The notes under the pieces: model-generated
What the model was told of the DNA's origin: nothing
What the model saw: only the letters and a program-made list of their open reading frames with translations
Databases searched by the model: none
Source of the DNA: an uncultured Planctomycetia bacterium
Lineage (GTDB): Bacteria > Omnitrophota > Gorgyraeia > 2-01-FULL-45-10
Length of the DNA: 64,000 nt
Assembly (NCBI GenBank): GCA_964352425.1
Contig: CAYGRZ010000001.1
Span: 64,672-128,671 of the forward strand
Direction of reading: 5' to 3'
Translations under genes and position numbers: made by a program
In this document: in pieces, positions 1 to 64,000 of the stretch
How the letters are laid out: each line of letters opens with the position of its first letter
Position numbering within the stretch: the stretch's first letter is position 1

Positions 1-278
1 ACCGGCTGGCCAAAGAGATAGAGAAGGCGACCGGTTATGAAACGCGCTCGACCGTTTTTGGCCATATCCAGAGGGGCGGATCGCCGACCGCATACGACAG
101 GTACCTCGGCACACGTTTCGGGATAACGGCGATGGAGCTGGTGCTGGCCGGGAAGTACGGTTACATGGCAAGCCTGAAAGGCACCGACGTCGTCGGAGTG
201 CCGCTGCAGGATGCCGTCGGCACGTTGAAGACGGTCGACAGCACGATGTATGAGCTTGCCAGGACCTTCTTCGGATAA
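1..278 (+). CDS. pfkA: 6-phosphofructokinase, C-terminal fragment (frame 3, truncated by window edge)
   Basis: Translation ...GHIQRGGSPTAYDRYLGTRFG...MYELARTFFG* carries the classic PFK C-terminal motif; stop TAA at 276-278. Confidence 0.8.
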   Translation, partial: RLAKEIEKATGYETRSTVFGHIQRGGSPTAYDRYLGTRFGITAMELVLAGKYGYMASLKGTDVVGVPLQDAVGTLKTVDSTMYELARTFFG

Positions 279-289
279 AACGAGGTGGT

Positions 290-859
290 ATGAAAAAGAC
301 TATCGATGAGATCATTAAAGAGAGCCTGCAAGTAACGGAGAGCCTGTCGCAGAACTCTTCAGCGGCGATCGAGAAGGCGGCCGTCGCTATAATCGATTCG
401 CTGAAGGCCGGCGGCAAGGTCATCGTCTTCGGCAACGGCGGAAGCGCCGCCGACAGCCAGCATTTAGCTGCTGAGCTTGTCGGGCGCTTCAAGAAGGAGC
501 GCCGGCCGCTCGCGGCGCTGGCGCTGACGACGAACACGTCGACGCTGACGGCGGTGGCGAACGACTACAGCTTTGAGGCGGTATTTTCGCGGCAGATCGA
601 AGCGCTTGCCAAAAAAGGTGACATAGCGATCGGGATATCGACGAGCGGTAACTCGAGGAACGTGATCGAGGGCGTACGGATGGCGAAGGCCTATGCGCTG
701 ACCACGATCGCGCTCACCGGCTGTAGCGGCGGGATATTGAAAGAGCTGTGCGATATCTCGATCATAGCCGATTCCAATGATACCGCCAGGATCCAGGAAG
801 CGCACATAACCGTTATCCATATCATCTGCGAGCTGATCGAGAGATGGATGCTAAGATAA
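290..859 (+). CDS. gmhA: D-sedoheptulose-7-phosphate isomerase (SIS domain)
   Basis: GNGGSAADSQHLAAEL SIS motif; GAGG RBS upstream of the ATG at 290. Confidence 0.85.
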   Translation: MKKTIDEIIKESLQVTESLSQNSSAAIEKAAVAIIDSLKAGGKVIVFGNGGSAADSQHLAAELVGRFKKERRPLAALALTTNTSTLTAVANDYSFEAVFSRQIEALAKKGDIAIGISTSGNSRNVIEGVRMAKAYALTTIALTGCSGGILKELCDISIIADSNDTARIQEAHITVIHIICELIERWMLR

Positions 860-1314
860 AAAGCCGCCGGGCGCTGGCAAAGATCATCGCGGGCCTGCGC
901 GCGCGCTCGAAAAGGATAGTCTTCACGAACGGGTGCTTCGACATCCTGCATGTCGGCCACATCGTGTACCTGAAGAAAGCCCGCGCGCTGGGAGACACGC
1001 TCGTCGTGGGCTTAAACAGCGACGCTTCGGTCCGCAGGATCAAAGGCAGGCAGAGACCGATAAACGCTCAGGCCGACAGGGCACAGATACTCGCGTCGCT
1101 CTATTTTGTCGATTACGTGACCGTCTTCGGCGAGCCGACCCCGGATACGCTGATACGGGCGCTGAAGCCCGACATCCTCGCCAAGGGCGCGGACTGGAAG
1201 GCGCCGGATATCGCCGGCGGCGACTTTGTACGGTCGTACGGCGGCCGCGTCGCGCGGATACCGCTGGTCAAAGGTTATTCGACGACGGCCACCATCAGGA
1301 AGCTGGGCTCATAG
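844..1314 (+). CDS. D-beta-D-heptose-1-phosphate adenylyltransferase (RfaE domain II-type cytidylyltransferase)
   Basis: FTNGCFDILHVGHIVYLKKAR nucleotidyltransferase motif; overlaps gmhA by 16 nt. Confidence 0.8.
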   Translation: MDAKIKSRRALAKIIAGLRARSKRIVFTNGCFDILHVGHIVYLKKARALGDTLVVGLNSDASVRRIKGRQRPINAQADRAQILASLYFVDYVTVFGEPTPDTLIRALKPDILAKGADWKAPDIAGGDFVRSYGGRVARIPLVKGYSTTATIRKLGS

Positions 1315-1755
1315 ATGAAGCCGGGGCGGGATATCTACCGCATCATCGACGCGAACTTCAACCGGTCACGGGAAGGGTTGAGGGTCTGCGAGGACATCGC
1401 GCGTTTTATCATGAATCGGTCCTCGGTCTCGCGGGAACTGAAATCTCTGCGGCACGGGGTATCCGCGATCATCCGGTTGTCGCCGGCGACGGCAAAGATC
1501 CTCCTTGAGTCGCGCAGCGCCGCCAAGGATGTCGGACGGTCGATCAGGCTCAAGACCGAAGTCGAGCGCTCCGGCTATGCCGACATATTCGTGGCGAGCA
1601 TTCAGCGCGTGAAAGAAAGCTTGCGGGTATTGGAGGAGTTCTTTAAGTTGATAGACATAGAACTTGCGGTCAAATTATCTGACTTGCGCTTCAGGACATA
1701 TGACATCGAAAAAAAAGCTGTTAAGTCGCTCGCTTCTCTGCGTCATCGTCGATAA
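1315..1755 (+). CDS. ThiE-associated protein (ThiD2-like family, assignment uncertain)
   Basis: ORF starts directly after the rfaE stop and overlaps thiE; DIYRIIDANFNRSREGLRVCEDIARF resembles the domain found N-terminal to or adjacent to ThiE. Confidence 0.5.
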   Translation: MKPGRDIYRIIDANFNRSREGLRVCEDIARFIMNRSSVSRELKSLRHGVSAIIRLSPATAKILLESRSAAKDVGRSIRLKTEVERSGYADIFVASIQRVKESLRVLEEFFKLIDIELAVKLSDLRFRTYDIEKKAVKSLASLRHRR

Positions 1756-2332
1756 AAGCTTTTGCGACGATGCCCGGGCGTGTTCTGTGGCAAGGAAGGC
1801 TGCCGCGGCTGGCGCGGACATGATACAGCTGAGAGGCAAGCGCGCCGAGACTGCAGCTCTAATAAGAACAGCGAAGCTCATTAAAAGGATCACAGGCCGT
1901 TACCGGATACCGCTCGTCATCAATGACCGGATCGATGTTGCGCTCGCCTCAGGTGCTGACGGGCTGCACATAGGATGCGGCGATATCAGCGCTGAAGCCG
2001 CGCGTAAACTGCTCGGCAGGGATGCGATCATCGGCATTTCTGCTGCAACCATCGGGCAGGCCAGGAGGGCGGTGCGGCAGGGCGCATCGTATATCGGCGC
2101 AGGACCGGTCTTCGCGACGCCGCTCAAGAAGGCCAAGCCAGCGGCCGGTATACGGCTTCTCAACAGGCTGCGAGGGTTCAGCGTGCCGGTCGTCGCGATC
2201 GGCGGTATTAGTGCTAAGAATATATACAAGCTTACTGAGCAGGGCTTTAATAAAGTAGCGGTTATCCGGGCTGTGATGAATTCGCGTGATCCGTTAGGCG
2301 CGGCCAGAAGATTGAAAGAGGCTTTGACATAA
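1700..2332 (+). CDS. thiE: thiamine-phosphate synthase
   Basis: Internal ATG of ORF 1664..2332 (MTSKKKLL...); VINDRIDVALASGADGLHIG and GGIS motifs typical of ThiE. Confidence 0.85.
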   Translation: MTSKKKLLSRSLLCVIVDKSFCDDARACSVARKAAAAGADMIQLRGKRAETAALIRTAKLIKRITGRYRIPLVINDRIDVALASGADGLHIGCGDISAEAARKLLGRDAIIGISAATIGQARRAVRQGASYIGAGPVFATPLKKAKPAAGIRLLNRLRGFSVPVVAIGGISAKNIYKLTEQGFNKVAVIRAVMNSRDPLGAARRLKEALT

Positions 2333-3619
2333 ATGACACAGCTGGAGATGGCACGAGCCGGCAGGATATCCGCCGAGATGCGCCGCGTAGCGAAAGACGA
2401 AGCCTTAAGCGTCGAGTTCATCCGTCGCGGCATTGCGGCAGGGCGCATCGTCATCCCGAAGAACTGTCTTCGCCGCGTCGCGAAACCATGCGGCATAGGC
2501 TCAGGTCTCAAGACGAAGATCAACGCGAATATCGGGACGTCGAAAGGCCAGTCGAATATAGCGCGAGAGCTCAGGAAGATGGATGCCGCGGTCGGGCTGG
2601 GCTCCGATACGATAATGGACCTCTCGACCGGTAGAGACATAGCCGGGACCAGGCGCAGGATACTTCGAGCGGCAACGGTGCCGGTCGGCACGGTCCCTAT
2701 TTACGAGATCGTGATAAACGGCCTTAAGAAATACGGCCGTATAAAGGATATCACTGTCGCTGAGATGCTCGCCGTATTGGAGGTACAGGCCAAAGACGGC
2801 GTCGACTTCTTCACGATCCACGCAGGCGTCGTTCGTAGTGCGCTCGCTTCTTTGCGCGCCAACCCAAGGCTGCTCGATATCGTAAGCAGGGGCGGCGCAT
2901 TCCTCGCGCAGTGGATGATAGAGAACGCTCAGGAGAACCCGTTTTACACGCGTTTTGACGCCGTCATCGATATCGCGAGAAAATATGACGTCACGCTGAG
3001 CCTGGGCGACGGCCTGAGGCCGGGCGCCATCGCCGATGCAACCGACTGCCCGCAGGTCCTGGAACTGCTCACGCTGGGCCAGCTGCAGAAGAAGGCGACC
3101 AGGAGGGGCGTACAGGTCATGATAGAAGGCCCCGGCCACGTTCCACTCAATCAGATCGAGGCGAATGTTGTGATGGAGAAGGCGCTCTGTAGCGGCGCCC
3201 CGTTCTATGTGCTCGGACCGCTCGTCACAGATATCGCGCCCGGCTACGACCATATCACCGCGGCCATAGGCGGCGCGCTCGCGGGCGCGAAAGGCGCCGA
3301 CTACCTGTGTTATGTGACGCCGGCTGAACACCTGCGGCTGCCGACGCTTGACGATGTAAAAGAGGGCGTGATCGCGACCAAGATAGCCGCTCACGCGGCG
3401 GACGTCGCGAAGGGGCTGAAAGGCGCCATCGACCGTGATATCGCCATATCGAAAGCGCGCCGCGCGCGGGACTGGAAGCGACAGTTCGCGCTCGCGATAG
3501 ACAAGGTTAAGCCGACAAAGTACAGACGCTCGTCGCGGCCGGGCAGCAAAGACGTATGTACCATGTGCGGCGAATACTGCTCCATCAAAGTCGCCGATAC
3601 GTGTTTTGGGAGGAAATAA
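2333..3619 (+). CDS. thiC: phosphomethylpyrimidine synthase (radical-SAM ThiC)
   Basis: 428 aa; ThiC-type sequence with C-terminal CTMCGEYCSIK Fe-S motif; ATG directly after the thiE stop. Confidence 0.9.
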   Translation: MTQLEMARAGRISAEMRRVAKDEALSVEFIRRGIAAGRIVIPKNCLRRVAKPCGIGSGLKTKINANIGTSKGQSNIARELRKMDAAVGLGSDTIMDLSTGRDIAGTRRRILRAATVPVGTVPIYEIVINGLKKYGRIKDITVAEMLAVLEVQAKDGVDFFTIHAGVVRSALASLRANPRLLDIVSRGGAFLAQWMIENAQENPFYTRFDAVIDIARKYDVTLSLGDGLRPGAIADATDCPQVLELLTLGQLQKKATRRGVQVMIEGPGHVPLNQIEANVVMEKALCSGAPFYVLGPLVTDIAPGYDHITAAIGGALAGAKGADYLCYVTPAEHLRLPTLDDVKEGVIATKIAAHAADVAKGLKGAIDRDIAISKARRARDWKRQFALAIDKVKPTKYRRSSRPGSKDVCTMCGEYCSIKVADTCFGRK

Positions 3620-3642
3620 ATTTTTCGGCTACCCGGGGCGGT

Positions 3643-3660
3643 GAACTTTTGGGCACTCGC
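3643..3660. repeat. repeat module A (aacttttgggcactcgc), copy 1; copy 2 at 11298..11316, same orientation
   Basis: Identical 17-mer downstream of the thiC stop and downstream of the dgt stop. Confidence 0.6.
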
Positions 3661-3688
3661 CTCCGGCTGAGGATCGCGAAAATCTTCC

Positions 3689-3822
3689 GGGTCCTGCCGC
3701 TCGGTCGCCTTTCGGCGCTCGCGCGGGGTTCACAAGCGATGAGCTGACAGGCGGGTGTCTGTACTGCCCCATCCCGCGCTTCGCACCTCAAGGCTGGACC
3801 GAGCGTCACCCGTAAGATTTTC
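3689..3822. repeat. ~135 bp repeat module B, copy 1 (inverted relative to copy 2 at 11462..11650)
   Basis: Reverse complement of 3689-3822 aligns at ~80-85% identity with 11462-11595, sharing a core ...gcgggatggggcagtacagacacccgcctgtcagc...gtgaaccccgcgcgagcgc... Confidence 0.7.
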
Positions 3823-3856
3823 GCCTGCATATGATGATATCGGCAGTGCACAAAAG

Positions 3857-3886
3857 TTCCGCCACTCGAGGAAGCCGAATAATTTC
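3857..3886. repeat. repeat module C (ttccgccactcgaggaagccgaataatttc), copy 1; copy 2 at 11371..11400, same orientation
   Basis: ~30 bp near-identical segment in both loci. Confidence 0.55.
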
Positions 3887-3951
3887 TAAGAGTGGCTGAA
3901 GAATTGCTCCAGATACCGTCTCGGCTGTGAGGATGCTATAGGAGAAGTGAT

Positions 3952-4188
3952 ATGCCAGGGTATAGAGCTGATCCAGAAGAGATAAAAAAGGTGTTTTTAA
4001 TAGTTATTGGCATTTTCTTTTTTATAATAGGCGTTTTTTTTATTTTGCAACTTACCGGAGTTGCAAATATGGAGATATTTCGTAGTTCCGGTTTGGACTG
4101 GCTAAGAATTCTCTTATTTGTAATCGTAGTTATTCTGATTCTTTCTTTAGTATTTGGTATTTTGAAGAAGTTGTACGGTGATGAATAG
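3952..4188 (+). CDS. small two-TM membrane protein (hypothetical) in an AT-rich island
   Basis: 78 aa with two strongly hydrophobic helices; GGAG RBS 8 nt upstream of the ATG; local GC well below the window average. Confidence 0.4.
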   Translation: MPGYRADPEEIKKVFLIVIGIFFFIIGVFFILQLTGVANMEIFRSSGLDWLRILLFVIVVILILSLVFGILKKLYGDE

Positions 4189-4556
4189 CAAGGGGAGTGG
4201 CCATCCCGCGATAGAAGGGAAGTTTCTAGTATTTGAGATGGTCGCAGGCGGCGGGACTTTTGCGCGAAGCCTGAAGCGGCGAATTTAAGACCTATGCCGA
4301 TGTTATGTGAGCACAATGAAAATGTTAGGTCTTTTGTGAAGAAGAAAAAGGGTTATATATAAGGATTTTTCCATATTAAAAGAACCGAGGATGCCCGAGG
4401 CCGCTTCCATGCGGCCGAGTTCCGCAGGTTCCCCTTTTTCGACTGAGCAAAAGACCGACCTCGAGCGAAGCGAGAGGGAACATTTTCGCTGCCACCTTTT
4501 AGGAGGCTTGTGCGAACATAGCGAGGCATAGGTCTGGAAACAAAAAAAGGATAGCG

Positions 4557-5456
4557 ATGAGCATTCTGGTAATAGGATCGGTGGCGCTTGATTCGGTGCA
4601 GACGCCATTCGGGAAAAAGACGGAAGTGCTCGGAGGGTCGGCGACGTTCTTCTCTCTCGCGGCATCATTCTTCAACAAGGTCGATATCGTGGCGACCGTC
4701 GGCGAGGACTTCCCGAAGCGGTACGTGACGATGTTCAGGAACAAGGGGATAGGTACCGTTGGGCTTACCGTATCGAAAGGCGAGACCTTCAGATGGAAGG
4801 GCCGCTACGACTACGATCTGAATACCGCGCACACGATATCGACGCACCTCAACGTATTCAGGGACTTCGACCCGCAGGTCCCCAGGCACCTGCGCTCGCC
4901 CGATTTCCTGTTCCTGGCAAACATTGACCCGGACCTTCAATACCGGGTTCTGCAGCAGGTCAAGCGCCCCCGGCTTGTCGCGTGCGATTCGATGAATTAC
5001 TGGATAGCCACGAAGCGCAAATCGCTCGAGCGGCTGCTCGACAAGATCGACATCCTGCTCCTGAACGACGCCGAGGCGCGGCAGCTGAGCGGTGAATCCA
5101 ACCTGATCAGGGCCGCGCGGCTCGTCATATCGTTCGGGCCGAAGGCGGTCATCATCAAGCGGGGAGAGCACGGCGTCCTTTACTTCTCCAAGAAAGCCCA
5201 TTTCGTTGCGCCGGCATACCTTCTCGATACGATATGCGATCCCACTGGCGCAGGCGATACGTTCGCGGGCGGCATGATGGGTTATTTAAGCAGGTCGAAG
5301 GTTGTAGATGACGCACGCATCAGGAAGAGCATCATTTACGGGAGCATCATGGCTTCGTTCACTGTCGAGGATTTCAGCGTAAACAGGCTCCTCGAGATAT
5401 CGAAGAAGGACATACGGGGCCGGTTCGATCATTTCAGGAGCATAACGAAATATTAA
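4557..5456 (+). CDS. PfkB-family carbohydrate/nucleoside kinase (ribokinase-like)
   Basis: DPTGAGDTFAGG PfkB signature and an N-terminal GG motif. Confidence 0.85.
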   Translation: MSILVIGSVALDSVQTPFGKKTEVLGGSATFFSLAASFFNKVDIVATVGEDFPKRYVTMFRNKGIGTVGLTVSKGETFRWKGRYDYDLNTAHTISTHLNVFRDFDPQVPRHLRSPDFLFLANIDPDLQYRVLQQVKRPRLVACDSMNYWIATKRKSLERLLDKIDILLLNDAEARQLSGESNLIRAARLVISFGPKAVIIKRGEHGVLYFSKKAHFVAPAYLLDTICDPTGAGDTFAGGMMGYLSRSKVVDDARIRKSIIYGSIMASFTVEDFSVNRLLEISKKDIRGRFDHFRSITKY

Positions 5457-5484
5457 AGCGGTCTGCTGTGCGGGCGAGCGTAGT

Positions 5485-5531
5485 TTCCGCCTTCGCCTTT
5501 TCTTGTTAGGCTGCGAGAGGCTTCGGCGGAC
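5485..5531. repeat. 47 bp GC-rich repeat (ttccgccttcgcc-N19-gaggcttcggcggac), copy 1; copy 2 at 6480..6525
   Basis: Both 13-mer and 15-mer arms are identical with an 18-19 nt spacer; the copies flank tRNA-Gly and the LysM/M23 gene. Confidence 0.6.
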
Positions 5532-5592
5532 TTCGCCATGAATAGAGTGATGTGGGGTTTAGGCTTGCACACTATGCTATTGAAATATTTAA

Positions 5593-5666
5593 GCGAGCGT
5601 AGTTCAATGGTAGAATACTAGCTTCCCAAGCTAGATACGGGGGTTCGATTCCCCTCGCTCGCTCCA
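5593..5666 (+). tRNA. tRNA-Gly (anticodon CCC)
   Basis: Cloverleaf folds by hand: acceptor GCGAGCG/CGCTCGC, D-stem GTTC/GAAT, anticodon stem CTAGC/GCTAG with loop TTCCCAA, T-arm GGGGG-TTCGATT-CCCCT, 3' CCA encoded. Near-identical in pattern to E. coli glyU. Confidence 0.9.
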
Positions 5667-5681
5667 GTTTTACCGAAAGAG

Positions 5682-6428
5682 ATGAAGATGAAGGTAATTA
5701 TTATTATAGTGTCGGCCCTTGCGCTCGCCGGATGCGCGACGACACACCAGCGCACATACACCTGCGCTACGCCGGTGTATTCCCATGAATACGACTCGGT
5801 GAACCTCGCTCCGACTGTCGGGGGCCTCCAGCCGATGGCGCCTGCGCAAGTTCGTCATACCGTACGGCCCGGCGAGACGCTCTGGGGCATCTCGAAGGCA
5901 TATGATGTCGATCTCGACGACCTCGTGAAGGCTAACTCGATAAAGGATACAGGCTCGATCGAAAAAGGTCAGATCCTGGCCATACCCGGCAGGGCGCGGT
6001 CCGGGCCTGTAGCAAGGGCCGCCACGACCACCTATGCGCGGTCACGATCCGCGGTCTCTTTTGTCTGGCCGGTAAAGGGCGCTGTTCTGTCCCGTTTCGG
6101 ATCGACCGCCGACAAGGTCGTGAATAAAGGCATCGATATCAAAGCGAATGAAGGCTCAGGCGTTGCCGCCTCCCGGGAGGGGAAGGTCGTGTTTTGCGAT
6201 GAATATCTGAAAGGGTTCGGCAAGACCGTCATCATAGACCATATGGACGGCTACCAGACGGTCTACTCCTATAATTCTGATATTACCGTCAGGGTCGGCG
6301 ACACGGTCCGGCAGCGGGATGTGATCGCAAAGGTCGGTTCAAGCGGCCGCGCCCGGGTGTCGATGCTCCATTTCGAGATACGCAGGAACGGGGAGCCGCA
6401 GAACCCGGAGTTTTATCTGACGAAATAG
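5682..6428 (+). CDS. LysM-domain M23 metallopeptidase lipoprotein (NlpD-like)
   Basis: Signal peptide with lipobox LAGC; LysM (VRPGETLWGISKAYDVDLDDL); M23 motifs (KGIDIKA...IIDHMDGYQTVYSYN...HFEIRRNG). Confidence 0.85.
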   Translation: MKMKVIIIIVSALALAGCATTHQRTYTCATPVYSHEYDSVNLAPTVGGLQPMAPAQVRHTVRPGETLWGISKAYDVDLDDLVKANSIKDTGSIEKGQILAIPGRARSGPVARAATTTYARSRSAVSFVWPVKGAVLSRFGSTADKVVNKGIDIKANEGSGVAASREGKVVFCDEYLKGFGKTVIIDHMDGYQTVYSYNSDITVRVGDTVRQRDVIAKVGSSGRARVSMLHFEIRRNGEPQNPEFYLTK

Positions 6429-6567
6429 TAACGGTTGTACATCCTCCTTCGCCTGTGCATGTGATTGAGGGAGATTGGCTTCCGCCTTCGCCGTCACGCC
6501 TGGACCGGATGAGGCTTCGGCGGACAGGTCGGCGGATGATTTCACCGGAATAAATTATGAGGAAATC

Positions 6568-8199
6568 ATGTTTAGCGAACCGGTAGTGGGACAGGATTTT
6601 TTCGGCCGTGAAGAAGTGCTCGAGATACTGAATAAGAGGGTGCTCGCCCTGAAGGACGGCTACAGGCAGAACGTCGCGCTGACCGGCCAGAGCCTCGCCG
6701 GCAAATCATCGATCATCCTTCATTTCCTGCACACGATACAGGAAGAGGGCTTTATACCCATCTATGTGGAAGTGGTCAGGGAGCCGTTCCGGTCATTCGC
6801 GAACAAATTTATCGCGACGATGCTCTTCCACGCCATGCTGAAGAAGGGCGAACAGCCTGCCTCGGACCTGGCCTCCCTGCTGGAGACCGGCCAGGATGTG
6901 CTCCCGAAGACCTCATCCGCGATAAAGCAGGTGAGCGCCTATATCGAGCGCGGGGAATGCGAAACCGCGTATCAGTCGCTCCTCGAACTCACCTCGGTCC
7001 TGAAGGCCGAGCTCGGAACCCCGTGCATTGTCATACTGGACGAATTCGACAATCTCGAAGGCCTCGGCATAAAGAACCCGTTCCTGAGTTTCGGCAAGGT
7101 CATCATGGTCCAGAAGGACACGATGTATATAGTCTCGAGCTCCCGGAACCTTGCGATAAAGAAGATCATCTCCGAAAAGCTCTCGCTCCTTTTCGGGAAC
7201 TTCGAGGTCGTCAAGGTCGAAAATTACGGTATTAAGGTATCCTGCGATTTTCTCCATACAAGGCTCGGCGGGTTCGAAATCGATGAGTTTGCGAAGAAGT
7301 TCCTGATAGCCTTCACCGACGGCAACCCCTTCTACCTGAGCAGGATGGCGGGCCTGTTGAAAGAGACGGCTATCGGGCGCATGACGAGCCTGATAGACGC
7401 CGATATGGTTTCCGACGCGATACTCGAGCTCGTCTATAACTCGAACGGCACGATCCACCAGTATTTGATGAACTACATCCTCGAGCTGCTCGACACCAGG
7501 ACGAGGGACTACCATATAGCGATACTCGTGGCTATAGCCGGCGGCTGTAACAAGCATGCCGATATTGCCAGGCTCATCAGGACGACCCAGCGCGATGTGA
7601 TAGCCTCTCTCTCGCGCCTCTGCGAGCAGGGGCTGGTTTCCAAGAACGGCGTATTCTACGCGATTGACGATGTGATGCTCGAGTTCTGGCTCAAATACGT
7701 CTACCAGAGGAAGAAGGATCTCCTCGTCGACGGCGCGTTCGACAAGACGGCGCTCTTCAGGGAAGAGATCAAGGCCTATATGGCCTCGTTCGCGCAGGAA
7801 TACGGGATGAGCATCACCGCGCGTGTCGCCAGGCTTTTCAACCTGTTCTCGAACGAGCTCGTGCAGCTCGAATCGAAGAGCGCGAGGCTGCCGCACTTCA
7901 CCAAGGTCGAGGCGAAATCTTTTGCGGACGCTACGCACTACGTCGCGGCATCTTTCAGGGGGAATTTCTGGATAACGCAGGTCTTCGAGCGGGATGTGAA
8001 TGAAAATGACATCGTCTCATTCATACGGAACGTCAAGGGCCTGAACTGCACAATATCCAACAAGCTTTTAATATCGCTGAAGGGTATGGATGAGAACACA
8101 AAACTCCTTGCCAAGGAGCTGAAAATATCGATCTGGGACAGCCGCACCCTGAACAATCTGCTGAACCTCTACCGGATGAAAAGGATCATCATGCCGTGA
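6568..8199 (+). CDS. AAA+ ATPase (archaeal-ATPase/DUF234-type)
   Basis: Walker A GQSLAGKSS and Walker B IVILDEFDNL; the internal ATG at 6568 has a GAGG RBS, so the 31-aa N-terminal extension of ORF 6475 is rejected. Confidence 0.8.
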   Translation: MFSEPVVGQDFFGREEVLEILNKRVLALKDGYRQNVALTGQSLAGKSSIILHFLHTIQEEGFIPIYVEVVREPFRSFANKFIATMLFHAMLKKGEQPASDLASLLETGQDVLPKTSSAIKQVSAYIERGECETAYQSLLELTSVLKAELGTPCIVILDEFDNLEGLGIKNPFLSFGKVIMVQKDTMYIVSSSRNLAIKKIISEKLSLLFGNFEVVKVENYGIKVSCDFLHTRLGGFEIDEFAKKFLIAFTDGNPFYLSRMAGLLKETAIGRMTSLIDADMVSDAILELVYNSNGTIHQYLMNYILELLDTRTRDYHIAILVAIAGGCNKHADIARLIRTTQRDVIASLSRLCEQGLVSKNGVFYAIDDVMLEFWLKYVYQRKKDLLVDGAFDKTALFREEIKAYMASFAQEYGMSITARVARLFNLFSNELVQLESKSARLPHFTKVEAKSFADATHYVAASFRGNFWITQVFERDVNENDIVSFIRNVKGLNCTISNKLLISLKGMDENTKLLAKELKISIWDSRTLNNLLNLYRMKRIIMP

Positions 8200-8678
8200 A
8201 GATACTCGTCATTTCCGATACGCATATCCCGAGAGTGGCCCAGGACCTTCCTCAAAGCATCTATGATCAGATCGCGAAGGTCGATATGATCCTTCACGCC
8301 GGAGATTTTGTCGACGAAGACGTCCTGGTAAAATTGAAGAAGCTTAAAACGACGCATGCCGTCTATGGCAACATGGATTCGATCGTGCTTCGCCGCACGC
8401 TGAAGGCCAAGGAGGTCATTATGGCGGGCAAATTCAGGATAGGGTTGATACACGGTTACGGGGCGCCGCGCGATCTCTTAGATACGGTACGCTCGGAGTT
8501 CGGCACCGTTGACGCTATAGTCTTCGGCCATTCACATACGGCCGTGAGCACCATCAAGGACGGGATACTGTTCTTTAATCCGGGCAGCCCGACCGACACG
8601 ATATTCGCCGCCACAAATTCTTACGGCATCCTGGACGTGACCGACAAAAAGATAGAAGGCAGCATCGTCACATTATGA
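8196..8678 (+). CDS. YfcE/MJ0936-family metallophosphoesterase
   Basis: ISDTHIP...HAGDF...GHSH calcineurin-like motifs; 4-nt overlap with the upstream ATPase. Confidence 0.85.
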   Translation: MKILVISDTHIPRVAQDLPQSIYDQIAKVDMILHAGDFVDEDVLVKLKKLKTTHAVYGNMDSIVLRRTLKAKEVIMAGKFRIGLIHGYGAPRDLLDTVRSEFGTVDAIVFGHSHTAVSTIKDGILFFNPGSPTDTIFAATNSYGILDVTDKKIEGSIVTL

Positions 8679-9499
8679 GAAAAAGAGAGATCCCCGTATT
8701 TACAATCGAGGGCCAGACACTGCCGGAGGTATGGGAAAAAGCGGTCATAGCGACATGGAACGGCGGGGCCGATATCAAGACCGAATATGACAAGCCCGAT
8801 GACCCGGCGAGCAAGGATTCGACGATGATCATGGTCATCAACGATCCGATGAAAGAGCCCCGGATCCACCGCGCGTTCCCCGGAGGGCTTGAGGACCTCG
8901 AGGTCTACAGGCAGGAGGTCGTCTCGGGGATCCATGACCACTGGATTGCCCCGGAAGAGGGTAAGTGGACATACACCTACCACCAGCGGCTGGCGAACTT
9001 TCCGATCGAAGGCGAACATGTCGACCAGCTGGACTACATAATAAGGAAGCTCTCTGCCACACCGTATACGAGAAGGGCGCAGGGGATAACATGGAATCCG
9101 AAATGCGATCCGGTCACCGACGACCCGCCGTGCCTGCAAAGGATATGGTGCCGGCTCGTACAGCAGGATGACGGCTCTTACTCGCTCGACATGAACACCC
9201 ACTGGCGGTCACGTGACGCCTACAAGGCGAGCTTCATGAACATATTCGCGCTGACCGACCTCCAGAGGGCGATGGCCGGCGAAATATCGAAGAGATTGGG
9301 CCGGGTAGTTTCCGTCGGCAGGTACGTCGATATAAGCGACAGCTTCCATATCTACGGCAGCTACTTCGACGATTTCAAGAATTTCCTGAAGATGGCTACC
9401 GAGAGGACGTTCGATGAGAAGACGTGGCCGACCGAGTTTGCCGAGCCGTTCTTTGAGGACGCGAGGATAAAGCTCGAAAAAGAAAAGCAGGGAGTATAA
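8675..9499 (+). CDS. thymidylate synthase (ThyA)-family enzyme, divergent
   Basis: TS-fold motifs map onto ThyA: TRRAQGITWNP (RRxIxSAWNP), PPCLQRIWC (PCH Cys retained), NTHWRSRDAYKASFMNIFAL (QRSxDxxLGxPFNIA), DSFHIY. 4-nt overlap with the phosphoesterase. Confidence 0.75.
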   Translation: MRKREIPVFTIEGQTLPEVWEKAVIATWNGGADIKTEYDKPDDPASKDSTMIMVINDPMKEPRIHRAFPGGLEDLEVYRQEVVSGIHDHWIAPEEGKWTYTYHQRLANFPIEGEHVDQLDYIIRKLSATPYTRRAQGITWNPKCDPVTDDPPCLQRIWCRLVQQDDGSYSLDMNTHWRSRDAYKASFMNIFALTDLQRAMAGEISKRLGRVVSVGRYVDISDSFHIYGSYFDDFKNFLKMATERTFDEKTWPTEFAEPFFEDARIKLEKEKQGV

Positions 9500-9648
9500 T
9501 GAGTAAAGAACAAAGTACAGAGAACAGAGTCAAAAGTACAGCTAATTATCGTTTAGAATCTGTTCATTTGGCCTTGTCTGTTCTTTGTTCTTTTTGATAT
9601 GTTTGTACTTTGTATTTTGTGATTTGTACTTTAAACGAGGAGTTTAGT
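9500..9648. promoter_or_regulatory. AT-rich intergenic region with an imperfect inverted repeat and TTTGTACTTT direct repeats
   Basis: aaagaacaaagtacagagaacagag ... ctgttctttgttcttt inverted; TTTGTACTTTGTATTTTGTGATTTGTACTTT just upstream of the HIT-gene RBS. Confidence 0.45.
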
Positions 9649-10119
9649 ATGGATAAGCTATGGGCCCCGTGGAGGAGCAAATACATATATCTGCGCAAGA
9701 TTAAGGCCTGTATATTCTGCGGCGCCAAGTATGCCCGCGACCACAAGGCACGGTATATACTTGAGCGCTCAGGCCATTCGTTTTCGATGCTGAACCTGTA
9801 TCCTTACAACAACGGCCATGTGATGGTCGCGCCGTACCGGCACGTATCGAGCCTTGAACTCCTGTCTGAAGAAGAGCTCGCCGACCTGATACGGCTGGTG
9901 AACGCTGCGAAAAGAGAGATCGACAGGAAGATGAAGCCCCACGGGTACAACATCGGATGGAACCTGGGCAAGGTCGCCGGCGCGGGGTTTTCCGGCCATG
10001 TCCATGTGCATATAGTGCCGCGCTGGACCGGCGATACCAACTTCATACCGGTCATCGGCAACACGAAGGTTGTCTCGGAATCGCTCGACGCGATGTACGC
10101 TCTCCTCAAAAAGAGATAA
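9649..10119 (+). CDS. HIT-family protein (HxHxHxx; Ap4A-phosphorylase/GalT-like branch)
   Basis: HVHVHIVPRW histidine triad and an N-terminal CIFC motif; the ATG at 9649 is preceded by a GAGGAG RBS. Confidence 0.8.
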   Translation: MDKLWAPWRSKYIYLRKIKACIFCGAKYARDHKARYILERSGHSFSMLNLYPYNNGHVMVAPYRHVSSLELLSEEELADLIRLVNAAKREIDRKMKPHGYNIGWNLGKVAGAGFSGHVHVHIVPRWTGDTNFIPVIGNTKVVSESLDAMYALLKKR

Positions 10120-10123
10120 GGCC

Positions 10124-11275
10124 ATGCTGAAGAGAAGGGACCTCGAAAAGAAGGAAAGCCTCCTCGCCCCGTATGCGCAGAAGAGCCGCATGACGAAGGG
10201 AAGGGTCTACAAGGAACCTGAGCACGGCTACAGGTCATGTTACCAGCGTGACCGTGACCGGATCATCTATTCGACCGCGTTCCGCAGGCTTGAATACAAG
10301 ACGCAGGTCTTCGTGAACCACGAGGGCGATTATTACCGGACGCGGCTCACGCACACGCTCGAGGTCAGCCAGATAGCCCGCGCGATAGCGCGCGCGCTGA
10401 AACTGAACGAGGACCTTGTCGACGCGATAAGCCTCGCCCACGACCTCGGCCACACCCCATTCGGCCATTCGGGCGAAGATGCCTTGAACGAGATGATGAA
10501 ATCCCACGGCGGGTTCGAACATAACGCCCAGGGCCTGAGGGTCGTCGACATCCTTGAGCAGCGCTACCCGGATTTCCCCGGCCTCAATCTCACGCATGAG
10601 GTAAGGGAAGGCATCATACGGCACTCCACCGCATACGACCGTCCGCACCCTGTCGTGCCGTTCACTACGAAAGGTTCGCCGCTCCTGGAGATTCAGGTCG
10701 TCGATATCGCCGACGAGATCGCGTACGATAATCACGATCTTGACGACGGCATCACGAGCGGCCTTATCAAGGAATCTGACCTGCGGCATATTAAGTTGTG
10801 GGCCGACAAGAAGAGAGCGATCGAGAAGAAGTACCGCTCGATCAAGGACGAGATACGGAAGTATCAGATCATCCGCTCGCTGATAAACGAGCAGGTCACC
10901 GATGTCATCTTCCGGACCGAGGCGAACATCCGCAGGCGCCGGGTCCGGTCGGCGGCTGATGTGGCGAAGATACCCGAAAGGATCGTCACGTTCTCGGACA
11001 CTATGCGGCTCTTGCGCCTGCCGATGCGCGAATTTCTCATCAAGGGCCTCTACCAGCATTACCGGGTCGTCAGGATGGCCAACAAGGCTTACCGCTTCAT
11101 AGAGAGCCTGTTCAATATTTATCTCGATAAGCCGGAGCAGCTTCCGCCGGGGACCCAGTCGAGGCTGAAGATTGAGTCAAAGCACCGCGTGATATGCGAT
11201 TACATCGCCGGCATGACCGACCGCTATGCGCTGGACGAGTACAAGAAGTTCTTTGAGCCGTACGAGAGGGTGTAA
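10124..11275 (+). CDS. dgt: dGTP triphosphohydrolase (Dgt-family HD phosphohydrolase)
   Basis: YRTRLTHTLEVSQIARAIA...HDLGHTPFGH HD motif, Dgt-like N-terminus; starts 5 nt after the HIT stop. Confidence 0.85.
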   Translation: MLKRRDLEKKESLLAPYAQKSRMTKGRVYKEPEHGYRSCYQRDRDRIIYSTAFRRLEYKTQVFVNHEGDYYRTRLTHTLEVSQIARAIARALKLNEDLVDAISLAHDLGHTPFGHSGEDALNEMMKSHGGFEHNAQGLRVVDILEQRYPDFPGLNLTHEVREGIIRHSTAYDRPHPVVPFTTKGSPLLEIQVVDIADEIAYDNHDLDDGITSGLIKESDLRHIKLWADKKRAIEKKYRSIKDEIRKYQIIRSLINEQVTDVIFRTEANIRRRRVRSAADVAKIPERIVTFSDTMRLLRLPMREFLIKGLYQHYRVVRMANKAYRFIESLFNIYLDKPEQLPPGTQSRLKIESKHRVICDYIAGMTDRYALDEYKKFFEPYERV

Positions 11276-11405
11276 TTTTTCCGCTTTTATCAGGGCGTTA
11301 ACTTTTGGGCACTCGCTTTTATTAGTTGAGCAAGCCCTTGCGGCCTGGGGGGATGGGGGCACGCTAAAAGCTCCGCCGCTCGAGGAAGCAGAAATATTTG
11401 TGGTA

Positions 11406-11434
11406 GGGCAGGTGAGCGAAAAGCGAACCTGCCC
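11406..11434. repeat. hairpin-repeat family member (stem GGGCAGG/CCTGCCC, loop tgagcgaaaagcgaa)
   Basis: Same conserved loop family as the copies at 11615, 18267 and 36439. Confidence 0.5.
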
Positions 11435-11461
11435 GATGAGGGGCTTAGGGCGAGCAAATTT

Positions 11462-11650
11462 TTACGGGTGACGCGAGGGGGCCTTGAGAAGCGCACAAGC
11501 GAGCGCGGGATGGGGCAGTACAGACACCCGCCTGTCAGCATGTCACTTGTGAACCCCGCGCGAGCGCGGAGCATCGCAAAGGACACCGAGCGGCACCTCG
11601 ACAAGCTCGGTGCTCGCCCTGAGCGAAGTCGAAGGGCGGCAGGACCCGTA
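11462..11650. repeat. ~135 bp repeat module B, copy 2 (carries a ~45 bp hairpin insertion at 11596-11640)
   Basis: Aligns to the reverse complement of 3689-3822; the flanks ggcaggacccg..aaaattt match across the insertion. Confidence 0.7.
11615..11638. repeat. hairpin-repeat family member (stem CGCCC/GGGCG, loop tgagcgaagtcgaa)
   Basis: Conserved 14-nt loop with a covarying stem. Confidence 0.55.
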
Positions 11651-11713
11651 AAAATTTCCTGCGACCCTGGCCTGTTACTAACAAGAGCCAGGGCAGACAA
11701 GCGGAAGGCAGCC

Positions 11714-11860
11714 ATGAAGTTTCTGATCATTACGGTATTGGCGTTAATGCTGTCCGGGTGCTCCAGCATCCGGATCAAGGAAGGCGGGCTCGCCGTCGGT
11801 AAAGATACGACTGCGACTGTGGACGACGTGGGAGTGGCGAGGGTGACCAACCAGTTCTGA
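11714..11860 (+). CDS. small lipoprotein (48 aa, hypothetical)
   Basis: MKFLIITVLALMLSGCSS lipobox signal peptide; internal start of ORF 11468..11860, whose upstream part lies on the repeat. Confidence 0.45.
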   Translation: MKFLIITVLALMLSGCSSIRIKEGGLAVGKDTTATVDDVGVARVTNQF

Positions 11861-11950
11861 CCCCTGCCGGGCGTATATAGCCTTCACGAAAAAGGCGTCC
11901 AAATAGGCGTTGACACGGCTTAAGCGTTCGCCGTATAATCGTTTACCGGC

Positions 11951-13480
11951 ATGGAAGAGACAAAGAACCATACTTATCAGAGGGAACTGTTCGACAGGCT
12001 GAAGAAGAGCCCCAGCCTCAAGAAGGCCCAGGAGTGCTTCGGCTGTGTCATCAAGCCGGCCGCGTGGTGGATCGTCGAAAAGCCCAGCCCGAAATTCGCG
12101 GACGTGCAGAAGCTCATCTGCGGCAACTGCCCCTCGGTAAAGAGATCATCCCCCAGGCAACTGCGCCAATGCGTGAAAGAAGTCCTCGGGATGCTTGCCG
12201 GGGCCGCCGAAGAGAAGCGGCTGATCAAGTTCGACTGCCCTGAAGGCATGCACGGGTTTATATGCCCGGTCATTCAGGCAGATAAGATATTCGGCTACCT
12301 GGGCGCCTGCTACGCCAAGAAAGAGATCTCGCCGCAGGTGCTTGAGATTTTCTCAGCGTTCATCGCCACGATCGTCAAAGAGGTGCAGAAGGAGCTGGAG
12401 CTCTCAAAGCTGTATGAGACGCTTCGGCCGCGCGCGATAGCCCTCTCGACCGTTCACACCGTCCACCGCCTGATCAGCTCGACGCTGGACTTAAACGAGC
12501 TGCTGCCGCGCATCGCGAGGCTTTCGCTCCAGGTCATGAGGGCCAACCGCTGTTCGATAAAGCTCGTCGACTCGAAGCGCAAGGTCCTGCTGCCGAAAGT
12601 CACCGTCGACCTCAGGGAAAAGAACATCAGGCTGAAGAAGGTGAAGGTTGGCAGGTGGGCGCCGGGCAAGGCCGTCAAGTTCGGCAGGCCGATACGCGGC
12701 CGCGACTACCTGGCCACACCGCTCATCGACGAGGACGTGATCGGCGTCATAACATTGTATGACAAGATCGACAAGAAGCCGTTCAGCATATTCGACCAGG
12801 AGATCATGTCGACTATGACCGAGCAGGCGGTCATAGCGATAAAGAACGCCCAGCTGTACAAGGAGCAGGAGAAGCTGACGATGGGCACGATCAAGGCGCT
12901 GGCCAAGGTGCTCGATACGCGCGCGCCCGGGACGTACATACCGCGCGCCTCATTTATAAAGATCACCCTTGCGATCGGGCAGGAGCTGCACATGGACAGC
13001 GACAGCCTGAAGAGCCTCCAGTACGCTTCGATCCTGCACGATGCCGGCGAAATATTCGTGCCCGAGGCCGTTCTCGCCAAGCCGGCGAAACTGACCGGCG
13101 CGGAGTACGATATGGTCAAGGAGCACCCGGCCGCGGGAGTCGAGATAATCAAACACATGAAGGCGCTCAAATCCGCAACGCCTATCATCCTGTACCACCA
13201 TGAAAATTACGACGGCACCGGATATCCGAAAGGCCTGAAGAAGGACCAGATACCGCTCGGCGCCAGGATTATGGCCGCGGTCAGCGCATTCGAAGCGATG
13301 ATAACGATGAAACCTTACAGGGTGACGAAGACGCTCGATGAGGCGATCGATGAGATAAAGGCCAACGCCGGCACCCAGTTCGACCCGAAAGTGGTCGAGG
13401 TGTTCCTGAAAGTGACAAAGAAGAAGGATATAAGGGCATTGCTCGAGAAAGAATTGTATGGACCTAAACCGGCTGCTTAA
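11951..13480 (+). CDS. GAF-domain HD-GYP phosphodiesterase (c-di-GMP) with a Cys-rich N-terminus
   Basis: HD...HHENYDGTGYPKGL HD-GYP signature with a GAF region upstream. Confidence 0.85.
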   Translation: MEETKNHTYQRELFDRLKKSPSLKKAQECFGCVIKPAAWWIVEKPSPKFADVQKLICGNCPSVKRSSPRQLRQCVKEVLGMLAGAAEEKRLIKFDCPEGMHGFICPVIQADKIFGYLGACYAKKEISPQVLEIFSAFIATIVKEVQKELELSKLYETLRPRAIALSTVHTVHRLISSTLDLNELLPRIARLSLQVMRANRCSIKLVDSKRKVLLPKVTVDLREKNIRLKKVKVGRWAPGKAVKFGRPIRGRDYLATPLIDEDVIGVITLYDKIDKKPFSIFDQEIMSTMTEQAVIAIKNAQLYKEQEKLTMGTIKALAKVLDTRAPGTYIPRASFIKITLAIGQELHMDSDSLKSLQYASILHDAGEIFVPEAVLAKPAKLTGAEYDMVKEHPAAGVEIIKHMKALKSATPIILYHHENYDGTGYPKGLKKDQIPLGARIMAAVSAFEAMITMKPYRVTKTLDEAIDEIKANAGTQFDPKVVEVFLKVTKKKDIRALLEKELYGPKPAA

Positions 13481-13727
13481 ATCCGAGAGGCATTTCAAGA
13501 TACTGGCGTTCTTCCACGAGAACCAGGCGTCGATAGATACGCCGCGCGGCGTTGCCACATGGATCGGAGACGAACGCTCGAAGGTGCAGCGTGCTCTCGA
13601 AGACCTCGTCAAACTCGATATCCTCGTCGCCCACCGATCTACATCAACTACCGGCTACAGCTACACCCGCGACGCCAAACTTATCTCGAAGATAGGCAAG
13701 CTCCTGAAGCAGCACAGGCCCGCATAA
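13458..13727 (+). CDS. small winged-helix-like protein (hypothetical)
   Basis: 89 aa ORF overlapping the HD-GYP 3' end by 23 nt; GC3-rich codon usage consistent with neighbours. Confidence 0.45.
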   Translation: MDLNRLLKSERHFKILAFFHENQASIDTPRGVATWIGDERSKVQRALEDLVKLDILVAHRSTSTTGYSYTRDAKLISKIGKLLKQHRPA

Positions 13728-13752
13728 CCGCCGAAGACCGCCTCCTGACACT

Positions 13753-16700
13753 ATGCAAGAATATCTGAAATTCTACAAGCAGCTGAATACACTGCAACAA
13801 CAGGCTGTCGATACGATCGACGGCCCGCTGCTCGTCCTGGCCGGCCCCGGCACCGGCAAGACGCAGCTCTTGTCCGTCAGGGCAGGGTCGATACTGCGGA
13901 CGGCAAAAGCCAAGCCGGACAATATCCTGATACTCACCTATACCAATTCTGCCGCGAAGGCGATGAAGGAGCGGCTTGCCGCGGTGACGGGCGCGCAGGG
14001 CTACGATGTCGAGGTCGGCACCTTCCACAGCTTTGCCAATTCGATCATCCAGGATTCGGTCGAGGCCGCCAATTACGCAGGAGACAGGATCCTGATGGAC
14101 GACGTCGAGGCGGCTAAGGCGGTACAATACATACTCGATACGACCGATGGCCTTGACGAGATCAGGCCGTTCAGGGCTCCGTACACCTATCTTAAGGACA
14201 TCCTGAAGAAGATGAGCGAGCTGAAGAAAGACGATATCACGCCGGCCGATCTCCAGCGATACCTGAAATCAAGCGGCAGCCACTACCGCTCGATGGAGGC
14301 AAAGCATAGAGAGCGCCTGAAGGCGTTCTCGGTCGTCTACAGAAGATATGAGGAATTGAAGAATGGCCTGACGAAGGGGATATTCGATGAGCGCGGCCGC
14401 TATGACTTCGACGATATGATACTCTTTGCGGTCCAGGCGATGCGCAAGGAAGAATCGCTCTGCAAGGAATACCGGCAGCAATACCGGTATATCATGGTCG
14501 ACGAGTACCAGGATACCAACGGCGCGCAGCTGGACCTTCTCTTCACGCTGCTCGACTATAAGGACCCGAACATATGCTGCGTCGGCGACGACGACCAGTC
14601 GATATACCGTTTCCAGGGCGCCAACGTCGCCAATTTCAGGAGGCTCCAGCGGCAGTTTCCCGGCATACGGAAGCTGTCCCTTACCGACAACTACCGATCC
14701 TCCGACGAGCTGATACAGGCATCGAAACAGATAATCGGCCTCATCCCTGCCGGCGAGCGCGTCGAAGACAAGCCGCAGAGATGCATCAACGATTACGCCG
14801 CCAAAGAGATACTTTACAAAGAACTCTCGACCCCCGAAGAGGAGCTCATCTACATCGTCGACAAGGTGAGGCAGCTGAAAGACAGGATCGAGAAGGACCG
14901 CTCCTTAAGCGAGGAAGAGCGTACACACCCCTATAATAACATAGCCGTCCTCGTGAGGAAGCGCGACCAGATACTGAAGGTGATAGATTCTTTCCTGCAG
15001 GCGGGGATACCGTACGCTACCGACGGCAAGGAGGATATAAGCGGCGAGAGGCGCGTCACGCAGCTCCTGGACGCCCTCCAGCTCGCCCATATCGACCCGA
15101 GGGACTACGAAGCGAAAGACACGGCGCTCTACAAGGTCCTTTCGGCCGATTATTTCGGCATACCGCAGCCGGACATACTCGCATTCCTGCAGTATGTCAG
15201 CGAAAAGAGGAAGGCCGAGAAGACGGATGTCACGGTCCTCGGCGAGTTCCTTTCCTACTTTTCGTCCGAAAGGCACGACATCGTGTTCCGCAGACCCGAT
15301 TGCTTACGCCGGGCTGCCGGGGCGATAAAAAAACTGATCGACGAAGCCAACGATATGCCGGTCCACACCGTCCTGATCGACTTCATCAAGGATGCGGGAA
15401 TCTATACGTACATACTCGCCGAATACGCCGATAACGGCATACTGAGGATACGGCACCTCCGGGCGGTAGGTTCATTCGTCAACATGGTCAAGGCGAGCGA
15501 CCTCGCGAATCCGGCGATAAGGCTCGACGGTTTTCTCGCCGAGATGGAGACGCGCGCAAGCCACGGCCTTCCGATCAAGGGCGACCTCGTCACGCTCACG
15601 CAGGCGGGCGTGCGCGTCTACACTGCCCACGGGTCAAAGGGGCTCGAGTTCCATTCCGTTATACTGCCGTTCTGCCTGCAGAACAAGAGCTGGCCGGCCA
15701 AACCCATACCCGACAAGCTGCCTCTTCCGTTCGATCTCTTCAAGACAAGGCAGGCGCTCAGGGATAAGGACACCCTGAAAAGGCTTGCCTTCCAGGACGA
15801 GACACGGCTCTTTTACGTCGCGATGACAAGGGCAAAATCCACTCTTATATTTACCGCAAGCCCCACCGAAGACAATGTCCCGGCCCAGTATCTGGAGAAG
15901 CTTGGCTTTTCCGTAAGGCAGATAGCGGGAGAGCCCGGCAACGAGGAGGCCCTGATCGGAAAGTCGCTCGAGGCTACCGACGCAGCGGACCCGTTCATCG
16001 GCACCGATGAGATCCTGAAAGACATGGTCTCGCACATCACGCTCAACCCGACCAGGCTCAACAATTACATCACCTGCAGGCGCGCCTTTCTGTACAACGA
16101 CGTGCTGAAGCTGCCGGGCGCCAGGAAGAAGAGCCTCGTATTCGGAAACTGCGTGCACAAAGCCCTTGAAGGGACATACCGCTCGTACAAGGAGAGCGGG
16201 AAGTTCCCCGCATTCAGTTTCTTCGAATCGGAATTCGGGAAAGAGTTGAAGTACCAGGGCGCGGACACGATGATGGCGCGGGACTGCCTGAACAAGCTGA
16301 AGACGCTGAAGGACTGGTTCGCGCGCGCCGCGAAGGCGGCCGTGATGCCGGTGGACCTTGAGAAGAAGCTGATGGTCACGATCGGCGATAACATTATATT
16401 CACGGGAAAATACGATAAGGTGGAGTGGGAGGATCAGGCGAAGGGGCTTGTCAGGATACTCGATTACAAGACCGGCAAGCCCGACGAGCACCTGAGGGCG
16501 ATCGATCTGTGCGCAGACCTCGCCAGCCCGGAGTGCGACGGGTACCTGCGGCAGCTCGTGGCATATAAGCTGCTCTTTGAAAAAAACAAAAAAGAGTCCC
16601 GGGGCCGGAAGGTGAGCCACGGCGTCCTCGTCTTCATCGAGCCCGTTTCGGGCACTATCGGCCGCAAGGGCCACAGGAAGGGCGACTATGTCGCCAAGCG

Positions 16701-16851
16701 CGTGGAGATATCGGACGGCATGGTCGATCAGCTTGAGCGCGTCATACAGGAGGCGTGGTCCGACATAAAGAGCCTCAAGTTCGAAAAACTGAAGGAACGT
16801 GACAAAAAGAGGTGCGGAAAATGCGATTTCGAAAATATCTGCTGGGGATAA
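13753..16851 (+). CDS. UvrD/PcrA-family helicase fused to a C-terminal PD-(D/E)XK (Cas4/AddB-like) nuclease with an Fe-S Cys cluster
   Basis: N-terminal LLVLAGPGTGKTQLL Walker A with UvrD helicase motifs; C-terminal DYKTGKP...RCGKCDFENICWG. Confidence 0.85.
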   Translation: MQEYLKFYKQLNTLQQQAVDTIDGPLLVLAGPGTGKTQLLSVRAGSILRTAKAKPDNILILTYTNSAAKAMKERLAAVTGAQGYDVEVGTFHSFANSIIQDSVEAANYAGDRILMDDVEAAKAVQYILDTTDGLDEIRPFRAPYTYLKDILKKMSELKKDDITPADLQRYLKSSGSHYRSMEAKHRERLKAFSVVYRRYEELKNGLTKGIFDERGRYDFDDMILFAVQAMRKEESLCKEYRQQYRYIMVDEYQDTNGAQLDLLFTLLDYKDPNICCVGDDDQSIYRFQGANVANFRRLQRQFPGIRKLSLTDNYRSSDELIQASKQIIGLIPAGERVEDKPQRCINDYAAKEILYKELSTPEEELIYIVDKVRQLKDRIEKDRSLSEEERTHPYNNIAVLVRKRDQILKVIDSFLQAGIPYATDGKEDISGERRVTQLLDALQLAHIDPRDYEAKDTALYKVLSADYFGIPQPDILAFLQYVSEKRKAEKTDVTVLGEFLSYFSSERHDIVFRRPDCLRRAAGAIKKLIDEANDMPVHTVLIDFIKDAGIYTYILAEYADNGILRIRHLRAVGSFVNMVKASDLANPAIRLDGFLAEMETRASHGLPIKGDLVTLTQAGVRVYTAHGSKGLEFHSVILPFCLQNKSWPAKPIPDKLPLPFDLFKTRQALRDKDTLKRLAFQDETRLFYVAMTRAKSTLIFTASPTEDNVPAQYLEKLGFSVRQIAGEPGNEEALIGKSLEATDAADPFIGTDEILKDMVSHITLNPTRLNNYITCRRAFLYNDVLKLPGARKKSLVFGNCVHKALEGTYRSYKESGKFPAFSFFESEFGKELKYQGADTMMARDCLNKLKTLKDWFARAAKAAVMPVDLEKKLMVTIGDNIIFTGKYDKVEWEDQAKGLVRILDYKTGKPDEHLRAIDLCADLASPECDGYLRQLVAYKLLFEKNKKESRGRKVSHGVLVFIEPVSGTIGRKGHRKGDYVAKRVEISDGMVDQLERVIQEAWSDIKSLKFEKLKERDKKRCGKCDFENICWG

Positions 16852-17513
16852 CACTGCTCGTGGCGGCTAGCGTGGCCGTATTCTTTTTTTACGGCCACGC
16901 GGCGGTCTACGTTTTTGCGAAGGCCAACAACATGGAGATCGCCTACAAGCAACTGAGGGTCTTGCGCATGAACGAATTCCTGTTCGATGGCCTCACAGTA
17001 AGACAGAAGAAGAGCGGGATGGGCCTTTTTGCCACGTCCGCGCGGGTCGGCTTTTCGTGGAAGGGCGCCGATGTGAGGCGGATCGCCACGGCATTCGACC
17101 TGAAGATGGTCAATTTCCTGACAGGGGCCTCCGCGAAACCCCTGTCATACAGCAATATTGACGGCCTCGTTGCGGCCCCGTTCAATAGCGCGTGGACCTA
17201 CGAGAGCATTTCCGGGAAGATATACCAGGAGCCCGATGGCGTGCGGATCGAGGACTTGATGGCCAGGAGCAATGAACTGAAGATGCGGCTGGCCGGAACA
17301 TTGAAGGATGCCAGCAGGATATCATCGGATATCACTATCTATTTCGCGGATTCACTGACCGGCACAATACCGCCCGAATATTTGGGCATGGTCCTGAAGA
17401 ACGAAGAGCCCGGATGGAAGAGCCTCTCGGTGAGGCTCGAAGGAGATTTCGCCAAACCGTCTATTCAGGTATCCGGCAAGCTCTTCAGGTTGAATATCGG
17501 GGCCAAAGATTAG
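16821..17513 (+). CDS. membrane-anchored hypothetical protein
   Basis: MRFRKYLLGITLLVAASVAVFFF signal anchor; AAGAGGTG RBS 7 nt upstream. Confidence 0.6.
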   Translation: MRFRKYLLGITLLVAASVAVFFFYGHAAVYVFAKANNMEIAYKQLRVLRMNEFLFDGLTVRQKKSGMGLFATSARVGFSWKGADVRRIATAFDLKMVNFLTGASAKPLSYSNIDGLVAAPFNSAWTYESISGKIYQEPDGVRIEDLMARSNELKMRLAGTLKDASRISSDITIYFADSLTGTIPPEYLGMVLKNEEPGWKSLSVRLEGDFAKPSIQVSGKLFRLNIGAKD

Positions 17514-17575
17514 CAAGCTCTTAAATTGCATTTTGTGGCCTTCTGTGTTATACTACACAAAAATCAGATGCCTGT

Positions 17576-18217
17576 ATGGAAGAAGAAAAATATCAGAAAG
17601 ACCTGTTCGAGTTCGAAGAACCGAAGCGGTCATTTTCAAAGCTGACCAGCATACTGCCGAAGGCCGACCTCGAAGGACGGATGGTAATGACGTTCACGAT
17701 GGAGAAGATGGTCTTTATCTCCATCGGTATCGTGATGGCGATGGTCGTCGTCTTTGCCCTGGGCGTGGAAAACGGCAAGGCGCGCGCGAAGTCAGGCGCT
17801 CCCGCCGTGCGGAAGGCAGCCGCACCGAAGGCGCCGGTCCTGCAGGCCAAAGCCGTCGGACCCGTCACGGTGCCGGCGGCCGTTCGGAGCCGGGCGGCAA
17901 TTATCGGTCAGAAGAGCATCCTCAACACATCGCCGGTCGGCGCTGCTACACCGGCCGCGGCCACGCAAAAAACCGCCGCTGCGGCAGATGTCCCCACGCC
18001 GTATTCTGTGCTCGCCGCCAGCTTCCTCAAGAGGGATACGGCACAGGCGACACTGACGATGCTGCGCAAAGAGGGCTTGAGCGCGTTCATTATATATTCC
18101 GAGCCTTACTACAGGGTGTACGTCGGGCTGTACGCCGACAGGGCAAACGAGCAGGCCCGTAAGGACCTGGCGAGAGTAAAGCGAACCTTCAGAGACGCGC
18201 TTATTAAACTTCGATAA
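17576..18217 (+). CDS. SPOR-domain protein with one TM helix
   Basis: C-terminal YSVLAASFLKRDTAQATLTMLRKEGLSAFII...YYRVYVGLY matches the SPOR fold; Ala/Pro-rich linker. Confidence 0.8.
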   Translation: MEEEKYQKDLFEFEEPKRSFSKLTSILPKADLEGRMVMTFTMEKMVFISIGIVMAMVVVFALGVENGKARAKSGAPAVRKAAAPKAPVLQAKAVGPVTVPAAVRSRAAIIGQKSILNTSPVGAATPAAATQKTAAAADVPTPYSVLAASFLKRDTAQATLTMLRKEGLSAFIIYSEPYYRVYVGLYADRANEQARKDLARVKRTFRDALIKLR

Positions 18218-18253
18218 CGGTTATAACGGAAGACAGTAGAAGTCCTTCGGCGG

Positions 18254-18288
18254 GCTCAGGACATATATCCTGAGCGAAGTCGAAGGAT
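18254..18288. repeat. overlapping alternative hairpins: GCTCAGGA-catata-TCCTGAGC (18254-18275) and ATCC-tgagcgaagtcgaa-GGAT (18267-18288)
   Basis: Sits immediately 5' of the RBS (agaaggagg) of the 18302 gene; the conserved loop-family member shares CCTGAGC with a mutually exclusive upstream stem. Confidence 0.5.
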
Positions 18289-18301
18289 AGAAGGAGGAAC
18301 C

Positions 18302-18628
18302 ATGTCGCAACATCCGAGCCTGCGGTCATCAGAGAAGGATAAAAAGCACAGATCCGTGCTGAAGAGGTACGAAAGGGTCAAGCTCCTGAAAGAGAAGGAC
18401 AAGTGGGAAGAGAAGAAGGATTCGGTCTACGGCCTTCCGAAGGTCAAGATCATCCGCTTCAAGATCAAAAAAGAGAAGGCCGCCGCAGCGGCAGTCGAAG
18501 GCGCCGAAGGCGCGGCAGTACCGGGCGCAGCACCGGCAGTACCGGGCGCAGCGCCTGTCAAGGCGGCAGCTCCGGGCAAAGAAGCAGCAAAGCCGGCCGC
18601 TCCGGAGTCGAAGAAGCCTGCGAAATAA
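18302..18628 (+). CDS. small basic Lys/Ala/Pro-rich protein (hypothetical, possibly nucleic-acid binding)
   Basis: 108 aa with a strong AGGAGG RBS; K/E-rich N-terminal half and an Ala/Pro/Lys low-complexity tail. Confidence 0.6.
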   Translation: MSQHPSLRSSEKDKKHRSVLKRYERVKLLKEKDKWEEKKDSVYGLPKVKIIRFKIKKEKAAAAAVEGAEGAAVPGAAPAVPGAAPVKAAAPGKEAAKPAAPESKKPAK

Positions 18629-18635
18629 GAGACGC

Positions 18636-19727
18636 ATGAAGACGATACGAGTTGCCTTACGGTCGAGGTCGTACGATATATGTATCGGGAGCGGCCTGCT
18701 GAAGACCTGCGGGGCCGCTCTGAAAAAATTACGCATCGGCACCGATGCCGTCGTGATAACGAACAGGCGGCTCTGGGGCCTCTACGGGAAACGGCTGCAG
18801 GCAACGCTGCGGCGTAACGGATTCTCCGTCCGCTTCGAGATAGTCCCCGACTCAGAAAAAGCAAAATCGGTCCGTATAGCCGCGAAACTGTTGACGGCCC
18901 TGGCGGAGTACGACGTGCGCAGGCGCGTCTTCATCATCGCGCTCGGCGGCGGCGTTGTCGGCGATCTCGCCGGATTCGTCGCTGCCACGTACAAGAGAGG
19001 CATACCGTACGTCCAGATACCGACGACGCTGCTCGCGCAGGTCGATTCGGCGATCGGCGGCAAAGTCGCGATCGACCTCGCGGTCGCAAAGAACCTCGCA
19101 GGAGCATTCTACCAGCCGCGTATAGTCATCTCGGATATTTCTCTGGTCAAAACTCTCCCGCCGCGTCAGGTAAGGAGCGGCATTGCCGAGATCATCAAAT
19201 ACGGCGTTATAAAGGATCCGAAACTGTTCCGGTTCCTCGAAACCGGCTACAGGGAGGTGTTGAAGCTCGACACAGGCACGCTCGAATACGTGATCGCGGC
19301 CTCCAGCAGGATAAAGGCTGCGGTGGTGGCGAAAGATGAATTTGACAGGACCGGCGCGAGGGCCATCCTGAACTACGGCCATACGATAGGCCACGCGATA
19401 GAAGCCGCTTCCGGATACTCGGACCGGTTCAGCCATGGCGAGGCGGTGGCGATAGGCATGGCCGCGGCCTCGCGGATATCGGCCTCACTCGGGATATTTA
19501 AAGAGGCGGACGCCGACCGTATCGAGGCGCTTTTGAAGAAAACAGGCCTTCCGGTAAAGGCGGAAGGCCTGAAGCCTGCGGCCGTGTACGGCTCACACCT
19601 GCACGATAAAAAATTTATCCGCGGCACGAACCGGTTCGTCCTGCCCGTTAAGATCGGTTCCGTCAGGGTCGTCGAAGGCGTACCCGAGCGTATCGTCAAA
19701 TCGGTTATCAGGGATCTTGTCCGGTGA
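18636..19727 (+). CDS. aroB: 3-dehydroquinate synthase
   Basis: GGGVVGDLAGFVAATYKRGIPYVQIPTTLLAQVDSAIGGK. Confidence 0.9.
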   Translation: MKTIRVALRSRSYDICIGSGLLKTCGAALKKLRIGTDAVVITNRRLWGLYGKRLQATLRRNGFSVRFEIVPDSEKAKSVRIAAKLLTALAEYDVRRRVFIIALGGGVVGDLAGFVAATYKRGIPYVQIPTTLLAQVDSAIGGKVAIDLAVAKNLAGAFYQPRIVISDISLVKTLPPRQVRSGIAEIIKYGVIKDPKLFRFLETGYREVLKLDTGTLEYVIAASSRIKAAVVAKDEFDRTGARAILNYGHTIGHAIEAASGYSDRFSHGEAVAIGMAAASRISASLGIFKEADADRIEALLKKTGLPVKAEGLKPAAVYGSHLHDKKFIRGTNRFVLPVKIGSVRVVEGVPERIVKSVIRDLVR

Positions 19728-19760
19728 TCGCCGAAATACACATATCCACAAGGGGGTCGT

Positions 19761-20222
19761 ATGGCACATGAGTTGCGCGCTTTTAAGAAGGAAGACGCCG
19801 AAGGCGTGAAGGAACTGATATTGACTATCCTTACCAGGGAATACCCGTTCGACAAGTCGGCATATTCCGACAGCGACCTCGAGAGGATCGGCGAGACGTA
19901 TGGCGCCGGGAAGGACGCCTTCTTCGTCGTCGAGGACGACGGCGAGATAGTCGGCACGATCGGCGTGAAGGGGGAGTCGGACGAGGACGCGCTGCTGCGC
20001 AGGCTCTTCGTCAACCCGAAGCACCGCAAGCACGGTTACGGCAGCGCGCTGCTGGAGAAGGCGGTCGATTTCTGCATCAAGAACGGCTACAAGCGAATAT
20101 TCTTCCGGTGCACCGACAGGATGTCGGACGCGATGAAGCTCTGCATCAAGAAAGGGTTCAGGAAGGCCGAAAGCCTTGCGGTGAGCGGTTTCAATATCCA
20201 CAAGCTGGAGATCGACCTTTAA
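19761..20222 (+). CDS. GNAT-family N-acetyltransferase
   Basis: RRLFVNPKHRKHGYGSALLEKAV acetyl-CoA binding motif. Confidence 0.8.
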   Translation: MAHELRAFKKEDAEGVKELILTILTREYPFDKSAYSDSDLERIGETYGAGKDAFFVVEDDGEIVGTIGVKGESDEDALLRRLFVNPKHRKHGYGSALLEKAVDFCIKNGYKRIFFRCTDRMSDAMKLCIKKGFRKAESLAVSGFNIHKLEIDL

Positions 20223-20644
20223 TGAAGGTCCACGAGACCGAGATCCGCGTCAGGTACCAGGAGACGGACAATATGGGCGTCGTGTACTACGCGAATTACC
20301 TCGTCTGGTTCGAGGTGGCGCGGACCGAATACATGCGCGCCTCAGGCATCTGCTACCGTACGATGGAAGAGAAGGGGATGTACATGATGGTCGCCGAGGC
20401 CCGCTGCCGGTATAAGGCACCCGCCCGATACGACGATATGGTCAAGATCCAGGCCTGGATATCGAAGATAAAAAATTCAAGCATGCAGTTCGAGTACAAA
20501 CTATGTATCGGGGACAAGCTTATTGCTACGGGCGAGTCGGTCCATGTATTTACGGGCCGTTCCGGAAGGCCCATGAGGATCCCCGAAGATATCAGAAGGC
20601 TTTGCAGGGAGGACGGTACCCCCCGCACGATCATTTCAGGTTGA
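20222..20644 (+). CDS. YbgC/4HBT-family acyl-CoA thioesterase
   Basis: MKVHETEIRVRYQETDNMGVVYYANYLVWFEVAR hot-dog fold; TAATG overlap with the GNAT stop. Confidence 0.85.
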   Translation: MKVHETEIRVRYQETDNMGVVYYANYLVWFEVARTEYMRASGICYRTMEEKGMYMMVAEARCRYKAPARYDDMVKIQAWISKIKNSSMQFEYKLCIGDKLIATGESVHVFTGRSGRPMRIPEDIRRLCREDGTPRTIISG

Positions 20645-21185
20645 GCGTTATCTCAACATCATTATAGACGAGCACGACGCTTTTCCTGTCTATCCTGACC
20701 ACCTTCGCGCCGCTGGCATATTCTCCGACTTCGACCATCGCATTATTGACTATCGCGCGCGGGCCTTCCTCGAGATACATGATCCCGTTCAATACCAGCT
20801 TCGGGGCTGTCGAGGCGAGCTCGGCGGCTTGCCGGGCGGTGGCTTGCGCCTCAACGCCGGCGGACTGGTCCAGTTCGGCCTTCGGCAGCGCCCTGTAGCG
20901 AACTTCCTGCGCGGGCGGCGTGGGCGCCTGGGCCCCCGCGTCCCGGCCGGGGCGTGTCGCGACGAGCGGCCCAAGCGATAATGAGACGAGCGCTATCGCG
21001 GCGATCAGCAGGGCCGTTGAAACCAGGATAATGGATTTCGGCAGCGGCTTCGCTTTCGCTGGCGCAGGCGCCTTGTGAGGCGCCTGTCCGGCCTCAACAG
21101 CCTTCGTCTGGCAGGGCGCGGCCTTCGATGCACCAATGCCGATGGCACCCTGAGCTTTCTTCAGCGCTTCCTGTATGATACTCAT
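20631..21185 (-). CDS. ExeB/GspB-like secretion-system protein (TM anchor plus C-terminal domain)
   Basis: Internal Met of ORF 20631..21287; TM helix IILVSTALLIAAIALVSL; translationally coupled (ATGA) to the ExeA-like ATPase. Confidence 0.6.
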   Translation of the reverse strand: MSIIQEALKKAQGAIGIGASKAAPCQTKAVEAGQAPHKAPAPAKAKPLPKSIILVSTALLIAAIALVSLSLGPLVATRPGRDAGAQAPTPPAQEVRYRALPKAELDQSAGVEAQATARQAAELASTAPKLVLNGIMYLEEGPRAIVNNAMVEVGEYASGAKVVRIDRKSVVLVYNDVEITLNLK

Positions 21186-21997
21186 CTTCCTATATTTCCT
21201 TCCATCTCCTGGATGCTCTTTTCGATTATCGGCAATGTTATCGTGCGCGTCTCCATCACGTAGGCGGTGAGCATCGATTTGTCGCACACCATGTTTATGA
21301 TCCGCGGTATGCCTCCCGTAAACCGGTAGACGCAGTCGATCGCTTCAGGAGTGAATGATATCTGGCCCGTCGCGCCGGCGACGGTGAGCCGGTGGTTGAT
21401 ATAGTCTCCGACCTCGTCTTTCTCGAGAGGCGTTATATGAAACCTCACCGCGATGCGCTGGCGCAGCTGCTTCAGGCTCGGCGAACTCAGCTTGTTCTTC
21501 AGTTCCGGCTGGCCCACGAGGATTATCTGGAACAGCTTCTCCTTATCCGTCTCGAGGTTGGAGAGCATGCGAATCTCTTCGAGGATCGAGGCTTTGAGGT
21601 TCTGCGCCTCGTCTATTATGAGGATGACATTGTTGCCCCTGGTCAACTCTTCGATAAGGAAGTTATTCAGCTGTTTGATCAGCGCGACCTTGGTCTTCTT
21701 CGTGACGACCATCCCGTAATCTTCGAGTATCGCCTGCAGGAGCTGCATTTCGGGAAGCGTGGAATTGAAGATGAAGGCGCTCTTTGTGTTCCGGTCGAGC
21801 TTGCTTAAGAGCGCCCTGCAGAGCGTCGTCTTGCCGGCGCCGATCTCGCCGGTTATCTCGATAAAACCCTTGCGCTCCTTTATGCCGTACAGCAGGTGGG
21901 AGAAGGCCTCCCGGTGCACGCGGCTTAAGTAAAGGAAGTTCGGGTCGCTCGTTATGTTGAATGGCTTTTCTTTGAGGCCGAAAAATTCTCTATACAT
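21182..21997 (-). CDS. ExeA/GspA/MshM-like AAA ATPase
   Basis: FGLKEKPFNITSDPNFLYLSRVHREA...GEIGAGKTTLCRAL...IIDEAQNL. Confidence 0.85.
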   Translation of the reverse strand: MYREFFGLKEKPFNITSDPNFLYLSRVHREAFSHLLYGIKERKGFIEITGEIGAGKTTLCRALLSKLDRNTKSAFIFNSTLPEMQLLQAILEDYGMVVTKKTKVALIKQLNNFLIEELTRGNNVILIIDEAQNLKASILEEIRMLSNLETDKEKLFQIILVGQPELKNKLSSPSLKQLRQRIAVRFHITPLEKDEVGDYINHRLTVAGATGQISFTPEAIDCVYRFTGGIPRIINMVCDKSMLTAYVMETRTITLPIIEKSIQEMEGNIGR

Positions 21998-22119
21998 TGG
22001 CGTGTTTAATTATACACCTGCCTTCAGCGCATTGTAAATATATTATTTCGGAGAATTGACTTGCATTTATAACGGGCCTTATGTATAATACTCACGAAAA
22101 ATCGGAGGAGCGCTATTGT

Positions 22120-22491
22120 ATGTGGAACGGCATCAACAGAAGAAGATTCCCGAGAGCAAATTACAAATGCCTCATATCGATAAAGAAGAGGCTCACGTCG
22201 AAGACCATATCGACGCATACCGAGAATATCGGCGCAGGCGGCATCTGCGTACTACTGAAGGAAGACCTCGGCCTGTTCCAGGGTGTTGATATCGAACTCT
22301 ATCTTGATGAAGCGAAGCCGCCGATAAAGAGCGGCGGTACGATCGTCTGGGTCGTGAAGAAGTCCGAGCCGAAGCAGAAGGGCGTCTACATGTACGACAC
22401 CGGCGTGGAGTTCATCGATATTCGCCCGGAAGACCGCGAGAAGATCACCGGGATCGTGGAAAACATACTGAAGGCGCGCAGACAAAAATAG
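22120..22491 (+). CDS. PilZ-domain protein (c-di-GMP receptor)
   Basis: RRRFPR (RxxxR) and TENIGAGGI (DxSxGG) PilZ motifs; GGAGGAG RBS before the ATG at 22120. Confidence 0.75.
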   Translation: MWNGINRRRFPRANYKCLISIKKRLTSKTISTHTENIGAGGICVLLKEDLGLFQGVDIELYLDEAKPPIKSGGTIVWVVKKSEPKQKGVYMYDTGVEFIDIRPEDREKITGIVENILKARRQK

Positions 22492-22511
22492 CATGTAAAT
22501 GCTATAAATAC

Positions 22512-22540
22512 TTGACAAGCGGGTGTTGGTGTGTTATACT
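22512..22540 (+). promoter_or_regulatory. sigma70-like promoter (TTGACA-17-TATACT)
   Basis: Near-consensus -35 and -10 with a 17-nt spacer, ~30 nt upstream of the 22572 RBS. Confidence 0.45.
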
Positions 22541-22571
22541 TAAGCAAATTCAGAATGGGGGGAGGTGACAG

Positions 22572-22904
22572 ATGATGAAGATGGTTAAGGGTATTATTAT
22601 ACTTGTTGCTATATTGATGGTTCTGAATATAGCGACAGCTAGTTACGCTCAGGATATGGGTAAGAAGCTCTACAGAGGTCTTGCTAACGTGGTGACCGGA
22701 TGGGTCGAGCTTCCGAAGAATATCTATGACACTAGCGTAGAGGACAACGTGCTCTCTGGTCTGACTGTCGGCTTAGCGAAAGGCGTTGGGATGACGATCG
22801 TGCGCACTGGCGCAGGAGTGTATGAAACAGCTACATTCCCGTTCCCCATACCGGAAGGCTATTGCCCGGTGTTAGAGCCGGAGTTTGTGTTCAGGGGAAA
22901 ATAA
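22572..22904 (+). CDS. small secreted protein (hypothetical, signal peptide)
   Basis: MMKMVKGIIILVAILMVLNIATASYA signal peptide; GGGGGAGGTGA RBS. Confidence 0.65.
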   Translation: MMKMVKGIIILVAILMVLNIATASYAQDMGKKLYRGLANVVTGWVELPKNIYDTSVEDNVLSGLTVGLAKGVGMTIVRTGAGVYETATFPFPIPEGYCPVLEPEFVFRGK

Positions 22905-22930
22905 TCCACAAGATTATATTTTCCGGAAAT

Positions 22931-22969
22931 AAGGGGATAGAAAGAACACTTTTTATCCCCTTATTTTTT
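22931..22969 (+). terminator. rho-independent terminator
   Basis: AAGGGGATA-13-TATCCCCTT stem followed by ATTTTTTAT. Confidence 0.55.
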
Positions 22970-23004
22970 ATACCGCCTGTATAACCCGCGCCAAGAGGAC
23001 TTAC

Positions 23005-23349
23005 GTGACCGAAAGAAGAAGGTTTTTAAGGTTTGAGACTGCCCTAAGCGCCATCTGCGATATCCTTCACGAGAAAAGCAAGGCCGCTTCCAGGGTAAAA
23101 AATATATCGAAGGAAGGCGCTCTGCTCGTCATCGACAAGAAGCTGAGAGAAGGCGACGAAATAAACCTCGCCGTTGATGTGCCCGGAGATAATGTCCCGA
23201 TATTCGCGACGTGCCAGGTTGCGTGGCAGAAGAACGCCGAGACAAATTATGAGACCGGCGTGAAGTTCACCAAGATCGCTAATTCCGATAAAGGCAGGCT
23301 TTTAGAATATATATATTTACAGTGGTTGAGGTTCCTGGACAGAGAGTAA
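23005..23349 (+). CDS. PilZ-domain protein
   Basis: RRRFLRF and NISKEGA PilZ motifs. Confidence 0.75.
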   Translation: MTERRRFLRFETALSAICDILHEKSKAASRVKNISKEGALLVIDKKLREGDEINLAVDVPGDNVPIFATCQVAWQKNAETNYETGVKFTKIANSDKGRLLEYIYLQWLRFLDRE

Positions 23350-23369
23350 CAAACACAAAACGGTGAGGT

Positions 23370-23732
23370 ATGGCGGAAGAAAAAAAAGAAGAACGGAAAG
23401 CAGAAACTCCAGCGCAGCCAACGGCCGCCGAAGCGCCCAAGGCAGAAGCGCCCAAGCAGGAAGCGCCTGCTGCAGCACCCGAGCCGCAGGCTCCGATGGC
23501 TGAGGCAGCTGGGCAGGCAGCGCCCGCAAACCCGGCGCCGGTCGCAAAGGAAGAGAAGAAGGAAACGGCGCCTGCGAAGAAAGAGAAGCCGGCGAACTGC
23601 GCGGGCTGCAAGAAGTCGATAAAGAAGAAGCGCTGGTATTACAGGGACGGCAACTACTATTGCACCAAGCGGTGCTGGACATCGGCGAAGAAGAAGGCGG
23701 AGATACCGCAAGAGACCGCGCCGGCAAGCTGA
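23370..23732 (+). CDS. Ala/Pro/Glu/Lys-rich protein with a C-terminal zinc-ribbon-like Cys motif
   Basis: Low-complexity N-terminus; CAGCKK...YYCTKRCW. Confidence 0.55.
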   Translation: MAEEKKEERKAETPAQPTAAEAPKAEAPKQEAPAAAPEPQAPMAEAAGQAAPANPAPVAKEEKKETAPAKKEKPANCAGCKKSIKKKRWYYRDGNYYCTKRCWTSAKKKAEIPQETAPAS

Positions 23733-23738
23733 TAGATT

Positions 23739-24299
23739 ATGTCGAAGGTGCAGATCCCACCCAACGAAGCCCTTTATCCGGTTCCCGTTGTCCTCGTAAG
23801 CTGCCTGGACAAAGCCAATAAGAGAGCCAACGTCATAACGATAGCGTGGTGCGGCATCGTGGCGTCGCAGCCGCCGCAGATATCGGTTTCGATCCGGCCA
23901 TCGCGCCATTCCCACGCCCTGATAACAGCCGAGAGATCGTTCGTCATAAACATCCCCACAAGCCGGATCATGGAAAAGGCCGACCTCTGCGGCATCCTTT
24001 CCGGGAAAGAGACCGATAAGTTCAAGGCCTGCTCGTTCACCGCCATCCCGGCATCAAAGGTATCCGCCCCGATGATACAAGAGTGCCCTGTCAATATCGA
24101 ATGCAAGCTTAAGGAAGTGCTGAAGCTCGGCTCCCATGACGTCTTCATCGGCGAGGTCGTGGCCGTCCACGCCGATCAGTCCGTCGTCAATAACAAGGGC
24201 CGCATCGACTACGGCAAGACTGAGCCATTCGTCTTCAACCAGGGCGAATACTGGGACCTCGGCAAAAAGATCGGCTCCTATGGCTGCTCCTCAAAATAG
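23739..24299 (+). CDS. flavin reductase-like (FMN-binding split-barrel) protein
   Basis: VVLVSC...NVITIAWCGIV...FVINIPT pattern typical of flavin reductase domains. Confidence 0.8.
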   Translation: MSKVQIPPNEALYPVPVVLVSCLDKANKRANVITIAWCGIVASQPPQISVSIRPSRHSHALITAERSFVINIPTSRIMEKADLCGILSGKETDKFKACSFTAIPASKVSAPMIQECPVNIECKLKEVLKLGSHDVFIGEVVAVHADQSVVNNKGRIDYGKTEPFVFNQGEYWDLGKKIGSYGCSSK

Positions 24300-24777
24300 A
24301 GACGCCCGAAAGAGACCCTCCTATATATTCCTGGTCAGCGCCTGCCTCGCAGGCATACACTGTACTTATAAAGGAAAGAATAAGCTGGACAGGCGCGTCA
24401 GGAGACTCGCGGACCTTGGCCTCGCCCTGCCCGTGTGCCCGGAAGTGATGGGCGGCTCATCGGCTCCCCGCCAGACGTGCGAGATAGTCGGCGGAGACGG
24501 CGCCGACGTGCTCGACAAAAAGGCGAGAGTGGTAACGCCCTCGGGGCAGGACATTTCGCGCATAGTGCTCAAAGGCGCCCGCGAGGCGTTGCGGATGGCA
24601 CAGAGATGCGGGATAAAGAAGGCCATACTGAAGTCAAAAAGCCCGTCATGCGGATGCGGCCATATATATGACGGGACATTCACCCGCCGCCTGAAGAAGG
24701 GTGACGGCGTAATGGCAGCGCTGCTGCGCCGCAACCATATCAGGGTATATACCGAAAAGGACAAAGCGCATGCCTAG
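24280..24777 (+). CDS. DUF523-family protein (TudS-like Fe-S protein)
   Basis: YIFLVSACLAGIHCTYKG...PVCPEV...SPSCG Cys motifs of DUF523; start overlaps the upstream gene by 20 nt. Confidence 0.7.
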   Translation: MAAPQNRDARKRPSYIFLVSACLAGIHCTYKGKNKLDRRVRRLADLGLALPVCPEVMGGSSAPRQTCEIVGGDGADVLDKKARVVTPSGQDISRIVLKGAREALRMAQRCGIKKAILKSKSPSCGCGHIYDGTFTRRLKKGDGVMAALLRRNHIRVYTEKDKAHA

Positions 24778-25846
24778 CAAAGTATACTACATACAATCGG
24801 ATGCCTCAGACTCGGTGACATCAGTATCTGAGAAACTGGCGAAGCTGATCGATACAAGCGGCGTCCTCGGCTGTATACAGAAGGACGATTTTACGGCCAT
24901 CAAGATGCACTTCGGCGATGAGGGCAACACAGGGCATATCAGGCATGAATGGGCACGCGAGGCCGCACGGCACGTCAGCAGGAAGACGGCCAACGCCTTC
25001 CTGGCCGACTCGAATGTAATATACAAGATCGGTAAGCGCGCTCATTCGGTAGAGCATCTGAAGATCGCCAACGAGCACGGGTTTAACCTGAACAATATCG
25101 GCCTGCCCATCCTGATAGCGGACGGGCTGCGCGGCAGGAACTTTGTCGAGGTGCCGGTTGACGGAAAGCATTTCAGCAAAGTTAAGATAGCTTCTGACTT
25201 TGCCGACTGTGACAGCATCATCGCGATGTCGCACATGACCGGCCATATAGTGACCGGCATGGGCTGCGCTATCAAGAACATCGGCATGGGCTGCGCGGCC
25301 AGGCGCGGTAAATACGAACAGCACTGCGGGGCTGCTCCGGACGTGGTTCCTGAGCATTGTGTGGGTTGCGGAGCGTGCGTCAACGTCTGTCCTGCAGGCT
25401 GCCTGACGCTCAAGGGAAAGGTGATCTCCTTCGCAAAAGAGAAATGCCTGGGCTGCGGCGAGTGCGCAGTCGTATGCAAAACGAAGGCCATAGAGATACG
25501 GTGGAGCGAGACGCTTGAAAACCTGCAGGAAAAGATGGTAGAATATGCCTGCGGGCTGGTCAAGGCAGTACGCGGGAATCTCGGGTACATAAATTTCCTG
25601 ATCAAGGTGACGAAGGACTGCGACTGCCTGGCAAAGGACGATCCGAGGATCGTCCGGGACCTCGGGATCCTCGCATCCCGCGATCCGGTCGCTATCGATA
25701 CGGCATCCGTGGACCTCATAGTGAAAGCGGCCGGCAGCGACGTCTTCAAGGCAGGGTATCCGGAGACGGACTGGTCAGTGCAGTTACAATACGCCGCCGC
25801 GTTCGGGCTCGGCAGCAGGGACTACGAATTAGAGGTAGTGAAATAA
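24770..25846 (+). CDS. DUF362-domain protein with an inserted 2x[4Fe-4S] ferredoxin module
   Basis: CVGCGACVNVCP and CLGCGECAVVC ferredoxin motifs inside a DUF362-like scaffold. Confidence 0.8.
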   Translation: MPSKVYYIQSDASDSVTSVSEKLAKLIDTSGVLGCIQKDDFTAIKMHFGDEGNTGHIRHEWAREAARHVSRKTANAFLADSNVIYKIGKRAHSVEHLKIANEHGFNLNNIGLPILIADGLRGRNFVEVPVDGKHFSKVKIASDFADCDSIIAMSHMTGHIVTGMGCAIKNIGMGCAARRGKYEQHCGAAPDVVPEHCVGCGACVNVCPAGCLTLKGKVISFAKEKCLGCGECAVVCKTKAIEIRWSETLENLQEKMVEYACGLVKAVRGNLGYINFLIKVTKDCDCLAKDDPRIVRDLGILASRDPVAIDTASVDLIVKAAGSDVFKAGYPETDWSVQLQYAAAFGLGSRDYELEVVK

Positions 25847-26196
25847 TGAATAAGGGCGACTGCATCTTCTGCAGGATCGTACGTAAAGAGATACCCGCCA
25901 CGATAGTCTTCGAAGATAAGACAACCCTGGCGTTCGAGGACGCCAAGCCGCAGGCGCCCGTACATATTCTCATCGTCCCGAAAAACCACATCGAGAAGAC
26001 CGCAGACCTCTCAAGCGCGGACATGCACATGATCGGTGAGCTCATCCTCACTGCGAAAGATATAGCGAAACAGCGGAATATCCAGGAATCGGGATACAGG
26101 ATCGTCCTGAATTGCAACCGGGACGCCGGCCAGGAGGTGTTCCATATACACCTGCACCTGCTCGGAGGCAGAAAATTCTCCTGGCCGCCGGGATAA
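25846..26196 (+). CDS. histidine-triad nucleotide-binding protein (HINT)
   Basis: CIFCRIV...HIHLHLLGG HIT motif; 116 aa. Confidence 0.85.
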   Translation: MNKGDCIFCRIVRKEIPATIVFEDKTTLAFEDAKPQAPVHILIVPKNHIEKTADLSSADMHMIGELILTAKDIAKQRNIQESGYRIVLNCNRDAGQEVFHIHLHLLGGRKFSWPPG

Positions 26197-26212
26197 TATA
26201 AGGAGTACCACA

Positions 26213-26587
26213 ATGGCTCAGCAAGAGAGAAGAAGGGCTCCCCGCATAGATGACGAGGAGTTGTCGCTGGAGCTGCACGCGGGTAATTTTGACGCGATGG
26301 CCCATACGCTGAACATCAGCGCGTCCGGCCTGTACTGCAAGGTCGACAGGGAGATGCCGCTGATGTCGAGGGTCAAGCTGATGTTGATGATCCCGGATCA
26401 GTCCGGCGCCGCCAAAGAGGTCAGGAATGTCGAAGTGGAGGGCGTGGTGGTCAGGGCCCATCCGGTGATCATCGACGGCCAGATCAAGCACTACGATGTC
26501 GCCATATTCTTCGACAGCCTCCCGCCGAAGGCCCGCGAGCTGATAGCGGGCTATATCGCCCGCAAAAAGGGCGGCGCCGGCAGGTAG
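26213..26587 (+). CDS. PilZ-domain protein
   Basis: RRRAPRI and LNISASGL PilZ motifs. Confidence 0.7.
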   Translation: MAQQERRRAPRIDDEELSLELHAGNFDAMAHTLNISASGLYCKVDREMPLMSRVKLMLMIPDQSGAAKEVRNVEVEGVVVRAHPVIIDGQIKHYDVAIFFDSLPPKARELIAGYIARKKGGAGR

Positions 26588-26600
26588 CGCGAATTTTAAG

Positions 26601-27128
26601 ATGGGCAAGATCGGGAAGCCGCACAAAGTCAAGCTGATCGTCGGATTGCTGTCGAACGATATCCCGGCGATCGAAAAGGCCACTATCCTACTGAAGAGGG
26701 AGTTCGGCAGGACGGACTTCGAAAGCGGGTGCCTTAACTTCACCCACACCGACTATTACGAAGGCGAGATGGGGACTTCCTTGAAGCGCAAATTCCTCAG
26801 CTTTGCAAAGCCGTTTAGTCTGGACCATATATGCGCGGCCAAGCTCAGGACCGACAGGCTGGAAAAGACCTTCATGCGCCGAGGCGGGCGCACGGTCAAC
26901 ATCGACCCCGGATACGTCGACTGTTCGAAGCTCGTGCTCTTCTCGACAAAAGATTATACTCACAGGATATACCTGGAGAAGGGGATTTTCGCGGAAGTCA
27001 CACTGTTCTATAAAGGCGGGACGTTCAAGGCCTGGCCGTGGACATATCCGGATTACAAGAGCGCCCCGTACATCGATATATTCAATTCGATCAGGGAGAT
27101 CTATACAACAGGGACCTCTCAGTGCTGA
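26601..27128 (+). CDS. conserved hypothetical protein (DUF4416-like)
   Basis: 175 aa ORF with an RBS; no recognisable catalytic motif. Confidence 0.65.
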   Translation: MGKIGKPHKVKLIVGLLSNDIPAIEKATILLKREFGRTDFESGCLNFTHTDYYEGEMGTSLKRKFLSFAKPFSLDHICAAKLRTDRLEKTFMRRGGRTVNIDPGYVDCSKLVLFSTKDYTHRIYLEKGIFAEVTLFYKGGTFKAWPWTYPDYKSAPYIDIFNSIREIYTTGTSQC

Positions 27129-27700
27129 TAAAGAAGAAGAGCCTCATCGTAGCGCTTGTATCGAGTTTCGTAATATGCCTCGTCCTGATCATGACGCTCG
27201 TCGGATACGCCATATACCTCGAATTGAAAGACGAGGAGTCGAGGAAGGTGTATCAGGCCATGCTCCAGAAAGTGAATGCGCAGTATTACGCTAAACATAT
27301 CGAAGTGGCGCGGCTGGGCGCTACGGTTGAGTCCGCCGGCGCGCTTAAAGGCCAACCGGTCGTCGAGGGCATTGTCAGGAACAGCGGGTATAAAGACATA
27401 TCGGACATCCTGCTGAAAGTGAAGTTCCTCGACCGCGACGGCGCCATAGTGTATGAGGCGGTATTCCACCCGCAGGAGCCGTCGCTTGGCTCTTCAAGCC
27501 TTTCGAAGGTCTCGATCCCTTATTTTTCAGAGCACTCAAAAACCGTCATCAGGCCTGAAGGGTCTCTTCCATTTAAACGGATACTCACTAACTGCCCCGC
27601 GGAGATCGTCGGTGAACTCAAAAACGGGAAGGCCGCTAAGGGTGTGGCCGGCAGATGGTCCGGCACGTTCGATTACGAGATCCTCGCCATAAACTTCTAG
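27122..27700 (+). CDS. membrane-anchored hypothetical protein (GTG start inferred)
   Basis: N-terminal TM LIVALVSSFVICLVLIMTLVGYAIY; in-frame GTG overlaps the upstream stop. Confidence 0.5.
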   Translation: MLIKKKSLIVALVSSFVICLVLIMTLVGYAIYLELKDEESRKVYQAMLQKVNAQYYAKHIEVARLGATVESAGALKGQPVVEGIVRNSGYKDISDILLKVKFLDRDGAIVYEAVFHPQEPSLGSSSLSKVSIPYFSEHSKTVIRPEGSLPFKRILTNCPAEIVGELKNGKAAKGVAGRWSGTFDYEILAINF

Positions 27701-27708
27701 ACCCCAAT

Positions 27709-29418
27709 ATGAGAAATATTTATATCGCGGTCGCTGCGTTCCTCCTCATCAGCCTCGTCCTCTTCATCTTATCATTCGTCTTCCTGGACATCGCGAAACA
27801 TACAACCTACCATTACATCGTCAATGCCGGCGGGCGCGACATCGGCACCATCCGCGTCGATACATTCATCACGGAAGACAAACTGATCTATAAATCTGCG
27901 GCCAACATGCCGTGCGCGCCGCAATTCACGGAATACAGGACGCGGCTCGACCTGGACAGGAAATATAATCTCGAAAGCTTCACCAAGGAGAGGACGGCCG
28001 GCCGGGCCACGGATCTTATCTACATTGAAATTTTCAGGAACATGGCCTCGTTCGTATCGAGATTTCAGTCAAAGTTCGCCTGCGTCGAGGGCATGCCGGT
28101 GAAGAGGGGCACATTCGTATTTGAGGAAGACGCGCCGGTCACCTATATCCCGCTCATAGAAAATTATAATTTTATCAGAGGCCGGTCCCAGGGATTTAGT
28201 GCGCTTATCCCGGCTGCGGCGTTGGGTATGCCCCCGATGAAACGGTTTGTCATCCTGACATCACTGCGGGATGAATACGTCAAGATCGGGCCGAGGAAGA
28301 TCAAGACCGAAAACCTCGTGGTGAAGATACGCGATTACCCGCAGGCGAACATATGGGTGTCAAAGGCCGACAGGGCCATCATCAGGATCGAGATACCGTC
28401 GCAGAACCTCACAATAACGAGGGCCTTCGGTCTCAAGGCGCTGCAGGCAAGGCAATACCGGCCGAAGGCCGATGGCTACGCTACGCGGGAGGTCACCGTC
28501 AAATCCAGGTCCGCGGAACTGGGCGGCAGCCTGGCCATCCCATCCGGCGAGGGCGCATTCCCCGCCGTCCTGCTCGTGTGGGGCCAGGGCGCGCAGGACA
28601 GATATCATCAGGGCCTCTTCGCATCGGTCGCGGACTATCTGGCGAAGAACGGTTTCTGCGTCTTAAGCCTCGACAAGCGCGGCGTAGGCTCCAGCGGCGG
28701 CGACATCGCATCGACGACTGCCGCTGATATCGTCGATGACATAGATGCTGCGGTCTCATTTCTGGCAAGCCGGCCGCAGGTCGATGCCAGGATGATCGCG
28801 CTGATAGGGCACGGCAGGGGGGCCTCTTATGCGATGAAAGCTGTTACAAGAAACGAGGCCGTTCGCGGGTTAATCCTGATGTCGCCGTCTATCGGCGCTG
28901 CTTACGATACGCGCTCACGCCTGGAAACGCTCAAGGCAGCTGCTTCCAGGACGAGATGGAGCGATGAATACCTGAGCCTTGTCGCCAGGACTCTTGAGGA
29001 GACCGAAAGCAGGGTCCTGGCAACGAAGGGAAACTGGGCTTATATCCTGGGCAAGAAATGTTTCATGGGGAGCCTGAGGGAAGAGATGGGCGATAAGCCC
29101 ATAGAAACGATAAGCAGGGTGAAGGTGCCGGTCCTTATCCTGCAGGGCGGCAATGATGATGAGGCCCTGGGAGAATCCGGTTCATATCTGGACAAGGCGC
29201 TGTCAGATGCCGGCAACCAGGCGCGAACCCTGACCTATTATGCTTATCTTGGACCGTTCCTGGGGGAGGCTGTCAATGACGGCATCCACCGGATACATTA
29301 CGAGACAGACAAGCAGGTGCTGGAAAATATAAAAAGTTGGCTCAACAAGCTGCCGGCCCAAGCCGCACGCGCGCCTGAAGAGGTACCGACGGAGCAGTCG
29401 GCACCCGCAGGCTCGTAA
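27709..29418 (+). CDS. membrane-anchored alpha/beta-hydrolase-fold protein (S9/dienelactone-hydrolase-like); nucleophile position reads GHGRGA
   Basis: TM anchor, then an alpha/beta hydrolase C-terminal region (VLLVWGQGAQ...LIGHGRGASYAM...LILQGGND). Confidence 0.8.
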   Translation: MRNIYIAVAAFLLISLVLFILSFVFLDIAKHTTYHYIVNAGGRDIGTIRVDTFITEDKLIYKSAANMPCAPQFTEYRTRLDLDRKYNLESFTKERTAGRATDLIYIEIFRNMASFVSRFQSKFACVEGMPVKRGTFVFEEDAPVTYIPLIENYNFIRGRSQGFSALIPAAALGMPPMKRFVILTSLRDEYVKIGPRKIKTENLVVKIRDYPQANIWVSKADRAIIRIEIPSQNLTITRAFGLKALQARQYRPKADGYATREVTVKSRSAELGGSLAIPSGEGAFPAVLLVWGQGAQDRYHQGLFASVADYLAKNGFCVLSLDKRGVGSSGGDIASTTAADIVDDIDAAVSFLASRPQVDARMIALIGHGRGASYAMKAVTRNEAVRGLILMSPSIGAAYDTRSRLETLKAAASRTRWSDEYLSLVARTLEETESRVLATKGNWAYILGKKCFMGSLREEMGDKPIETISRVKVPVLILQGGNDDEALGESGSYLDKALSDAGNQARTLTYYAYLGPFLGEAVNDGIHRIHYETDKQVLENIKSWLNKLPAQAARAPEEVPTEQSAPAGS

Positions 29419-29426
29419 TATTAGGT

Positions 29427-29455
29427 TTGACTTTATTTTTTTCGTATGATATACT
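29427..29455 (+). promoter_or_regulatory. sigma70-like promoter (TTGACT-17-TATACT)
   Basis: Consensus-like hexamers with a 17-nt spacer, ~95 nt upstream of the PilZ gene at 29553. Confidence 0.45.
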
Positions 29456-29552
29456 CCGACAATATTACGCCGGGAACAGGAAATTGCGGCAATCCTGCCG
29501 TAAAGCCGGACTGATCGAAACGAAGAATGCGCTACAGGAGCGACCCAGACCT

Positions 29553-29957
29553 ATGGTAAAAAAGGTACAGGATATTTTCGTAGAGAGAAGGCGCTACGTT
29601 CGCCTGCAGACGCCGATACCGATCGCCTATACCGTCCCGCAGACCGGCAGCGTGCATACCACCAGCACCAAGAATATTTCCGCGGACGGCCTGAGGCTGG
29701 AGACCCATGATAGGGCGCTCAAAGAGGGCGACCTGATAGAGTTGAAGATGACGATTGCAGGCGCGCCGAATCCCGTTCATGCCAAAGGCAAGGTTATCTG
29801 GAAGAAGAAGATGTCGCTCGAAGACGCCGCGCCCTTCGACTGCGGCATAGAGTTCGCCGAGATCGAAGAGGACAACAAAAATACGTTCCTGAAGTTCCTG
29901 TGCGACCTCATATATGATATCAAAAAGGAGCCAAAACATGCCCGTAAGAAAGAATGA
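29553..29957 (+). CDS. PilZ-domain protein
   Basis: RRRYVRLQ and KNISADGL PilZ motifs; internal ATG of ORF 29427 (the upstream part overlaps the promoter). Confidence 0.75.
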   Translation: MVKKVQDIFVERRRYVRLQTPIPIAYTVPQTGSVHTTSTKNISADGLRLETHDRALKEGDLIELKMTIAGAPNPVHAKGKVIWKKKMSLEDAAPFDCGIEFAEIEEDNKNTFLKFLCDLIYDIKKEPKHARKKE

Positions 29958-30291
29958 TCCGTCCCTCAGCATGATCGTCGGGTCCGTCACGCTTGCGCTC
30001 TTGTGTATATGCGGATGTTCGATCGTCAATACGATACCCCGGCCGGATCAGGTGATGAAGACGCCTCTCGGCACGGAATCGATCAAGATAGGGATGACGA
30101 AGCAGGAGGTCGAGTCAAAATGGGGCAAGCCCGATTCTGTGCAGACGGTCGAGAATAAGAAGCGGTGGGCAGGAGCGCGCGAGATGTGGGTGTACCGGGC
30201 CAGTTACGGATCGATACCGGTCGATGCCGGCTACCTCTCGGAGACCAAGAAGCTGTACTTCGACGGCGTTAACCTCACCGAGATCGAATAG
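29938..30291 (+). CDS. BamE/SmpA-OmlA-like lipoprotein
   Basis: LALLCICGCS lipobox; GMTKQEVESKWGKPDSV BamE-like motif. Confidence 0.6.
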   Translation: MPVRKNDPSLSMIVGSVTLALLCICGCSIVNTIPRPDQVMKTPLGTESIKIGMTKQEVESKWGKPDSVQTVENKKRWAGAREMWVYRASYGSIPVDAGYLSETKKLYFDGVNLTEIE

Positions 30292-30318
30292 CCTGCGCGC
30301 CGGGGGAAGGTTCGATAC

Positions 30319-30669
30319 ATGCTGCGATTGATGTGTAAATCAAAGATCCACAGGGCAACATTGACGAAGGTCGATCTCCACTACGAAGGATCGATTGGCA
30401 TCGATACACTGCTGCTGAAAAAAGCCGACATCCTTCCGGGCGAGATCGTCGCAGTGGTCAATATCAATAACGGCTCCCGGTTCGAGACCTATGCGTTTGA
30501 AGAGAAGGCCGGTTCAGGCACGATCGGCCTCTACGGCGCCGCGGCGCATCTCGGCAATGTGGGCGACCTGGTCATCATCCTGTCATACGGCATGTTCGAG
30601 GACAAGGACGCCCGGCGCGTCAAGACCAAACGCGTCTACGTCGACGCCAAGAACAGGATCGCTCCATAG
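30319..30669 (+). CDS. panD: aspartate 1-decarboxylase
   Basis: MLRLMCKSKIHRATLTKVDLHYEGSIGID... colinear with E. coli PanD, including the Gly-Ser self-processing site. Confidence 0.9.
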   Translation: MLRLMCKSKIHRATLTKVDLHYEGSIGIDTLLLKKADILPGEIVAVVNINNGSRFETYAFEEKAGSGTIGLYGAAAHLGNVGDLVIILSYGMFEDKDARRVKTKRVYVDAKNRIAP

Positions 30670-30671
30670 TC

Positions 30672-31157
30672 ATGGCTGATCTCACAATCAGGAAATTCCC
30701 CGATTTAGTCCTTCGCACCAAGGCCTCCAAGGTCACAGCGGTCACACAAGCGGTAAGGCAGATGCTGAGCGAGATGGCGCAGACCATGTATATAAGCCAG
30801 GGCGTCGGCCTGGCCGCTGTCCAGGTCGGCATCAACAAGCAGCTTGCGGTCATCGACGTGGGCGAAGGGCTTATCAAGATGATCAACCCCGTCATCGTGA
30901 AGCGGGAAGGCTCCGAGGCGTTCGAGGAAGGGTGCCTGAGCTGTCCGGGGGCCTCCGTCAAGATCAAGAGGGCAAAGCAGGTCGTGGTGAGCTTCCTGAA
31001 CGAGAAGGGCGATATGATGGAGCTCCGGGCGCATGGTTTGCTGGCGCGCGCCGTCCAGCACGAGCTCGACCACTTATCCGGCAAGCTCATCATCGATTAT
31101 ATGGGCCCCTTAAAGAAGATGCTCGCGGGAAAAAAGATCAGGAGGAACAGATCATGA
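30672..31157 (+). CDS. def: peptide deformylase
   Basis: GVGLAAVQVG, EGCLSCPG and QHELDHL motifs. Confidence 0.9.
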   Translation: MADLTIRKFPDLVLRTKASKVTAVTQAVRQMLSEMAQTMYISQGVGLAAVQVGINKQLAVIDVGEGLIKMINPVIVKREGSEAFEEGCLSCPGASVKIKRAKQVVVSFLNEKGDMMELRAHGLLARAVQHELDHLSGKLIIDYMGPLKKMLAGKKIRRNRS

Positions 31158-31600
31158 CGTTGTACGAGAAGATGGAGAGTGATATGAAGAGCGCCCTCAA
31201 GGGCGGGGAGGCGGGCAAGCTTTCGGTGCTGAGGATGCTCGTCGCGGCGATCAGGCAGTTTGAGATCGACAAGAATGTCAAGGCGCCGGCAGAGGCCGAT
31301 GTCCTGCAGATACTCTCGCGCCAGATCAAGCAGCACAGGGAATCGATCGAGCAATTCAACGGCGGCAACAGGCCGGACCTGGCGATGAAAGAAGCGGCGG
31401 AGCTGAAGATACTCGAGGCGTACATGCCCGCACAGCTCGGCGAAGGCGAGCTGCTGGAGATCGTACAGGCTGCTGTCGCTGAGGCGGGCGCGGCAACGAA
31501 AGCTGACATGGGTAAGGTCATGAAACTCGTTATGGAGAAGGCACAGGGCAGGGCGGACGGGAAGACGATAAACCAGCTCGTGATGAAATTCCTGAAATGA
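31154..31600 (+). CDS. GatB/YqeY-domain protein
   Basis: MTLYEKMESDMKSALKGGEAGKLSVLRML... YqeY family; ATGA overlap with def. Confidence 0.8.
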   Translation: MTLYEKMESDMKSALKGGEAGKLSVLRMLVAAIRQFEIDKNVKAPAEADVLQILSRQIKQHRESIEQFNGGNRPDLAMKEAAELKILEAYMPAQLGEGELLEIVQAAVAEAGAATKADMGKVMKLVMEKAQGRADGKTINQLVMKFLK

Positions 31601-31633
31601 TCATGATGCCGGCCAGGTAGGGCCGTATTTTCC

Positions 31634-31698
31634 TTGATACTTCGGTAGATCTATTGTATAGTAAACCCCGTTAGAAAGGACGGGGCTTTCTAACGGGG
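31634..31698 (+). promoter_or_regulatory. sigma70-like promoter (TTGATA-17-TATAGT) followed by a perfect 13-bp inverted repeat around +1
   Basis: ccccgttagaaag-gacgggg-ctttctaacgggg (31666-31698) directly downstream of the -10. Confidence 0.45.
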
Positions 31699-31724
31699 TA
31701 AATCAATTGCGAAAGGAGGAAAAG

Positions 31725-32066
31725 ATGAAGAAAAGGTATATAGTTTTTTTGTGCGTTGCGATCGCCGCGTGCGTAGTGTGTGCCGCAACGGCCGGCGCTG
31801 CAGAGGAGACGGCGAAGAGTTTCTGGCAGAAGCTCTTTAACTACCCTGCCAATGTGACGAAAGAGTCTGTCAATGTCATCGCGGACACAGGAAAGAAGGG
31901 GACCGAGACCGTCGTCAATGAGGTAAAGACTATCGGGAAGGTCACCTCCGGAGACACCGACAAGGCAAAGGACCTGGTCACCGAGCCGGTAAAAGGAACG
32001 GTTGAGACCGCCAGGACGGCAGTCGAGGGAACCGCGAACGTCCCCGTTACCGCAGCAAAAGAATAA
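31725..32066 (+). CDS. small secreted protein (hypothetical)
   Basis: MKKRYIVFLCVAIAACVVCAATAGAA signal peptide; AAAGGAGGA RBS. Confidence 0.6.
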   Translation: MKKRYIVFLCVAIAACVVCAATAGAAEETAKSFWQKLFNYPANVTKESVNVIADTGKKGTETVVNEVKTIGKVTSGDTDKAKDLVTEPVKGTVETARTAVEGTANVPVTAAKE

Positions 32067-32180
32067 GACGCCCGTTGCGAGTAAGCCACGTCAAGCGTAT
32101 AGATGAATAAACGGGAGAAGCCATATCATCCGAAAATAGATATGGCTTTTTCTGTAGAGACTAATTATACTATTGATATC

Positions 32181-32705
32181 ATGCGATCGCGCGTTTCACT
32201 TATCCTGACGGTGATCGTCACCGCCGTCATCACTATAGCATTGTACCGGCCGGTATCCGTTGTGGCGTTCAGGGTCGCGGAGCCGTACTACGGTTTTCCG
32301 ATCAAGGCCGCCGCTACCGGCGGCAAGCTCGTCATACGTAATGACGTTCTCGGCGACGGCGATTTCGGCACCAAGCGCGGCGGCGGGCGGTCGCATGCCG
32401 GCATCGACATCCTGGCTGCCGTAGGAACGCCTGTCTTCGCTTCGAAGAGCGGCATCGCGTTCTGCGGAAACGTGCCGACGGGATACGGGCGGTATGTGAT
32501 GATCTATCATCCCGACGGCACGCAGACGATGTACGGCCATCTCTCCAACTGGGCCGTCGGGTCGACACAGCAGGTCCGCAAAGGCGAGATGATCGGATAT
32601 GTGGGCAAGACCGGTAATGCCAAAAGCTTGCTTATGCAGGCGCATCTGCACTTCGAGATCAGGAAGGGCGGTGAGCCGGTCGCGCCGCAGCCATTGATGC
32701 GGTAA
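32181..32705 (+). CDS. M23-family metallopeptidase (start uncertain: 32103, 32142 or 32181)
   Basis: HAGIDI...YHPDGTQTMYGHL...HLHFEIR M23 motifs; TM anchor MRSRVSLILTVIV; a candidate promoter TTGCGA-17-TATAGA at 32075-32103 argues against the 32103 start. Confidence 0.7.
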   Translation: MRSRVSLILTVIVTAVITIALYRPVSVVAFRVAEPYYGFPIKAAATGGKLVIRNDVLGDGDFGTKRGGGRSHAGIDILAAVGTPVFASKSGIAFCGNVPTGYGRYVMIYHPDGTQTMYGHLSNWAVGSTQQVRKGEMIGYVGKTGNAKSLLMQAHLHFEIRKGGEPVAPQPLMR

Positions 32706-32728
32706 TTCTACAAAGGGAGACAAGTCCT

Positions 32729-32866
32729 ATGAAAAAATATGCTCTTGCGGTGCTGCTGCTCGCCGTCTGTGCCGTACTGCTCGGCTGCGGCGAAACGGTA
32801 TCGGGGGTCGGTAAAGACGCCAGCAGGATGGGGCGCGGCGTCAATACGTTCTTCTTCAGGCAATAA
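32729..32866 (+). CDS. entericidin (EcnA/EcnB)-like small lipoprotein, 45 aa (not in the supplied ORF track)
   Basis: MKKYALAVLLLAVCAVLLGCGETVSGVGKDASRMGRGVNTFFFRQ; AAGGGAGA RBS; matches the entericidin pattern of lipobox plus G-VG-D...G. Confidence 0.6.
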   Translation: MKKYALAVLLLAVCAVLLGCGETVSGVGKDASRMGRGVNTFFFRQ

Positions 32867-32880
32867 TCGAGCAGGCCCTT

Positions 32881-33594
32881 ATGCCAATTCGTATACGTGA
32901 GATCGACAACATCGGGATACTTGACGTTGACGGGCGGCTCGATATCAATTCGTCCGACATCATCGAGACCGTCGGATGGATGACCAGCACCGGCAAGGTC
33001 AACATGATCATGAACTTCGAGAATGTCGACCTCGTCGATTCCAGCGGCCTTTCGGTGCTGGCGATAGCGTATAAGAACGTTGTGAACCATAAAGGCAGGC
33101 TGAAGTTCGCCGGTGTCCCTCCGTACGTCATGGAGCTTTTCAAGATTGCAAAACTTGATGCCGTCTTCGAAGTCTACCCCGACGAGGAGTCGGCTTTCAG
33201 CAGCTTCCACGAAGAAGAGATAGACCATATCCCGCTGCGGCGCAGGTTCCCGCGTCTCGACATCCATCTCAGCGTCAAATTCGTCCTCTCAAGCGACCGG
33301 AAACACCCGAAGGCTTATAAGGGGCAGGTCATTAATATCAGCGCGGCCGGTCTCTACGTATACACCCCTCACACCTTTCCGGTCAACAGCTCCTTACACA
33401 TGGTCTTCAGCCTCCCGAACAGGCAGGCCGTACTGACGGCCGACGGCAAGGTATCGTGGCTCTCCGACAAGGAGATCCAGTCGCATTATTCTCCCGGCAT
33501 GGGCATCGCGTTCAGCCGCCTCACGCCCGCAAAAGAGCGGGTGATCGTTGACTTTATCGATAAGAACATAAGCCACAGGACAGAGCCGGTATGA
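32881..33594 (+). CDS. STAS-domain (anti-sigma-antagonist-like) / PilZ-domain fusion protein
   Basis: N-terminal STAS-like region (DVDGRLDINS...VDSSGLSVL) and C-terminal PilZ motifs (RRRFPRL, INISAAGL). Confidence 0.75.
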   Translation: MPIRIREIDNIGILDVDGRLDINSSDIIETVGWMTSTGKVNMIMNFENVDLVDSSGLSVLAIAYKNVVNHKGRLKFAGVPPYVMELFKIAKLDAVFEVYPDEESAFSSFHEEEIDHIPLRRRFPRLDIHLSVKFVLSSDRKHPKAYKGQVINISAAGLYVYTPHTFPVNSSLHMVFSLPNRQAVLTADGKVSWLSDKEIQSHYSPGMGIAFSRLTPAKERVIVDFIDKNISHRTEPV

Positions 33595-34607
33595 CACAGG
33601 TTGGGTGCGGTTTTAAAGGATGCGCGGAACAGGCGGTAGCGCTCTCGGAATTCTGTTGGGACCACGTACGCGATAAGGATGCGTATAGCGGGACCCTCGT
33701 GAAGGCCTCCGCCGGCGGCCGGGACTTTAGCTTCTGTAACTTTAAGAAGATCATCCTGAAGAAGGCCCGGTTCGAAAAGGCCTGCATGGCAAAGGCGGAC
33801 CTGTCGCAGGCGGACCTGTCCGGGACTCATTTTTTTGACTGCACGCTCTCCGGCGCCGACCTCATTGGCGCAAACCTCTCGGACTGCGACCTCTCGCACT
33901 GCGACCTGAAGAACGTCGACCTGACAAAGGCGCACCTGGTCAAGGCGAGACTGTGGAACACCGAGCTCGCCGACGCCAACCTCACGGAATGCGACCTGTC
34001 CGGCGCGGACCTGTGGAACGCGGGCCTTTTTAATGTCAAGCTATGGCACACCGTCCTGACAGGCGCACGATCGATCACGAAGATGAGTTTTTCCAGCGGC
34101 GCCAGGATGTATGATAATCCGAAGATAAACGAATCCGGGGCGCTATCTGCCGAGGAATCCTACAGGGACCTGAAGCAATATTTCATGAACAGCGGTATGT
34201 ACAACGATGCGAGCTGGGCGTCATTCAAGGAAAAATCGATGGAGCGGGTCATCCTGAAAAAGAAGGGCGACTGGATCTATATACCGAGCCTGATCATGAA
34301 CATCCTGTGCGGTTACGGCGAGAAGCCATACAGGATCGTCCTGTCCGCTATCGGCACGATAGCCTTATTCGCTATCCTCTATCATTCTTTCAACGCCGTC
34401 CAGGGCCCGTGCAATCCTTCATACCTGATGAGATGGTACGACTACCTCTACTACAGCGCGATAACGTTCACGACCGTCGGATACGGCGATTTCGTGCCGA
34501 AGCCGATCGGCGCTTTCCGCCTGCTTGCCGCAGCCGAGGCGTTCTGCGGCGTGTTCGTTACCGGCCTCTTCATCTTCACGCTCGCAAGGAAATATTCTGC
34601 GAGATAA
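33591..34607 (+). CDS. pentapeptide-repeat protein fused to a 2-TM K+-channel pore (TVGYGD)
   Basis: Tandem A(D/N)LSG(A/T)DL pentapeptide repeats; C-terminal M1-pore helix-TTVGYGD-M2 architecture; ATGA overlap with the STAS-PilZ gene. Confidence 0.75.
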   Translation: MTQVGCGFKGCAEQAVALSEFCWDHVRDKDAYSGTLVKASAGGRDFSFCNFKKIILKKARFEKACMAKADLSQADLSGTHFFDCTLSGADLIGANLSDCDLSHCDLKNVDLTKAHLVKARLWNTELADANLTECDLSGADLWNAGLFNVKLWHTVLTGARSITKMSFSSGARMYDNPKINESGALSAEESYRDLKQYFMNSGMYNDASWASFKEKSMERVILKKKGDWIYIPSLIMNILCGYGEKPYRIVLSAIGTIALFAILYHSFNAVQGPCNPSYLMRWYDYLYYSAITFTTVGYGDFVPKPIGAFRLLAAAEAFCGVFVTGLFIFTLARKYSAR

Positions 34608-34621
34608 ATAAAATACAAATA

Positions 34622-35593
34622 ATGGACCGCAAAAAGCTGGAAGCCGTAAAAAGGGCAAACGCCCTCCTTGGAAACTGCCTCAAAAGCTGCTCGATATGCC
34701 CGCGTACGTGCGGTGTCGACCGCACGGCAGGTAAGTCTGGCTACTGCCGCGCGGCCTTTAACTCCGTCGTGTACAGTTATTCGCCCCACCACGGCGAAGA
34801 GCCGCCGATATCAGGAACCAGGGGCTCGGGCACGATATTCTTCTCCCACTGCAATATGAAATGCGCCTATTGCCAGAATTACGACTTCAGCCAGCTCAAT
34901 AAGGGTGAGGAAGTGACAACCGACAAGCTCGCGGCGATGATGCTCTCGCTGCAGAAGAGAGGATGTCATAATATCAATCTCGTCACGCCGACGCATTACG
35001 TTCCGCAGATACTTGCCTCTCTCGAGATGGCGCTTGAGGGCGGGCTCGAAATACCCATTGTCTATAATACCAGCGGCTATGACCTGGTCGAGACTATCAG
35101 GGCCCTCGATGGGGTCGTCGATATTTACCTGCCCGACATGAGATACTCGGACGATACAATGGCAGGCAAGTACTCCGATGCGGTGCGGTATGTCGAGCAT
35201 AACCGGGCCTGTGTGCGCGAGATGCAGGCCCAGGTGGGGGATCTGGTAATGGACGGTACAGGCATAGCCAAGAGGGGGATCATCATCAGGCTCCTGGCGC
35301 TGCCGGGCGGTATTTCGGGCACGGAGCGGTCGCTGCGCTATATTCGTGAGCATGTCAGCCCTGGCGCTTATTTAAGCATCATGAGCCAGTACTATCCGAC
35401 GTTCAAGGCGCACCAGTACACGGAGATATCCCGCAGCATCTCCGTCGGAGAGTATAAGAATGTAGTTGACGCGGCGCATCTTTTGAGCTTAAATAAAGGT
35501 TGGATACAGGAAGCCCCCGAAGAATTTGAACCGAGATTTTTCGGCACTAACATCAAACCCACAATAGACCGCGATGGCAAAGAAGATCAGTAA
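34622..35593 (+). CDS. radical-SAM protein (PflX/activase-like)
   Basis: CNMKCAYCQN (CX3CX2C); the internal ATG at 34622 is used because the upstream extension of ORF 34307 is Arg-rich shadow. Confidence 0.8.
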   Translation: MDRKKLEAVKRANALLGNCLKSCSICPRTCGVDRTAGKSGYCRAAFNSVVYSYSPHHGEEPPISGTRGSGTIFFSHCNMKCAYCQNYDFSQLNKGEEVTTDKLAAMMLSLQKRGCHNINLVTPTHYVPQILASLEMALEGGLEIPIVYNTSGYDLVETIRALDGVVDIYLPDMRYSDDTMAGKYSDAVRYVEHNRACVREMQAQVGDLVMDGTGIAKRGIIIRLLALPGGISGTERSLRYIREHVSPGAYLSIMSQYYPTFKAHQYTEISRSISVGEYKNVVDAAHLLSLNKGWIQEAPEEFEPRFFGTNIKPTIDRDGKEDQ

Positions 35594-36287
35594 AAAAAGC
35601 TCATACGAAAAACATATAGAGGCCATATCGAAGGTCTCGCAATCGATCACGTCCAACCTCTACCTCGAAGATATCCTGAAGCTCATCGTCACCGTTACCG
35701 CGGAGATTATGGATTCAAAGATATGCTCTCTCATGCTTATAGAGCCAAAGACCGGCAGGCTCGTCCTCAAGGCAACCCAGTCGATGAGCGAAGAGTACAA
35801 TAAGAAGCCGACGCTCAAGATAGGCCAGGGCATAGCCGGTAAGGTAGCTCTCGAAAATAAGCCGCTCGCCGTCTTTGACATATCGGAAGAGCCGGAGTAT
35901 GTATCCAAGGATATCGCGACCAAGGTGGGCCTGCAGTCGCTTCTATCTGTGCCGCTCTCGGTCAAGGGTACGGTGATCGGCGTCCTGAATAATTATACCT
36001 CGCACCCGCATCGTTTTACCCAGTATGAGGTCGATATCATGACGACGGTGGCCAGCCAGGCCGCCATCGTCATCGAGAACGCCGAGCTTATGTTAAAAAC
36101 CAAGGTCATCCAGGATGAGCTTGAATCGCGGAAAGTCGTCGAGAGGGCCAAGGGCATCATGATGCGGCAGCAGGGCATGACCGAAGAAGAGGCCTTCCGG
36201 AAGATCCAGAAGCAGAGCATGGATATGAGAAAGACTATGCGCGAGATAGCAGAGGCGATAATACTTATCGAGAACATGAAGAAGTAG
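35574..36287 (+). CDS. GAF-ANTAR RNA-binding antitermination regulator
   Basis: GAF region, then an ANTAR helix bundle (RKVVERAKGIMMRQQGMTEEEAFRKIQKQSMDMRKTMREIAEAI). Confidence 0.8.
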   Translation: MAKKISKKSSYEKHIEAISKVSQSITSNLYLEDILKLIVTVTAEIMDSKICSLMLIEPKTGRLVLKATQSMSEEYNKKPTLKIGQGIAGKVALENKPLAVFDISEEPEYVSKDIATKVGLQSLLSVPLSVKGTVIGVLNNYTSHPHRFTQYEVDIMTTVASQAAIVIENAELMLKTKVIQDELESRKVVERAKGIMMRQQGMTEEEAFRKIQKQSMDMRKTMREIAEAIILIENMKK

Positions 36288-36320
36288 CCGGTTAGAATAA
36301 AAATAGCCGGCACAAGCCCA

Positions 36321-36349
36321 TTGACAATACTGCGTTTGATGCTATGCTG
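36321..36349 (+). promoter_or_regulatory. candidate sigma70 promoter (TTGACA-16-TATGCT) for the nadE leader
   Basis: Consensus -35; the -10 is weaker; ~180 nt leader to nadE. Confidence 0.35.
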
Positions 36350-36426
36350 TATATGATAAGCTCAAAGACAATGATGTCTTCCCGCTATGATAGCCGGAAG
36401 GCGTTTGTGTGTTTATCCTTCGACAG

Positions 36427-36468
36427 GCTCAGGATAAACACCCTGAGCGAAGTCGAAGGGTGTTTTAT
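36427..36468. repeat. alternative hairpins in the nadE leader: GCTCAGG-ataaacac-CCTGAGC (36427-36448) versus CACCC-tgagcgaagtcgaa-GGGTG (36439-36462) plus TTTTAT
   Basis: Member of the conserved-loop hairpin family; the second hairpin is followed by a U-tract (terminator-like). Confidence 0.5.
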
Positions 36469-36531
36469 GGGGACGCAGGCGTCCAGATCCCATGATGGGT
36501 ATGGACGCTTTCTGTTTAATAGGGTGAATCC

Positions 36532-38205
36532 ATGAAGCTCAGGTTGGCAATAGCACAGATCAATTGCACGGTAGGCGACCTTGAAGGCAACTGCAGGAAG
36601 GTTGCAGGATGCCTCGAGAGGGCCGGCGAGTTCGGTGTCGATTTGATCGCATTCCCGGAACTGGCGGTAACAGGCTACCCACCGGAGGACCTTCTGCTGA
36701 AACCGAAGTTCATCGCGGATAACATCGACGCGCTGAGGGAGACGGCCAAGTCTGTCGGTGACATGATAGCGGTCATAGGGTTCGTGAACCGCGTAGGCAA
36801 GGATATATTCAACGCCGCAGCGATCATTCACAAAGGCGAGGTAAAGGCGGTCTACCACAAGATGCTATTGCCGAACTACGGCGTCTTTGACGAGAACCGG
36901 TATTTCAAGCCAGGTTCAGCGCCAGGCGTGTTTAAGGCGGGCGGCATGGCATTCGGCGTCAATATATGCGAGGACATATGGCATAAGGCCGGACCGATAA
37001 AGGCTCAGGCTGCTGCCGGCGCAAGTCTTATCCTGAACATCAACTCTTCGCCATATCACGCCGGCAAAATGAAAGAGAGGGAAGACCTGATCAAGCGCGA
37101 GGCTAAATCAAACAATGTCTTTATAGCGTACGCGAACCTCGTAGGTGGCCAGGATGAGCTCGTATTCGACGGCCATAGCATCATCGTTGATCCGGCAGGA
37201 AAGATCATATGCCGCGGCCCGGGCTTCAAGGAAGACCTCCTCATGGTTGACCTCGATCTCCCGGCCCTCAAGACAAAACGTATAAAGAAAGCTGTCGAGA
37301 TCGCAAAGAAGTTTGAACCGAGACAGAAGAGGCCGCCTCTTACAAAGAATGAGGTAAAACCGCTCGATCCCGTCGCGGAGGTATATGAGGCACTCCTCCT
37401 CGGGCTTAAAGATTATGTAACAAAGAACGGGTTCTCAAAAGTCATTATCGGGATATCCGGCGGCATAGATTCTTCGCTCGTCGCCGTGCTTGCGGCCGAC
37501 GCGCTCGGCAAAGAAAATGTCACCGGCGTATTCCTGCCGACGCGGTATTCGTCGGAAGAGTCGGGACGCGACGCAAGCGCTCTTGCGTCCAACCTTGGGA
37601 TCAAGTATATAGAGATGTCTGTCGACCAGATCTACAAGTTGTACCTGATGGCGTTCGAGACCCAGTTCGTCGGGCTCGGCAGGGATATCACCGAGGAGAA
37701 TATACAGGCGCGCATACGCGGCAACATGCTGATGGCATTTTCCAACAAGTTTGGGTGGCTCGTCCTGACAACAGGCAATAAGTCCGAGATGAGCACCGGC
37801 TACGCGACGCTGTATGGCGACATGGCAGGGGGGCTGGCGGTCATAAAGGACGTGCCAAAGACGCTCGTCTACAAGCTTGCGAAATACAGAAATACGCTCG
37901 GGAAGGTGATCCCGGATGCCGTCTTTACAAAAGAACCCACGGCAGAGCTCAGGCCCGACCAGAAAGACAGGGATACGCTTCCCGCCTATGATGTGCTCGA
38001 CCCGATCATTAAAGCGTACGTCGAGGAGGATAAAAGCCCCGGCGAGATCGCTTCGGCCGGCTTTGACAGGGAGATTGTTGCGCGGGTCATTCGGATGGTG
38101 GATTCGAGCGAGTATAAGCGCAGGCAATCGCCGCCGGGCATCAAGATCACGCCCAAGGCGTTCGGCAAGGACAGGAGGATGCCGATAACGAACAGGTATA
38201 AATAG
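36532..38205 (+). CDS. nadE: glutamine-dependent NAD+ synthetase (nitrilase domain + NAD synthetase domain)
   Basis: N-terminal CN-hydrolase region and C-terminal SGGIDSSLVAVLA PP-loop. Confidence 0.9.
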   Translation: MKLRLAIAQINCTVGDLEGNCRKVAGCLERAGEFGVDLIAFPELAVTGYPPEDLLLKPKFIADNIDALRETAKSVGDMIAVIGFVNRVGKDIFNAAAIIHKGEVKAVYHKMLLPNYGVFDENRYFKPGSAPGVFKAGGMAFGVNICEDIWHKAGPIKAQAAAGASLILNINSSPYHAGKMKEREDLIKREAKSNNVFIAYANLVGGQDELVFDGHSIIVDPAGKIICRGPGFKEDLLMVDLDLPALKTKRIKKAVEIAKKFEPRQKRPPLTKNEVKPLDPVAEVYEALLLGLKDYVTKNGFSKVIIGISGGIDSSLVAVLAADALGKENVTGVFLPTRYSSEESGRDASALASNLGIKYIEMSVDQIYKLYLMAFETQFVGLGRDITEENIQARIRGNMLMAFSNKFGWLVLTTGNKSEMSTGYATLYGDMAGGLAVIKDVPKTLVYKLAKYRNTLGKVIPDAVFTKEPTAELRPDQKDRDTLPAYDVLDPIIKAYVEEDKSPGEIASAGFDREIVARVIRMVDSSEYKRRQSPPGIKITPKAFGKDRRMPITNRYK

Positions 38206-38250
38206 TAGTACCGTATCTCAACGCTGAGATAGGATCCCAAAGAGCAAAGA

Positions 38251-38289
38251 TGCCCTTTTGGCGCATAGAAACGCGCAAAAGGGCTTTTT
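38251..38289 (+). terminator. rho-independent terminator of nadE
   Basis: GCCCTTTTGGCGC-ataga-aacGCGCAAAAGGGC followed by TTTTTAT. Confidence 0.6.
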
Positions 38290-38447
38290 ATTTGAGCACA
38301 TGACTTATGGAGCCGAAGGCGACATAAGTCATGTGTGCGAAAAAAATCCGCCGACTAGTCCTCCGAAGCCAAGCCTGACCAAAGACATTCACAGGCGAAG
38401 GAGGAAGCCAATCTTGACAAGAACCATGCAACGGCGAAGGCGGATGA
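38283..38447 (+). repeat. leader repeat R1, copy a (palindrome CACATGACTTATG-N13-CATAAGTCATGTG plus a conserved 3' block), upstream of the sigma-factor gene
   Basis: ~80% identical to 43503-43657, with compensatory changes in the palindrome arms. Confidence 0.7.
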
Positions 38448-38995
38448 AGAAGGTGGTGGTCACGATGTACAAGCGATTCGATGAGATGATGAAGAAGCTG
38501 TCACCGACACTGCGGGGCATAGCGCACCGCATGAACGGCCATTTCACGTTCTTCACGGATGATGACCTCTACCAGGAAGCGCTCGCGCATCTGTGGGCCA
38601 GTTTCGGGAGAGGCGCCCTGAGGGACAAGACGGATAGCTACATTCTCCAAGGGTGCTATTTCTACCTGAAGAACTACCTGCGCACCTCTCTCGACAAGGC
38701 AAAACTCGTGAGCCTGAGCGAGCTCATCGACGGTCAGGACGTTTCTATCGAGGAGTCGCTCGCATCGAAGGATACGAATGCGCGCGACGATTTAGATGCA
38801 GGACTTCTTGCGGAAAACATCGTATTCAAGAGTCTGGACGCGCGGGAGAGGCTGGTCCTGCGGTACTCGACGGAAGGCCTTACGATCAGAGAGATAGGTA
38901 AGCGCCTCGGCGTTTCCCACGTCATGGTGGTCAAGATAAGGTCGAAGATACGGAAAAAGTGCGATGCATTAAGACGGGGTGGGCATCATGGTTAG
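38444..38995 (+). CDS. RNA polymerase sigma factor (small sigma-70 family, ECF/SigH-like); start 38444 or 38465
   Basis: Region-2-like DDDLYQEALAHLWASFGR and region-4 HTH LTIREIGKRLGVSHVMVVKIRSKIRKK; the 5' part of ORF 38258 lies on the nadE terminator and is rejected. Confidence 0.65.
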   Translation: MKKVVVTMYKRFDEMMKKLSPTLRGIAHRMNGHFTFFTDDDLYQEALAHLWASFGRGALRDKTDSYILQGCYFYLKNYLRTSLDKAKLVSLSELIDGQDVSIEESLASKDTNARDDLDAGLLAENIVFKSLDARERLVLRYSTEGLTIREIGKRLGVSHVMVVKIRSKIRKKCDALRRGGHHG

Positions 38996-41576
38996 TACTG
39001 GTCTTAAGGGGCTCGACAAGGTCATCACTGGGCTGCAGATGGGCGACAATGTCGTCTGGCAGATGGACGCCATTGAAGATTATCACGAATTCGTGAAGCC
39101 CTTCGTAAAAAAAGCTGTCGATGAAAAGCGAAGGCTCGTCTATATCCGGTTCGCGAACCACCCGCCCATCCTCGAGAACAACAAGAACATCACCGTCTAC
39201 TCACTTGACGCCACAGCCGGCTTTGAGACATTCTCATCGCAGCTGAACGGCATCATCAGGAAGGAGGGGGAGGGAGTCTTTTACGTCTTCGACTGCCTGT
39301 CAGACCTTCTCTCTGCCTGGTCAAACGACCTGATGATAGGCAATTTCTTCAAGATCACCTGCCCGTATCTTTTCGAGCTCAATACGATCGCCTATTTCGC
39401 CCTCCTGCGCAACAGCCATTCATTCAAGACCATCGCCCGCATCAGGGACACGACCCAGCTTCTCATAGACGTCTATCATTACGGCGGGAACTATTACATC
39501 CACCCCCTCAAGGTGTGGAACAGATATTCACCGACCATGTTCCTGCCGCACGTGAAGAAGGACGACAAATTTCTTGCCATCGCCAACAGCGTAGATACCG
39601 CGAGGCTCTTCTCCCACATATTCAAGAAGGGGGCCAAGTCGATCAAGCGCAAGCTGGATTACTGGGACCGACTCTTTATGACCGCCGAGGACCTGGCAGC
39701 AGGTAAGGGCTGCCCGAATGAAAAGATACAGCAGATGGTCGACGTGCTGTCAAGGATAGTCATCGCACGGGATGAAAAGATGCTGAAGCTGGCCAAAGAG
39801 TACATCACGCTTGAGGATTTCCTTAATATCAAATCGAGGATGGTCGGAACGGGCTTTATCGGCGGCAAATCCGTAGGCATGCTGATCGCCAGGAGCATAC
39901 TCCTGAGAGATAAGGCGCTGGAGGCAGAGAAGTTCTTTGAGCCGCACGATTCATTTTATGTCGGCTCGGACGTCTTCTATACCTATATCGTCGAGAACGG
40001 CTGGTGGAAGGCGCGCATGGAGCAGCGGACAAAAGAAGGGTACTTTGAGGTAGCGCTCACCCTCAAAGACAAGCTCCTGACAGGCGTATTCCCCGAGGAG
40101 ATCAAAGAGCAGCTCCAGCAGATGATCGAGTATTTCGGCCAGTCGCCGATCATTGTGCGCTCATCGAGCCTCCTGGAGGACAGCTACGGGAACGCATTTG
40201 CAGGTAAATACGAGAGCATCTTCCTGGCGAATCAGGGGACTCCCGATGAGCGCTACGCGAAGTTCGTTGACGCTGTCAGGCGGATCTATGCCTCTACGAT
40301 GAACGAGGACGCGCTCGCGTACCGCCTGCAGCGCGGCCTCGACCAGATGGACGAGCAGATGGCGCTTCTGGTCCAACGCGTATCAGGCGCATACCACACG
40401 GACTATTTCTTCCCGGACGTCGCCGGCGTAGGCATATCCTACAACGCCTTCGTATGGAAGAGTACGATGGACCCGAAAGCCGGGATGCTGCGCCTTGTCC
40501 TGGGCCTCGGCACGAGGGCTGTTAACCGCGTTGAGGGCGATTATCCGCGCATAGTTGCCCTGGACGACCCGCTCCTCAAAGCGCATGCCGGCATTAAGGA
40601 TACCGCACGCTACTCCCAGCACGATGTGGATATGATCAACATCAAAGAGAATTCCTTCCAGACTATGTCGCTTAGGGAGCTTCTCATGAAAAAGGTCGAT
40701 ATAAATCTGGAGCTTATGGCCATAAAGGACCATCAGGCCACAGAGAAGCTGCGCGAGATGGGCATGGACGAGGAATCATGGATCATCACCTTCGATGAGC
40801 TCGTCTCAAAGACCGCATTCGCAAAGACGATGCAAAACATCCTGCACGCCCTGGAAACGGCGTACGGATACCCGATCGACATAGAGTTCACGGTAAATTT
40901 CAGGAAGGACGGGTCGTACCAGATAAACCTCCTGCAGTGCAGGCCGATGCAGACCAAGGGACTGGGGCACAAGGTAACCATCCCGCGGGGCATACCGAGC
41001 GAGAATATCCTGTTCAGCTCTTCGGGAAATTTCCTTGGCGGGAATATATCGCAGTCGATCGACAGGATCATCTATGTCGATCCGAAAGCCTATTGCGCCC
41101 TCGCGTCCCAGTCGGAAAAATACGATATCGCGCGTCTGGTCGGCGTCCTTAACGGGCAGGCAGGGCCCAGGGAAAAGATGTCGGTCATGCTTCTGGGGCC
41201 AGGCAGATGGGGTACGACCACGCCATCGCTCGGCGTTCCGGTCTCGTTCGCGGAGATAAACAACATCTCGATCCTGGGAGAGATGGCCTTCACCAGCGAG
41301 AATGTCTCGCCGGAGATATCGTACGGCACTCACTTCTTCCAGGACCTTGTGGAAACGGGGATCTTCTACATAGCGCTCTTCCCGGACAACCGCGGGGCGC
41401 AGGTAAACAAGAAGTTCTTCGCCTCGATGCCTAAGGGCCTGAAGAAACACGTTCCTCAATACAGCAAATACGATGACGTCGTCAAGGTCATCGACGTTCG
41501 CGAGCGCGGCCTCAAGATAGTTGCCGATATAATCTCCCAGAAAGTCGTATGCTACTTCCGTCAGGAAAAGAAATAG
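38979..41576 (+). CDS. degenerate KaiC/RecA-like N-terminal domain fused to a PEP-synthase/PPDK_N-type ATP-grasp (pyruvate-phosphate-dikinase nucleotide-binding) domain
   Basis: GLKGLDKVITGLQMGDNVV resembles a KaiC/RadA start but no GxxGxGKT follows; IIVRSSSLLEDSYGNAFAGKYESIF matches the PPDK_N signature. Confidence 0.75.
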   Translation: MGIMVSTGLKGLDKVITGLQMGDNVVWQMDAIEDYHEFVKPFVKKAVDEKRRLVYIRFANHPPILENNKNITVYSLDATAGFETFSSQLNGIIRKEGEGVFYVFDCLSDLLSAWSNDLMIGNFFKITCPYLFELNTIAYFALLRNSHSFKTIARIRDTTQLLIDVYHYGGNYYIHPLKVWNRYSPTMFLPHVKKDDKFLAIANSVDTARLFSHIFKKGAKSIKRKLDYWDRLFMTAEDLAAGKGCPNEKIQQMVDVLSRIVIARDEKMLKLAKEYITLEDFLNIKSRMVGTGFIGGKSVGMLIARSILLRDKALEAEKFFEPHDSFYVGSDVFYTYIVENGWWKARMEQRTKEGYFEVALTLKDKLLTGVFPEEIKEQLQQMIEYFGQSPIIVRSSSLLEDSYGNAFAGKYESIFLANQGTPDERYAKFVDAVRRIYASTMNEDALAYRLQRGLDQMDEQMALLVQRVSGAYHTDYFFPDVAGVGISYNAFVWKSTMDPKAGMLRLVLGLGTRAVNRVEGDYPRIVALDDPLLKAHAGIKDTARYSQHDVDMINIKENSFQTMSLRELLMKKVDINLELMAIKDHQATEKLREMGMDEESWIITFDELVSKTAFAKTMQNILHALETAYGYPIDIEFTVNFRKDGSYQINLLQCRPMQTKGLGHKVTIPRGIPSENILFSSSGNFLGGNISQSIDRIIYVDPKAYCALASQSEKYDIARLVGVLNGQAGPREKMSVMLLGPGRWGTTTPSLGVPVSFAEINNISILGEMAFTSENVSPEISYGTHFFQDLVETGIFYIALFPDNRGAQVNKKFFASMPKGLKKHVPQYSKYDDVVKVIDVRERGLKIVADIISQKVVCYFRQEKK

Positions 41577-41577
41577 C

Positions 41578-41700
41578 GGTTACCAAAACGAGCCCGGATT
41601 TACTTGTAGATATGTAAGTAGCTTGCTTTAAACACATTGAAGTGTGCAGCACAAAGGCGTTCTCAAGAGAGAGCGCTTTTCTATTTAGACGCAGGCGTCT
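41578..41700 (+). repeat. nitrogen-leader repeat, copy c (upstream of amt)
   Basis: Shares ggttaccaa..tttacttgta..tgtaag..cacattgNagtg..gagcgcttttYtattt with 43364-43520. Confidence 0.6.
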
Positions 41701-41758
41701 TTTGGCCCATGGAGGGGAAGAAAGGCGTCTTTTTATTGTTTAATACGGAGGAACAGCT

Positions 41759-42994
41759 ATGATAAATACTGGAGATACTGCCTGGATCCTGATGTCGACG
41801 GCACTCGTCATGATGATGACTGCGCCGGGCCTGGCATTCTTCTATGGAGGGCTGGTGAGAAGGAAGAATGTGCTTGCTACCATGATGCAATCGTTCTTCG
41901 TACTGTGCCTCTTAAGCATACAGTGGATACTGTGGGGGTACAGCCTGGCGTTCGGGCCTGACATAGGGCACTTTATCGGAAGCCTGGCATGGTTCGGCCT
42001 CAAAGGGGTGGGCATGGCGCCGAACCCGGATTATGCGGCGACCATACCGCACCTTCTCTTCATGGTATATCAGATGATGTTCGCGGTCATTACGCCTGCC
42101 CTGATCACCGGTGCATTCGCCGAGAGGATGAAGTTCTCGACCTATGCGGTCTTCACGCTCGTCTGGGCAACCCTCGTCTATGACCCGATATGCCACTGGG
42201 TATGGGGTGCCGGAGGCTGGTTATGGAATATGGGAGCTCTGGACTTCGCCGGCGGAACGGTTGTGCACATATCCTCAGGGATAGCCGCACTCGTCTGCGC
42301 GCTCGTACTGGGTAAGAGGCGCGGTTACGGCCGCGAGCCGATGAGCCCACACAACCTGCCGCTGACCATTCTTGGCGCGGCGCTCCTATGGTTCGGCTGG
42401 TTCGGGTTCAATGCGGGAAGCGCCCTCGGAGCCAATGAGCTTGCAGTATGGGCCTTCATCGCGACGAACACCGCTGCGGCAGCGGCAGGCCTTACATGGA
42501 TGTTCATAGAATGGAAAGCCATAGGCAAGCCAACGATACTGGGCGGCGCTACGGGCGCGGTCGCAGGACTTGTTGCCATAACACCGGCTGCAGGTTTCGT
42601 CTCGCCGCTGTCCGCGATATGCATCGGCATATTGGTAAGCGCAGTATGCTATACGGCGGTAGCCGTCATCAAGCTCAAGTTCGGCTATGATGACTCGCTC
42701 GATGCCTTCGGCGTGCACGGCGTCGGCGGCACGGTCGGAGCGCTTGCGACAGGGCTTTTCGCGCAAAAGATCATAAACGTGGCAGGCAATAACGGGCTCT
42801 TCTTCGGCAACGCCAAGATGTTGCTGACACAGGCCATAGGCGTAGGTGCAACAATGATCTATTCCGTCACGGTCACCTTTATACTGCTGAAGGTCCTCGA
42901 TGCGACAATGGGGCTGAGGGTCCCCGATGAGGAAGAGGTCGTCGGTCTGGATATAACACAACACGAAGAGAGCGCATATACGCTACTCGATTAA
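41759..42994 (+). CDS. amt: ammonium transporter
   Basis: 411 aa, ~11 TM helices; Amt/MEP signature blocks (YGGLVRRKN, AGGTVVHISSG, FGFNAGSAL). Confidence 0.9.
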   Translation: MINTGDTAWILMSTALVMMMTAPGLAFFYGGLVRRKNVLATMMQSFFVLCLLSIQWILWGYSLAFGPDIGHFIGSLAWFGLKGVGMAPNPDYAATIPHLLFMVYQMMFAVITPALITGAFAERMKFSTYAVFTLVWATLVYDPICHWVWGAGGWLWNMGALDFAGGTVVHISSGIAALVCALVLGKRRGYGREPMSPHNLPLTILGAALLWFGWFGFNAGSALGANELAVWAFIATNTAAAAAGLTWMFIEWKAIGKPTILGGATGAVAGLVAITPAAGFVSPLSAICIGILVSAVCYTAVAVIKLKFGYDDSLDAFGVHGVGGTVGALATGLFAQKIINVAGNNGLFFGNAKMLLTQAIGVGATMIYSVTVTFILLKVLDATMGLRVPDEEEVVGLDITQHEESAYTLLD

Positions 42995-43006
42995 GGGGGG
43001 TATGTC

Positions 43007-43348
43007 ATGAAACTGATAGTCGCAATACTGCAACCGGAGAAGCTTGAAGATGTCCTTCAGGAGTTGGACAGAGAAGAGATCTACTTAAAGACAGTCTCCA
43101 GCGTGCTTGGGTGCGGCCGCCAAAAAGGCCGTACCGAGGTATATAGAGGAAGGAAAGAGACCGGCAACCTCTTGAAGAAGGTCCGCCTCGAGATAGGGGT
43201 CAATGAACAATTCGTGGAGGCGACGATCCGGGCGATCGTGAGAGGCGCAAAGACAGGCACTATAGGGGACGGCAAGATATTCGTCCTGGACCTGGCAGAA
43301 TGTGTCAGGATACGGACCGGTGAAAGGGGCGGGGATGCTATAGGGTAA
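43007..43348 (+). CDS. glnB: PII nitrogen regulatory protein (GlnB/GlnK family; short T-loop without Tyr51)
   Basis: [16 protein letters not shown]...GCGRQKG...[24 protein letters not shown], colinear with E. coli GlnB. Confidence 0.85.
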
Positions 43349-43363
43349 CTTTTGTTAAAAAAT

Positions 43364-43520
43364 GGTTACCAAGCGAGGCTCCTTTTTACTTGTATAGTTG
43401 TAAGACCGGTTTTTAGGCACATTGTAGTGCATAAGTAGGCAAAGACGTTTATTTGAACATAGGCGTTCAGTTTGGTCAATGAGTATGACCAAAATGAGCG
43501 CTTTTTTATTTGAGCACATA
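43364..43520 (+). repeat. nitrogen-leader repeat, copy d (upstream of glnA; contains GCAC-attgta-GTGC and a TTGGTCA/TGACCAA hairpin)
   Basis: Aligns with 41578-41700; merges 3' into repeat R1 copy b. Confidence 0.6.
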
Positions 43521-43657
43521 ATTTATGGAGCGATAGCGACATAAATTATAAGTGCGAAAATAATCCGCCGACTAGTCCTCCGAAGCTTCGCAGAGTCTAT
43601 GAGTAGAAGCGAAGGCGGAAGCCAATCTTGACCAGAAACATACAACGGCGAAGGCGG
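43503..43657 (+). repeat. leader repeat R1, copy b (palindrome CACATAATTTATG-N11-CATAAATTATAAGTG) upstream of glnA
   Basis: Direct repeat of 38283-38447. Confidence 0.7.
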
Positions 43658-43687
43658 ATATCAACCATAGCCATAAAGGAGGGCACC

Positions 43688-45880
43688 ATGTCTGTCAGGC
43701 AAGATGCATTGTTCAGGATCAATGGCAACAAGGTCGACGCGATCGAGGAGATAAAGAAGGTTTCCTCGTATTACGGAGAGAATACTTTCAACCTATCGAC
43801 GATGAAGAAGCATATCTCCGAGGCGACATTCAACGCTTTCAAGCGCTGGATGTCGGAAGGCGCGATCATCTCGCTCGAAGAGGCCAATGAAATAGCCAAT
43901 GCCATGAAGGAGTGGGCGATGGCCAAGGGTGCGACTTATTACACGCACTGGTTCCAGCCCATGACCGGCCTCACCGCAGAAAAGCACGACAGCTTCATCT
44001 CTATCGTGGAGCACGGCAAGGTCATCGAAAAGTTTTCCGGCTCCAAGCTTATCCAGGGCGAGCCGGACGCATCGAGCTTCCCTTCAGGCGGGATACGCGC
44101 CACGTTCGAAGCGCGCGGCTATACCGCATGGGACCCCTCGAGCCCGGCGTTCATCATCGAATCGAAGCTCGGCAAGACGCTCTGCATCCCTACGATATTC
44201 ATATCATATAACGGAGAGGCCCTGGACAAGAAGCTCCCATTGCTGCGATCAGACAATGCCCTGAACAAAGCGGCGATAAACCTGCTGAATCTCTTTGGTC
44301 ACAAGGACGTGAAGAAGGTCTTCTCGACATGCGGGCCGGAGCAGGAGTATTTCCTGATCGATAAAAACTACTACAATCTGCGGCAGGACCTAATCATGAC
44401 GGGCCGCACGCTTGTCGGCGCGCCATCCCCGAAAGGACAACAGCTCGAAGACCAATATTTCGGCACGATCAAGGAACGCGTGATAAATTACATGTTCGAG
44501 GTCGCTGAAGAGGCATACAGGCTCGGCATTCCCTTAATGACCAGACACAACGAGGTTGCGCCGCACCAGTACGAATTCGCTCCGATATTCGAGGAGTCGA
44601 ATATTGCAGCCGACCATAACCAGTTACTCATGGAGATCATGAAGAAGGTCGCCTTGAGACACGGGCGCGTCTGCCTGCTGCACGAGAAGCCGTTCGCAGG
44701 GATTAACGGCAGCGGTAAGCACCTGAACTGGTCCCTTGCCGATGACAAGGGCAACAACCTGCTTAATCCCGGCGAGACGCCGGAGGATAACCTGCAGTTC
44801 CTCACGGTGCTTGTGGCGGTATTGCGGGCTGTGTACGTGCACGCAGATCTTCTGCGTGCCAGCGTCGCGCTGGCCGGCAACGAGCACCGGCTTGGCGCAA
44901 ATGAAGCTCCACCTGCCATCATCAGCGTCTTCCTTGGCGACCAGCTCACGTCAATCCTTGACATGATAGAGAAGGGCGTAAAGACGAAGGTCTCGAAGCA
45001 CGACATTGTCGATCTCGGCATTGCGACGTTACCGCAATTCAATAAGGATGCGACCGACCGCAACCGCACGTCGCCGTTCGCGTTCACCGGCGCAAAGTTC
45101 GAGTTCCGTGCAGTCGGCTCATCGCAGAACATATCGACGCCGATAGCGGTGGTGAACACGATCATCGCGGAGTCGCTCGACTACGTAGCCGACAGGATAA
45201 AGAAGGCAGCCGCAGGCAAGGATTTTAATACCGCGGTCCTGAAGACGATAGCCGAGCTCATTAAAGAGACGAAGGCGATCCGGTTCGAGGGCAATAACTA
45301 TGCAGAAGAGTGGCTGAAAGAAGCGAAGAAGAGGAAGCTGCCCAATGTGGCATCTACGGCAGAGGCGCTCGAAGCGTTGATCGAAAAGAAGAATATCGAG
45401 CTTTTCGAAAAATACAAAGTATTCTCAAAGGAAGAGATCGTGGCGCGATACCATATCTGGATCCACATGTATAATACGATCCTCGAGATCGAGGCTAATA
45501 CGCTCAACGAAATGGTCAATGCGAGCGTCGTGCCGTTCGGCCTGGAATATGAAAAGCTCCTGGCCGAGAACCTCGCCGACCTTGTGGGGCTCAAGAAGAA
45601 TGCGAAACTGAAGGTCGAGCCCGCGGCACTCGAAGACCTGAAGAGGCACCTGGGCGATGTCGTCTCAATGATCTACTATGTCAGGCGCAATACTGCTGCT
45701 ATGGTCAAGCTTTTGGAGAAGACCAAGAGAGCCCATCATGAAGAACGCGCTGCCATATATTTCATTGAGCTGAAGCCGATCATGGAGCACATCCGCAAGC
45801 ACGTCGATGCGCTCGAATGCGTCGTATCGGACGAGCACTGGGATCTGCCGAAGTACAGGGAGATGCTCTTCATTAAGTAA
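43688..45880 (+). CDS. glnA: glutamine synthetase, type III (GlnN-like)
   Basis: ~730 aa with GS-III architecture; AAGGAGGG RBS before the ATG at 43688; the upstream part of ORF 43628 lies on the repeat. Confidence 0.85.
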   Translation: MSVRQDALFRINGNKVDAIEEIKKVSSYYGENTFNLSTMKKHISEATFNAFKRWMSEGAIISLEEANEIANAMKEWAMAKGATYYTHWFQPMTGLTAEKHDSFISIVEHGKVIEKFSGSKLIQGEPDASSFPSGGIRATFEARGYTAWDPSSPAFIIESKLGKTLCIPTIFISYNGEALDKKLPLLRSDNALNKAAINLLNLFGHKDVKKVFSTCGPEQEYFLIDKNYYNLRQDLIMTGRTLVGAPSPKGQQLEDQYFGTIKERVINYMFEVAEEAYRLGIPLMTRHNEVAPHQYEFAPIFEESNIAADHNQLLMEIMKKVALRHGRVCLLHEKPFAGINGSGKHLNWSLADDKGNNLLNPGETPEDNLQFLTVLVAVLRAVYVHADLLRASVALAGNEHRLGANEAPPAIISVFLGDQLTSILDMIEKGVKTKVSKHDIVDLGIATLPQFNKDATDRNRTSPFAFTGAKFEFRAVGSSQNISTPIAVVNTIIAESLDYVADRIKKAAAGKDFNTAVLKTIAELIKETKAIRFEGNNYAEEWLKEAKKRKLPNVASTAEALEALIEKKNIELFEKYKVFSKEEIVARYHIWIHMYNTILEIEANTLNEMVNASVVPFGLEYEKLLAENLADLVGLKKNAKLKVEPAALEDLKRHLGDVVSMIYYVRRNTAAMVKLLEKTKRAHHEERAAIYFIELKPIMEHIRKHVDALECVVSDEHWDLPKYREMLFIK

Positions 45881-45896
45881 TGATAATGGCGTGCAT

Positions 45897-46163
45897 ATGA
45901 TGACGATCCTGATGGAACATGATGAGAACAAGATCCGGGAGATGCTCAATCAGCTCCTGACTGAAGAGCATTCGGAAGCAAAACGCGGCATCCTGTACAG
46001 GACGATCGTCAACGCGATCGAACGACCGCTCTTCGAGCATGTGCTGGAGCGAACAGATGGCAACCAGCTCAAGGCGGCCAGGATACTGGGGATCAACCGG
46101 AATACCATGCGTGCCAAGATAAGGAAGCTCGGCATAGACGTGCATAGATGGAAGGTGCATTAA
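45897..46163 (+). CDS. stand-alone Fis-type HTH DNA-binding protein (NtrC C-terminal-domain-like)
   Basis: GNQLKAARILGINRNTMRAKIRKLGI Fis/NtrC HTH; 88 aa. Confidence 0.6.
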   Translation: MMTILMEHDENKIREMLNQLLTEEHSEAKRGILYRTIVNAIERPLFEHVLERTDGNQLKAARILGINRNTMRAKIRKLGIDVHRWKVH

Positions 46164-46164
46164 G

Positions 46165-49100
46165 ATGAAGGACCAGCGAAGACCGGACAGGCAGGGCTTA
46201 TACGACCCGTCGTTCGAGCACGATGCGTGCGGGGTCGGATTCGTCTGCAATATCGCCGGTGCCGCATCGAATGAGATTGTCCGGCAGGGGATCGATGTCC
46301 TGAAGCGCCTGTCCCATCGCGGCGCCACGGGCGCCGACCCGAAGACGGGTGACGGCGCCGGCATCCTCATCCAGATGCCTCACGAGTTTCTCGCGCATGC
46401 CTGCTCCGCCATAGGCATACAGCTCCCGCCAAAGGGCGGCTACGGCACGGGGCTCATATTCCTGCCCGCGCAGGACGACGAGCGCACATTCTACAAACAG
46501 ACCATCGAGAAGGCGGCCGCCGAAGAGGGGCAGAAGGTCCTGGGATGGCGTACCGTGCCTGTAGACGATTCAGACATCGGCACCACTGCCAAAGAGACGA
46601 AACCTGCCATCGAGCAGATCTTCATAGCCAGGAGCGCCGACATCGCCGACACATTAGCGTTCGAGCGCGCGCTCTATATCATCCGTAAGAAGGCGGAGAA
46701 TGCCGTTTGCGAATCGGCGATCGCTCATAAATCGTTCTTCTACATCACCAATCTTTCGGCGAGGACGATCTCCTATAAAGGCCTCCTGATGCCGGGCCAG
46801 GTCGACGGCTTCTTCCTTGACCTCAAGGACCCGCTTGTGAAGAGCGCCATTTGCCTTGTGCATTCGCGCTACAGCACGAACACGTTTCCTACATGGGACC
46901 TCGCGCAGCCTTTCCGTTTCATAGCTCACAACGGCGAGATCAATACCCTGCGCGGCAACATCAACTGGATGAAGGCGCGCGAGAGCCTTCTGGAAAGCGA
47001 GCTCTTTGGTAAGAACCTGAAGAATATCAAGCCGGTCATCGTTCCGGGCGGCAGCGATTCGGCGACCATAGATAATGTCTTTGAGCTGTTGGCATTGTCC
47101 GGCAGAAGCCTGTCGCACGTAATGATGATGCTGATCCCGAGCGCGTGGGAACGCAATCTCTCTATAGACGCCAAGCAGCGCGACTTCTACAAATATCACG
47201 CCTGCGTCATGGAACCGTGGGACGGCCCGGCAGCCATTGTATTTACCGATGGCACGAGGGTAGGCGCGGTCCTCGACCGGAACGGTTTGAGACCGGCGCG
47301 CTATATTATTACGAAGAACGGCGTCGCGGTGATGGCGTCAGAGGCAGGCGTGATAGACATACCTCCGCAGGATATAGCACACTCGGGCAGGCTTGAACCA
47401 GGCAGGATATTCTTTATCAACACGGATGACAGTCGCATCATACATGACGACGAGCTGAAATCAATAATGGCGAAGAAACAGCCCTATGGCCAGTGGCTGA
47501 AAGAAGCCTTAGTCGAGCTCGAGGACGTTGCCGCGCACAAAGGCACAGGCCGCAGCAAAGCCGGTGACGATGTCTTCACGCTCATGCAGGCATTCGGCTA
47601 TACCAGAGACGACATGAAATACATCCTTAAACCCATGGCTCAGGACGGTAAAGAGCCTATCGGGTCGATGGGGAATGACACGCCGCATGCGCTTCTTTCG
47701 ATGAGGCCTCAGCTTTTGTACGCCTATTTCAAACAACTCTTCGCGCAGGTCACCAATCCGCCAATCGACCCCATACGGGAAGAATGTGTCATGAGCCTCG
47801 ACAGCTACATCGGGCCGCAGAAGAATCTACTCTCAGAGAGCCCGAAGCACTGCCATAAGCTGCATGTCAAAACGCCTGTCCTGACAAATGAAGAGCTGGA
47901 AAAGATACGCCATATTAAGGAGAACAGTTTCAGGACGAAGACGATATCGACTCTCTTTGCGCCGGACAATGAAAAGAACCTCTCCACCGCGCTCGACCGC
48001 GTGTGTGCCGAGGCGGAGGCGGCGATCGCTCATGGGTACAGCTTCATAATCCTGAGCGACAGGAACGTCGGCAGCGACGCCGCGGCTTTACCCGCCCTTG
48101 CCGTGATAGGCGCTGTCCATCACCACCTCGTGCGCAAGGCGCTCAGGACGCATATCGGGATCATCATAGAAAGCGGCGAGCCAAGGGAGGTACATCATTT
48201 CGCACTCCTCTTCGCATACGGCGCTGACTGCGTGAACCCGTATCTGGCGTATGACGCAGTATCATATCTTATTGAAACGAAAGAGCTTGATCTGGACAGG
48301 AAGAAAGCGCTCAATAATTACCGCCATGCCGTAGAGCACGGTATCCTGAAGATCATTTCGAAGATGGGCATCTCGACGCTCCAAAGCTACCGGGGCGCCC
48401 AGATATTTGAAGCGCTCGGTCTGCATGATGAAGTCATAGAGAAATGCTTTGAAGGGACCGTATCGAGGATAGGCGGCGCGCGGCTCGAGACGATCGCGAA
48501 AGAGACGATAGCCCGACACCGCGTGGCATATCCGGACGTGCCCTATAGGGCACCGATACTTGAAACCGGCGGCCTCTACCAGTACAAGATGGATGGCGAG
48601 TTCCACATGTGGAATCCGGACACGATCGCGAGCCTCCAGGACGCGACGCGGGAGAATGATTACAATAAATACAGGCAGTTCGCCAAACTTGTCAACGACC
48701 AGTCAAACTACCCGACGACGCTGCGCGGTCTTTTACAGTTCAAACAGGGCACGCCCGTTCCCATAGAAGAGGTCGAGCCCGTAGAATCAATATTCAAGCG
48801 GTTCGCGACAGGCGCCATGAGTTTCGGTTCCATTTCGAAGGGCGCACATGAGACGCTGGCGATCGCCATGAACAGGATAGGCGGCCGCTCGAATACAGGC
48901 GAAGGAGGGGAGGACCCTGCAAGGTTCTCGCCTCTGGCAAACGGAGATTCTACACGGAGTGCCATCAAGCAGGTCGCCTCAGGCAGGTTCGGCGTCACGA
49001 CGAATTACCTGGTCAATGCCGACGAACTGCAGATCAAGATAGCGCAGGGCGCGAAACCCGGTGAAGGCGGGCAGCTGCCCGGCCATAAAGTGAGCGCGAT

Positions 49101-50700
49101 AATAGCGCGTACACGCTATACTACGCCGGGCGTGACTTTAATATCGCCTCCACCACACCATGACATCTATTCGATCGAAGACCTGGCGCAGCTCATCTTT
49201 GACCTGAAGAACGTCAATCCCAGGGCGCGCATAAGCGTGAAGCTCGTATCGGAGGCCGGTGTCGGCACCGTCGCTGCCGGCGTCGCAAAAAGCCGCGCCG
49301 ACATGATACTGATCTCGGGCGGCGACGGCGGGACCGGGGCATCGCCCTTAAGCTCGATCAAACATGCAGGCCTCCCGTGGGAACTCGGCCTTTCCGAGAC
49401 ACACCAGACGCTGGTCCTCAATGACTTGAGAAGCCGCGTGCGGCTGCAGACGGACGGACAGATGAGGACGGGCAGGGACGTTGCCATCGCCGCACTCCTA
49501 GGCGCCGAGGAATACGGGTTCTGTACTGCCGCGCTCATCGTCCTCGGCTGCGTCATGCTGCGCCACTGCAACCTGAACAACTGCTCCGTCGGCGTCGCGA
49601 CACAGGACGATATCCTGCAGAAGCGGTTCCGCGGCAGGCCCGAATATATAATCAATTACCTGACCTTCGTTGCCCAGGAACTGCGCGAGATCATGGCCTC
49701 TCTTGGTTTCAGGACGGTCGACGAGATGATCGGCAGGACGGACCTCCTGGAAGTGAATACCGGGATACTGCCGTGGAAGGCGCAGGCAATTGATTTTTCA
49801 AAGATATTGCATAAACCCGATGTCAGGCCAGGCGTCGCTACGCATTGCACTATCAAACAGGACCATGTTATAGAGCAGATACTCGACCGAAAACTTATTG
49901 AAATGGCAAAAGCCGCCATCGACGAAGGCTGTCCTGTCAGGGTAGAGCTCGATATAACCAACCGCGACAGGGCCACAGGCGCTCACCTAAGCGGCGAGAT
50001 CTGCGCTCGCCACGGCGAGGAGGGCCTCCCTGAGGATTCCGTTCATTGCTTGTTCAAAGGCATTGCAGGCCAGAGCTTCGGGGCGTGGTTGACGAGGGGT
50101 GTGACATTCGAGCTTGAGGGGATGGCCAATGACTACGTCGGCAAGGGCATATCCGGCGGCAGGATCATCATATATCCGGACAAGAAATGCGGTTATAAAC
50201 CGGAGGAGAACGTTATCATAGGCAATACCGCCTTCTATGGCGCTATCAACGGCGAGGCATATATACGGGGAGTTGCCGGCGAGCGGTTCTGCATACGCAA
50301 CTCCGGCCTCAACGCCGTTGTCGAGGGCGTCGGCGACCACGGCTGCGAATACATGACCGGCGGAAGGATCGTGGTGCTTGGCCGCACGGGCAGGAACTTC
50401 GGGGCGGGCATGTCCGGCGGCATCGCGTACGTCTACGATGCAGACGGCACATTCAAGGATAAGTGCAATATGGAGATGGTGGAACTCGAACGGGCTTCCG
50501 TCGATGACGAGATCACGGTCAGGGAACTGGTGACCAACCACTATAAGGCAACGGGAAGCACCGTAGCGAAGAAGGTGCTTGGTGATTTCACGAACAGTAT
50601 GAAGCACATGGTCAAGGTGATGCCTATTGAATACAAGCGCGTGCTGGGCTCAAAAGAGATAGAGGCCTCGATGGACCTCTCAGAGGTGTACGATGGGTGA
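46165..50700 (+). CDS. gltB: glutamate synthase large subunit
   Basis: 1511 aa; N-terminal amidotransferase CGVGFV; FMN and Fe-S domains. Confidence 0.9.
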   Translation: MKDQRRPDRQGLYDPSFEHDACGVGFVCNIAGAASNEIVRQGIDVLKRLSHRGATGADPKTGDGAGILIQMPHEFLAHACSAIGIQLPPKGGYGTGLIFLPAQDDERTFYKQTIEKAAAEEGQKVLGWRTVPVDDSDIGTTAKETKPAIEQIFIARSADIADTLAFERALYIIRKKAENAVCESAIAHKSFFYITNLSARTISYKGLLMPGQVDGFFLDLKDPLVKSAICLVHSRYSTNTFPTWDLAQPFRFIAHNGEINTLRGNINWMKARESLLESELFGKNLKNIKPVIVPGGSDSATIDNVFELLALSGRSLSHVMMMLIPSAWERNLSIDAKQRDFYKYHACVMEPWDGPAAIVFTDGTRVGAVLDRNGLRPARYIITKNGVAVMASEAGVIDIPPQDIAHSGRLEPGRIFFINTDDSRIIHDDELKSIMAKKQPYGQWLKEALVELEDVAAHKGTGRSKAGDDVFTLMQAFGYTRDDMKYILKPMAQDGKEPIGSMGNDTPHALLSMRPQLLYAYFKQLFAQVTNPPIDPIREECVMSLDSYIGPQKNLLSESPKHCHKLHVKTPVLTNEELEKIRHIKENSFRTKTISTLFAPDNEKNLSTALDRVCAEAEAAIAHGYSFIILSDRNVGSDAAALPALAVIGAVHHHLVRKALRTHIGIIIESGEPREVHHFALLFAYGADCVNPYLAYDAVSYLIETKELDLDRKKALNNYRHAVEHGILKIISKMGISTLQSYRGAQIFEALGLHDEVIEKCFEGTVSRIGGARLETIAKETIARHRVAYPDVPYRAPILETGGLYQYKMDGEFHMWNPDTIASLQDATRENDYNKYRQFAKLVNDQSNYPTTLRGLLQFKQGTPVPIEEVEPVESIFKRFATGAMSFGSISKGAHETLAIAMNRIGGRSNTGEGGEDPARFSPLANGDSTRSAIKQVASGRFGVTTNYLVNADELQIKIAQGAKPGEGGQLPGHKVSAIIARTRYTTPGVTLISPPPHHDIYSIEDLAQLIFDLKNVNPRARISVKLVSEAGVGTVAAGVAKSRADMILISGGDGGTGASPLSSIKHAGLPWELGLSETHQTLVLNDLRSRVRLQTDGQMRTGRDVAIAALLGAEEYGFCTAALIVLGCVMLRHCNLNNCSVGVATQDDILQKRFRGRPEYIINYLTFVAQELREIMASLGFRTVDEMIGRTDLLEVNTGILPWKAQAIDFSKILHKPDVRPGVATHCTIKQDHVIEQILDRKLIEMAKAAIDEGCPVRVELDITNRDRATGAHLSGEICARHGEEGLPEDSVHCLFKGIAGQSFGAWLTRGVTFELEGMANDYVGKGISGGRIIIYPDKKCGYKPEENVIIGNTAFYGAINGEAYIRGVAGERFCIRNSGLNAVVEGVGDHGCEYMTGGRIVVLGRTGRNFGAGMSGGIAYVYDADGTFKDKCNMEMVELERASVDDEITVRELVTNHYKATGSTVAKKVLGDFTNSMKHMVKVMPIEYKRVLGSKEIEASMDLSEVYDG

Positions 50701-52138
50701 CGCGAAGGGTTTCCTGAAATTCGGAAGGGCATATCCGGGATACAGGCCGGCATGGGAGCGCCTGTCAGATTACGATGAGGTAGCCTTGCCGCGGCCGGAG
50801 ACCTTCTCCAAAGAGCAGGCCTCGCGGTGCATGGACTGCGGCACGCCGTTCTGCCACTGGGCATGCCCGATCGGCAATTACATACCCGAGTGGAACGACC
50901 ACATGTTCCGCGGACGATGGGATAAGGCGCTCGAGTTGCTCCATGCGACCAATAACTTCCCTGAGATCACCGGGAGATTATGCCCGGCGCTGTGCGAATA
51001 CGCCTGCGTTCTCGGTATCAATGATGAGGGTGTCACGATCCGGGAGAACGAGCTTGCCATTATCGAGCACGCCTTCAAGGCCGGCATGATCAAAGCACAC
51101 AGGCCGAAGAAACGGACCGGTAAAAAAGTTGCGGTTGTTGGCTCAGGGCCAGCAGGCCTTGCGGCGGCCGACCAGCTTAATAGGGCCGGCCATACCGTTA
51201 CGGTCTTCGAAAGAGACGATAAGCCTGGTGGCATACTACGCTACGGGATACCGGACTTCAAGCTGGATAAGTCGCTCCTCGACAGGCGTATTACCCTGTT
51301 GAAGAAAGAGGGCATTGAATTCATAACCGGCACATGCGTCGGCAAAGATATTATGCCGGCAAAGCTGGTAAAAGAGTATGACGCGGTCTGCTTTGCGGCA
51401 GGAAGCCGCGTCCCGCGAGACCTTACAATACCGGGCAGGGAGCTTTGCGGCATACATTTTGCAATGGATTACCTCATACAATCCAACAAAGTCGTTGCCG
51501 GCTGCAAGATCCCCGCAGATAAGCGTATCAATGCCAAAGGCAAGCACGTCGTTGTGATCGGTGGCGGCGATACCGGCGCCGACTGCGTCGGCACTGCGCA
51601 CCGGCAAGGCGCGTTATCCGTAGTCCAGATAGAGGTTTTGCCTAAGCCGCCTGAGTGCCGCACGAACGATTACTCGTGGCCTAAATATCCGCTCCTCCTA
51701 AAAACAACGACGAGCCATGAAGAGGGCGGTGAGCGCCACTGGTCGATATTAACGAAGGCGTTCACGGGCGAAGACGGCCGCGTGAACAGGATATCATGCG
51801 CCAGGATCGATTTTTCTCAAAAGGACGCTAAAAGCTGTCCGACCATGATAGAAGTGCCGAACAGCCAATTCACGATCAAGACCGACCTCGTCATCCTGGC
51901 CATCGGGTTCGTCCATCCTGAACATGACGGTCCCGTTAAAGACCTGGGGCTCGTCCTCGACAAGCGAGGAAATGTTCAAACGGGGGACGATTATCAAACC
52001 TCAGTAAAAGGGGTCTTTTCGGCCGGCGATATGAGGAGGGGTCAGTCGCTCGTAGTGTGGGCCATATCGGAAGGCAGGCGCGCCGCGCACGCGATTGATA
52101 AATATCTGATGGGCACCACCAACCTGCCTGCGATCTGA
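50693..52138 (+). CDS. gltD: glutamate synthase small subunit (NADPH)
   Basis: Cys clusters CMDCGTPFCHWACP and VAVVGSGPAGLAAA FAD/NAD-binding motif; ATG overlaps the gltB stop. Confidence 0.9.
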   Translation: MGDAKGFLKFGRAYPGYRPAWERLSDYDEVALPRPETFSKEQASRCMDCGTPFCHWACPIGNYIPEWNDHMFRGRWDKALELLHATNNFPEITGRLCPALCEYACVLGINDEGVTIRENELAIIEHAFKAGMIKAHRPKKRTGKKVAVVGSGPAGLAAADQLNRAGHTVTVFERDDKPGGILRYGIPDFKLDKSLLDRRITLLKKEGIEFITGTCVGKDIMPAKLVKEYDAVCFAAGSRVPRDLTIPGRELCGIHFAMDYLIQSNKVVAGCKIPADKRINAKGKHVVVIGGGDTGADCVGTAHRQGALSVVQIEVLPKPPECRTNDYSWPKYPLLLKTTTSHEEGGERHWSILTKAFTGEDGRVNRISCARIDFSQKDAKSCPTMIEVPNSQFTIKTDLVILAIGFVHPEHDGPVKDLGLVLDKRGNVQTGDDYQTSVKGVFSAGDMRRGQSLVVWAISEGRRAAHAIDKYLMGTTNLPAI

Positions 52139-52194
52139 TAAGGCATTGACAGCCGCACCCTGTGCTGATAAACTACCCGATAATAGGCTTAAAT

Positions 52195-52275
52195 ATGGAT
52201 ATGTTGTTCATAGGGATCATAGTCATTCTTTCTGCAGTCTCATTCCTCCTCATCGTGCTATGCGACAGCCTGTAA
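52195..52275 (+). CDS. 26-aa hydrophobic peptide (MDMLFIGIIVILSAVSFLLIVLCDSL), possible leader or KdpF-like micropeptide
   Basis: Single TM-like ORF between a candidate promoter (TTGACA at 52146) and kdpF; no clear RBS. Confidence 0.3.
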   Translation: MDMLFIGIIVILSAVSFLLIVLCDSL

Positions 52276-52288
52276 GGAGCGGAGATCT

Positions 52289-52381
52289 ATGGTAATTATT
52301 TATTGGATCGCCGGTTCTATTGCGCTTCTGTTATTTGCCTATCTCTTACTAGCGCTCCTCAAGCCGGAGATCTTTTCGTGA
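52289..52381 (+). CDS. kdpF: K+-transporting ATPase subunit F, 30 aa (not in the ORF track)
   Basis: MVIIYWIAGSIALLLFAYLLLALLKPEIFS resembles E. coli KdpF (...LLGYLVYALINAEAF); AAGGAGCGGAG RBS; its stop overlaps the kdpA GTG. Confidence 0.6.
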   Translation: MVIIYWIAGSIALLLFAYLLLALLKPEIFS

Positions 52382-54123
52382 TCTGGCATAATCTCATCCA
52401 AAGCTCCGTTTTTATCGGCGTGCTGCTTCTGGCGGTCAAGCCGCTTGGTCTCTATATGGCGCGAATATATGAGGGGAAGAGCACCGGCCTTACTGTATGG
52501 TTCGCGCCCCTAGAAAGCTCCATCTACCGCCTTTCGGGGGTTGATCCCGAAAAAGGCATGTCGTGGAAGCAATACGCTGTGGCACTGATGTTATTCAACA
52601 TCATCGGCATAGCAGCCGTCTACGCCATCCAACGTCTCCAGCCACATCTCCCTTTAAACCCTATGTCCATGCCGCCGGTGGCCCCTGATCTGGCATTTAA
52701 TACGGCGGTGAGTTTCGCGACAAATACGAACTGGCAGAGTTACGGCGGCGAAACTACATTGAGTTATTTTACGCAAATGGTTGCCCTGACAGTCCAGAAC
52801 TTCGTTTCCGCCGCGACCGGCATGGCTGTCCTTGTGGCGTTGACAAGAGGTTTTATACAAAAACAGGCCCAGACGATAGGAAATTTCTGGGTAGATCTGG
52901 TCAGGTCAACGCTATACATCCTTTTACCGCTATCACTGGCCTTATCCATCGCGCTGGTCTCGCAGGGCACAGTACAGACTTTCAGGCCATATGAGAAAGT
53001 TACGCTTATCCAGCCTGTAACAGACAGCGATGGGAAAATTGTCCGGGAACAGGTCATTGCCCTTGGTCCGGCTGCGTCGCAAATCGCTGTCAAGCAACTC
53101 GGAACGAATGGCGGCGGATTTTTCAATGTGAACTCTTCGCATCCATTCGAGAATCCGACACCCTTGTCTAATTTCCTTGAAGTCATCGCGATACTCCTGA
53201 TCCCGGCCGCATTGTGCTACACATTCGGATGCATGGTCAGGGACAGGCGTCAGGGGTGGGCACTTCTTACGGCAATGCTTATCATCTTTATTCCGTGTAT
53301 GTGGGCTTGCATGCACTTTGAACAAGCAGGCAATCCATTATTGAACAACCTATCTATCGATCAAAGAGCGACCCCCTTACAGGCCGGCGGCAACATGGAA
53401 GGAAAGGAAACCCGTTTCAGCATTGCAAGCTCCGCCATCTGGGCCACCGCCACAACAGCGGCTTCCAATGGCTCGGTGAACTCGATGCATGATTCGTACA
53501 CGCCCCTGGGGGGCATGGTCCCGATGTGGCTTATGCAGGTGGGGGAAGTGGTCTTTGGCGGAGCGGGATCGGGCCTTTACGGAATGATCGCCTTTGCGAT
53601 CCTCGCTGTTTTTATAGCCGGCCTCATGATAGGAAGGACCCCCGAGTATCTGGGAAAAAAGATCGAATCCTACGAAATGAAGATGGTGTCACTTGTGATC
53701 CTGATCCCGCCGATCATAGTTCTTCTTGGCACGGCTATATCGATCCTTGTGCCGCAGGGAAGATCGGCGATATCCAACCCCGGTCCCCATGGCTTAAGCG
53801 AGGTCCTGTATGCATTTTCGTCCGCAGGCAACAACAACGGCAGTGCCTTCGCGGGTCTTTCAACTAACAATCTTTTTTATAACATAGCTCTGGGATCGGC
53901 GATGTTTCTAGCGCGGTACTGGCTTATAATCCCGATGCTTGCTGTTGCCGGCTCGCTTTCCGGGAAGAAGAATGTCCCGGCCAGCCAGGGAACCCTGCCT
54001 ACGCATACGCCGCTTTTTATTGTGATCCTGGCCATGGTCGTATTGGTTGTCGGGGCCCTTACATTCTTTCCGGCCCTCGCATTAGGCCCAATTGCTGAGC
54101 ACGTAATGTCAGGCGGTCATTAA
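52378..54123 (+). CDS. kdpA: K+-transporting ATPase subunit A (GTG start inferred)
   Basis: KdpA-type 10-TM protein with selectivity-filter-like NGGGF; the start is placed at the GTG overlapping the kdpF stop. Confidence 0.85.
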   Translation: MIWHNLIQSSVFIGVLLLAVKPLGLYMARIYEGKSTGLTVWFAPLESSIYRLSGVDPEKGMSWKQYAVALMLFNIIGIAAVYAIQRLQPHLPLNPMSMPPVAPDLAFNTAVSFATNTNWQSYGGETTLSYFTQMVALTVQNFVSAATGMAVLVALTRGFIQKQAQTIGNFWVDLVRSTLYILLPLSLALSIALVSQGTVQTFRPYEKVTLIQPVTDSDGKIVREQVIALGPAASQIAVKQLGTNGGGFFNVNSSHPFENPTPLSNFLEVIAILLIPAALCYTFGCMVRDRRQGWALLTAMLIIFIPCMWACMHFEQAGNPLLNNLSIDQRATPLQAGGNMEGKETRFSIASSAIWATATTAASNGSVNSMHDSYTPLGGMVPMWLMQVGEVVFGGAGSGLYGMIAFAILAVFIAGLMIGRTPEYLGKKIESYEMKMVSLVILIPPIIVLLGTAISILVPQGRSAISNPGPHGLSEVLYAFSSAGNNNGSAFAGLSTNNLFYNIALGSAMFLARYWLIIPMLAVAGSLSGKKNVPASQGTLPTHTPLFIVILAMVVLVVGALTFFPALALGPIAEHVMSGGH

Positions 54124-56205
54124 ATGGCTAGAAGAAAATCATATAAGACCGTATCTTTATTCGAACCATCTATAGTGGTGCCCGCGATGGTCGAGTCTGT
54201 CAGAAAACTCGATCCCCGCCACCAGATCAAAAATCCAGTCATGTTCGTCGTGTTGGCCGGGAGCATCCTGACCAGCGGCCTCTATATCCATGCACTGATG
54301 GATCAGGCAGAGGTGCCAGCAGGCTTCATCCTGGCCATTTCTTTATGGTTGTGGTTTACGCTGATATTCGCGAATTTTGCCGAAGCGATGGCCGAAGGCC
54401 GCGGGAAGGCGCAGGCCGCGAGCCTGAGACGCGCCAGGAAAGACACGTTTGCCAAAAAGCTGCCAACGCCGAAGTACGGCGCTGATTTCGAAACAGTATC
54501 GGCTGCCACGCTTCGGAAAGGCGATATAGTCCTGGCGGAAGCCGGCGACGTTATCCCTATGGACGGTGAAGCCGTTGAAGGGATAGCGTCTGTGGACGAA
54601 AGCGCCGTTACCGGAGAAAGCGCGCCGGTCATACGCGAAAGCGGAGGGGATCGCAGCGCCGTTACCGGCGGCACGCGAGTCCTTTCCGACTGGCTTATCA
54701 TCCGTATCAGCTCAAATCAGGGAGAAACCTTCCTCGACCGCATGATCGCTATGGTAGAAGGCGCTAAACGGCAGAAGACCCCGAATGAAATTGCGCTCAG
54801 CATTTTACTCTCCGCCCTTACGATAATCTTTCTCCTGGCCACTGTAACGCTTCTTCCTCTTTCAATATACAGCGTCAGTACATCGGGCAGCGGCACTGTC
54901 GTTAGCGTAACGGTGCTTGTCGCGCTACTTGTATGCCTTATTCCGACCACGATAGGGGGGCTCCTTCCTGCCATCGGCATCGCCGGCATGGACAGGCTGA
55001 TCCAGGCGAATGTTATCGCAACATCAGGGCGCGCGGTTGAAGCTGCAGGCGATGTCGATGTGCTCCTGCTGGATAAGACGGGGACGGTAACGCTCGGTAA
55101 CAGGCAGGCCGTGGCATTCATACCCGCGCAGGGAGTCTCTGCAGAATCGCTTGCGGATGCCGCACAGCTGGCTTCTCTTTCGGATGAAACGCCGGAAGGG
55201 AGAAGCATAGTAGTGCTCGCGAAACAGAAATACGGGATCAGAGAACGGCATATACACGAACTGTCAGCAAAATTCATCCCGTTTTCAGCGCAGACACGCA
55301 TGAGCGGTGTTGAGCTCGGCGGAGGCAGGGAGATCAGGAAAGGCGCCGTTGATGCCATCGAAAAGTATGTAAAAGATCACGGTTGTGTGTTTCCTGAAGA
55401 GGTAAAAGGAAGCGTGGAAACGATCGCGAAAAGCGGCGGGACACCTCTCGTAGTTGCGGAAAATAAGCGTGTGCTCGGCGTTATCCACCTTAAAGATATC
55501 GTTAAGGGCGGAATTAAAGAGCGTTTCGCTGAGCTCCGGCGCATGGGCATCAGGACCGTAATGATAACAGGAGATAATCCTTTGACCGCCGCGGCTATCG
55601 CGGCCGAAGCCGGCATGGATAATTTCCTGGCCCAGGCAACACCGGAGAAGAAGCTCAAACTCATCCATGAAATGCAGGAAGGCGGAAGGCTTGTCGCGAT
55701 GACAGGGGACGGCACCAATGACGCGCCCGCGCTCGCCAAGGCGGACGTCGCCGTAGCGATGAATACGGGAACTCAGGCGGCTAAAGAGGCGGGCAACATG
55801 GTCGATCTCGACTCAAATCCTACCAAGCTCATCGAGATCGTCGGCATCGGAAAGCAGCTCCTGATCACGAGGGGCTCCCTGACGACCTTCAGCATCGCTA
55901 ATGATATATCGAAATATTTCGCTATCATACCGGCAGCTTTCGCCGGCACGTATCCGGCGCTCGCATCGCTCAATATAATGCATCTGGCGACGCCCCGCAG
56001 CGCTGTCTTATCGGCCGTAATATTCAACGCGGTCGTCATTATATTACTGATACCTCTCGCGATAAAAGGCGTTCCCTATAGAGCTTCGCCGGCAAGTCGG
56101 CTTTTACGCGACAATTTATTGATCTACGGGGCAGGGGGCTTCATCGCCCCTTTCCTGGGCATAAAACTCATTGATATGCTTCTTGCGGGGCTTCACCTTG
56201 TCTGA
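54124..56205 (+). CDS. kdpB: K+-transporting P-type ATPase subunit B
   Basis: DKTGTVT phosphorylation motif and [12 protein letters not shown]. Confidence 0.9.
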
Positions 56206-56222
56206 TAAAAAAGGATCATGAT

Positions 56223-56801
56223 ATGATCGGCCAGCAATTGAGGATTGCGATTTTAATATTCATCTTTCTTACGGTAATTACCGGGGTGCTGTACCCGATT
56301 CTTATTACCGGCATATCGCAGGCATTTATCCATCATCAGGCAAACGGAAGCTTGATCTACCGAAACGGTAAAGCGGTCGGTTCTTCACTTATAGGACAGC
56401 AATTCAACGATCCTGAATACCTGTGGGGAAGGCCTTCCGCCACGTCGCCGGCGCCCTATAACTCGGCATCATCAGCCGCATCAAATATAGGACCGTCAAA
56501 CCCCGCCTTTAAGGAGATCATAGAAACGCGTATCCGAATACTGAAATCGGCCGACCCCAGGAATACCAATCCGATCCCTGTGGATCTCATTACCTCATCG
56601 GCAAGCGGCCTCGATCCGCACATCAGCCCGGCAGCTGCCTATTACCAGATCCCCAGGATCGCCAGGACGAGGGGGATACCTGAAGACGCCGTGATGAAGA
56701 TCATACAAGTCAATTCGAGCAGGCGGCTGTTCGGCTGCATCGGCGAGAACGTTGTCAATGTAGTAAAGGTTAATTTAGATTTGGGCTCTTACAAAAAATA
56801 G
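56223..56801 (+). CDS. kdpC: K+-transporting ATPase subunit C
   Basis: 192 aa with one TM; typical KdpC N-terminus and SGLDPHISP motif. Confidence 0.85.
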   Translation: MIGQQLRIAILIFIFLTVITGVLYPILITGISQAFIHHQANGSLIYRNGKAVGSSLIGQQFNDPEYLWGRPSATSPAPYNSASSAASNIGPSNPAFKEIIETRIRILKSADPRNTNPIPVDLITSSASGLDPHISPAAAYYQIPRIARTRGIPEDAVMKIIQVNSSRRLFGCIGENVVNVVKVNLDLGSYKK

Positions 56802-56809
56802 AGTATATT

Positions 56810-59008
56810 ATGGATATGACGGAAGAAAAGTCCGACATAGAACAGATCCTGGCGCGCGTCAAGGCCGAGGAACCCGTCCGCGGAAAACTGAAGATATTTT
56901 TCGGTGCCATGGCCGGGGTGGGGAAGACCTACTCCATGCTCGAAGCCGCACGGGTGCGCAAGAAGGAAGGTGTCGACGTGGTTGCCGGTTATGTGGAAAC
57001 GCATAAGCGTGCCGAAACCGATGCCCTTCTTGAAGGGCTGGAGATCCTGCCCGTACAGACGGTCGCCTACAAGAATATCGAGATACGTGAATTTGATATC
57101 GATGCCGCCCTCAAGCGGCACCCTTCACTCATTTTGGTTGATGAGCTGGCGCATTCGAACGCTCCCGGTTCGCGCCATGTGAAACGCTGGCAGGACGTCG
57201 AGGAGCTGCTTGACGCGGGGATCGACGTATATACGACCATGAATGTCCAGCACCTTGAAAGCGCGAATGACGTTGTTGCCCAAATCACCGGCGTGACCGT
57301 ACGGGAAACGATCCCCGATACGTTTGTGGAGAAGGCGGATGATCTGGAGCTTGTCGACCTGCCGCCCGAGGACCTTCTGAACCGCCTCAAGGAAGGCAAG
57401 GTATACCTCGGTGAACAGGCCGAGCGGGCGATCCAGAATTTCTTCCAGATAGGCAACCTTATCGCTTTACGCCAATTGGCCCTGCAGTATACCTCCAAGA
57501 TCGTAGACGCTAAGATGCGTTCCTATAAACAGGCCTATTCCATATCAAAGGTCTGGGGCGTCAAAGACCGCTTCCTGGTGTCCATCAGTCCAAGCCCCCG
57601 CGCCGTGCGATTGATCCGCGCCGGAAAGCGTATAGCTTCAAGCCTTGGCGTCGAATGGATCGTCGCCTTTGTCGAATCACCGGCTCAGGTCTACAGCAGG
57701 AAAGACAGGGCCACTACTGCCGAGATGATGCGGCTGGCCGAAAAATTGGGCGCCGAGACAGTGACGCTCAGCGGGCACAATGTCGCCGATACATTGATAG
57801 CATTCGCCCGTTCGCGTAATATAACAAAGATCGTAGCGGGAAAATCTGAAAGACGCCGCTGGCAGGAGATAATATTCGGGTCGGTGATCAATGAGCTTGC
57901 CAGGAAGTGCGGCGAAATAGACCTCTATCTTATCAGCGGGGAAACGCAGGGACAGCCTGTAAAATTTGATCTGCGGCGCCCGAAGCCTTTTTCGTGGAAA
58001 GGCCTCATCTGGGCCTTTGCGATCGTCGCTCTGTGCACCATCATGGGAAGGATGTTATCCCGGTACCTGAACATCGAAAATGTAGTAATGATATACTTGC
58101 TGGGCGTTGTGTGGATCGCGTACAGGCATGGCCTCAGGGCGTCGGCCATTGCGGCTTTTTTCAGCGTGCTGTCCTTCGATTATTTCTTTGTGCCGCCATT
58201 CTTCAGATTTGTTGTAGATGATGTCGAGAAGGATCTCATAACTTTTGCTGTCATGCTTATTGTCGGCGTTACGATAAGCGTCTTAACAGGCCGTCTAAGC
58301 CAGCAGACCGCTGCCATGCGGCTGCGGGAAAACAGGACGCAGGCCCTTTACAATCTGAGCCGTGACCTGGCAAGGACATCTAACCCCGATGAATTGTTTG
58401 AAATAGGAGGGCTCCATATACAGAAGATCTTTAGATGCCCTGTTGCTGTTTTTTCTTATGATAAGAAGAGAGGGATTGAGGCGCGTTTCGATAATTCAAA
58501 AGGTATCGCCGCCACGGAAAATGAGCAGGCTGTCGCCCACTGGGCATACCAGCACGAAAAGATAGCGGGCAGGGATACGGACACCCTCCCCGGGTCAAGA
58601 GGCTTATACCTGCCGCTTGCCGGCGCTGAAAAAGTGGTGGGGGTCATCGCCCTTTTCCCGAGAGAAGAGAAGCAATTTACAGACCCGGAGCAATTGCATA
58701 TGCTTGAGATGTATGTGAGCCAGACTGCGCTTGCAGTTGAGGGAGCGCAACTCGCTGCTGCGGCTGTCAAGGCAGAGTCCGATATCGAACATGAACGCCT
58801 GCGCAACATGCTTTTAAGCACATTCTCTTTTGATCTCCCTGCACCGTTAAAGGCTATCTCGAAAGCCGCATCGGATCTGTTACTGCAGGCAAATATCAAT
58901 GACCAGTCAAAACGGAATGATCTGATACAGAAGATCAAGGCCGAGGCTGAGCGTCTGAATAAACTGTCCCAAGAGATGACGGATATCATCAGCTCGGATA
59001 AGCAATAG
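56810..59008 (+). CDS. kdpD: KdpD-like sensor protein lacking the kinase catalytic domain (KdpD N-terminal domain + USP + 4 TM + GAF + DHp-like helix with His replaced by Phe)
   Basis: GAMAGVGKTYSML KdpD N-domain P-loop; 4 TM helices; ERLRNMLLSTFSFDLPAPL aligns to the E. coli KdpD H-box ERLRNALLAALSHDLRTPL with H to F; the ORF ends ~160 aa short of a full HK. Confidence 0.85.
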   Translation: MDMTEEKSDIEQILARVKAEEPVRGKLKIFFGAMAGVGKTYSMLEAARVRKKEGVDVVAGYVETHKRAETDALLEGLEILPVQTVAYKNIEIREFDIDAALKRHPSLILVDELAHSNAPGSRHVKRWQDVEELLDAGIDVYTTMNVQHLESANDVVAQITGVTVRETIPDTFVEKADDLELVDLPPEDLLNRLKEGKVYLGEQAERAIQNFFQIGNLIALRQLALQYTSKIVDAKMRSYKQAYSISKVWGVKDRFLVSISPSPRAVRLIRAGKRIASSLGVEWIVAFVESPAQVYSRKDRATTAEMMRLAEKLGAETVTLSGHNVADTLIAFARSRNITKIVAGKSERRRWQEIIFGSVINELARKCGEIDLYLISGETQGQPVKFDLRRPKPFSWKGLIWAFAIVALCTIMGRMLSRYLNIENVVMIYLLGVVWIAYRHGLRASAIAAFFSVLSFDYFFVPPFFRFVVDDVEKDLITFAVMLIVGVTISVLTGRLSQQTAAMRLRENRTQALYNLSRDLARTSNPDELFEIGGLHIQKIFRCPVAVFSYDKKRGIEARFDNSKGIAATENEQAVAHWAYQHEKIAGRDTDTLPGSRGLYLPLAGAEKVVGVIALFPREEKQFTDPEQLHMLEMYVSQTALAVEGAQLAAAAVKAESDIEHERLRNMLLSTFSFDLPAPLKAISKAASDLLLQANINDQSKRNDLIQKIKAEAERLNKLSQEMTDIISSDKQ

Positions 59009-59114
59009 CTGTAGCGATTGTGCGTAATTATTGTTGAGCGGTACAATGTTGTGTGTTAGTATATCTTTGATAGTTAATATAACTAGAAAGACATGGCGGG
59101 TTGGAGCCATCGGG

Positions 59115-59147
59115 GCCCACCTAGCAATAATGGTGGGCTTCTTTTTT
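59115..59147 (+). terminator. rho-independent terminator after kdpD
   Basis: GCCCACC-tagcaataat-GGTGGGC followed by TTCTTTTTT. Confidence 0.6.
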
Positions 59148-59185
59148 AATAGCTGTATGAATTATAGGGCAAGGAATGTATCGGC

Positions 59186-60631
59186 ATGAACCCTAAGATT
59201 ATTTTACTGGCAGCGGTTTTCGTTCCGATTACAGGCTCATTCTTTCTTCCTGTTATCGGCAGGCTGTCTGAGCGCATCAGGAACTTTTGCGCACTCGGCC
59301 TTGTGCTCACATCCCTGATCGCCTCGTGCACGCTTATACCATCGGTCCTGTCCGGCAATACCACAACGTTCACCCTGAACCTGCCCTTAGGATTCAATCT
59401 CATCCTTACCGCTGACTGCCTTGCAGTCTTCATGGCCATAACATCGTCGCTTATCGGTGCTATCATAGTCCTATACTCTTTTGATTACATCAGCCACTAC
59501 GACAACCGCAACGAGTACTACTTCATGGTCGCGCTCTTCCTCGGCTCGATGATGGGCATCGTCTTTTCGGGCAATCTCATATTCCTGTATATATTCTGGG
59601 AGATCACCGCGCTGGCGAGCTGGCGGCTCATCGGGTTCTTCAGGGAAAAGCGTTATGTCATGAAGGCGGACAAGGCCTTCCTCGTCACCGTTTCCGGCGC
59701 CCTGGCAATGCTGATCGGATTCATCATCATATTCTCCCAGACAGGGTCGTTCGACCTTGCCGTCATCCGACAGGGCCTGCAGGGAAGGGCTCTTCCCAAT
59801 ATCGCTGTGCTCCTGATACTCTTCGGCATACTCTCGAAGTCAGCGACGCTTCCGTTCCACACGTGGCTGCCGGATGCCGGCGTCGCTCCGTCACCGGTGA
59901 CCGCGCTCCTGCATGCCGCCATCCTCGTAAAGATAGGCGTCTACGTATTCGCGCGGCTCTTCATAGCGACATTCACCGTAAGCGCGATATGGCACACCGT
60001 GATCCCTGTCATAGCAGCCGTAAGCGCTCTCGTATCTGCCGGCGCCGCGCTTGTAGAAACGGATATGAAGCGCATAATCGCGTATTCGACCGTGAGCCAG
60101 ATCGCCTTCATATTTTTGGGGTTTGCCGTGGGCAACGAAGTCGGCATCGCCGGCGCTCTCCTGTATATACTGATGCACGGCCTGGCAAAGGGGGGACTCT
60201 TCCTGTGCGCAGGCATAGTCGAGCAGAACACGCACACCAAAGACATAACGAAGATGGGAGGCCTCATCACGACGATGCCGGTGACGGCCATATCATTCCT
60301 TGCCTGTGCATTCTCTGTCATGGGCATACCGCCGTTCGGCGGCTTCTTCTCAAAATACCTGGTCTTTTCCGGCGCTGTTACAGCCGATCATATGTGGATA
60401 ACGATCACGTTCCTTTTTGGCGCGGTCCTGACCATACTCTACCTCTTTCGGATATTTAACCACATATTCCTGTATGCGAACGATTCACAGACGCTCGATG
60501 CAAAGGAGGGGTCGCGCGTGATGGTCGCCTCGGTCGCCATCCTCGCGGTGCTGTCACTTGCGTGCGGTATCTATATACAATATCCGGCGGGTTTCGTCCA
60601 GACGACTGTCAAATATATGCTGGGTCTATAA
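59186..60631 (+). CDS. NuoN/MnhD/HyfB-family proton-conducting antiporter-like membrane subunit
   Basis: 481 aa, ~14 TM, complex-I antiporter-subunit signature (HTWLPDA, AYSTVSQ). Confidence 0.8.
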   Translation: MNPKIILLAAVFVPITGSFFLPVIGRLSERIRNFCALGLVLTSLIASCTLIPSVLSGNTTTFTLNLPLGFNLILTADCLAVFMAITSSLIGAIIVLYSFDYISHYDNRNEYYFMVALFLGSMMGIVFSGNLIFLYIFWEITALASWRLIGFFREKRYVMKADKAFLVTVSGALAMLIGFIIIFSQTGSFDLAVIRQGLQGRALPNIAVLLILFGILSKSATLPFHTWLPDAGVAPSPVTALLHAAILVKIGVYVFARLFIATFTVSAIWHTVIPVIAAVSALVSAGAALVETDMKRIIAYSTVSQIAFIFLGFAVGNEVGIAGALLYILMHGLAKGGLFLCAGIVEQNTHTKDITKMGGLITTMPVTAISFLACAFSVMGIPPFGGFFSKYLVFSGAVTADHMWITITFLFGAVLTILYLFRIFNHIFLYANDSQTLDAKEGSRVMVASVAILAVLSLACGIYIQYPAGFVQTTVKYMLGL

Positions 60632-60634
60632 AAT

Positions 60635-62452
60635 ATGAATATACTATTATTGCCCATCCTGTTACCGCTGGCCGCGGGCATCATAGCGCTCGTCATCCCG
60701 AGAAAGCTCAAAGAAGCATGGGTGCTCACGGTAACAGTGGTGAACATGGCGCTTGCCATATTCCTGTATGCAAAGAGGCTTGCCTTTACACTGCCGTGGG
60801 CTGGATCCGGCATTGAATTATCGCTGCGGCTCTACCACTTTAGCGCATTCATCATGCTTGCCACAGCCTTCTTTGGACTGCTCGTCGCACTCTATGCTAC
60901 GGCATCGCTTCGCGATAAAGGTTATGCGAAACAGTTCTTCGCATACCTTTTGCTCACCATCGGTCTTGCAAACGGCGCCGTCCTTGCCGACAACCTTGTC
61001 GCAATGCTCTTCTTCCTTGAGGGGCTTCTCGTAACGACGTTCGGCATGATCGCGATAGGCAGAAAAGAGGCGTTCAAGGCCGCCACGAAGGCATTTATTA
61101 TCATCGGTGTGGGCGACCTGTGCATGATGGTCGGCATAGCCCTGTGCGGCCACATAGGCGGCACGCTTACCATATCAAAACTCAGCATCGCGACCAGCGG
61201 CCTTGGCGGCCTGGCATTCATATTGATGATGATCGGCGCCCTCGGAAAGTCCGGATCCATGCCGCTCCATACATGGATACCGGATGCCGCGACTGAGGCG
61301 CCGCTGCCTTTCATGGCTATGCTGCCCGGCGCAATGGAGAAACTTGTGGGCATTTATCTATTGACCAGGATATCGCTCGACATCTTCAGGCTTTCGCCGC
61401 ATTCCTGGGCCAGCATGACGCTCATGATCATAGGCGCCGTCACGATCGTGGGCGCTGTCATGATGGCGCTCATCCAGAAGGACTATAAGAGGCTCCTGTC
61501 CTATCACGCCATAAGCCAGCTCGGTTACATGATACTGGGAATTGGGACTCTCGTGCCGGCAGGTATCGTTGGCGGGCTATTCCACATGATCAACAATGCC
61601 CTCTATAAGAGCTGCCTGTTCCTCACCGGCGGCTCCGTAGAGAAACAGGCCGGCACAACGAATCTCGAGGAGCTCGGCGGGCTAGGGAAGATGATGCCGG
61701 TCACATTCGGCTGCTTCATCATCACGGCGCTGGCGATATCCGGCGTGCCGCCGTTCAACGGATTCTTCTCGAAAGAGCTTGTCTATGACGGCGCGCTGGA
61801 AAGAGGCCGTATCTTCTATATTGCCGCTGTCCTCGGATCATTCCTGACAGCTGCGTCGTTCTTGAAACTCGGCCACGCCGCTTTTTTGGGAAGACCGAAC
61901 AGGGAAGGGGTAAGGGAAGCGCCGCTCGCGATGCTCGTGCCGATGATCATTATAGCGGCCTTATGCATCGTATTCGGCGTCTGGAATGCGCTTCCGCTTA
62001 AACTTTTCATCCAGCCGATACTGGGTGAGAGGCTTGCAGGCCATGATTACTCCGGAATGCACGTGAACATTATGCTCACCACCATCACTATCATTGTTCT
62101 TCTCGGCGCGCTCGCAAATCACCTCTACGGCGCAAAGAAGACCGGCAGCGGGCTTAAGGCAGCCGACCATATACATTACGCGCCATTTCTGCATCCGCTA
62201 TACGATAAGGCGGAGAAGGGGAAACTCGACCCCTACAATATTGGGATGGGCTTTACGAGCATGTTCGCGGCAGCCGCCTCATGGTGTGACGGCGCGATAA
62301 ACTGGGTCTACGACGACCTGGCCCCGGGCGCAACCGGCGCCATAAGCGCCGCGATACGGAAGTTGCATGACGGAAGTTACCGGACGTACATACTATGGTC
62401 GGTGGCCGCTCTCGCTATCGTAGTCATCGTGATGCTGAACGGATTAAGGTGA
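60635..62452 (+). CDS. NuoL/NuoM/MnhA-family proton-conducting antiporter-like membrane subunit
   Basis: 605 aa polytopic; HTWIPDA and SYHAISQLGYM motifs. Confidence 0.8.
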   Translation: MNILLLPILLPLAAGIIALVIPRKLKEAWVLTVTVVNMALAIFLYAKRLAFTLPWAGSGIELSLRLYHFSAFIMLATAFFGLLVALYATASLRDKGYAKQFFAYLLLTIGLANGAVLADNLVAMLFFLEGLLVTTFGMIAIGRKEAFKAATKAFIIIGVGDLCMMVGIALCGHIGGTLTISKLSIATSGLGGLAFILMMIGALGKSGSMPLHTWIPDAATEAPLPFMAMLPGAMEKLVGIYLLTRISLDIFRLSPHSWASMTLMIIGAVTIVGAVMMALIQKDYKRLLSYHAISQLGYMILGIGTLVPAGIVGGLFHMINNALYKSCLFLTGGSVEKQAGTTNLEELGGLGKMMPVTFGCFIITALAISGVPPFNGFFSKELVYDGALERGRIFYIAAVLGSFLTAASFLKLGHAAFLGRPNREGVREAPLAMLVPMIIIAALCIVFGVWNALPLKLFIQPILGERLAGHDYSGMHVNIMLTTITIIVLLGALANHLYGAKKTGSGLKAADHIHYAPFLHPLYDKAEKGKLDPYNIGMGFTSMFAAAASWCDGAINWVYDDLAPGATGAISAAIRKLHDGSYRTYILWSVAALAIVVIVMLNGLR

Positions 62453-62457
62453 CATAA

Positions 62458-63888
62458 ATGCCATCACTGCTCATACTGATACCGCTTTTCGGGATAGTGA
62501 TACTGAACCTTCCGTTCGGAAATGTAATGAGAAGGCTGGCGTTCTGGTTCGCATTCTCGATCTTCACCACCCAGATAATCCTGGCCATGACCCACCAGCC
62601 GATATTCTGGGGCAATGAGCTCGAGCAGATGGACGCGTTCTTCCACGTCAATTTCTCGATCGATCATCTGAGCTTTATAATGCTTCTCTGTATCGGCATC
62701 GTGTCGATCGCGAGCCTCTTAGTCACGCGAAACACCGTCCACGACCTTAAGGAGCGTTTCAAATTCATAAACCTGCTGATCATCACATCAATAGGGATGT
62801 GCGGCATCGTCATGGTGACCGACATATTCACGCTCTATGTATTCCTGGAGATCACCGCGATAGCGTCATTCATCCTGATAGCGTTCGAGAAAGACGTATA
62901 TGCCCTCGAAGGGGCCTTCAAATATATGATACTCTCGGCGGTGGCGACCGTCATGATGCTCGCATCGATCGCGCTCCTGCTGCTTGCCTCCGGAAGCACG
63001 TCGTTCGCGGATATTTCCACCGCATTACAGTCGGCCGACAATAACCTGATGCTCGTGGCTGTAGCCCTCTTCATCTGCGGCCTCTTCATAAAGGGAGGGC
63101 TGGTACCTTTCCACGGATGGGTGCCCGACGCGTATACCGCCGCCTCACCGGCAGTATCGGTGCTGCTGGCAGGCATCGTGACCAAGGTCGCGGGCATATA
63201 TACACTCATGCGGGTCGTGACCTCCATATTCGGTTTCGGCGCGAACATCAAGGCGCTCCTCATGGTGTTCGGGACCATATCGATAATCGTCGGCGCGTTC
63301 GCGGCGATAGGGCAGAAGGACTTCAAGCGCATGCTCGCATACTCGAGCATCAGCCAGGTCGGATATATCGTGCTGGGCTTCGGTTGCGGCACCGCGCTCG
63401 GAATAGCGGGCGCGGTCTTCCACCTCTTCAACCATTCGATATTCAAGTCGCTCCTCTTCGTGAACTCGGCCGCGATCGAAACGCGCCTCGGCACGACCGA
63501 CATGGATAAGATGGGAGGCCTCTCCGCCAGGATGCCGTTCACGGGTGCGACATCGGTAATAGGGATGCTCTCGGCCGCCGGCATACCGCCTCTTTCGGGA
63601 TTCTGGTCAAAGCTTATCATTATAATCGCGCTGTGGCAGGCACAGCACACGGCGTACGCCGCGATCGCGGTCGGCGCGAGCATACTGACGCTGGCATATC
63701 TCCTGGTCATGCAGCGGAAGGTCTTCTTCGGCAAACTCGGCCCCGGCCTCGAGGACACGGTCGAAGCCCGGCCCGGGATAACGGCCGCCGCTGTCATGCT
63801 TGCGGCTATCCTGGTCGGCACGGGCGTATTTTTCCCGGCGGCCTACAGAATTTTTATAGTCCCCATCCAGGAGATGCTCATAAAATGA
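62458..63888 (+). CDS. NuoM/NuoN/MnhD-family antiporter-like membrane subunit
   Basis: 476 aa; HGWVPDAY and AYSSISQVGY motifs. Confidence 0.8.
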   Translation: MPSLLILIPLFGIVILNLPFGNVMRRLAFWFAFSIFTTQIILAMTHQPIFWGNELEQMDAFFHVNFSIDHLSFIMLLCIGIVSIASLLVTRNTVHDLKERFKFINLLIITSIGMCGIVMVTDIFTLYVFLEITAIASFILIAFEKDVYALEGAFKYMILSAVATVMMLASIALLLLASGSTSFADISTALQSADNNLMLVAVALFICGLFIKGGLVPFHGWVPDAYTAASPAVSVLLAGIVTKVAGIYTLMRVVTSIFGFGANIKALLMVFGTISIIVGAFAAIGQKDFKRMLAYSSISQVGYIVLGFGCGTALGIAGAVFHLFNHSIFKSLLFVNSAAIETRLGTTDMDKMGGLSARMPFTGATSVIGMLSAAGIPPLSGFWSKLIIIIALWQAQHTAYAAIAVGASILTLAYLLVMQRKVFFGKLGPGLEDTVEARPGITAAAVMLAAILVGTGVFFPAAYRIFIVPIQEMLIK

Positions 63889-64000
63889 CAGCGGGACATA
63901 TAACGATAGATACGGTCCTCCTCGTGGCGATGATGATTGCCGCGCTATGGACGGTCATGGGCAGAAGCCTCCTCAAGGCGGCCATAGGCCTTGCCGTCAC
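63885..64000 (+). CDS. hydrophobic membrane protein, 5' fragment (possibly an Mrp/Mbh small subunit)
   Basis: ATGA overlap with the upstream gene; MTAGHITIDTVLLVAMMIAALWTVMGRSLLKAAIGLAV. Confidence 0.35.
   Translation, partial: MTAGHITIDTVLLVAMMIAALWTVMGRSLLKAAIGLAV

Follow-up and report, generated by a model that had tools for sequence, protein, structure and literature searches.

Probable hairpin-forming interspersed repeats of the MITE/REPIN kind in a mosaic of palindromic elements behind thiC and dgt of an uncultured Omnitrophota lineage

Results

The window, by which we mean the whole 64-kb stretch of Omnitrophota DNA analysed here, carries on its + strand genes identified by Pfam as encoding ThiE (1664-2332), ThiC (2333-3619, stop codon TAA at 3617-3619) and a dGTPase-like HD protein (dgt, 10070-11275), and the two repeat loci of this study lie directly behind thiC (locus 1) and dgt (locus 2). 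Since homologs of the dgt product are 383 aa long, its true start probably lies 18 codons later than called. Named homologs of ThiC and the dGTPase at 70-84% identity all come from Omnitrophota/Omnitrophica MAGs. Among GTDB species representatives, the closest ThiC reaches just 56% identity, and 80 species-genome loci retrieved by ThiC, with that same top identity, held no match to the repeats; the lineage thus appears to be poorly represented among species genomes. For comparison of gene order we used L099, 21 kb of a 732-kb contig from MAG GCA_023818895.1, which encodes an 84% identical dGTPase and is collinear with window positions 1-20,600 at about 70% nucleotide identity. Promoter and terminator scans detected no canonical terminator near the stop-codon-adjacent repeats, and no promoter-like or terminator-like sites inside the elements. 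Despite the thiD2-thiE-thiC cluster, no TPP riboswitch was reported window-wide at Rfam gathering thresholds, and the leader of the cluster may be located upstream of the window.

The initial annotation described a modular repeat at these loci, in which modules A and C keep the same orientation at both places and a core, module B, matches as reverse complement only. A repeat finder and blastn bore out each of these orientations, with A matching directly at 95% (3641-3660 versus 11297-11316) and C at 85% (3852-3885 versus 11366-11399). The accompanying picture of collinear flanks around a flipped core does not hold, because at locus 2 some 70 nt separate A (11298) from C (11371), and B follows downstream of the pair. 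Locus 1 reads A, B, inverted A, C, whereas locus 2 reads A, degenerate inverted A, C, module D hairpin, reversed B, so that B is inside the A...C unit at the first locus and outside it at the second.

A and C instead form the two halves, inner and outer, of a terminal inverted repeat (~45 nt) that belongs to a second, outer palindromic element, since 3618-3657 (through A) is the inverted complement of 3845-3885 (inverted A plus C) and since the aligned ends yield one consensus terminus. This alignment drew on the window and seven other loci and took in 15 termini (8 left ends and 7 reverse-complemented right ends), with the consensus AAATTTTTCGGCTTTTC..AGGGG..GAACTTTTGGG.GC..GCC. At locus 1, the composite of the outer element with B nested in it spans 3618-3885 and begins at the thiC stop codon. 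Its left terminal repeat (3618-3661, + strand) contains module A, a GC-stem hairpin with loop ACTTTTGGGCAC (3637-3661, + strand), and its right terminal repeat (3841-3885, - strand) consists of the inverted module-A hairpin (3841-3863) followed by module C; the two arms match in inverted orientation at 78% over 41 nt by blastn, and the repeat finder reported 3643-3657/3845-3859. At locus 2, an intact outer element without B (11274-11399) begins at the dgt stop codon, with B 50 nt downstream of the element, and an orthologous copy lies behind dgt in a relative whose dgt is 95% identical (L098). Between this element and B sits the module D hairpin (GGGCAGGT...ACCTGCCC; 29 nt, 11406-11434). Module D adjoins the same B end in metagenome locus L005 (94% over 50 nt), B plus module D forming a block common to that locus and window copy 2.

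The thiC-pfkB gap (3620-4556, 937 nt) contains, besides the composite, an AT-rich 78-codon ORF and, at 4247-4456, repeat debris that includes a module-A-type hairpin with loop ACTTTTGCGCGA (4247-4271) and a 129-nt palindrome (4328-4456). The ORF (3952-4188, + strand) encodes two hydrophobic stretches, has neither a Pfam match nor a counterpart in L099, and is possibly cargo or a spurious ORF. ThiC ends two residues earlier here than in L099 (FGRK* versus FGKAVS*) and its TAA lies within the outer terminal repeat, which may supply the thiC stop codon. Elsewhere, a module-A-like word (ACTTTTGCGCAC, one mismatch) occurs in a GC-stem context at 59283-59294, just within the predicted start of ORF 59186-60631; that start may be miscalled, or a repeat may reach into the gene.

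B is longer than first described. Its left end (3678-3700) recurs at 11636-11658, past an insertion, and copy 2 therefore spans 11453-11660 (208 nt, - strand, apex at 11503-11561, with a hairpin insertion inside); copy 1 spans 3676-3824 (149 nt, + strand, apex at 3721-3779) and forms a near-perfect rod-like hairpin. Formal alignment upheld the similarity of the two copies, as blastn within the 64-kb window paired 3695-3821 with 11456-11595 (76.8% identity, 142 columns with gaps counted, E 2e-26). The 80-85% identity originally given is slightly too high for the whole module and too low for the core, where 3712-3780 and 11502-11570 match in inverted orientation at 93% over 69 nt. A blastn search with word size 7 found no further B-like sequence in the window. 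From its ends inward, the element comprises terminal inverted repeats of 14-17 nt, a pair of complementary arms (about 45 nt each) and an asymmetric apex of 59 nt. The termini (GAAAATTTTACGGGTCCTGCCGC) pair at 3676-3692/3808-3824 (17 nt, 94%) and at 11453-11469/11644-11660 (94%); in window copy 2 and in metagenome copies L004 and L009 they match without error over 14 bp.

Copy 1 folds at -77.7 kcal/mol on the + strand (z = -6.0) and at -83.5 kcal/mol on the - strand (z = -7.0). Strand asymmetry of folding and G-U content, considered as a test of RNA versus DNA, showed no consistent difference, and the two strands fold equally well. The gaps between B copies measure 7, 8, 9 and 46 nt, none of them a multiple of three, and B is therefore non-coding; with the hairpin folds, which make B strongly structured, these gap lengths agree with its earlier description as a non-coding and probably structured element. 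Protein look-up of a spurious ORF over B gave no record. The Rfam scan that had been proposed placed B in no family: at gathering thresholds a single tRNA was the sole match in the whole window, and at E <=10 the region 3560-3960 gave only a chance match to snoR60 (15.6 bits versus a threshold of 40).

The 45-bp insertion noted in copy 2 is indeed a member of a hairpin family. It amounts to 46 extra nt, made up of a 40-nt hairpin (11596-11635) and a duplicated GCGGCA (6 bp; 11590-11595 and 11636-11641), and at the corresponding position copy 1 carries GCGGCA just once (the reverse complement of 3695-3700), an empty site. Two more copies lie in the window, at 18243-18287 (flanked by TAGAAG on both sides) and at 36417-36459 (flanks GTGTTTAT / GTGTTTTAT), so that direct repeats of 6-8 bp flank 3/3 window copies; a further copy occurs in metagenome locus L006, at a different position within B. 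Because of the filled/empty pair and the repeats that flank the other window copies, insertion of the 40-nt hairpin with a 6-8-bp target duplication, and with it the arrival of repeats in these gaps by insertion, can be read directly from the sequence.

Several further features of the small hairpins were observed. In 2/3 of them the loop approximates the reverse complement of the flanking repeat (ATAAACAC versus GTGTTTAT, 36409-36468; TGCTCGC versus GCGGCA, 11590-11641), giving the layout X - arm - X' - arm' - X, in which alternative pairings can form; the third (loop ACATATAT, repeat TAGAAG) has no loop/repeat complementarity. The 18-nt arm CCTGAGCGAAGTCGAAGG has 109 exact occurrences, with unrelated flanks, in 101 IMG/VR stretches (L100-L200), where about 2 matches would be expected for a random 18-mer on a rough estimate of collection size. 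Its partner arm lies <=90 nt upstream in 18/101 stretches, and in 7/101 the arm is itself the loop of a perfect stem of at least 6 bp of locus-specific sequence (shuffled control, 1%). The arm belongs to no Rfam family and its sequence was not found in the literature searched; the hairpin looks like a very widespread, undescribed repeat module. Between 35574 and 36531, a hairpin-rich spacer of 244 nt follows the gene for a GAF-ANTAR regulator; the spacer contains one of the small hairpin repeats and might be an ANTAR target leader. Downstream of this spacer are an NAD synthase gene and a nitrogen block encoding a sigma-like protein, a PPDK-like protein, AmtB, P-II and type III GS, which continues with a large ORF (46165-50700) that we take to be GltB and a GltD-like oxidoreductase.

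We searched for further members of the B family with exact 20-mer and 22-mer words from its apex. The 20-mer recovered 8 JGI metagenome contigs (L004-L011) that represent about 6 distinct copies and, together with those of the window, fall into three subtypes: I (window copy 1, L005), II (L004, identical to L008; L009; and L010, identical to L011) and III (window copy 2, L006, L007). Copies range in length from 149 to 233 nt, and window copy 2 is far closer to the copy in L007 (94.7% over 131 nt) than to window copy 1 (about 77%). The neighbours are unrelated housekeeping genes (ferritin/desulfoferrodoxin, deacetylase/heptosyltransferase, shikimate kinase/DprA, MTHFR/Rrf2, and a position upstream of pfkB), and relative to co-directional neighbour genes B points one way at 4 loci and the other way at 3. 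Counting copies and orientations had been suggested as a check on B, and in the metagenome contigs both counts, of about six distinct copies and of 4 versus 3 orientations, came out in favour of a multicopy repeat lying either way round. Exact searches gave 0 matches to the 22-mer in 185,579 species-representative genomes and 0 to the 20-mer in IMG/VR, and the composite as a whole had no blastn match among plasmids and phages.

Individual copies are often altered. In L010 the left half of B is replaced by another hairpin (TCTAACCAGGTTAGA...), in L006 and L007 the last ~12 nt are gone and the terminal repeats degraded, and L006 carries two internal insertions. Composite blocks are common to L004 and L009 (outer left arm plus B) and to L006 and L007 (B right end plus another hairpin), and could reflect recombination or assembly chimeras; the L007 copy itself sits in unique-looking sequence without an outer element. 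Reading the flanks by eye, we saw no target-site duplication at the B termini of any copy. No transposase, RAYT, Y1 or recombinase domain was present in about 47 scanned ORFs of the window or in the scanned ORFs of the B-bearing contigs, no parent insertion sequence with B-matching ends was found in the 64-kb window or the metagenome loci, and a literature search on the hairpin arm sequence and on Omnitrophota repeats returned nothing relevant.

Conservation within B is greatest at the apex, a 59-nt, almost invariant and asymmetric sequence (GCGCGGGGTTCACAA-N7-GCTGACAGGCGGGTGTCTGTACTGCCCCATCCCGCGC) in which a 9-bp closing helix (GCGCGGGGT/ATCCCGCGC) surrounds an asymmetric 41-nt interior that holds a small hairpin (GACAGGC-GGGT-GTCTGT). 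Leaving out the 20-mer with which the copies were found, 29/39 apex columns are invariant versus 49/112 arm columns (Fisher p = 0.0014), and the variable apex columns are confined to a 7-nt patch and two co-varying pairs. Such constancy is not usual in a purely selfish MITE and may point to a function tied to the sequence itself. By eye, we considered a self-cleaving ribozyme core in the apex and rejected it, as its CGATGAG stretch falls in the sole variable patch.

The arms vary in sequence and remain complementary. In a hand-fitted alignment of six full copies, two of them near-identical, restricted to four homologous helices plus the apex and with bulges and insertions removed, 90.5% of arm cells are paired, versus at most 49% with slid partners. 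Of 37 arm pairs in these copies, 9 have changed on both sides (shuffled mean 4.4, with 0/500 shuffles reaching 9), and none of the pairs in the six hand-blocked copies varies on one side only. Many of the double changes are transversions (AU/UA, GC/CG, GC/UA) that have no possible G-U intermediate. Comparison of window copy 1 with L004 and L009 gave eight double changes and zero mismatches in the three inner helices, the sole mismatch lying in the terminal helix of copy 1. Pairing is less strict in window copy 2, L005, L006 and L007, which have 1-4 mismatches in the three inner helices; by the middle helices, four of seven copies, with mosaic arms, carry 2-4 mismatches. The arms of these four copies look like mixtures of subtype arms. 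Because the double changes are largely transversions and both strands fold equally well, the complementarity reads as a DNA-level property, maintained through copying of one arm from the other or through a single-strand hairpin intermediate rather than through selection on one RNA strand.

Relatives differ in what occupies the orthologous sites. In L099, thiC overlaps pfkB by 4 nt (L099 4665-4668), where the window has 937 nt between them, and 20 nt after dgt come genes for a Zn-ribbon protein and then a STAS protein. Across the 21 kb of L099, blastn gave nothing significant for the two window gaps or the small hairpins, and exact matches to the B core, to the module-A loop and to the full hairpin arm were likewise absent. 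Since L099 lacks the whole thiC-pfkB gap, 3620-4556 is lineage-specific. A population with 89% identical ThiC has an outer-type element and a different repeat mosaic behind thiC, with no B, and B is missing behind thiC throughout the L092-L095 set. Conversely, the contig L007, the ortholog of window 4554-6209 with 92% identity in PfkB, carries a subtype III copy some 30 nt ahead of pfkB, at a place that is free of B in the window. We found no base-exact empty site for B, the flanks of L007 and the window upstream of pfkB being unalignable past ~35 nt. In the gap between dgt and the GAF/HD gene (window 11276-11869 versus L099 11153-12031), repeats and a 48-codon ORF with a lipoprotein signal (11714-11860) replace the Zn-ribbon and STAS genes, a gene replacement at a repeat-bearing site. 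From 11870 onward the window is again syntenic with L099; shortly after this point lies a perfect sigma-70 consensus promoter (TTGACA, 18 nt, TATAAT; 11910-11939, + strand) that precedes the GAF/HD-GYP-type gene (11951-13480) and whose motif is retained in L099.

Discussion

In this study, we examined two copies of a repeat, B, that lie in opposite orientation behind thiC and dgt. B is probably a non-autonomous, hairpin-forming interspersed repeat of the MITE/REPIN kind, its two window copies representing independent insertions. On the sequence comparisons made here, it would be best described as a new repeat family nested among other palindromic repeats in a BIME-like mosaic. We base this on direct observation of its anatomy, of multiple copies in unrelated intergenic contexts and in both orientations, of its absence at orthologous sites, of nesting and of arm co-variation. 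Of the two origins offered in the initial annotation, DNA inversion or recombination among mobile mini-repeats, the mobile mini-repeats are therefore upheld, by copies in unrelated gaps, by the two orientations and by filled/empty sites. As the window copies would be independent insertions of two subtypes, their opposite orientation needs no inversion and is expected for a near-palindromic element.

Our model predicts the following order of events. B copy 1 would have inserted into an older outer palindromic element at the thiC stop codon, and copy 2 beside an intact outer element behind dgt; copy 2 would later have been struck by the 40-nt hairpin mini-element, which duplicated 6 bp of target. 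B itself would be mobilised in trans by an enzyme encoded elsewhere. Since B lacks a target duplication and paired changes preserve the complementarity of its arms, the likeliest route would be a single-stranded hairpin intermediate, REPIN-like and served by a tyrosine/HUH transposase, in preference to a DDE transposase. Several observations count against the explanation as a whole: B is without a target duplication, the scanned ORFs of the window and of the B-bearing contigs include no transposase, RAYT or recombinase, the apex of B rather than its termini is most conserved, pairing is not uniform, the composite blocks common to different loci could come from recombination or assembly chimeras, and the co-variation count draws on six hand-blocked sequences, two of them nearly alike. 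Hairpins that follow stop codons are probably co-transcribed as 3' stem-loops, as a side effect and not as the reason for their existence.

One alternative is that B was spread and reshuffled by recombination or gene conversion among existing palindromes, as in a BIME-like mosaic, and never transposed by dedicated means. The many interchangeable modules around it, the arms that are mosaic between subtypes and the long composite blocks common to different loci (L004/L009; L006/L007; window copy 2/L005) would all follow from such exchange, although false composite joins at repeats can also come from metagenome assembly. We regard this alternative as unlikely, since it leaves unexplained how B first arrived at new intergenic sites, including the unique-looking sequence of L007, where the outer element is missing, and how the co-resident 40-nt hairpin came by its clean target duplications.

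Quite unlikely, too, is that B is a functional structured RNA family, an sRNA or 3'-UTR element under selection whose copies are paralogous genes rather than mobile DNA; on this view the arms would merely close the stem and the apex would do the work. An RNA would account for the near-invariant 59-nt apex, with two conserved G-U pairs on the B(+) strand, for arms that differ by 35-58% yet stay complementary, for the strong fold z-scores and for copies directly after stop codons with no canonical terminator detected. Yet B lies in both orientations relative to local transcription (4 versus 3 loci), has no promoter-like site in or beside it, and folds equally well on both strands, and its double changes are mostly transversions without G-U intermediates. 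Its copies are truncated, interrupted and nested, it has no Rfam match at E <=10, and it is missing from syntenic L099 and, as a 22-nt apex word, from 185,579 species-representative genomes.

It is highly improbable that site-specific or homologous inversion flips B between its own inverted repeats, the two loci being two states: 17-nt inverted repeats do bracket B, and Logan contigs from two runs of the same population both end at 3697 inside it, where heterogeneity could be the explanation, but the loci are different places rather than two states of one, B lies within the A...C unit at one and outside it at the other, A and C are arms of one element, the copies share only about 77% identity and represent different subtypes, the scanned window ORFs include no recombinase or invertase gene, and the break at 3697 lies 5 nt past the inverted repeat and has its like in other repeats at 4312, 4399 and 11628. 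The Logan contigs that carry the window's exact ThiC, PfkB and GAF/HD proteins end at these four positions, all in palindromic repeats, and the breaks could be an assembly effect or real population heterogeneity.

These findings remove a false lead, in that there is no phase-variable switch beside thiC or dgt, and they reveal an uncultured Omnitrophota lineage colonised by several small palindromic repeat families. The repeats separate genes once adjacent, as with thiC and pfkB, which overlap in a relative; they sit exactly at stop codons and nest mutually, break short-read assemblies of this lineage at fixed points, and create spurious ORFs. Concrete targets for studies of hairpin-repeat recognition are provided by the conserved apex of B and by the small hairpin's 18-nt arm, which some 100 IMG/VR contigs contain without mismatch.

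Among known systems, invertible switches of the Hin/Gin/fimS type resemble B in having a segment between short inverted repeats that is found in two orientations. In such switches the same flanks surround both orientations and a recombinase is nearby; the two orientations of B occur at two loci with different immediate flanks, at about 77% identity and with no adjacent recombinase, which excludes B from this class. BIMEs and BOX elements are mosaic intergenic repeats made of several small modules. As in these, short palindromic modules combine here in varying order and orientation within one intergenic gap, namely the outer arms (ACTTTTGGGCAC loop), module D, the TCTAACCAGGTTAGA hairpin, the 40-nt hairpin and B, and it is this combination of several palindromic modules in one gap that gave the initial impression of a modular repeat. 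The module sequences are not known to be related to those of BIMEs and BOX, however, and the 40-nt hairpin, with its target duplications, behaves as a separate insertion.

MITEs, taken as defined in PMC3184786, offer a closer comparison. B has terminal inverted repeats, is small (<~400 bp), multicopy and without a transposase gene, and has filled and empty orthologous sites (L099, L092-L095, L007); flanking target duplications are found at the nested 40-nt hairpin but not at B. Like ERIC/Correia-type MITEs (Delihas 2011, PMC3184786), B measures 100-200 bp, with terminal inverted repeats and a long stem-loop, is intergenic, often just 3' of genes and in either orientation, occurs as internal indel variants and is missing from orthologous sites of relatives. 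ERIC-like and Correia MITEs are flanked by TA target duplications (PMC3184786), whereas B is without any, and we found no sequence similarity between B and these elements.

REPINs are REP doublets that form hairpins and are moved by RAYT tyrosine transposases, encoded by a single-copy gene that the same repeats flank (Bertels & Rainey 2011, PMC3116915). Like B, they are extragenic, ~100-150-nt elements in which two inverted arms and a spacer form one long hairpin, with compensatory changes in the arms, with clusters that arise from insertion in or next to existing copies, with subtypes within a genome or lineage, and with no obvious target duplication (PMC3116915). They differ in belonging to Proteobacteria, where B is in Omnitrophota; the arms of B are not recognisable REPs with a GTAG-type tag, and no RAYT gene was seen among the ORFs scanned in the 64-kb window. 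Conservation, moreover, is reversed: in REPINs the terminal REPs are best conserved and the spacer least (PMC3116915), whereas in B the central apex is conserved above the arms. It is conceivable, if rather doubtful, that an apex carried on pairing-only arms serves as the site which a single-strand hairpin transposase or recombinase of Omnitrophota, so far undescribed, recognises, or that it is a small RNA riding on a mobile hairpin. If this were true, B would represent the first REPIN-like host-element system described in Omnitrophota, and one of opposite architecture, with a conserved centre and free arms.

What the first reader, a model, noticed from the sequence alone, without database searches (positions are those of the whole stretch)
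6568..11275. Coupled AAA-ATPase / metallophosphoesterase / divergent ThyA-fold triad, then HIT protein and dGTPase: candidate nucleotide-modification or nucleotide-depletion module
ATPase (6568-8199), YfcE-like phosphoesterase (8196-8678) and a thymidylate-synthase-fold enzyme (8675-9499) overlap by 4 nt each. After a 150-bp AT-rich palindromic spacer come a HIT hydrolase and a Dgt-family dGTP triphosphohydrolase, 5 nt apart. Every gene acts on nucleotides. Dgt homologues and pyrimidine-modifying TS-fold enzymes are both known components of anti-phage nucleotide-depletion/modification strategies. A housekeeping role (dNTP pool sanitation) is equally possible. The ATPase-phosphoesterase-TS arrangement is not a standard operon.
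Basis: inference. Interest (0 to 1): 0.6.

Follow-up and report, generated by a model that had tools for sequence, protein, structure and literature searches.

The report
Omnitrophota housekeeping thymidylate synthase operon
The five genes are real and tightly packed, but they look like an ordinary, vertically inherited nucleotide-housekeeping operon of Omnitrophota bacteria built around an archaeal-type thymidylate synthase, not an anti-phage system.

Summary
The two 4-nt overlaps, the 149-bp AT-rich spacer and the domain assignments are confirmed.

The defence or nucleotide-modification reading is not supported:
- The thymidylate-synthase-like (TS) protein keeps every dUMP-binding and catalytic residue of ThyA. 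It is closest to the methanogen-type thymidylate synthase model. It is 63-95% identical in every relative that carries the same gene block.
- At least 596 bacterial species carry it. In three Elusimicrobia it sits in a guaB-guaA-TS-purC operon. Several homologues are interrupted by inteins.
- The dGTPase passes NCBI's housekeeping equivalog cut-off and fails the anti-phage dGTPase model.
- PADLOC has nothing for the ATPase or the TS, and GC content is genome-typical.
- The order PfkB, M23 peptidase, ATPase, phosphoesterase, TS, HIT, dGTPase, GAF/HD, UvrD-nuclease is kept in all 25 related loci carrying the ATPase, 12 of them named Omnitrophota. It holds even where the ATPase is only 28-40% identical. 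It appears in none of 61 loci from other phyla.

This is core-genome synteny, not a variable island. What remains open is the role of the Omnitrophota-specific 543-aa AAA+/winged-helix ATPase and its coupled YfcE-like phosphoesterase. The spacer is a private insertion, absent from the closest relative.

The parts
5593..5666 (+). tRNA-Gly(CCC), immediately upstream of the gene block
   Evidence: Rfam tRNA at 71 bits. ARAGORN gives anticodon ccc.
5682..6428 (+). LysM + M23 peptidase. It is always the gene directly upstream of the ATPase in related loci.
   Evidence: Pfam LysM and Peptidase_M23. It is found upstream of the ATPase in all 24 of the 25 related ATPase-carrying loci that extend that far, with gaps of -4 to 111 nt.
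6568..8199 (+). 543-aa P-loop AAA+ ATPase with a winged-helix domain and an unassigned C-terminal alpha/beta domain. The orthologous group appears specific to Omnitrophota.
   Evidence: AAA_16 at 41 bits, above its cut-off of 32.6. ATPase_2 at 26 bits, below 33.2. HTH_27 at residues 316-360. Walker A (G40, G45, K46, S48) and Walker B (D158, E159) are invariant in 29 orthologues. Of the best 120 of 953 homologues, 110 are exactly 543 aa (range 542-574). All those named are Omnitrophota. AF2 model pLDDT is 77. The best PDB fold matches are the archaeal ATPases 2qen and 2fna, then RuvB. No Pfam hit for residues 408-543 even at E<=10.
8196..8678 (+). YfcE/MJ0936-type metallophosphoesterase, 160 aa. 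Its start overlaps the ATPase stop by 4 nt.
   Evidence: TIGR00040 at 118.8 bits (cut-off 56.25) and Metallophos_2 at E=3e-34. The metal-binding motifs DTH, GD, GNMD and GHSH are visible in the translation. The GTGA overlap is seen.
8675..9499 (+). Archaeal/methanogen-type thymidylate synthase (ThyA fold), 274 aa. Its start overlaps the MPE stop by 4 nt.
   Evidence: PF00303 at 47.2 bits. TIGR03283 (methanogen type) at 117.1 bits over the full model length, below the cut-off of 174.55. R134, R178, S179 and N189 are invariant, and R133, C153, D181 and H225 are at least 90% conserved, across 25 diverse members. AF2 pLDDT is 95.9. The top Foldseek PDB matches are ThyA of L. casei, E. faecalis and B. 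subtilis at TM about 0.6.
9500..9648 (.). 149-bp AT-rich, partly palindromic spacer. It is a private insertion that also supplies the HIT gene's ribosome-binding site (GAGGAG).
   Evidence: 32% GC. Inverted repeats. It is absent from the closest relative L086, where the TS stop and HIT start are 1 nt apart. No other copy in the window or the fetched loci. RNA folding z-score is only -2.15.
9649..10119 (+). HIT-family nucleotide hydrolase/phosphorylase, 156 aa, related to Ap4A phosphorylase / ATP adenylyltransferase.
   Evidence: PF01230 at 46.8 bits. NF052622 at 141.7 bits over the full length, below the cut-off of 290. The HVHVHIVPR motif is visible in the translation.
10124..11275 (+). Dgt-type dGTP triphosphohydrolase, 383 aa, housekeeping clade.
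   Evidence: NF002326 equivalog at 515.7 bits, above the cut-off of 390. Anti-phage dGTPase NF041026 at 254.9 bits, below 400. HD plus HD_assoc.
11282..11307 (+). Weak terminator-like hairpin plus T-rich tail just after the dGTPase stop. Probable end of the transcription unit.
   Evidence: Consensus scan. The number of such sites in the region is no more than in shuffles, so this is only suggestive.

Best explanation
This is a vertically inherited, core-genome operon of an Omnitrophota bacterium. Its identifiable enzymes do ordinary deoxynucleotide housekeeping.

- The TS-fold protein is most likely the cell's thymidylate synthase, of the archaeal/methanogen-like ThyA type. By inference, Cys153 attacks C6 of dUMP. 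dUMP is held by Arg133/Arg134 (from the partner subunit), Arg178 and Ser179, and read by Asn189. A methylene-tetrahydropterin bound near Asp181 donates the one-carbon unit and the hydride.
- The Dgt-type enzyme trims dGTP.
- The HIT enzyme clears dinucleoside polyphosphates or related nucleotide adducts.

These three are co-expressed, probably translationally coupled, with a lineage-specific AAA+/winged-helix ATPase and a small YfcE-type phosphodiesterase. The role of that pair is unknown. My best guess is a DNA-binding, ATP-driven regulator or DNA-transaction factor with an accessory phosphodiesterase.

Shown here: gene content, catalytic residues, fold, conservation and synteny. Inferred: the enzymatic reactions, co-transcription, and the role of the ATPase/MPE pair.
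For: TS identity:
- ThyA Pfam and methanogen-type NCBIfam hits.
- Conserved catalytic set: R134, R178, S179 and N189 invariant; R133, C153, D181 and H225 at least 90% conserved.
- AF2 model at pLDDT 95.9 with ThyA as best PDB fold.

Housekeeping status:
- 62-95% identity across the 119 other listed homologues, many named Omnitrophota.
- At least 596 GTDB species carry it, across Omnitrophota, Aminicenantes, Elusimicrobia, Firestonebacteria, KSB1 and others.
- It lies in guaB-guaA-TS-purC(-purS-purL) in Elusimicrobia loci L056, L062 and L063, and directly after pyrB in L024.
- Inteins interrupt seven homologues. From general knowledge, inteins favour essential replication and nucleotide enzymes.
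- NCBI and JGI already name the family thymidylate synthase.

Not an island:
- PfkB-M23-ATPase-MPE-TS-HIT-dGTPase-GAF/HD-UvrD is kept in all 25 related loci carrying the ATPase, even at 28-40% ATPase identity.
- GC of each gene is 0.52-0.57 against a window mean of 0.55.
- The rest of the window, read by eye from the translations, is core metabolism: thiamine, NAD synthase, GS/GOGAT, Kdp, Mrp-like.

dGTPase: it passes the housekeeping equivalog and fails the anti-phage model.

Tight packing:
- ATPase-to-MPE and MPE-to-TS gaps are -4 to +5 nt in most loci.
- TS-to-HIT is usually -14 to +25 nt.
Against: - No genome-wide check was possible for a second thymidylate synthase (canonical ThyA or ThyX) in this organism, so 'the only TS' is not shown.
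- The protein scores below the methanogen-type equivalog cut-off (117 vs 174.55).
- From my memory of the TIGR03283 description and Krone et al. 1994 (listed among the references seen), the full dTMP-forming reaction has never been reconstituted for that family.
- Sequence cannot separate a methyl-transferring from a hydroxymethyl-transferring TS-fold enzyme. MilA CMP hydroxymethylase is an equally good fold match.
- PADLOC's generic dGTPase model does hit the dGTPase at 345 bits.
- The tight, lineage-wide coupling of ATPase and MPE to TS is unexplained by a pure housekeeping story.
Confidence: 0.8

Rival explanations
1. The ATPase, phosphoesterase and TS form a true functional module specific to Omnitrophota. 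For example, the AAA+/winged-helix protein could regulate or assemble the thymidylate/dNTP enzymes. Alternatively, the YfcE-like phosphoesterase could supply or recycle a substrate such as dUMP or a pterin phosphate for the TS.
For: - 4-nt start/stop overlaps or gaps of a few nt between ATPase, MPE and TS in most of the 25 related loci, kept while the ATPase diverges to 28% identity.
- The ATPase orthologous group appears restricted to the lineage that has the arrangement. Its length is nearly fixed at 543 aa, with invariant Walker motifs.
Against: - The same depth of conservation holds for functionally unrelated neighbours: PfkB kinase, M23 peptidase, GAF/HD and UvrD-nuclease. Synteny is therefore not specific to the triad.
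- In 61 loci from other phyla the same TS works without any ATPase, MPE, HIT or dGTPase within 6 kb.
- No fusion of TS with an ATPase or MPE was seen among 150 family representatives.
Confidence: 0.15
2. The block is an anti-phage nucleotide-depletion or DNA-modification system. The dGTPase would deplete dGTP, the TS-fold enzyme would make a modified pyrimidine, and the ATPase would act as sensor.
For: - The PADLOC dGTPase model hits the dGTPase at 345 bits, and a ThsC-type HIT model hits the HIT protein at E=1e-11.
- The ATPase has faint STAND-like similarities: nSTAND1 at E=0.0017 and Apaf-1/Avs3 low in the fold list.
- The same TS type occurs on 30 IMG/VR viral contigs.
Against: - The dGTPase fails the anti-phage NCBIfam model (254.9 < 400) and passes the housekeeping one.
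- PADLOC has nothing for the ATPase or TS.
- The ATPase-MPE-TS core is present at one fixed place in all 25 related loci that carry the ATPase, flanked by core genes. Only HIT or dGTPase is missing or displaced in a few of them. No integrase, transposase or compositional shift is seen.
- The TS sits in purine/pyrimidine operons in other phyla.
- The viral copies lack the neighbours.
Confidence: 0.04
3. The TS-fold enzyme is not a thymidylate synthase. It would be a dUMP (or other pyrimidine nucleotide) hydroxymethylase or alternative C5-transferase, with dTMP made by an unseen ThyX or ThyA elsewhere in the genome.
For: - It falls below the equivalog cut-offs of all thymidylate synthase NCBIfam models.
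- Its N- and C-terminal regions do not align to PF00303: only residues 85-241 match.
- Trp80 of the canonical I-W-D-x-W folate motif is His here (alignment).
- MilA hydroxymethylase is as close in fold as ThyA.
Against: - Asn189, the uracil-specifying residue, is invariant, and the full dUMP-binding set is conserved.
- The family is as widespread and conserved as an essential enzyme, with inteins and purine-operon contexts.
- Archaeal relatives are treated as the sole ThyA of methanogens and Asgard archaea in the literature (PMC9931769, PMC9012536).
Confidence: 0.05

Closest known systems
Archaeal / methanogen-type thymidylate synthase (NCBIfam TIGR03283; archaeal ThyA clade discussed in PMC9931769 and PMC9012536)
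   Same: - Full-length match to the 201-position model (residues 10-232, E=7e-34).
- Same distinctive N-terminal region, which canonical ThyA lacks.
- Same catalytic Cys, Arg pair, RSxD and Asn.
   Different: - Bacterial, and about 70 residues longer than the model.
- Scores 117 bits, below the 174.55 equivalog cut-off.
- Belongs to a large bacterial sister group (at least 596 species) that has not been characterised biochemically.
Canonical ThyA (PF00303; E. coli, L. casei and B. subtilis enzymes)
   Same: - TS fold (Foldseek probability 1.0).
- dUMP-binding and catalytic residues, and the pterin-contacting Asp.
   Different: - Only 15-20% identity, TM about 0.6.
- N-terminal ~85 and C-terminal ~30 residues are not alignable.
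- Trp80 equivalent is His.
- The C-terminus differs. In canonical ThyA it closes over the folate, so cofactor handling may differ.
Housekeeping Dgt-family dGTP triphosphohydrolase (NF002326) versus the anti-phage dGTPase (NF041026; Tal et al. 2022, from memory)
   Same: HD plus HD_assoc architecture. Passes the NF002326 equivalog cut-off.
   Different: Does not reach the anti-phage model's cut-off. Fixed core-genome location rather than a defence island.
Archaeal ATPase family PF01637 (P. abyssi PABY2304, PDB 2qen; S. solfataricus SSO1545, PDB 2fna)
   Same: AAA+ core followed by a winged-helix domain. These are the best structural matches.
   Different: - Sequence score is below the Pfam cut-off (26 vs 33.2).
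- It has an extra ~135-residue C-terminal alpha/beta domain with no family match.
- The orthologous group appears restricted to Omnitrophota.
- No function is known for either.
YfcE / MJ0936 metallophosphoesterases (TIGR00040)
   Same: Passes the subfamily cut-off. All metal-binding motifs are present. Same size.
   Different: Nothing distinctive in the protein itself. Only its fixed coupling to the ATPase and TS genes is unusual.

Membership tests
Thymidylate synthase ThyA superfamily (PF00303) | Pfam PF00303 hit above the gathering score | tested here: met
   47.2 bits against 24.3, but only residues 85-241 align.
Thymidylate synthase ThyA superfamily (PF00303) | Catalytic Cys nucleophile and dUMP-binding set (Arg-Arg, Arg-Ser-x-Asp, Asn, His) | tested here: met
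   R134, R178, S179 and N189 are invariant, and R133, C153, D181 and H225 are at least 90% conserved, in 25 diverse members. The HMMER alignment to B. subtilis ThyA places them on the known motifs.
Thymidylate synthase ThyA superfamily (PF00303) | TS fold | tested here: met
   AF2 pLDDT 95.9. Foldseek against PDB gives top hits of ThyA, E about 4e-14, TM about 0.6.
Thymidylate synthase ThyA superfamily (PF00303) | Converts dUMP plus methylene-tetrahydropterin to dTMP, and is the cell's dTMP source | not testable with these tools
   This needs an enzyme assay or complementation. A whole-genome check for thyX or a canonical thyA was not possible because only the window and +/-6-8 kb loci were available.
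Methanogen-type thymidylate synthase equivalog (TIGR03283) | Score at or above the curated cut-off of 174.55 bits | tested here: not met
   117.1 bits with full-length coverage. It is a relative, not a member of the equivalog.
Anti-phage dGTPase (NF041026 / PADLOC dGTPase) | Score at or above the NCBIfam 'exception' model cut-off of 400 bits | tested here: not met
   254.9 bits. The housekeeping equivalog NF002326 scores 515.7, above its cut-off of 390.
Anti-phage dGTPase (NF041026 / PADLOC dGTPase) | PADLOC model match | tested here: inconclusive
   PDLC02374 at 345 bits. No cut-off is given, and the model is expected to hit the whole Dgt family.
Defence island / mobile defence system | Variable, patchy genomic context with other defence or mobility genes | tested here: not met
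   Same nine-gene order in all 25 related loci carrying the ATPase. Core metabolic neighbours. GC equals the genome mean. No PADLOC hit for the ATPase or TS.
YfcE-family phosphodiesterase (TIGR00040) | Score at or above 56.25 bits and an intact metal-binding motif set | tested here: met
   118.8 bits. Motifs DTH, GD, GNMD and GHSH are in the translation.
ATP adenylyltransferase / Ap4A phosphorylase HIT (NF052622) | Score at or above 290 bits | tested here: not met
   141.7 bits over the full length. The generic HIT domain PF01230 is met at 46.8 bits.
Archaeal ATPase family (PF01637, ATPase_2) | Pfam hit above the gathering score of 33.2 | tested here: not met
   26 bits. AAA_16 (PF13191) is met at 41 bits against 32.6. 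The best fold matches are the PF01637 members 2qen and 2fna, but at low TM (0.27/0.39).

The most novel reading that the evidence does not exclude
The Omnitrophota-specific AAA+/winged-helix ATPase and its coupled YfcE-like phosphoesterase are obligate partners of the archaeal-type thymidylate synthase. For instance, they could control or feed a thymidylate pathway that uses a non-folate pterin. That would make this a lineage-specific variant of dTMP synthesis rather than a chance neighbourhood.
Probability: 0.12. Interest if true: 0.5.

Novelty: new member of a known kind. Interest (0 to 1): 0.22.

Why it matters
Mostly as a correction. A gene cluster in which every gene acts on nucleotides can look like a defence system. 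Here, conservation, context and curated model cut-offs show it is core metabolism.

Two modest points of interest remain:
- A large bacterial sister group of the poorly characterised archaeal ThyA (at least 596 species, some with inteins, and also on large viral contigs) has no biochemical or structural study. Its cofactor is unknown.
- Omnitrophota carry a lineage-specific, nearly fixed-length AAA+/winged-helix ATPase with no known function, always coupled to a small phosphoesterase and the thymidylate synthase.

Tried and rejected
- Defence reading: PADLOC, PHROGs and NCBIfam scans gave nothing specific beyond generic family hits.
- Spacer as a repeated mobile element or known RNA: there is no second copy in the window or in 116 fetched loci. 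Rfam gave only a sub-threshold chance hit, SpF43 at 27 bits against 70. Folding is only mildly better than shuffles, z = -2.15.
- C-terminal domain of the ATPase: no Pfam family even at E<=10. By eye it resembles a restriction-endonuclease-like domain, and the VC1899 (1xmx) fold hit hints the same. I could not test this and do not claim it.
- A broad 25-sequence alignment was too divergent for the genome scan. A narrower one worked.
- My first automatic ORF clustering of the non-Omnitrophota loci was confounded by spurious long ORFs in high-GC genomes. I replaced it with direct inspection and targeted tblastn.
- pyrB adjacency turned out to hold in only one Aminicenantes locus, so I do not generalise it. 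Other Aminicenantes neighbours are miscellaneous: transglutaminase-like, acyl-CoA synthetase, SpoU, RadC, NYN.
- Literature searches found no description of the triad or of an Omnitrophota thymidylate synthase.

Full report
**Observation**

- The ATPase reading frame ends '...ATG CCG TGA' at 8199, and the phosphoesterase starts at the GTG at 8196.
- The phosphoesterase ends '...TTA TGA' at 8678, and the TS-like gene starts at the ATG at 8675.
- HIT runs 9649-10119. The dGTPase runs 10124-11275, 4 nt after the HIT stop.
- The ATG at 6568 gives a 543-aa ATPase. Of the 120 best homologues, 110 are exactly 543 aa. The longer TTG start at 6475 used in the NCBI record (574 aa) is probably too long.
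- The spacer 9500-9648 is 149 bp at 32% GC, against 55% for the window. It has 20-nt arms that are 90% complementary.

**What the proteins are**

- ATPase. Pfam and NCBIfam give AAA_16 plus a winged helix.
- Phosphoesterase. YfcE family, 118.8 bits against 56.25.
- TS-like protein. PF00303 at 47.2 bits. Its best NCBIfam match is the methanogen-type thymidylate synthase TIGR03283: 117 bits with full-length coverage, but below the 174.55 cut-off.
- HIT. A HIT protein related to Ap4A phosphorylase, 141.7 bits against a cut-off of 290.
- dGTPase. It passes the housekeeping equivalog NF002326 (515.7 bits against 390). It fails the anti-phage dGTPase model NF041026 (254.9 against 400).
- PADLOC has no hit for the ATPase or the TS. 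It gives only family-level hits for the HIT and dGTPase.

**The TS-fold enzyme**

- In an alignment of 25 members at 37-58% identity to the window protein, R134, R178, S179 and N189 are invariant. R133, C153, D181 and H225 are at least 90% conserved.
- The HMMER alignment to B. subtilis ThyA places these on known ThyA features: the dUMP-phosphate Arg pair, the catalytic Cys, the R-S-x-D motif, the uracil-specifying Asn and the H-x-Y motif.
- The AlphaFold model is very confident, at pLDDT 95.9. Its best solved-structure matches are ThyA enzymes at only 15-20% identity and TM about 0.6. MilA hydroxymethylase is equally close.
- No member of this subfamily appears among the solved structures.

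**Distribution and context**

- The organism is an Omnitrophota bacterium, judging by the source names.
- The other 119 listed homologues are 72-95% identical.
- The family has 221 clusters at 50% identity with E<=1e-30.
- At least 596 GTDB species carry it, among them Omnitrophota, Aminicenantes, Elusimicrobia, Firestonebacteria, KSB1, Aerophobetes, Armatimonadota, Latescibacterota and Actinomycetota.

I searched 86 fetched loci with the nine window proteins by tblastn.
- All 25 loci that carry the ATPase also carry M23-ATPase-MPE-TS in the same order and on the same strand.
- Among these are all 11 Omnitrophota-labelled GTDB loci and L001, whose TS protein NCBI names Omnitrophota. There are also 8 TPA bins coarsely labelled 'Planctomycetia', and five metagenome contigs.
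- Most of the 25 also have PfkB upstream and HIT, dGTPase, GAF/HD and a UvrD-PD-(D/E)XK helicase-nuclease downstream.
- The order holds where the ATPase has diverged to 28-40% identity while the TS stays at 63-71% (L015, L016, L020, L028, L030, L031, L034, L049, L054).
- ATPase-to-MPE and MPE-to-TS gaps are -4 to +5 nt in most loci.
- HIT or dGTPase is occasionally missing or displaced by about 1 kb (L015, L016, L020, L031). In L028 guaA follows HIT.
- None of the 61 loci from other phyla has the ATPase, MPE or dGTPase within 6 kb of the TS. The only HIT match is a weak one on viral contig L098.

In other phyla the TS sits among other genes:
- between guaB-guaA and purC-purS-purL in three Elusimicrobia;
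- directly after pyrB in one Aminicenantes chromosome;
- otherwise among miscellaneous housekeeping genes.

Two further observations:
- Seven homologues are split by inteins. In several the split falls at about residue 154, next to the catalytic Cys. From general knowledge, this is typical of essential replication and nucleotide enzymes.
- One homologue is fused to an RNase H domain.

**Interpretation**

- These results point to a housekeeping thymidylate synthase of an archaeal-like type, embedded in a lineage-specific core operon.
- The block has genome-typical GC.
- By eye, the remaining 50 kb of the window encodes core metabolism with no mobility genes: thiamine genes, dehydroquinate synthase, NAD synthase, Amt/P-II, GS/GOGAT, Kdp and Mrp-like subunits.
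- The synteny extends to functionally unrelated genes. It therefore reflects shared ancestry at least as much as function.
- The defence or modification reading thus has essentially no positive support.
- The literature treats archaeal ThyA as the thymidylate synthase of methanogens and Asgard archaea, while noting that its cofactor and biochemistry are poorly known (PMC9931769, PMC9012536).
- I found no paper on the Omnitrophota arrangement.

**The ATPase and phosphoesterase**

- The ATPase has 953 detectable homologues. Where the best 120 are named, they are Omnitrophota.
- Walker A and Walker B residues are invariant in 29 orthologues.
- The AF2 model (pLDDT 77) shows an AAA+ core, a helical and winged-helix region, and a well-predicted C-terminal alpha/beta domain.
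- The best PDB matches are the uncharacterised archaeal ATPases PABY2304 and SSO1545, then RuvB, ORC and Apaf-1-type AAA+/STAND proteins, all at low TM.
- The C-terminal 136 residues match no Pfam family.
- The phosphoesterase has all metal-binding motifs.
- The function of both is unknown. A functional link to the TS is possible but not shown, and I rate it at about 0.15.

**The spacer**

- In the closest relative (L086; TS 95% and ATPase 94% identical) the TS stop and HIT start are 1 nt apart.
- The alignment shows a clean insertion of about 148 bp in the window, which carries its own GAGGAG ribosome-binding site.
- In most relatives the TS and HIT genes overlap or lie within 25 nt.
- The insert has no other copy in the window or in the fetched loci. 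It has no credible Rfam match. It folds only modestly better than shuffles.
- It is a private insertion of unknown origin, not a conserved regulatory feature.

**Verdict**

The housekeeping alternative is strongly favoured over defence. Novelty is limited to a new, lineage-specific arrangement around a known but biochemically neglected enzyme family. The main caveat is that I could not check the whole genome for a second thymidylate synthase, nor test the chemistry.

Noticed in passing
window 9500-9648: The 149-bp spacer (32% GC) is an insertion absent from the closest relative, L086. It brings its own Shine-Dalgarno sequence for the HIT gene. No other copy was found in the window or in 116 fetched loci, and its origin is unknown.
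   Followed up: yes
TS homologues P0124, P0132, P0137, P0143, P0152, P0191, P0213; P0129: Seven TS-family proteins carry inteins (Hint, Intein_splicing, LAGLIDADG). There are at least two insertion sites, one adjacent to the catalytic Cys. P0129 is an RNase H (RVT_3)-TS fusion.
   Followed up: partly
loci L087-L116 (IMG/VR viral contigs): Thirty viral contigs encode the same TS type at 28-58% identity, without the ATPase, MPE or dGTPase neighbours. Four of them are 298-461 kb long.
   Followed up: partly
window 5593-5666: tRNA-Gly(CCC) lies 15 nt upstream of the LysM/M23 peptidase gene that heads the conserved block.
   Followed up: no
window 11910-11939: A perfect sigma-70 consensus (TTGACA, 18 nt, TATAAT) lies 12 nt upstream of the GAF/HD-domain gene (11951-13480). 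This suggests a separate transcription unit starts there.
   Followed up: no
window 11711-11860 and 11276-11710: A conserved 49-aa lipoprotein-like gene (MKFLIITVLALMLSGC...) is homologous to small ORFs in L086 and L002. It is hidden inside a longer spurious ORF. The ~435 bp between the dGTPase and this gene has no counterpart in the closest relative.
   Followed up: partly
window 6475-6567: The public protein record for the ATPase (P0271, 574 aa) starts at the TTG at 6475. Of the best 120 homologues, 110 are exactly 543 aa, which fits the ATG at 6568. The deposited start is probably 31 codons too long.
   Followed up: yes
window 7786-8199 (ATPase residues ~407-543): A confidently predicted C-terminal alpha/beta domain has no Pfam match. 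By eye it resembles a restriction-endonuclease-like (Mrr/NERD-type) domain, and a weak fold hit to VC1899 (1xmx) points the same way. This is untested.
   Followed up: partly
locus L028 7292-8818: In one marine Omnitrophota genome, guaA (GMP synthase) follows HIT in place of the dGTPase. This echoes the guaA-TS linkage seen in Elusimicrobia.
   Followed up: no

What the first reader, a model, noticed from the sequence alone, without database searches (positions are those of the whole stretch)
22120..33594. Dense c-di-GMP effector island: five PilZ-domain proteins in ~11.5 kb, with a GAF-HD-GYP phosphodiesterase nearby
PilZ signatures (RxxxR plus D/NxSxxG) occur in ORFs at 22120, 23005, 26213, 29553 and in the C-terminus of 32881. 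A GAF-HD-GYP protein (11951-13480) lies 9 kb upstream. Each PilZ gene is a small single-domain reader, except the STAS fusion. At least two are preceded by their own consensus-like sigma70 promoter (22512, 29427). This density of stand-alone PilZ readers interleaved with envelope and secreted-protein genes is unusual and suggests a locally concentrated second-messenger output layer.
Basis: partly seen in the sequence, partly recalled or inferred. Interest (0 to 1): 0.6.

Follow-up and report, generated by a model that had tools for sequence, protein, structure and literature searches.

The report
Conserved PilZ gene block in Omnitrophota
Five small genes for PilZ-type receptors of the bacterial signal molecule c-di-GMP really do sit within 11.5 kb. 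The arrangement is an old, inherited feature shared by many uncultured Omnitrophota bacteria, not a chance cluster or a mobile island.

Summary
All five ORFs score above the Pfam PilZ threshold. All five have RxxxR, and four have D/NxSxxG. PilZ1 has Gly in place of Ser, as do all nine members of its ortholog group. The upstream gene is a genuine GAF-HD-GYP protein.

The window comes from a Candidatus Omnitrophota genome. The five PilZ paralogs are only 18-30% identical to each other, so they are old copies. Each has positional orthologs in other Omnitrophota species. Ten genomes, including this one, carry at least five PilZ genes within 12 kb, and about 98 kb of flanking DNA carries none.

The block appears to have grown from a widespread Omnitrophota core: PilZ, Zn-ribbon gene, PilZ, DUF4416, radical SAM. 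This core lies about 5 kb downstream of the conserved HD-GYP gene. PilZ2, PilZ4 and STAS-PilZ5 each start a tightly packed gene run. STAS-PilZ is a conserved family named only from Omnitrophota, with 280 homologs.

It is not a horizontally acquired island. GC content is uniform, housekeeping genes are interleaved, and more than 36 kb is collinear with relatives. Neither c-di-GMP binding nor any coordinated role was tested. Genome-wide PilZ counts could not be obtained.

Verdict: a new variant of a known kind, of moderate interest.

The parts
11951..13480 (+). PocR-like/GAF/HD-GYP protein (509 aa), a putative c-di-GMP phosphodiesterase
   Evidence: HD_5 scores 139.6 bits, with GAF and a weak PocR hit. 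HD363, HHE416 and GYP424 are present. The 120 best homologs are 66-92% identical and about 507 aa long, and all that carry an organism name are from Omnitrophota. The gene lies upstream of the PilZ core in at least 19 loci and at the same distance in L089 and L090.
20631..21185 (-). T2SS GspB/GspC-like membrane protein, co-oriented with the ATPase gene and overlapping it by 4 nt
   Evidence: Weak T2SSB (20.8 bits) and T2SSC hits, both below threshold. The position is conserved in relatives.
21182..21997 (-). ExeA/GspA-like AAA ATPase (TIGR03015, XrtA/PEP-CTERM system-associated ATPase), transcribed divergently from PilZ1
   Evidence: TIGR03015 scores 332.5 bits against a cut-off of 324.5. AAA_22 scores 95.7 bits. 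It is conserved next to the PilZ genes across Omnitrophota loci.
22120..22491 (+). PilZ1, single-domain PilZ (123 aa) with variant motif NIGAGG
   Evidence: PF07238 scores 52.5 bits. GGAGG lies 8 nt before the ATG. Its ortholog group has nine members, all with Gly at the Ser position.
22512..22540 (+). Promoter-like site (TTGACA-17-TATACT, with TG), in front of the TIGR04073 gene
   Evidence: 11/12 match. It lies after the PilZ1 stop codon at 22491.
22572..22904 (+). TIGR04073-family small secreted protein (exosortase system-associated), followed by a hairpin and a T-run near 22933-22968
   Evidence: TIGR04073 scores 103 bits against a cut-off of 50. The hairpin was read directly from the sequence. 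Relatives share 74-88% identity.
23005..23349 (+). PilZ2, single-domain PilZ (114 aa), first gene of a tightly packed run from 23005 to 29418
   Evidence: PF07238 scores 61.4 bits. Motifs are RRRFLR and NISKEG. Gaps within the run are 20 nt or less. Its ortholog group has nine members.
23370..23732 (+). Small protein with an A/P/K/E-rich N-terminus and a C-terminal CxxC...CxxxC Zn-ribbon-like motif
   Evidence: No family scores above threshold. It is found between the two PilZ genes across Omnitrophota loci.
26213..26587 (+). PilZ3, single-domain PilZ (124 aa), 13 nt upstream of DUF4416; ortholog of the widespread 'core B' PilZ
   Evidence: PF07238 scores 31.5 bits. Motifs are RRRAPR and NISASG. 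Mean identity to the core B group is 34%, against about 20% to the other groups.
26601..27128 (+). DUF4416 protein (175 aa), the most constant neighbour of PilZ
   Evidence: PF14385 scores 194 bits. In 41 of 77 loci a PilZ domain ends within 250 nt upstream. The AF2 model has pLDDT 91.4, with no confident structural match.
29427..29455 (+). Promoter-like site in front of PilZ4
   Evidence: 10/12 match with TG.
29553..29957 (+). PilZ4, single-domain PilZ (134 aa), first gene of the run PilZ4, BamE-like, PanD, Def, YqeY
   Evidence: PF07238 scores 53.9 bits. Its ortholog group has ten members. The overlap with the next gene is also seen in L083 and L084.
29914..30291 (+). BamE/OsmE-like small lipoprotein, overlapping the end of PilZ4
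   Evidence: Weak BamE hit at E = 0.0033. It is always downstream of the PilZ4 orthologs.
32881..33594 (+). STAS-PilZ5 fusion (237 aa), first gene of the run STAS-PilZ, pentapeptide/K-channel, radical SAM, GAF-ANTAR
   Evidence: STAS scores 55 bits and PilZ 53.6 bits. There are 280 homologs. R120, R121, R125, N152 and G157 are invariant. In the AF2 model the N-half matches SpoIIAA/RsbV and the C-half matches the Alg44 PilZ domain.
34622..35593 (+). Radical SAM protein (323 aa), part of the widespread core downstream of DUF4416 or STAS-PilZ
   Evidence: Radical_SAM and Fer4_12 hits. It lies directly after DUF4416 in about 35 loci and directly after STAS-PilZ in L083-L085.

Best explanation
The region is a vertically inherited, long-conserved stretch of a Candidatus Omnitrophota chromosome. 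Five small PilZ-domain genes sit in it at fixed positions; most close relatives have six. The copies diverged long ago and are 18-30% identical to each other.

Each PilZ gene has its own constant neighbours:
- PilZ1 lies between a divergently transcribed PEP-CTERM-type ExeA-like ATPase and a TIGR04073 secreted protein.
- PilZ2 lies between TIGR04073 and a Zn-ribbon protein.
- PilZ3 lies 13 nt upstream of DUF4416.
- PilZ4 overlaps a BamE-like lipoprotein gene.
- PilZ5 is fused to a SpoIIAA-like STAS domain and starts a run ending in radical SAM and GAF-ANTAR genes.

The block appears to have grown from a widespread Omnitrophota core (PilZ, Zn-ribbon gene, PilZ, DUF4416, radical SAM). That core lies a few kb downstream of a conserved GAF-HD-GYP gene.

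Inferred mechanism, not shown: the HD-GYP enzyme, together with cyclases encoded elsewhere, sets the c-di-GMP level. Each PilZ protein binds c-di-GMP through RxxxR and D/NxSxxG and then acts as an adaptor on its own target by protein-protein contact. In STAS-PilZ the RxxxR arm lies in the flexible interdomain linker. Ligand binding would therefore reposition the STAS domain, as it repositions the N-terminal domain in YcgR/PlzD-type two-domain PilZ proteins.
For: PilZ identity and motifs.

Organism.

Positional orthologs of every paralog (ortholog groups of 5-10 members including the window protein, 44-60% identity within a group against about 20% between groups).

Independent gene calls with precomputed Pfam labels show six PilZ genes in about 10 kb in the same order in L083 and L084. 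L085, whose left end cuts off PilZ1, shows five in the same order.

Ten genomes carry at least five PilZ genes within 12 kb, and about 98 kb of flanks carry none.

Widespread core and PilZ-DUF4416 adjacency (41 of 77 loci).

The compact locus L059 keeps four PilZ genes and their partner genes within about 5 kb, without the interleaved housekeeping genes.

HD-GYP linkage.

Tight gene spacing, with a PilZ gene first in three runs. Promoter-like sites fall at three of the gaps between runs.

Binding residues are invariant in the STAS-PilZ family, and the RxxxR linker is predicted to be disordered.
Against: No binding or expression data exist.

PilZ1 lacks the motif Ser in all nine members of its group, so it may bind weakly or not at all.

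The whole stretch of more than 36 kb, including unrelated housekeeping genes, is collinear with close relatives. Part of the conserved order may therefore reflect slow genome rearrangement rather than selection for linkage.

No diguanylate cyclase gene is in the window or in any related locus.

The genome-wide PilZ count is unknown, so the enrichment over background rests only on the DNA I could see.

The partners of the PilZ proteins are inferred from adjacency alone. Several neighbours (TIGR04073, the BamE-like protein) are extracytoplasmic and could not touch a cytoplasmic PilZ directly.
Confidence: 0.7

Rival explanations
1. Passive synteny. The PilZ genes are real receptors but functionally unrelated to each other and to their neighbours. 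They sit together only because this part of the Omnitrophota chromosome is rarely rearranged.
For: The region is collinear with L089 and L090 from ThiC to PilZ2, including many unrelated housekeeping genes. The downstream order GAF-ANTAR, NadE, GSIII is also shared.
Against: Distant Omnitrophota, at about 50% protein identity, keep PilZ, Zn-ribbon, PilZ, DUF4416 and radical SAM with overlapping or near-touching genes, while their surroundings differ. L059 keeps the PilZ genes and their partners but not the housekeeping genes. L035 and L067 added further PilZ genes at the same locus.
Confidence: 0.2
2. Chance clustering in a genome that simply has very many PilZ genes.
For: Omnitrophota carry PilZ arrays at other loci, one or several after giant genes (bioRxiv 10.1101/2023.11.21.568195). 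The genome-wide count here is unknown.
Against: There are 0 PilZ genes in the other 52.5 kb of the window and in about 45 kb of flanks in relatives. For the window alone the probability is 0.0044. The same paralogs occur at the same positions in ten or more species.
Confidence: 0.03
3. A recent tandem amplification, or a horizontally acquired c-di-GMP island.
For: Several same-family genes lie close together on one strand.
Against: The paralogs are only 18-30% identical. GC content is 0.51-0.57 across the region, within the range of the rest of the window, 0.51-0.59. No integrase, transposase or adjacent tRNA gene was seen in or next to the block. The block is conserved in many species.
Confidence: 0.02
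4. Some or all of these PilZ domains are non-binding 'type II' domains, like Xanthomonas/Pseudomonas PilZ, or bind another ligand. They would act as constitutive adaptors independent of c-di-GMP.
For: The PilZ1 group has NxGxGG instead of D/NxSxxG in all nine members. PilZ3 scores only 31.5 bits. The closest solved sequence match for the PilZ5 domain is the non-binding Xanthomonas PilZ (3cnr, E = 5e-4).
Against: 119 of the 135 full-length PilZ domains in these loci keep both motifs. The motif residues are invariant or nearly so in the STAS-PilZ family. Known non-binding PilZ proteins lack RxxxR, which all five proteins here have (established knowledge of the family).
Confidence: 0.15

Closest known systems
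Stand-alone single-domain PilZ adaptors (MapZ/PA4608, MotL of Shewanella, FilZ, CdbS of Myxococcus)
   Same: They are small proteins of about 115-135 aa consisting of one PilZ domain with RxxxR and D/NxSxxG, and are expected to work by binding a partner protein when loaded with c-di-GMP. MotL, FilZ and CdbS appeared in the literature searches. MapZ is cited from established knowledge.
   Different: No sequence match to any solved PilZ for PilZ1 or PilZ4. There are no flagellar or chemotaxis neighbours. Partners are unknown. Five or six paralogs sit in one conserved block.
Two-domain PilZ receptors with the RxxxR arm in the interdomain linker (YcgR, PlzD/VCA0042, PP4397, MotI/DgrA)
   Same: STAS-PilZ5 also has its RxxxR motif in a flexible linker between an N-terminal domain and the PilZ barrel. 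The MotI/DgrA and Alg44 PilZ structures match the C-terminal half.
   Different: The N-terminal domain is a SpoIIAA/RsbV-type STAS domain, not a YcgR-N/PilZN domain. No solved chain covers both halves. No paper describing a STAS-PilZ fusion was found.
SpoIIAA/RsbV anti-sigma-factor antagonists (partner-switching STAS proteins)
   Same: The fold matches 1thn_B with TM-score 0.85 and rmsd 1.7 Å. Pfam STAS scores 55 bits. The window protein has the DSSG motif with the phosphorylatable Ser position.
   Different: At least 90% of the family has DYNG at that site, so phosphorylation is not a family feature. TIGR00377 scores 53.4 bits against a cut-off of 53.45, just below threshold. No RsbW/SpoIIAB-type kinase or PP2C phosphatase was found among the window genes scanned.
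pilZ arrays downstream of Omnitrophota giant genes (bioRxiv 10.1101/2023.11.21.568195)
   Same: Same phylum, and one or several small pilZ homologs in a row at a conserved locus.
   Different: This is a different locus. No giant gene is present (the largest gene is GOGAT at 1511 aa). There are no solute-binding or transporter neighbours. Here the PilZ genes are interleaved with other genes and tied to DUF4416, radical SAM and ExeA-like genes.
Myxococcus TIGR02266 PilZ-type paralogous family
   Same: All five domains hit TIGR02266 at E = 2e-13 to 2.5e-5. Both are lineage-specific expansions of small PilZ-like domains.
   Different: Scores of 24-50 bits are well below the cut-off of 68.7, so these are not members. 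The phylum is also different.
HD-GYP c-di-GMP phosphodiesterases (RpfG type)
   Same: The HD_5 domain carries the HD, HHE and GYP motifs.
   Different: The sensor part is PocR-like plus GAF rather than a REC domain. A separate REC gene precedes the HD-GYP gene in L089 but not in the window.

Membership tests
PilZ domain (PF07238) | Profile score above the Pfam gathering threshold | tested here: met
   Scores are 52.5, 61.4, 31.5, 53.9 and 53.6 bits against 22.5.
PilZ domain (PF07238) | N-terminal RxxxR c-di-GMP-binding motif | tested here: met
   RRRFPR, RRRFLR, RRRAPR, RRRYVR and RRRFPR in PilZ1 to PilZ5.
PilZ domain (PF07238) | (D/N)xSxxG motif | tested here: inconclusive
   Met in PilZ2-5 (NISKEG, NISASG, NISADG, NISAAG). 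Not met in PilZ1 (NIGAGG), and Gly replaces Ser in all nine members of its ortholog group.
PilZ domain (PF07238) | Six-stranded beta-barrel fold | tested here: met
   Tested for PilZ5 only. The AF2 C-terminal half matches the c-di-GMP-bound Alg44 and PA PilZ structures, with target TM-scores of 0.60-0.73.
PilZ domain (PF07238) | Binds c-di-GMP | not testable with these tools
   Needs DRaCALA, ITC or MST on purified proteins.
SpoIIAA/RsbV-type anti-sigma-factor antagonist (STAS) | STAS profile and fold | tested here: met
   PF01740 scores 55 bits. Foldseek match to 1thn_B at E = 4e-8 with target TM-score 0.85. TIGR00377 scores 53.4 bits against a cut-off of 53.45, marginally below.
SpoIIAA/RsbV-type anti-sigma-factor antagonist (STAS) | Conserved phosphorylatable Ser in the DSSG loop | tested here: not met
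   The window protein has DSSG (S54), but at least 90% of 30 family members have DYNG.
SpoIIAA/RsbV-type anti-sigma-factor antagonist (STAS) | Cognate anti-sigma kinase or PP2C phosphatase encoded nearby | tested here: not met
   No HATPase_c or PP2C hit among the window ORFs scanned or in the Pfam tables for L083-L085. One could be encoded elsewhere in the genome.
HD-GYP phosphodiesterase | HD_5 profile with HD, HHE and GYP motifs | tested here: met
   139.6 bits. HD363, HHE416, GYP424.
HD-GYP phosphodiesterase | Hydrolyses c-di-GMP | not testable with these tools
   Needs an enzyme assay.
Genomic island (horizontally acquired module) | Deviant base composition, mobility genes, patchy distribution | tested here: not met
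   GC is 0.51-0.57 in the region against 0.51-0.59 across the window. No integrase or transposase was found. Gene order is conserved across many species.
PEP-CTERM/exosortase system | Associated ATPase (TIGR03015) and TIGR04073 protein | tested here: met
   332.5 bits against 324.5, and 103 bits against 50.
PEP-CTERM/exosortase system | An exosortase (EpsH/XrtA) gene in the locus | tested here: not met
   No exosortase hit among the ORFs of 150 aa or more scanned against Pfam across the window. PEP-CTERM substrates were not searched for.

The most novel reading that the evidence does not exclude
The block is a c-di-GMP output hub widely conserved in Omnitrophota, in which paralogous PilZ adaptors head operons and each gates a different process. 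Two members would be new kinds of effector. The first is STAS-PilZ, a partner-switching module driven by c-di-GMP binding in the interdomain linker instead of by Ser phosphorylation. The second is a PilZ translationally coupled to DUF4416 and a radical SAM enzyme, which would place an uncharacterised radical SAM pathway under c-di-GMP control.
Probability: 0.2. Interest if true: 0.7.

Novelty: new variant of a known kind. Interest (0 to 1): 0.45.

Why it matters
Omnitrophota are abundant, mostly ultra-small bacteria that have not been grown in pure culture and may depend on hosts or prey. I found nothing on how they use c-di-GMP beyond one note on pilZ genes after giant genes.

This locus provides a conserved, compact set of candidate receptors with fixed neighbours that can be tested directly:
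- a STAS-PilZ family named only from Omnitrophota, which could link c-di-GMP to partner switching;
- a PilZ-DUF4416-radical SAM coupling, which offers a first functional lead for DUF4416;
- a naturally fixed Ser-to-Gly variant of the PilZ binding motif.

If the proteins do not bind c-di-GMP or prove functionally unrelated, the locus is simply an example of long-lived synteny.

Tried and rejected
- A genome-contig scan with the 587-aa hydrolase alone found no relatives. It was replaced by a DUF4416 alignment.
- I tried to extend the view beyond the window ends to count more background PilZ genes. One protein was not on record and the other lay on a 4 kb contig. The 128.7 kb NCBI contig listed for the DUF4416 protein was not returned by the contig look-up. 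A genome-wide PilZ count was therefore not obtained.
- The DUF4416 structure is a confident AF2 model. The best Foldseek PDB hit has E = 7.5e-3 and TM-score about 0.4, to HPPK-type folds. I treat this as no assignment.
- Sequence searches of the PDB with PilZ4 and the radical SAM protein returned nothing, and PilZ1 gave only two matches at E = 1.2, which I treat as noise.
- Literature searches for STAS-PilZ, for PilZ with anti-sigma antagonist, and for DUF4416 found nothing relevant.
- Motif searches for GGDEF and EAL in the window and for GGDEF in the related loci found only two chance matches (an EALVR in an antisense window ORF and a GGDEF in L043).
- A REC gene precedes the HD-GYP gene in L089 but is absent from the window.
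- Rejected readings: recent tandem duplication (paralogs are 18-30% identical), a mobile island, and 22512 as a promoter for a PilZ gene.

Full report

Yes. Pfam PF07238 (PilZ, gathering score 22.5) hits all five ORFs:

| ORF | Name used here | Score |
|---|---|---|
| 22120-22491 | PilZ1 | 52.5 bits |
| 23005-23349 | PilZ2 | 61.4 bits |
| 26213-26587 | PilZ3 | 31.5 bits |
| 29553-29957 | PilZ4 | 53.9 bits |
| 32881-33594 | STAS-PilZ5 | PilZ 53.6 bits, after an N-terminal STAS domain at 55.0 bits |

All five carry RRRxxR, which contains the RxxxR motif. Four carry NISxxG. PilZ1 has NIGAGG, with Gly at the Ser position.

An HMM built from the five domains finds no further PilZ anywhere in the six-frame translation of the window. 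That is five in 11.5 kb and none in the remaining 52.5 kb. If five genes were placed at random in 64 kb, the chance that all fall within this span is 0.0044.

The protein at 11951-13480 is a GAF plus HD_5 protein (139.6 bits) with HD363, HHE416 and GYP424. Independent gene calls on short Logan contigs of the same organism give the same boundaries and PilZ labels for PilZ1-3 and PilZ5.

Two details of the finding need correction:
- The strong promoter-like site at 22512 (11/12 match) lies after the PilZ1 stop codon and in front of the next gene, a TIGR04073-family gene. Only 29427 (10/12) directly precedes a PilZ gene, PilZ4.
- The genes between the PilZ genes are a mixture. Some are envelope or secreted proteins: TIGR04073, a DUF3426-like protein, a membrane-anchored alpha/beta hydrolase, a BamE-like lipoprotein, a secreted 119-aa protein and an M23 peptidase. 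Others are ordinary cytoplasmic housekeeping genes: flavin reductase, DUF523, DUF362-ferredoxin, HIT, PanD, Def and YqeY.

**2. What organism and what kind of region?**

Homologs of the DUF4416, STAS-PilZ and HD-GYP proteins that carry organism names are all from Candidatus Omnitrophota/Omnitrophica. Most of the loci recovered with DUF4416 are titled Candidatus Omnitrophota MAGs.

The rest of the window is core chromosome: ThiC/ThiE, tRNA-Gly, an AddA-like helicase-nuclease, DHQ synthase, NadE, ammonium transporter, GS type III, GOGAT, KdpABC/KdpD and Mrp/Nuo-type subunits.

GC content in the region is 0.51-0.57, within the range of the rest of the window at 0.51-0.59. No mobility genes were seen. 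This is not an acquired island.

**3. Is the clustering conserved?**

I fetched 80 DUF4416 loci, one per species, with up to 10 kb on each side. I scanned them with an iterated PilZ HMM and with tblastn using every window protein.

One group of species shares the window's gene order: L003 (60-85% protein identity), L004, L006, L009, L011, L041, L079 and L080. The order is:

DHQS, GNAT, 4HBT, (T2SSB-like and ExeA-like ATPase on the minus strand), PilZ1, TIGR04073, PilZ2, Zn-ribbon, [flavin reductase, DUF523, DUF362], HIT, PilZ3, (PilZ3b), DUF4416, DUF3426-like, hydrolase, PilZ4, BamE-like, PanD, Def, YqeY, secreted protein, M23, STAS-PilZ5, (pentapeptide/K-channel), radical SAM, GAF-ANTAR.

Three further genomes were reached through STAS-PilZ homologs. 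Their independent gene calls and precomputed Pfam labels show six PilZ proteins in about 10 kb in the same order in L083 and L084. L085, whose left end cuts off PilZ1, shows five in the same order.

In all, ten genomes including the window have at least five PilZ genes within 12 kb. About 98 kb of sequence outside the block, in the window and five relatives, has none.

The five window PilZ domains are only 18-30% identical to one another. Each falls into its own ortholog group of 5-10 members including the window protein, with 44-60% identity within a group and about 20% between groups. They are therefore old paralogs kept at fixed positions, not recent duplicates.

The window has lost one member. 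PilZ3b sits between PilZ3 and DUF4416 in L003, L004, L006, L008, L009 and L011. A seventh member of that group lies directly upstream of DUF4416 in L048.

**4. A widespread Omnitrophota core**

About 35 more distant Omnitrophota loci, at roughly 50% protein identity, carry a shorter arrangement: ExeA-like ATPase (minus strand), then PilZ, Zn-ribbon gene, PilZ, DUF4416, radical SAM. The genes overlap or nearly touch. In L012, for example, PilZ and DUF4416 overlap by 13 nt, and DUF4416 and the radical SAM gene overlap by 26 nt.

Among 77 loci with enough upstream sequence to judge, 41 have a PilZ domain ending within 250 nt of the DUF4416 start, and 39 have two PilZ genes within 1.3 kb. Nearly all loci titled as other phyla (Anaerolineae, Chloroflexota and most of those titled Planctomycetia) have no PilZ. 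A few titled 'uncultured Planctomycetales/Planctomycetia' do carry the PilZ pair.

PilZ3 is the ortholog of the PilZ next to DUF4416 in this core, with 34% mean identity against a background of about 20%. PilZ2 holds the position upstream of the Zn-ribbon gene. PilZ1, PilZ4 and STAS-PilZ5 are additions found only in the group of loci that share the window's gene order.

In that group the core has been pulled apart by insertions, both of housekeeping genes and of further PilZ modules. The compact locus L059 argues that the PilZ-plus-partner pairs are the retained elements. It has TIGR04073, PilZ2, Zn-ribbon, PilZ, DUF4416, DUF3426-like, PilZ4, BamE-like and STAS-PilZ within about 5 kb, without the metabolic genes. 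L035 and L067 have added still more PilZ genes at the same place, reaching 8 and 7 full-length domains.

**5. The HD-GYP link**

Orthologs of the GAF-HD-GYP protein lie upstream of the PilZ core in at least 19 of the loci, in the order HIT, dGTPase, HD-GYP..., DHQS, ExeA-like, PilZ. Where the exact pattern was searched, the HHExxDGxGYP motif is intact.

In two relatives that share the window's gene order, the whole stretch from ThiC to PilZ2 is collinear with the window. The distance from the HD-GYP start to the PilZ1 start is 10,167 nt in L089 and 10,353 nt in L090, against 10,169 nt in the window. HD-GYP, DUF4416 and STAS-PilZ homologs also list the same longest-contig lengths in a dozen or more cases, which suggests shared contigs.

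The linkage is therefore old. But it is embedded in general collinearity, so functional coupling is only suggested, not shown. No GGDEF or EAL gene was found in the window, and no GGDEF gene in any of the related loci.

**6. Transcription units (inferred)**

Gene spacing and promoter- or terminator-like sites suggest these units:
- PilZ1 alone.
- TIGR04073 alone, with a promoter-like site at 22512 and a hairpin plus T-run near 22933-22968.
- PilZ2 through the hydrolase (23005-29418), with all gaps 20 nt or less. This run contains PilZ3 and DUF4416.
- PilZ4, BamE-like, PanD, Def, YqeY, with a promoter-like site at 29427 and a terminator-like site at 31610.
- The secreted protein and M23.
- STAS-PilZ5, pentapeptide/K-channel, radical SAM, GAF-ANTAR.

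Three runs thus begin with a PilZ gene. The overlap between PilZ4 and the BamE-like gene recurs in L083 and L084.

**7. The STAS-PilZ fusion**

There are 280 homologs at E ≤ 1e-5. The best 120 are nearly all 233-248 aa long (one is 295 aa) and all have STAS plus PilZ. Every one that carries an organism name is from Omnitrophota.

In an alignment of 30 members (75% mean column identity), R120, R121, R125, N152 and G157 are invariant and S154 is at least 90% conserved. The SpoIIAA-type DSSG loop of the window protein is DYNG in at least 90% of members, so regulation by Ser phosphorylation is not a family trait.

The AF2 model has mean pLDDT 78. It shows two folded domains joined by a disordered linker at residues 113-127, which contains the RxxxR motif. 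The N-terminal half matches SpoIIAA/RsbV (target TM-score 0.85). The C-terminal half matches c-di-GMP-bound PilZ domains from Alg44, a Pseudomonas protein and MotI. No solved chain covers both halves.

By analogy with YcgR/PlzD-type proteins (established knowledge), c-di-GMP binding at the linker should change how the STAS domain is presented. The partner is unknown. In most genomes the next genes are radical SAM and GAF-ANTAR. The pentapeptide/K-channel gene is an insertion seen in the window, L003 and L011.

**8. Other neighbours**

The divergent ATPase meets the NCBIfam cut-off for the XrtA/PEP-CTERM system-associated ATPase (332.5 against 324.5 bits). The 110-aa secreted protein is a TIGR04073 exosortase-system-associated protein (103 against 50 bits). 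No exosortase was found in the window.

DUF4416 gives a confident model (pLDDT 91.4) but has no convincing structural relative, and no paper in the library mentions it.

**9. Comparison with what is known**

The parts are members of known families: PilZ, STAS and HD-GYP. Stand-alone PilZ adaptors are well described, for example MotL and FilZ. A preprint notes one or several pilZ genes after Omnitrophota giant genes, which is a different locus.

I found no description of the following:
- this conserved multi-PilZ block;
- the PilZ, Zn-ribbon, PilZ, DUF4416, radical SAM core;
- the STAS-PilZ family;
- the fixed NxGxGG variant of PilZ1.

**10. Verdict**

The most likely reading is a long-conserved set of c-di-GMP adaptor genes with individual partners, linked to an HD-GYP gene. 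I put about 0.7 on the overall picture, and less on any specific partner.

The main rival is passive synteny of unrelated genes, at about 0.2.

The main gaps are the genome-wide PilZ count and any biochemical evidence.

Novelty: a new variant of a known kind. Interest: moderate, 0.45.

Noticed in passing
window 26587-26601, compared with L003 9627-9956, L083 3795-4289 and L084 3900-4394: The window genome lacks a sixth PilZ gene, PilZ3b, which sits between PilZ3 and DUF4416 in most close relatives. Here only 13 nt separate PilZ3 from DUF4416.
   Followed up: partly
window 26601-27128 and 34622-35593; L012 10001-11489; L024, L030, L043, L044, L051, L081: DUF4416 and a PflA/NrdG-activase-like radical SAM gene are adjacent and overlapping in most Omnitrophota loci. 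In DUF4416 loci titled as other phyla they lie within 2-4 kb on opposite strands. This suggests a functional link for the uncharacterised DUF4416. Its AF2 model is confident (pLDDT 91.4) but has no convincing structural homolog.
   Followed up: partly
window 13458-13727 (+): A conserved 89-aa ORF overlaps the end of the HD-GYP gene. It is also present in L089 (11511-11780) and L090 (11511-11777). It was not scanned against Pfam. Its sequence looks like a small winged-helix protein, but that is only my impression.
   Followed up: no
window 13753-16851 (+): An AddA-like UvrD helicase/PD-(D/E)XK nuclease (1032 aa) lies between HD-GYP and the SPOR-domain gene in the window, L089 and L090. It gave no hit at that position in the more distant Omnitrophota loci (e.g. 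L012), and lies downstream of the PilZ block in L059.
   Followed up: partly
window 32881-33594, residue S54: The window's STAS-PilZ has the SpoIIAA-type DSSG loop, whereas at least 90% of the family has DYNG. This may be a lineage-specific gain or retention of a phosphorylatable Ser.
   Followed up: partly
window 35574-36287, then 36532-52138: A GAF-ANTAR antiterminator-type regulator is followed by NadE, a sigma-like protein, a PPDK_N-domain protein, an ammonium transporter, GS type III and GOGAT. GAF-ANTAR, NadE and GSIII are also adjacent in L083-L085. This looks like a nitrogen-assimilation neighbourhood, possibly under ANTAR control.
   Followed up: no
window 56810-59008 (+): The KdpD-like protein after kdpABC shows KdpD, Usp, DUF4118 and GAF domains. 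No HisKA or HATPase_c hit appeared at E ≤ 1e-4, so it may be a kinase-less KdpD.
   Followed up: no
window 23370-23732 (+): A small protein with an Ala/Pro/Lys/Glu-rich N-terminus and a C-terminal CxxC-x17-CxxxC motif. It is conserved between the two core PilZ genes across Omnitrophota and matches no family model. It resembles TRASH or L24e-type zinc ribbons, but only from memory.
   Followed up: partly
L035 6131-18637 and L067 166-12652: Two other Omnitrophota species have expanded the same locus to 8 and 7 full-length PilZ domains, including tandem pairs that form ortholog groups not present in the window.
   Followed up: partly
L089 9578-9991: A stand-alone REC (response regulator receiver) gene sits directly upstream of the HD-GYP gene in this relative. 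The window instead has a 675-nt stretch there holding only a short lipoprotein-like ORF (11468-11860).
   Followed up: partly
L018 13664-15094, L034 13724-15127, L023 11928-12779: Some of the more distant Omnitrophota loci carry a second HD-GYP-motif gene 2-5 kb downstream of the PilZ-DUF4416-radical SAM core, so the core is flanked by HD-GYP genes on both sides.
   Followed up: no
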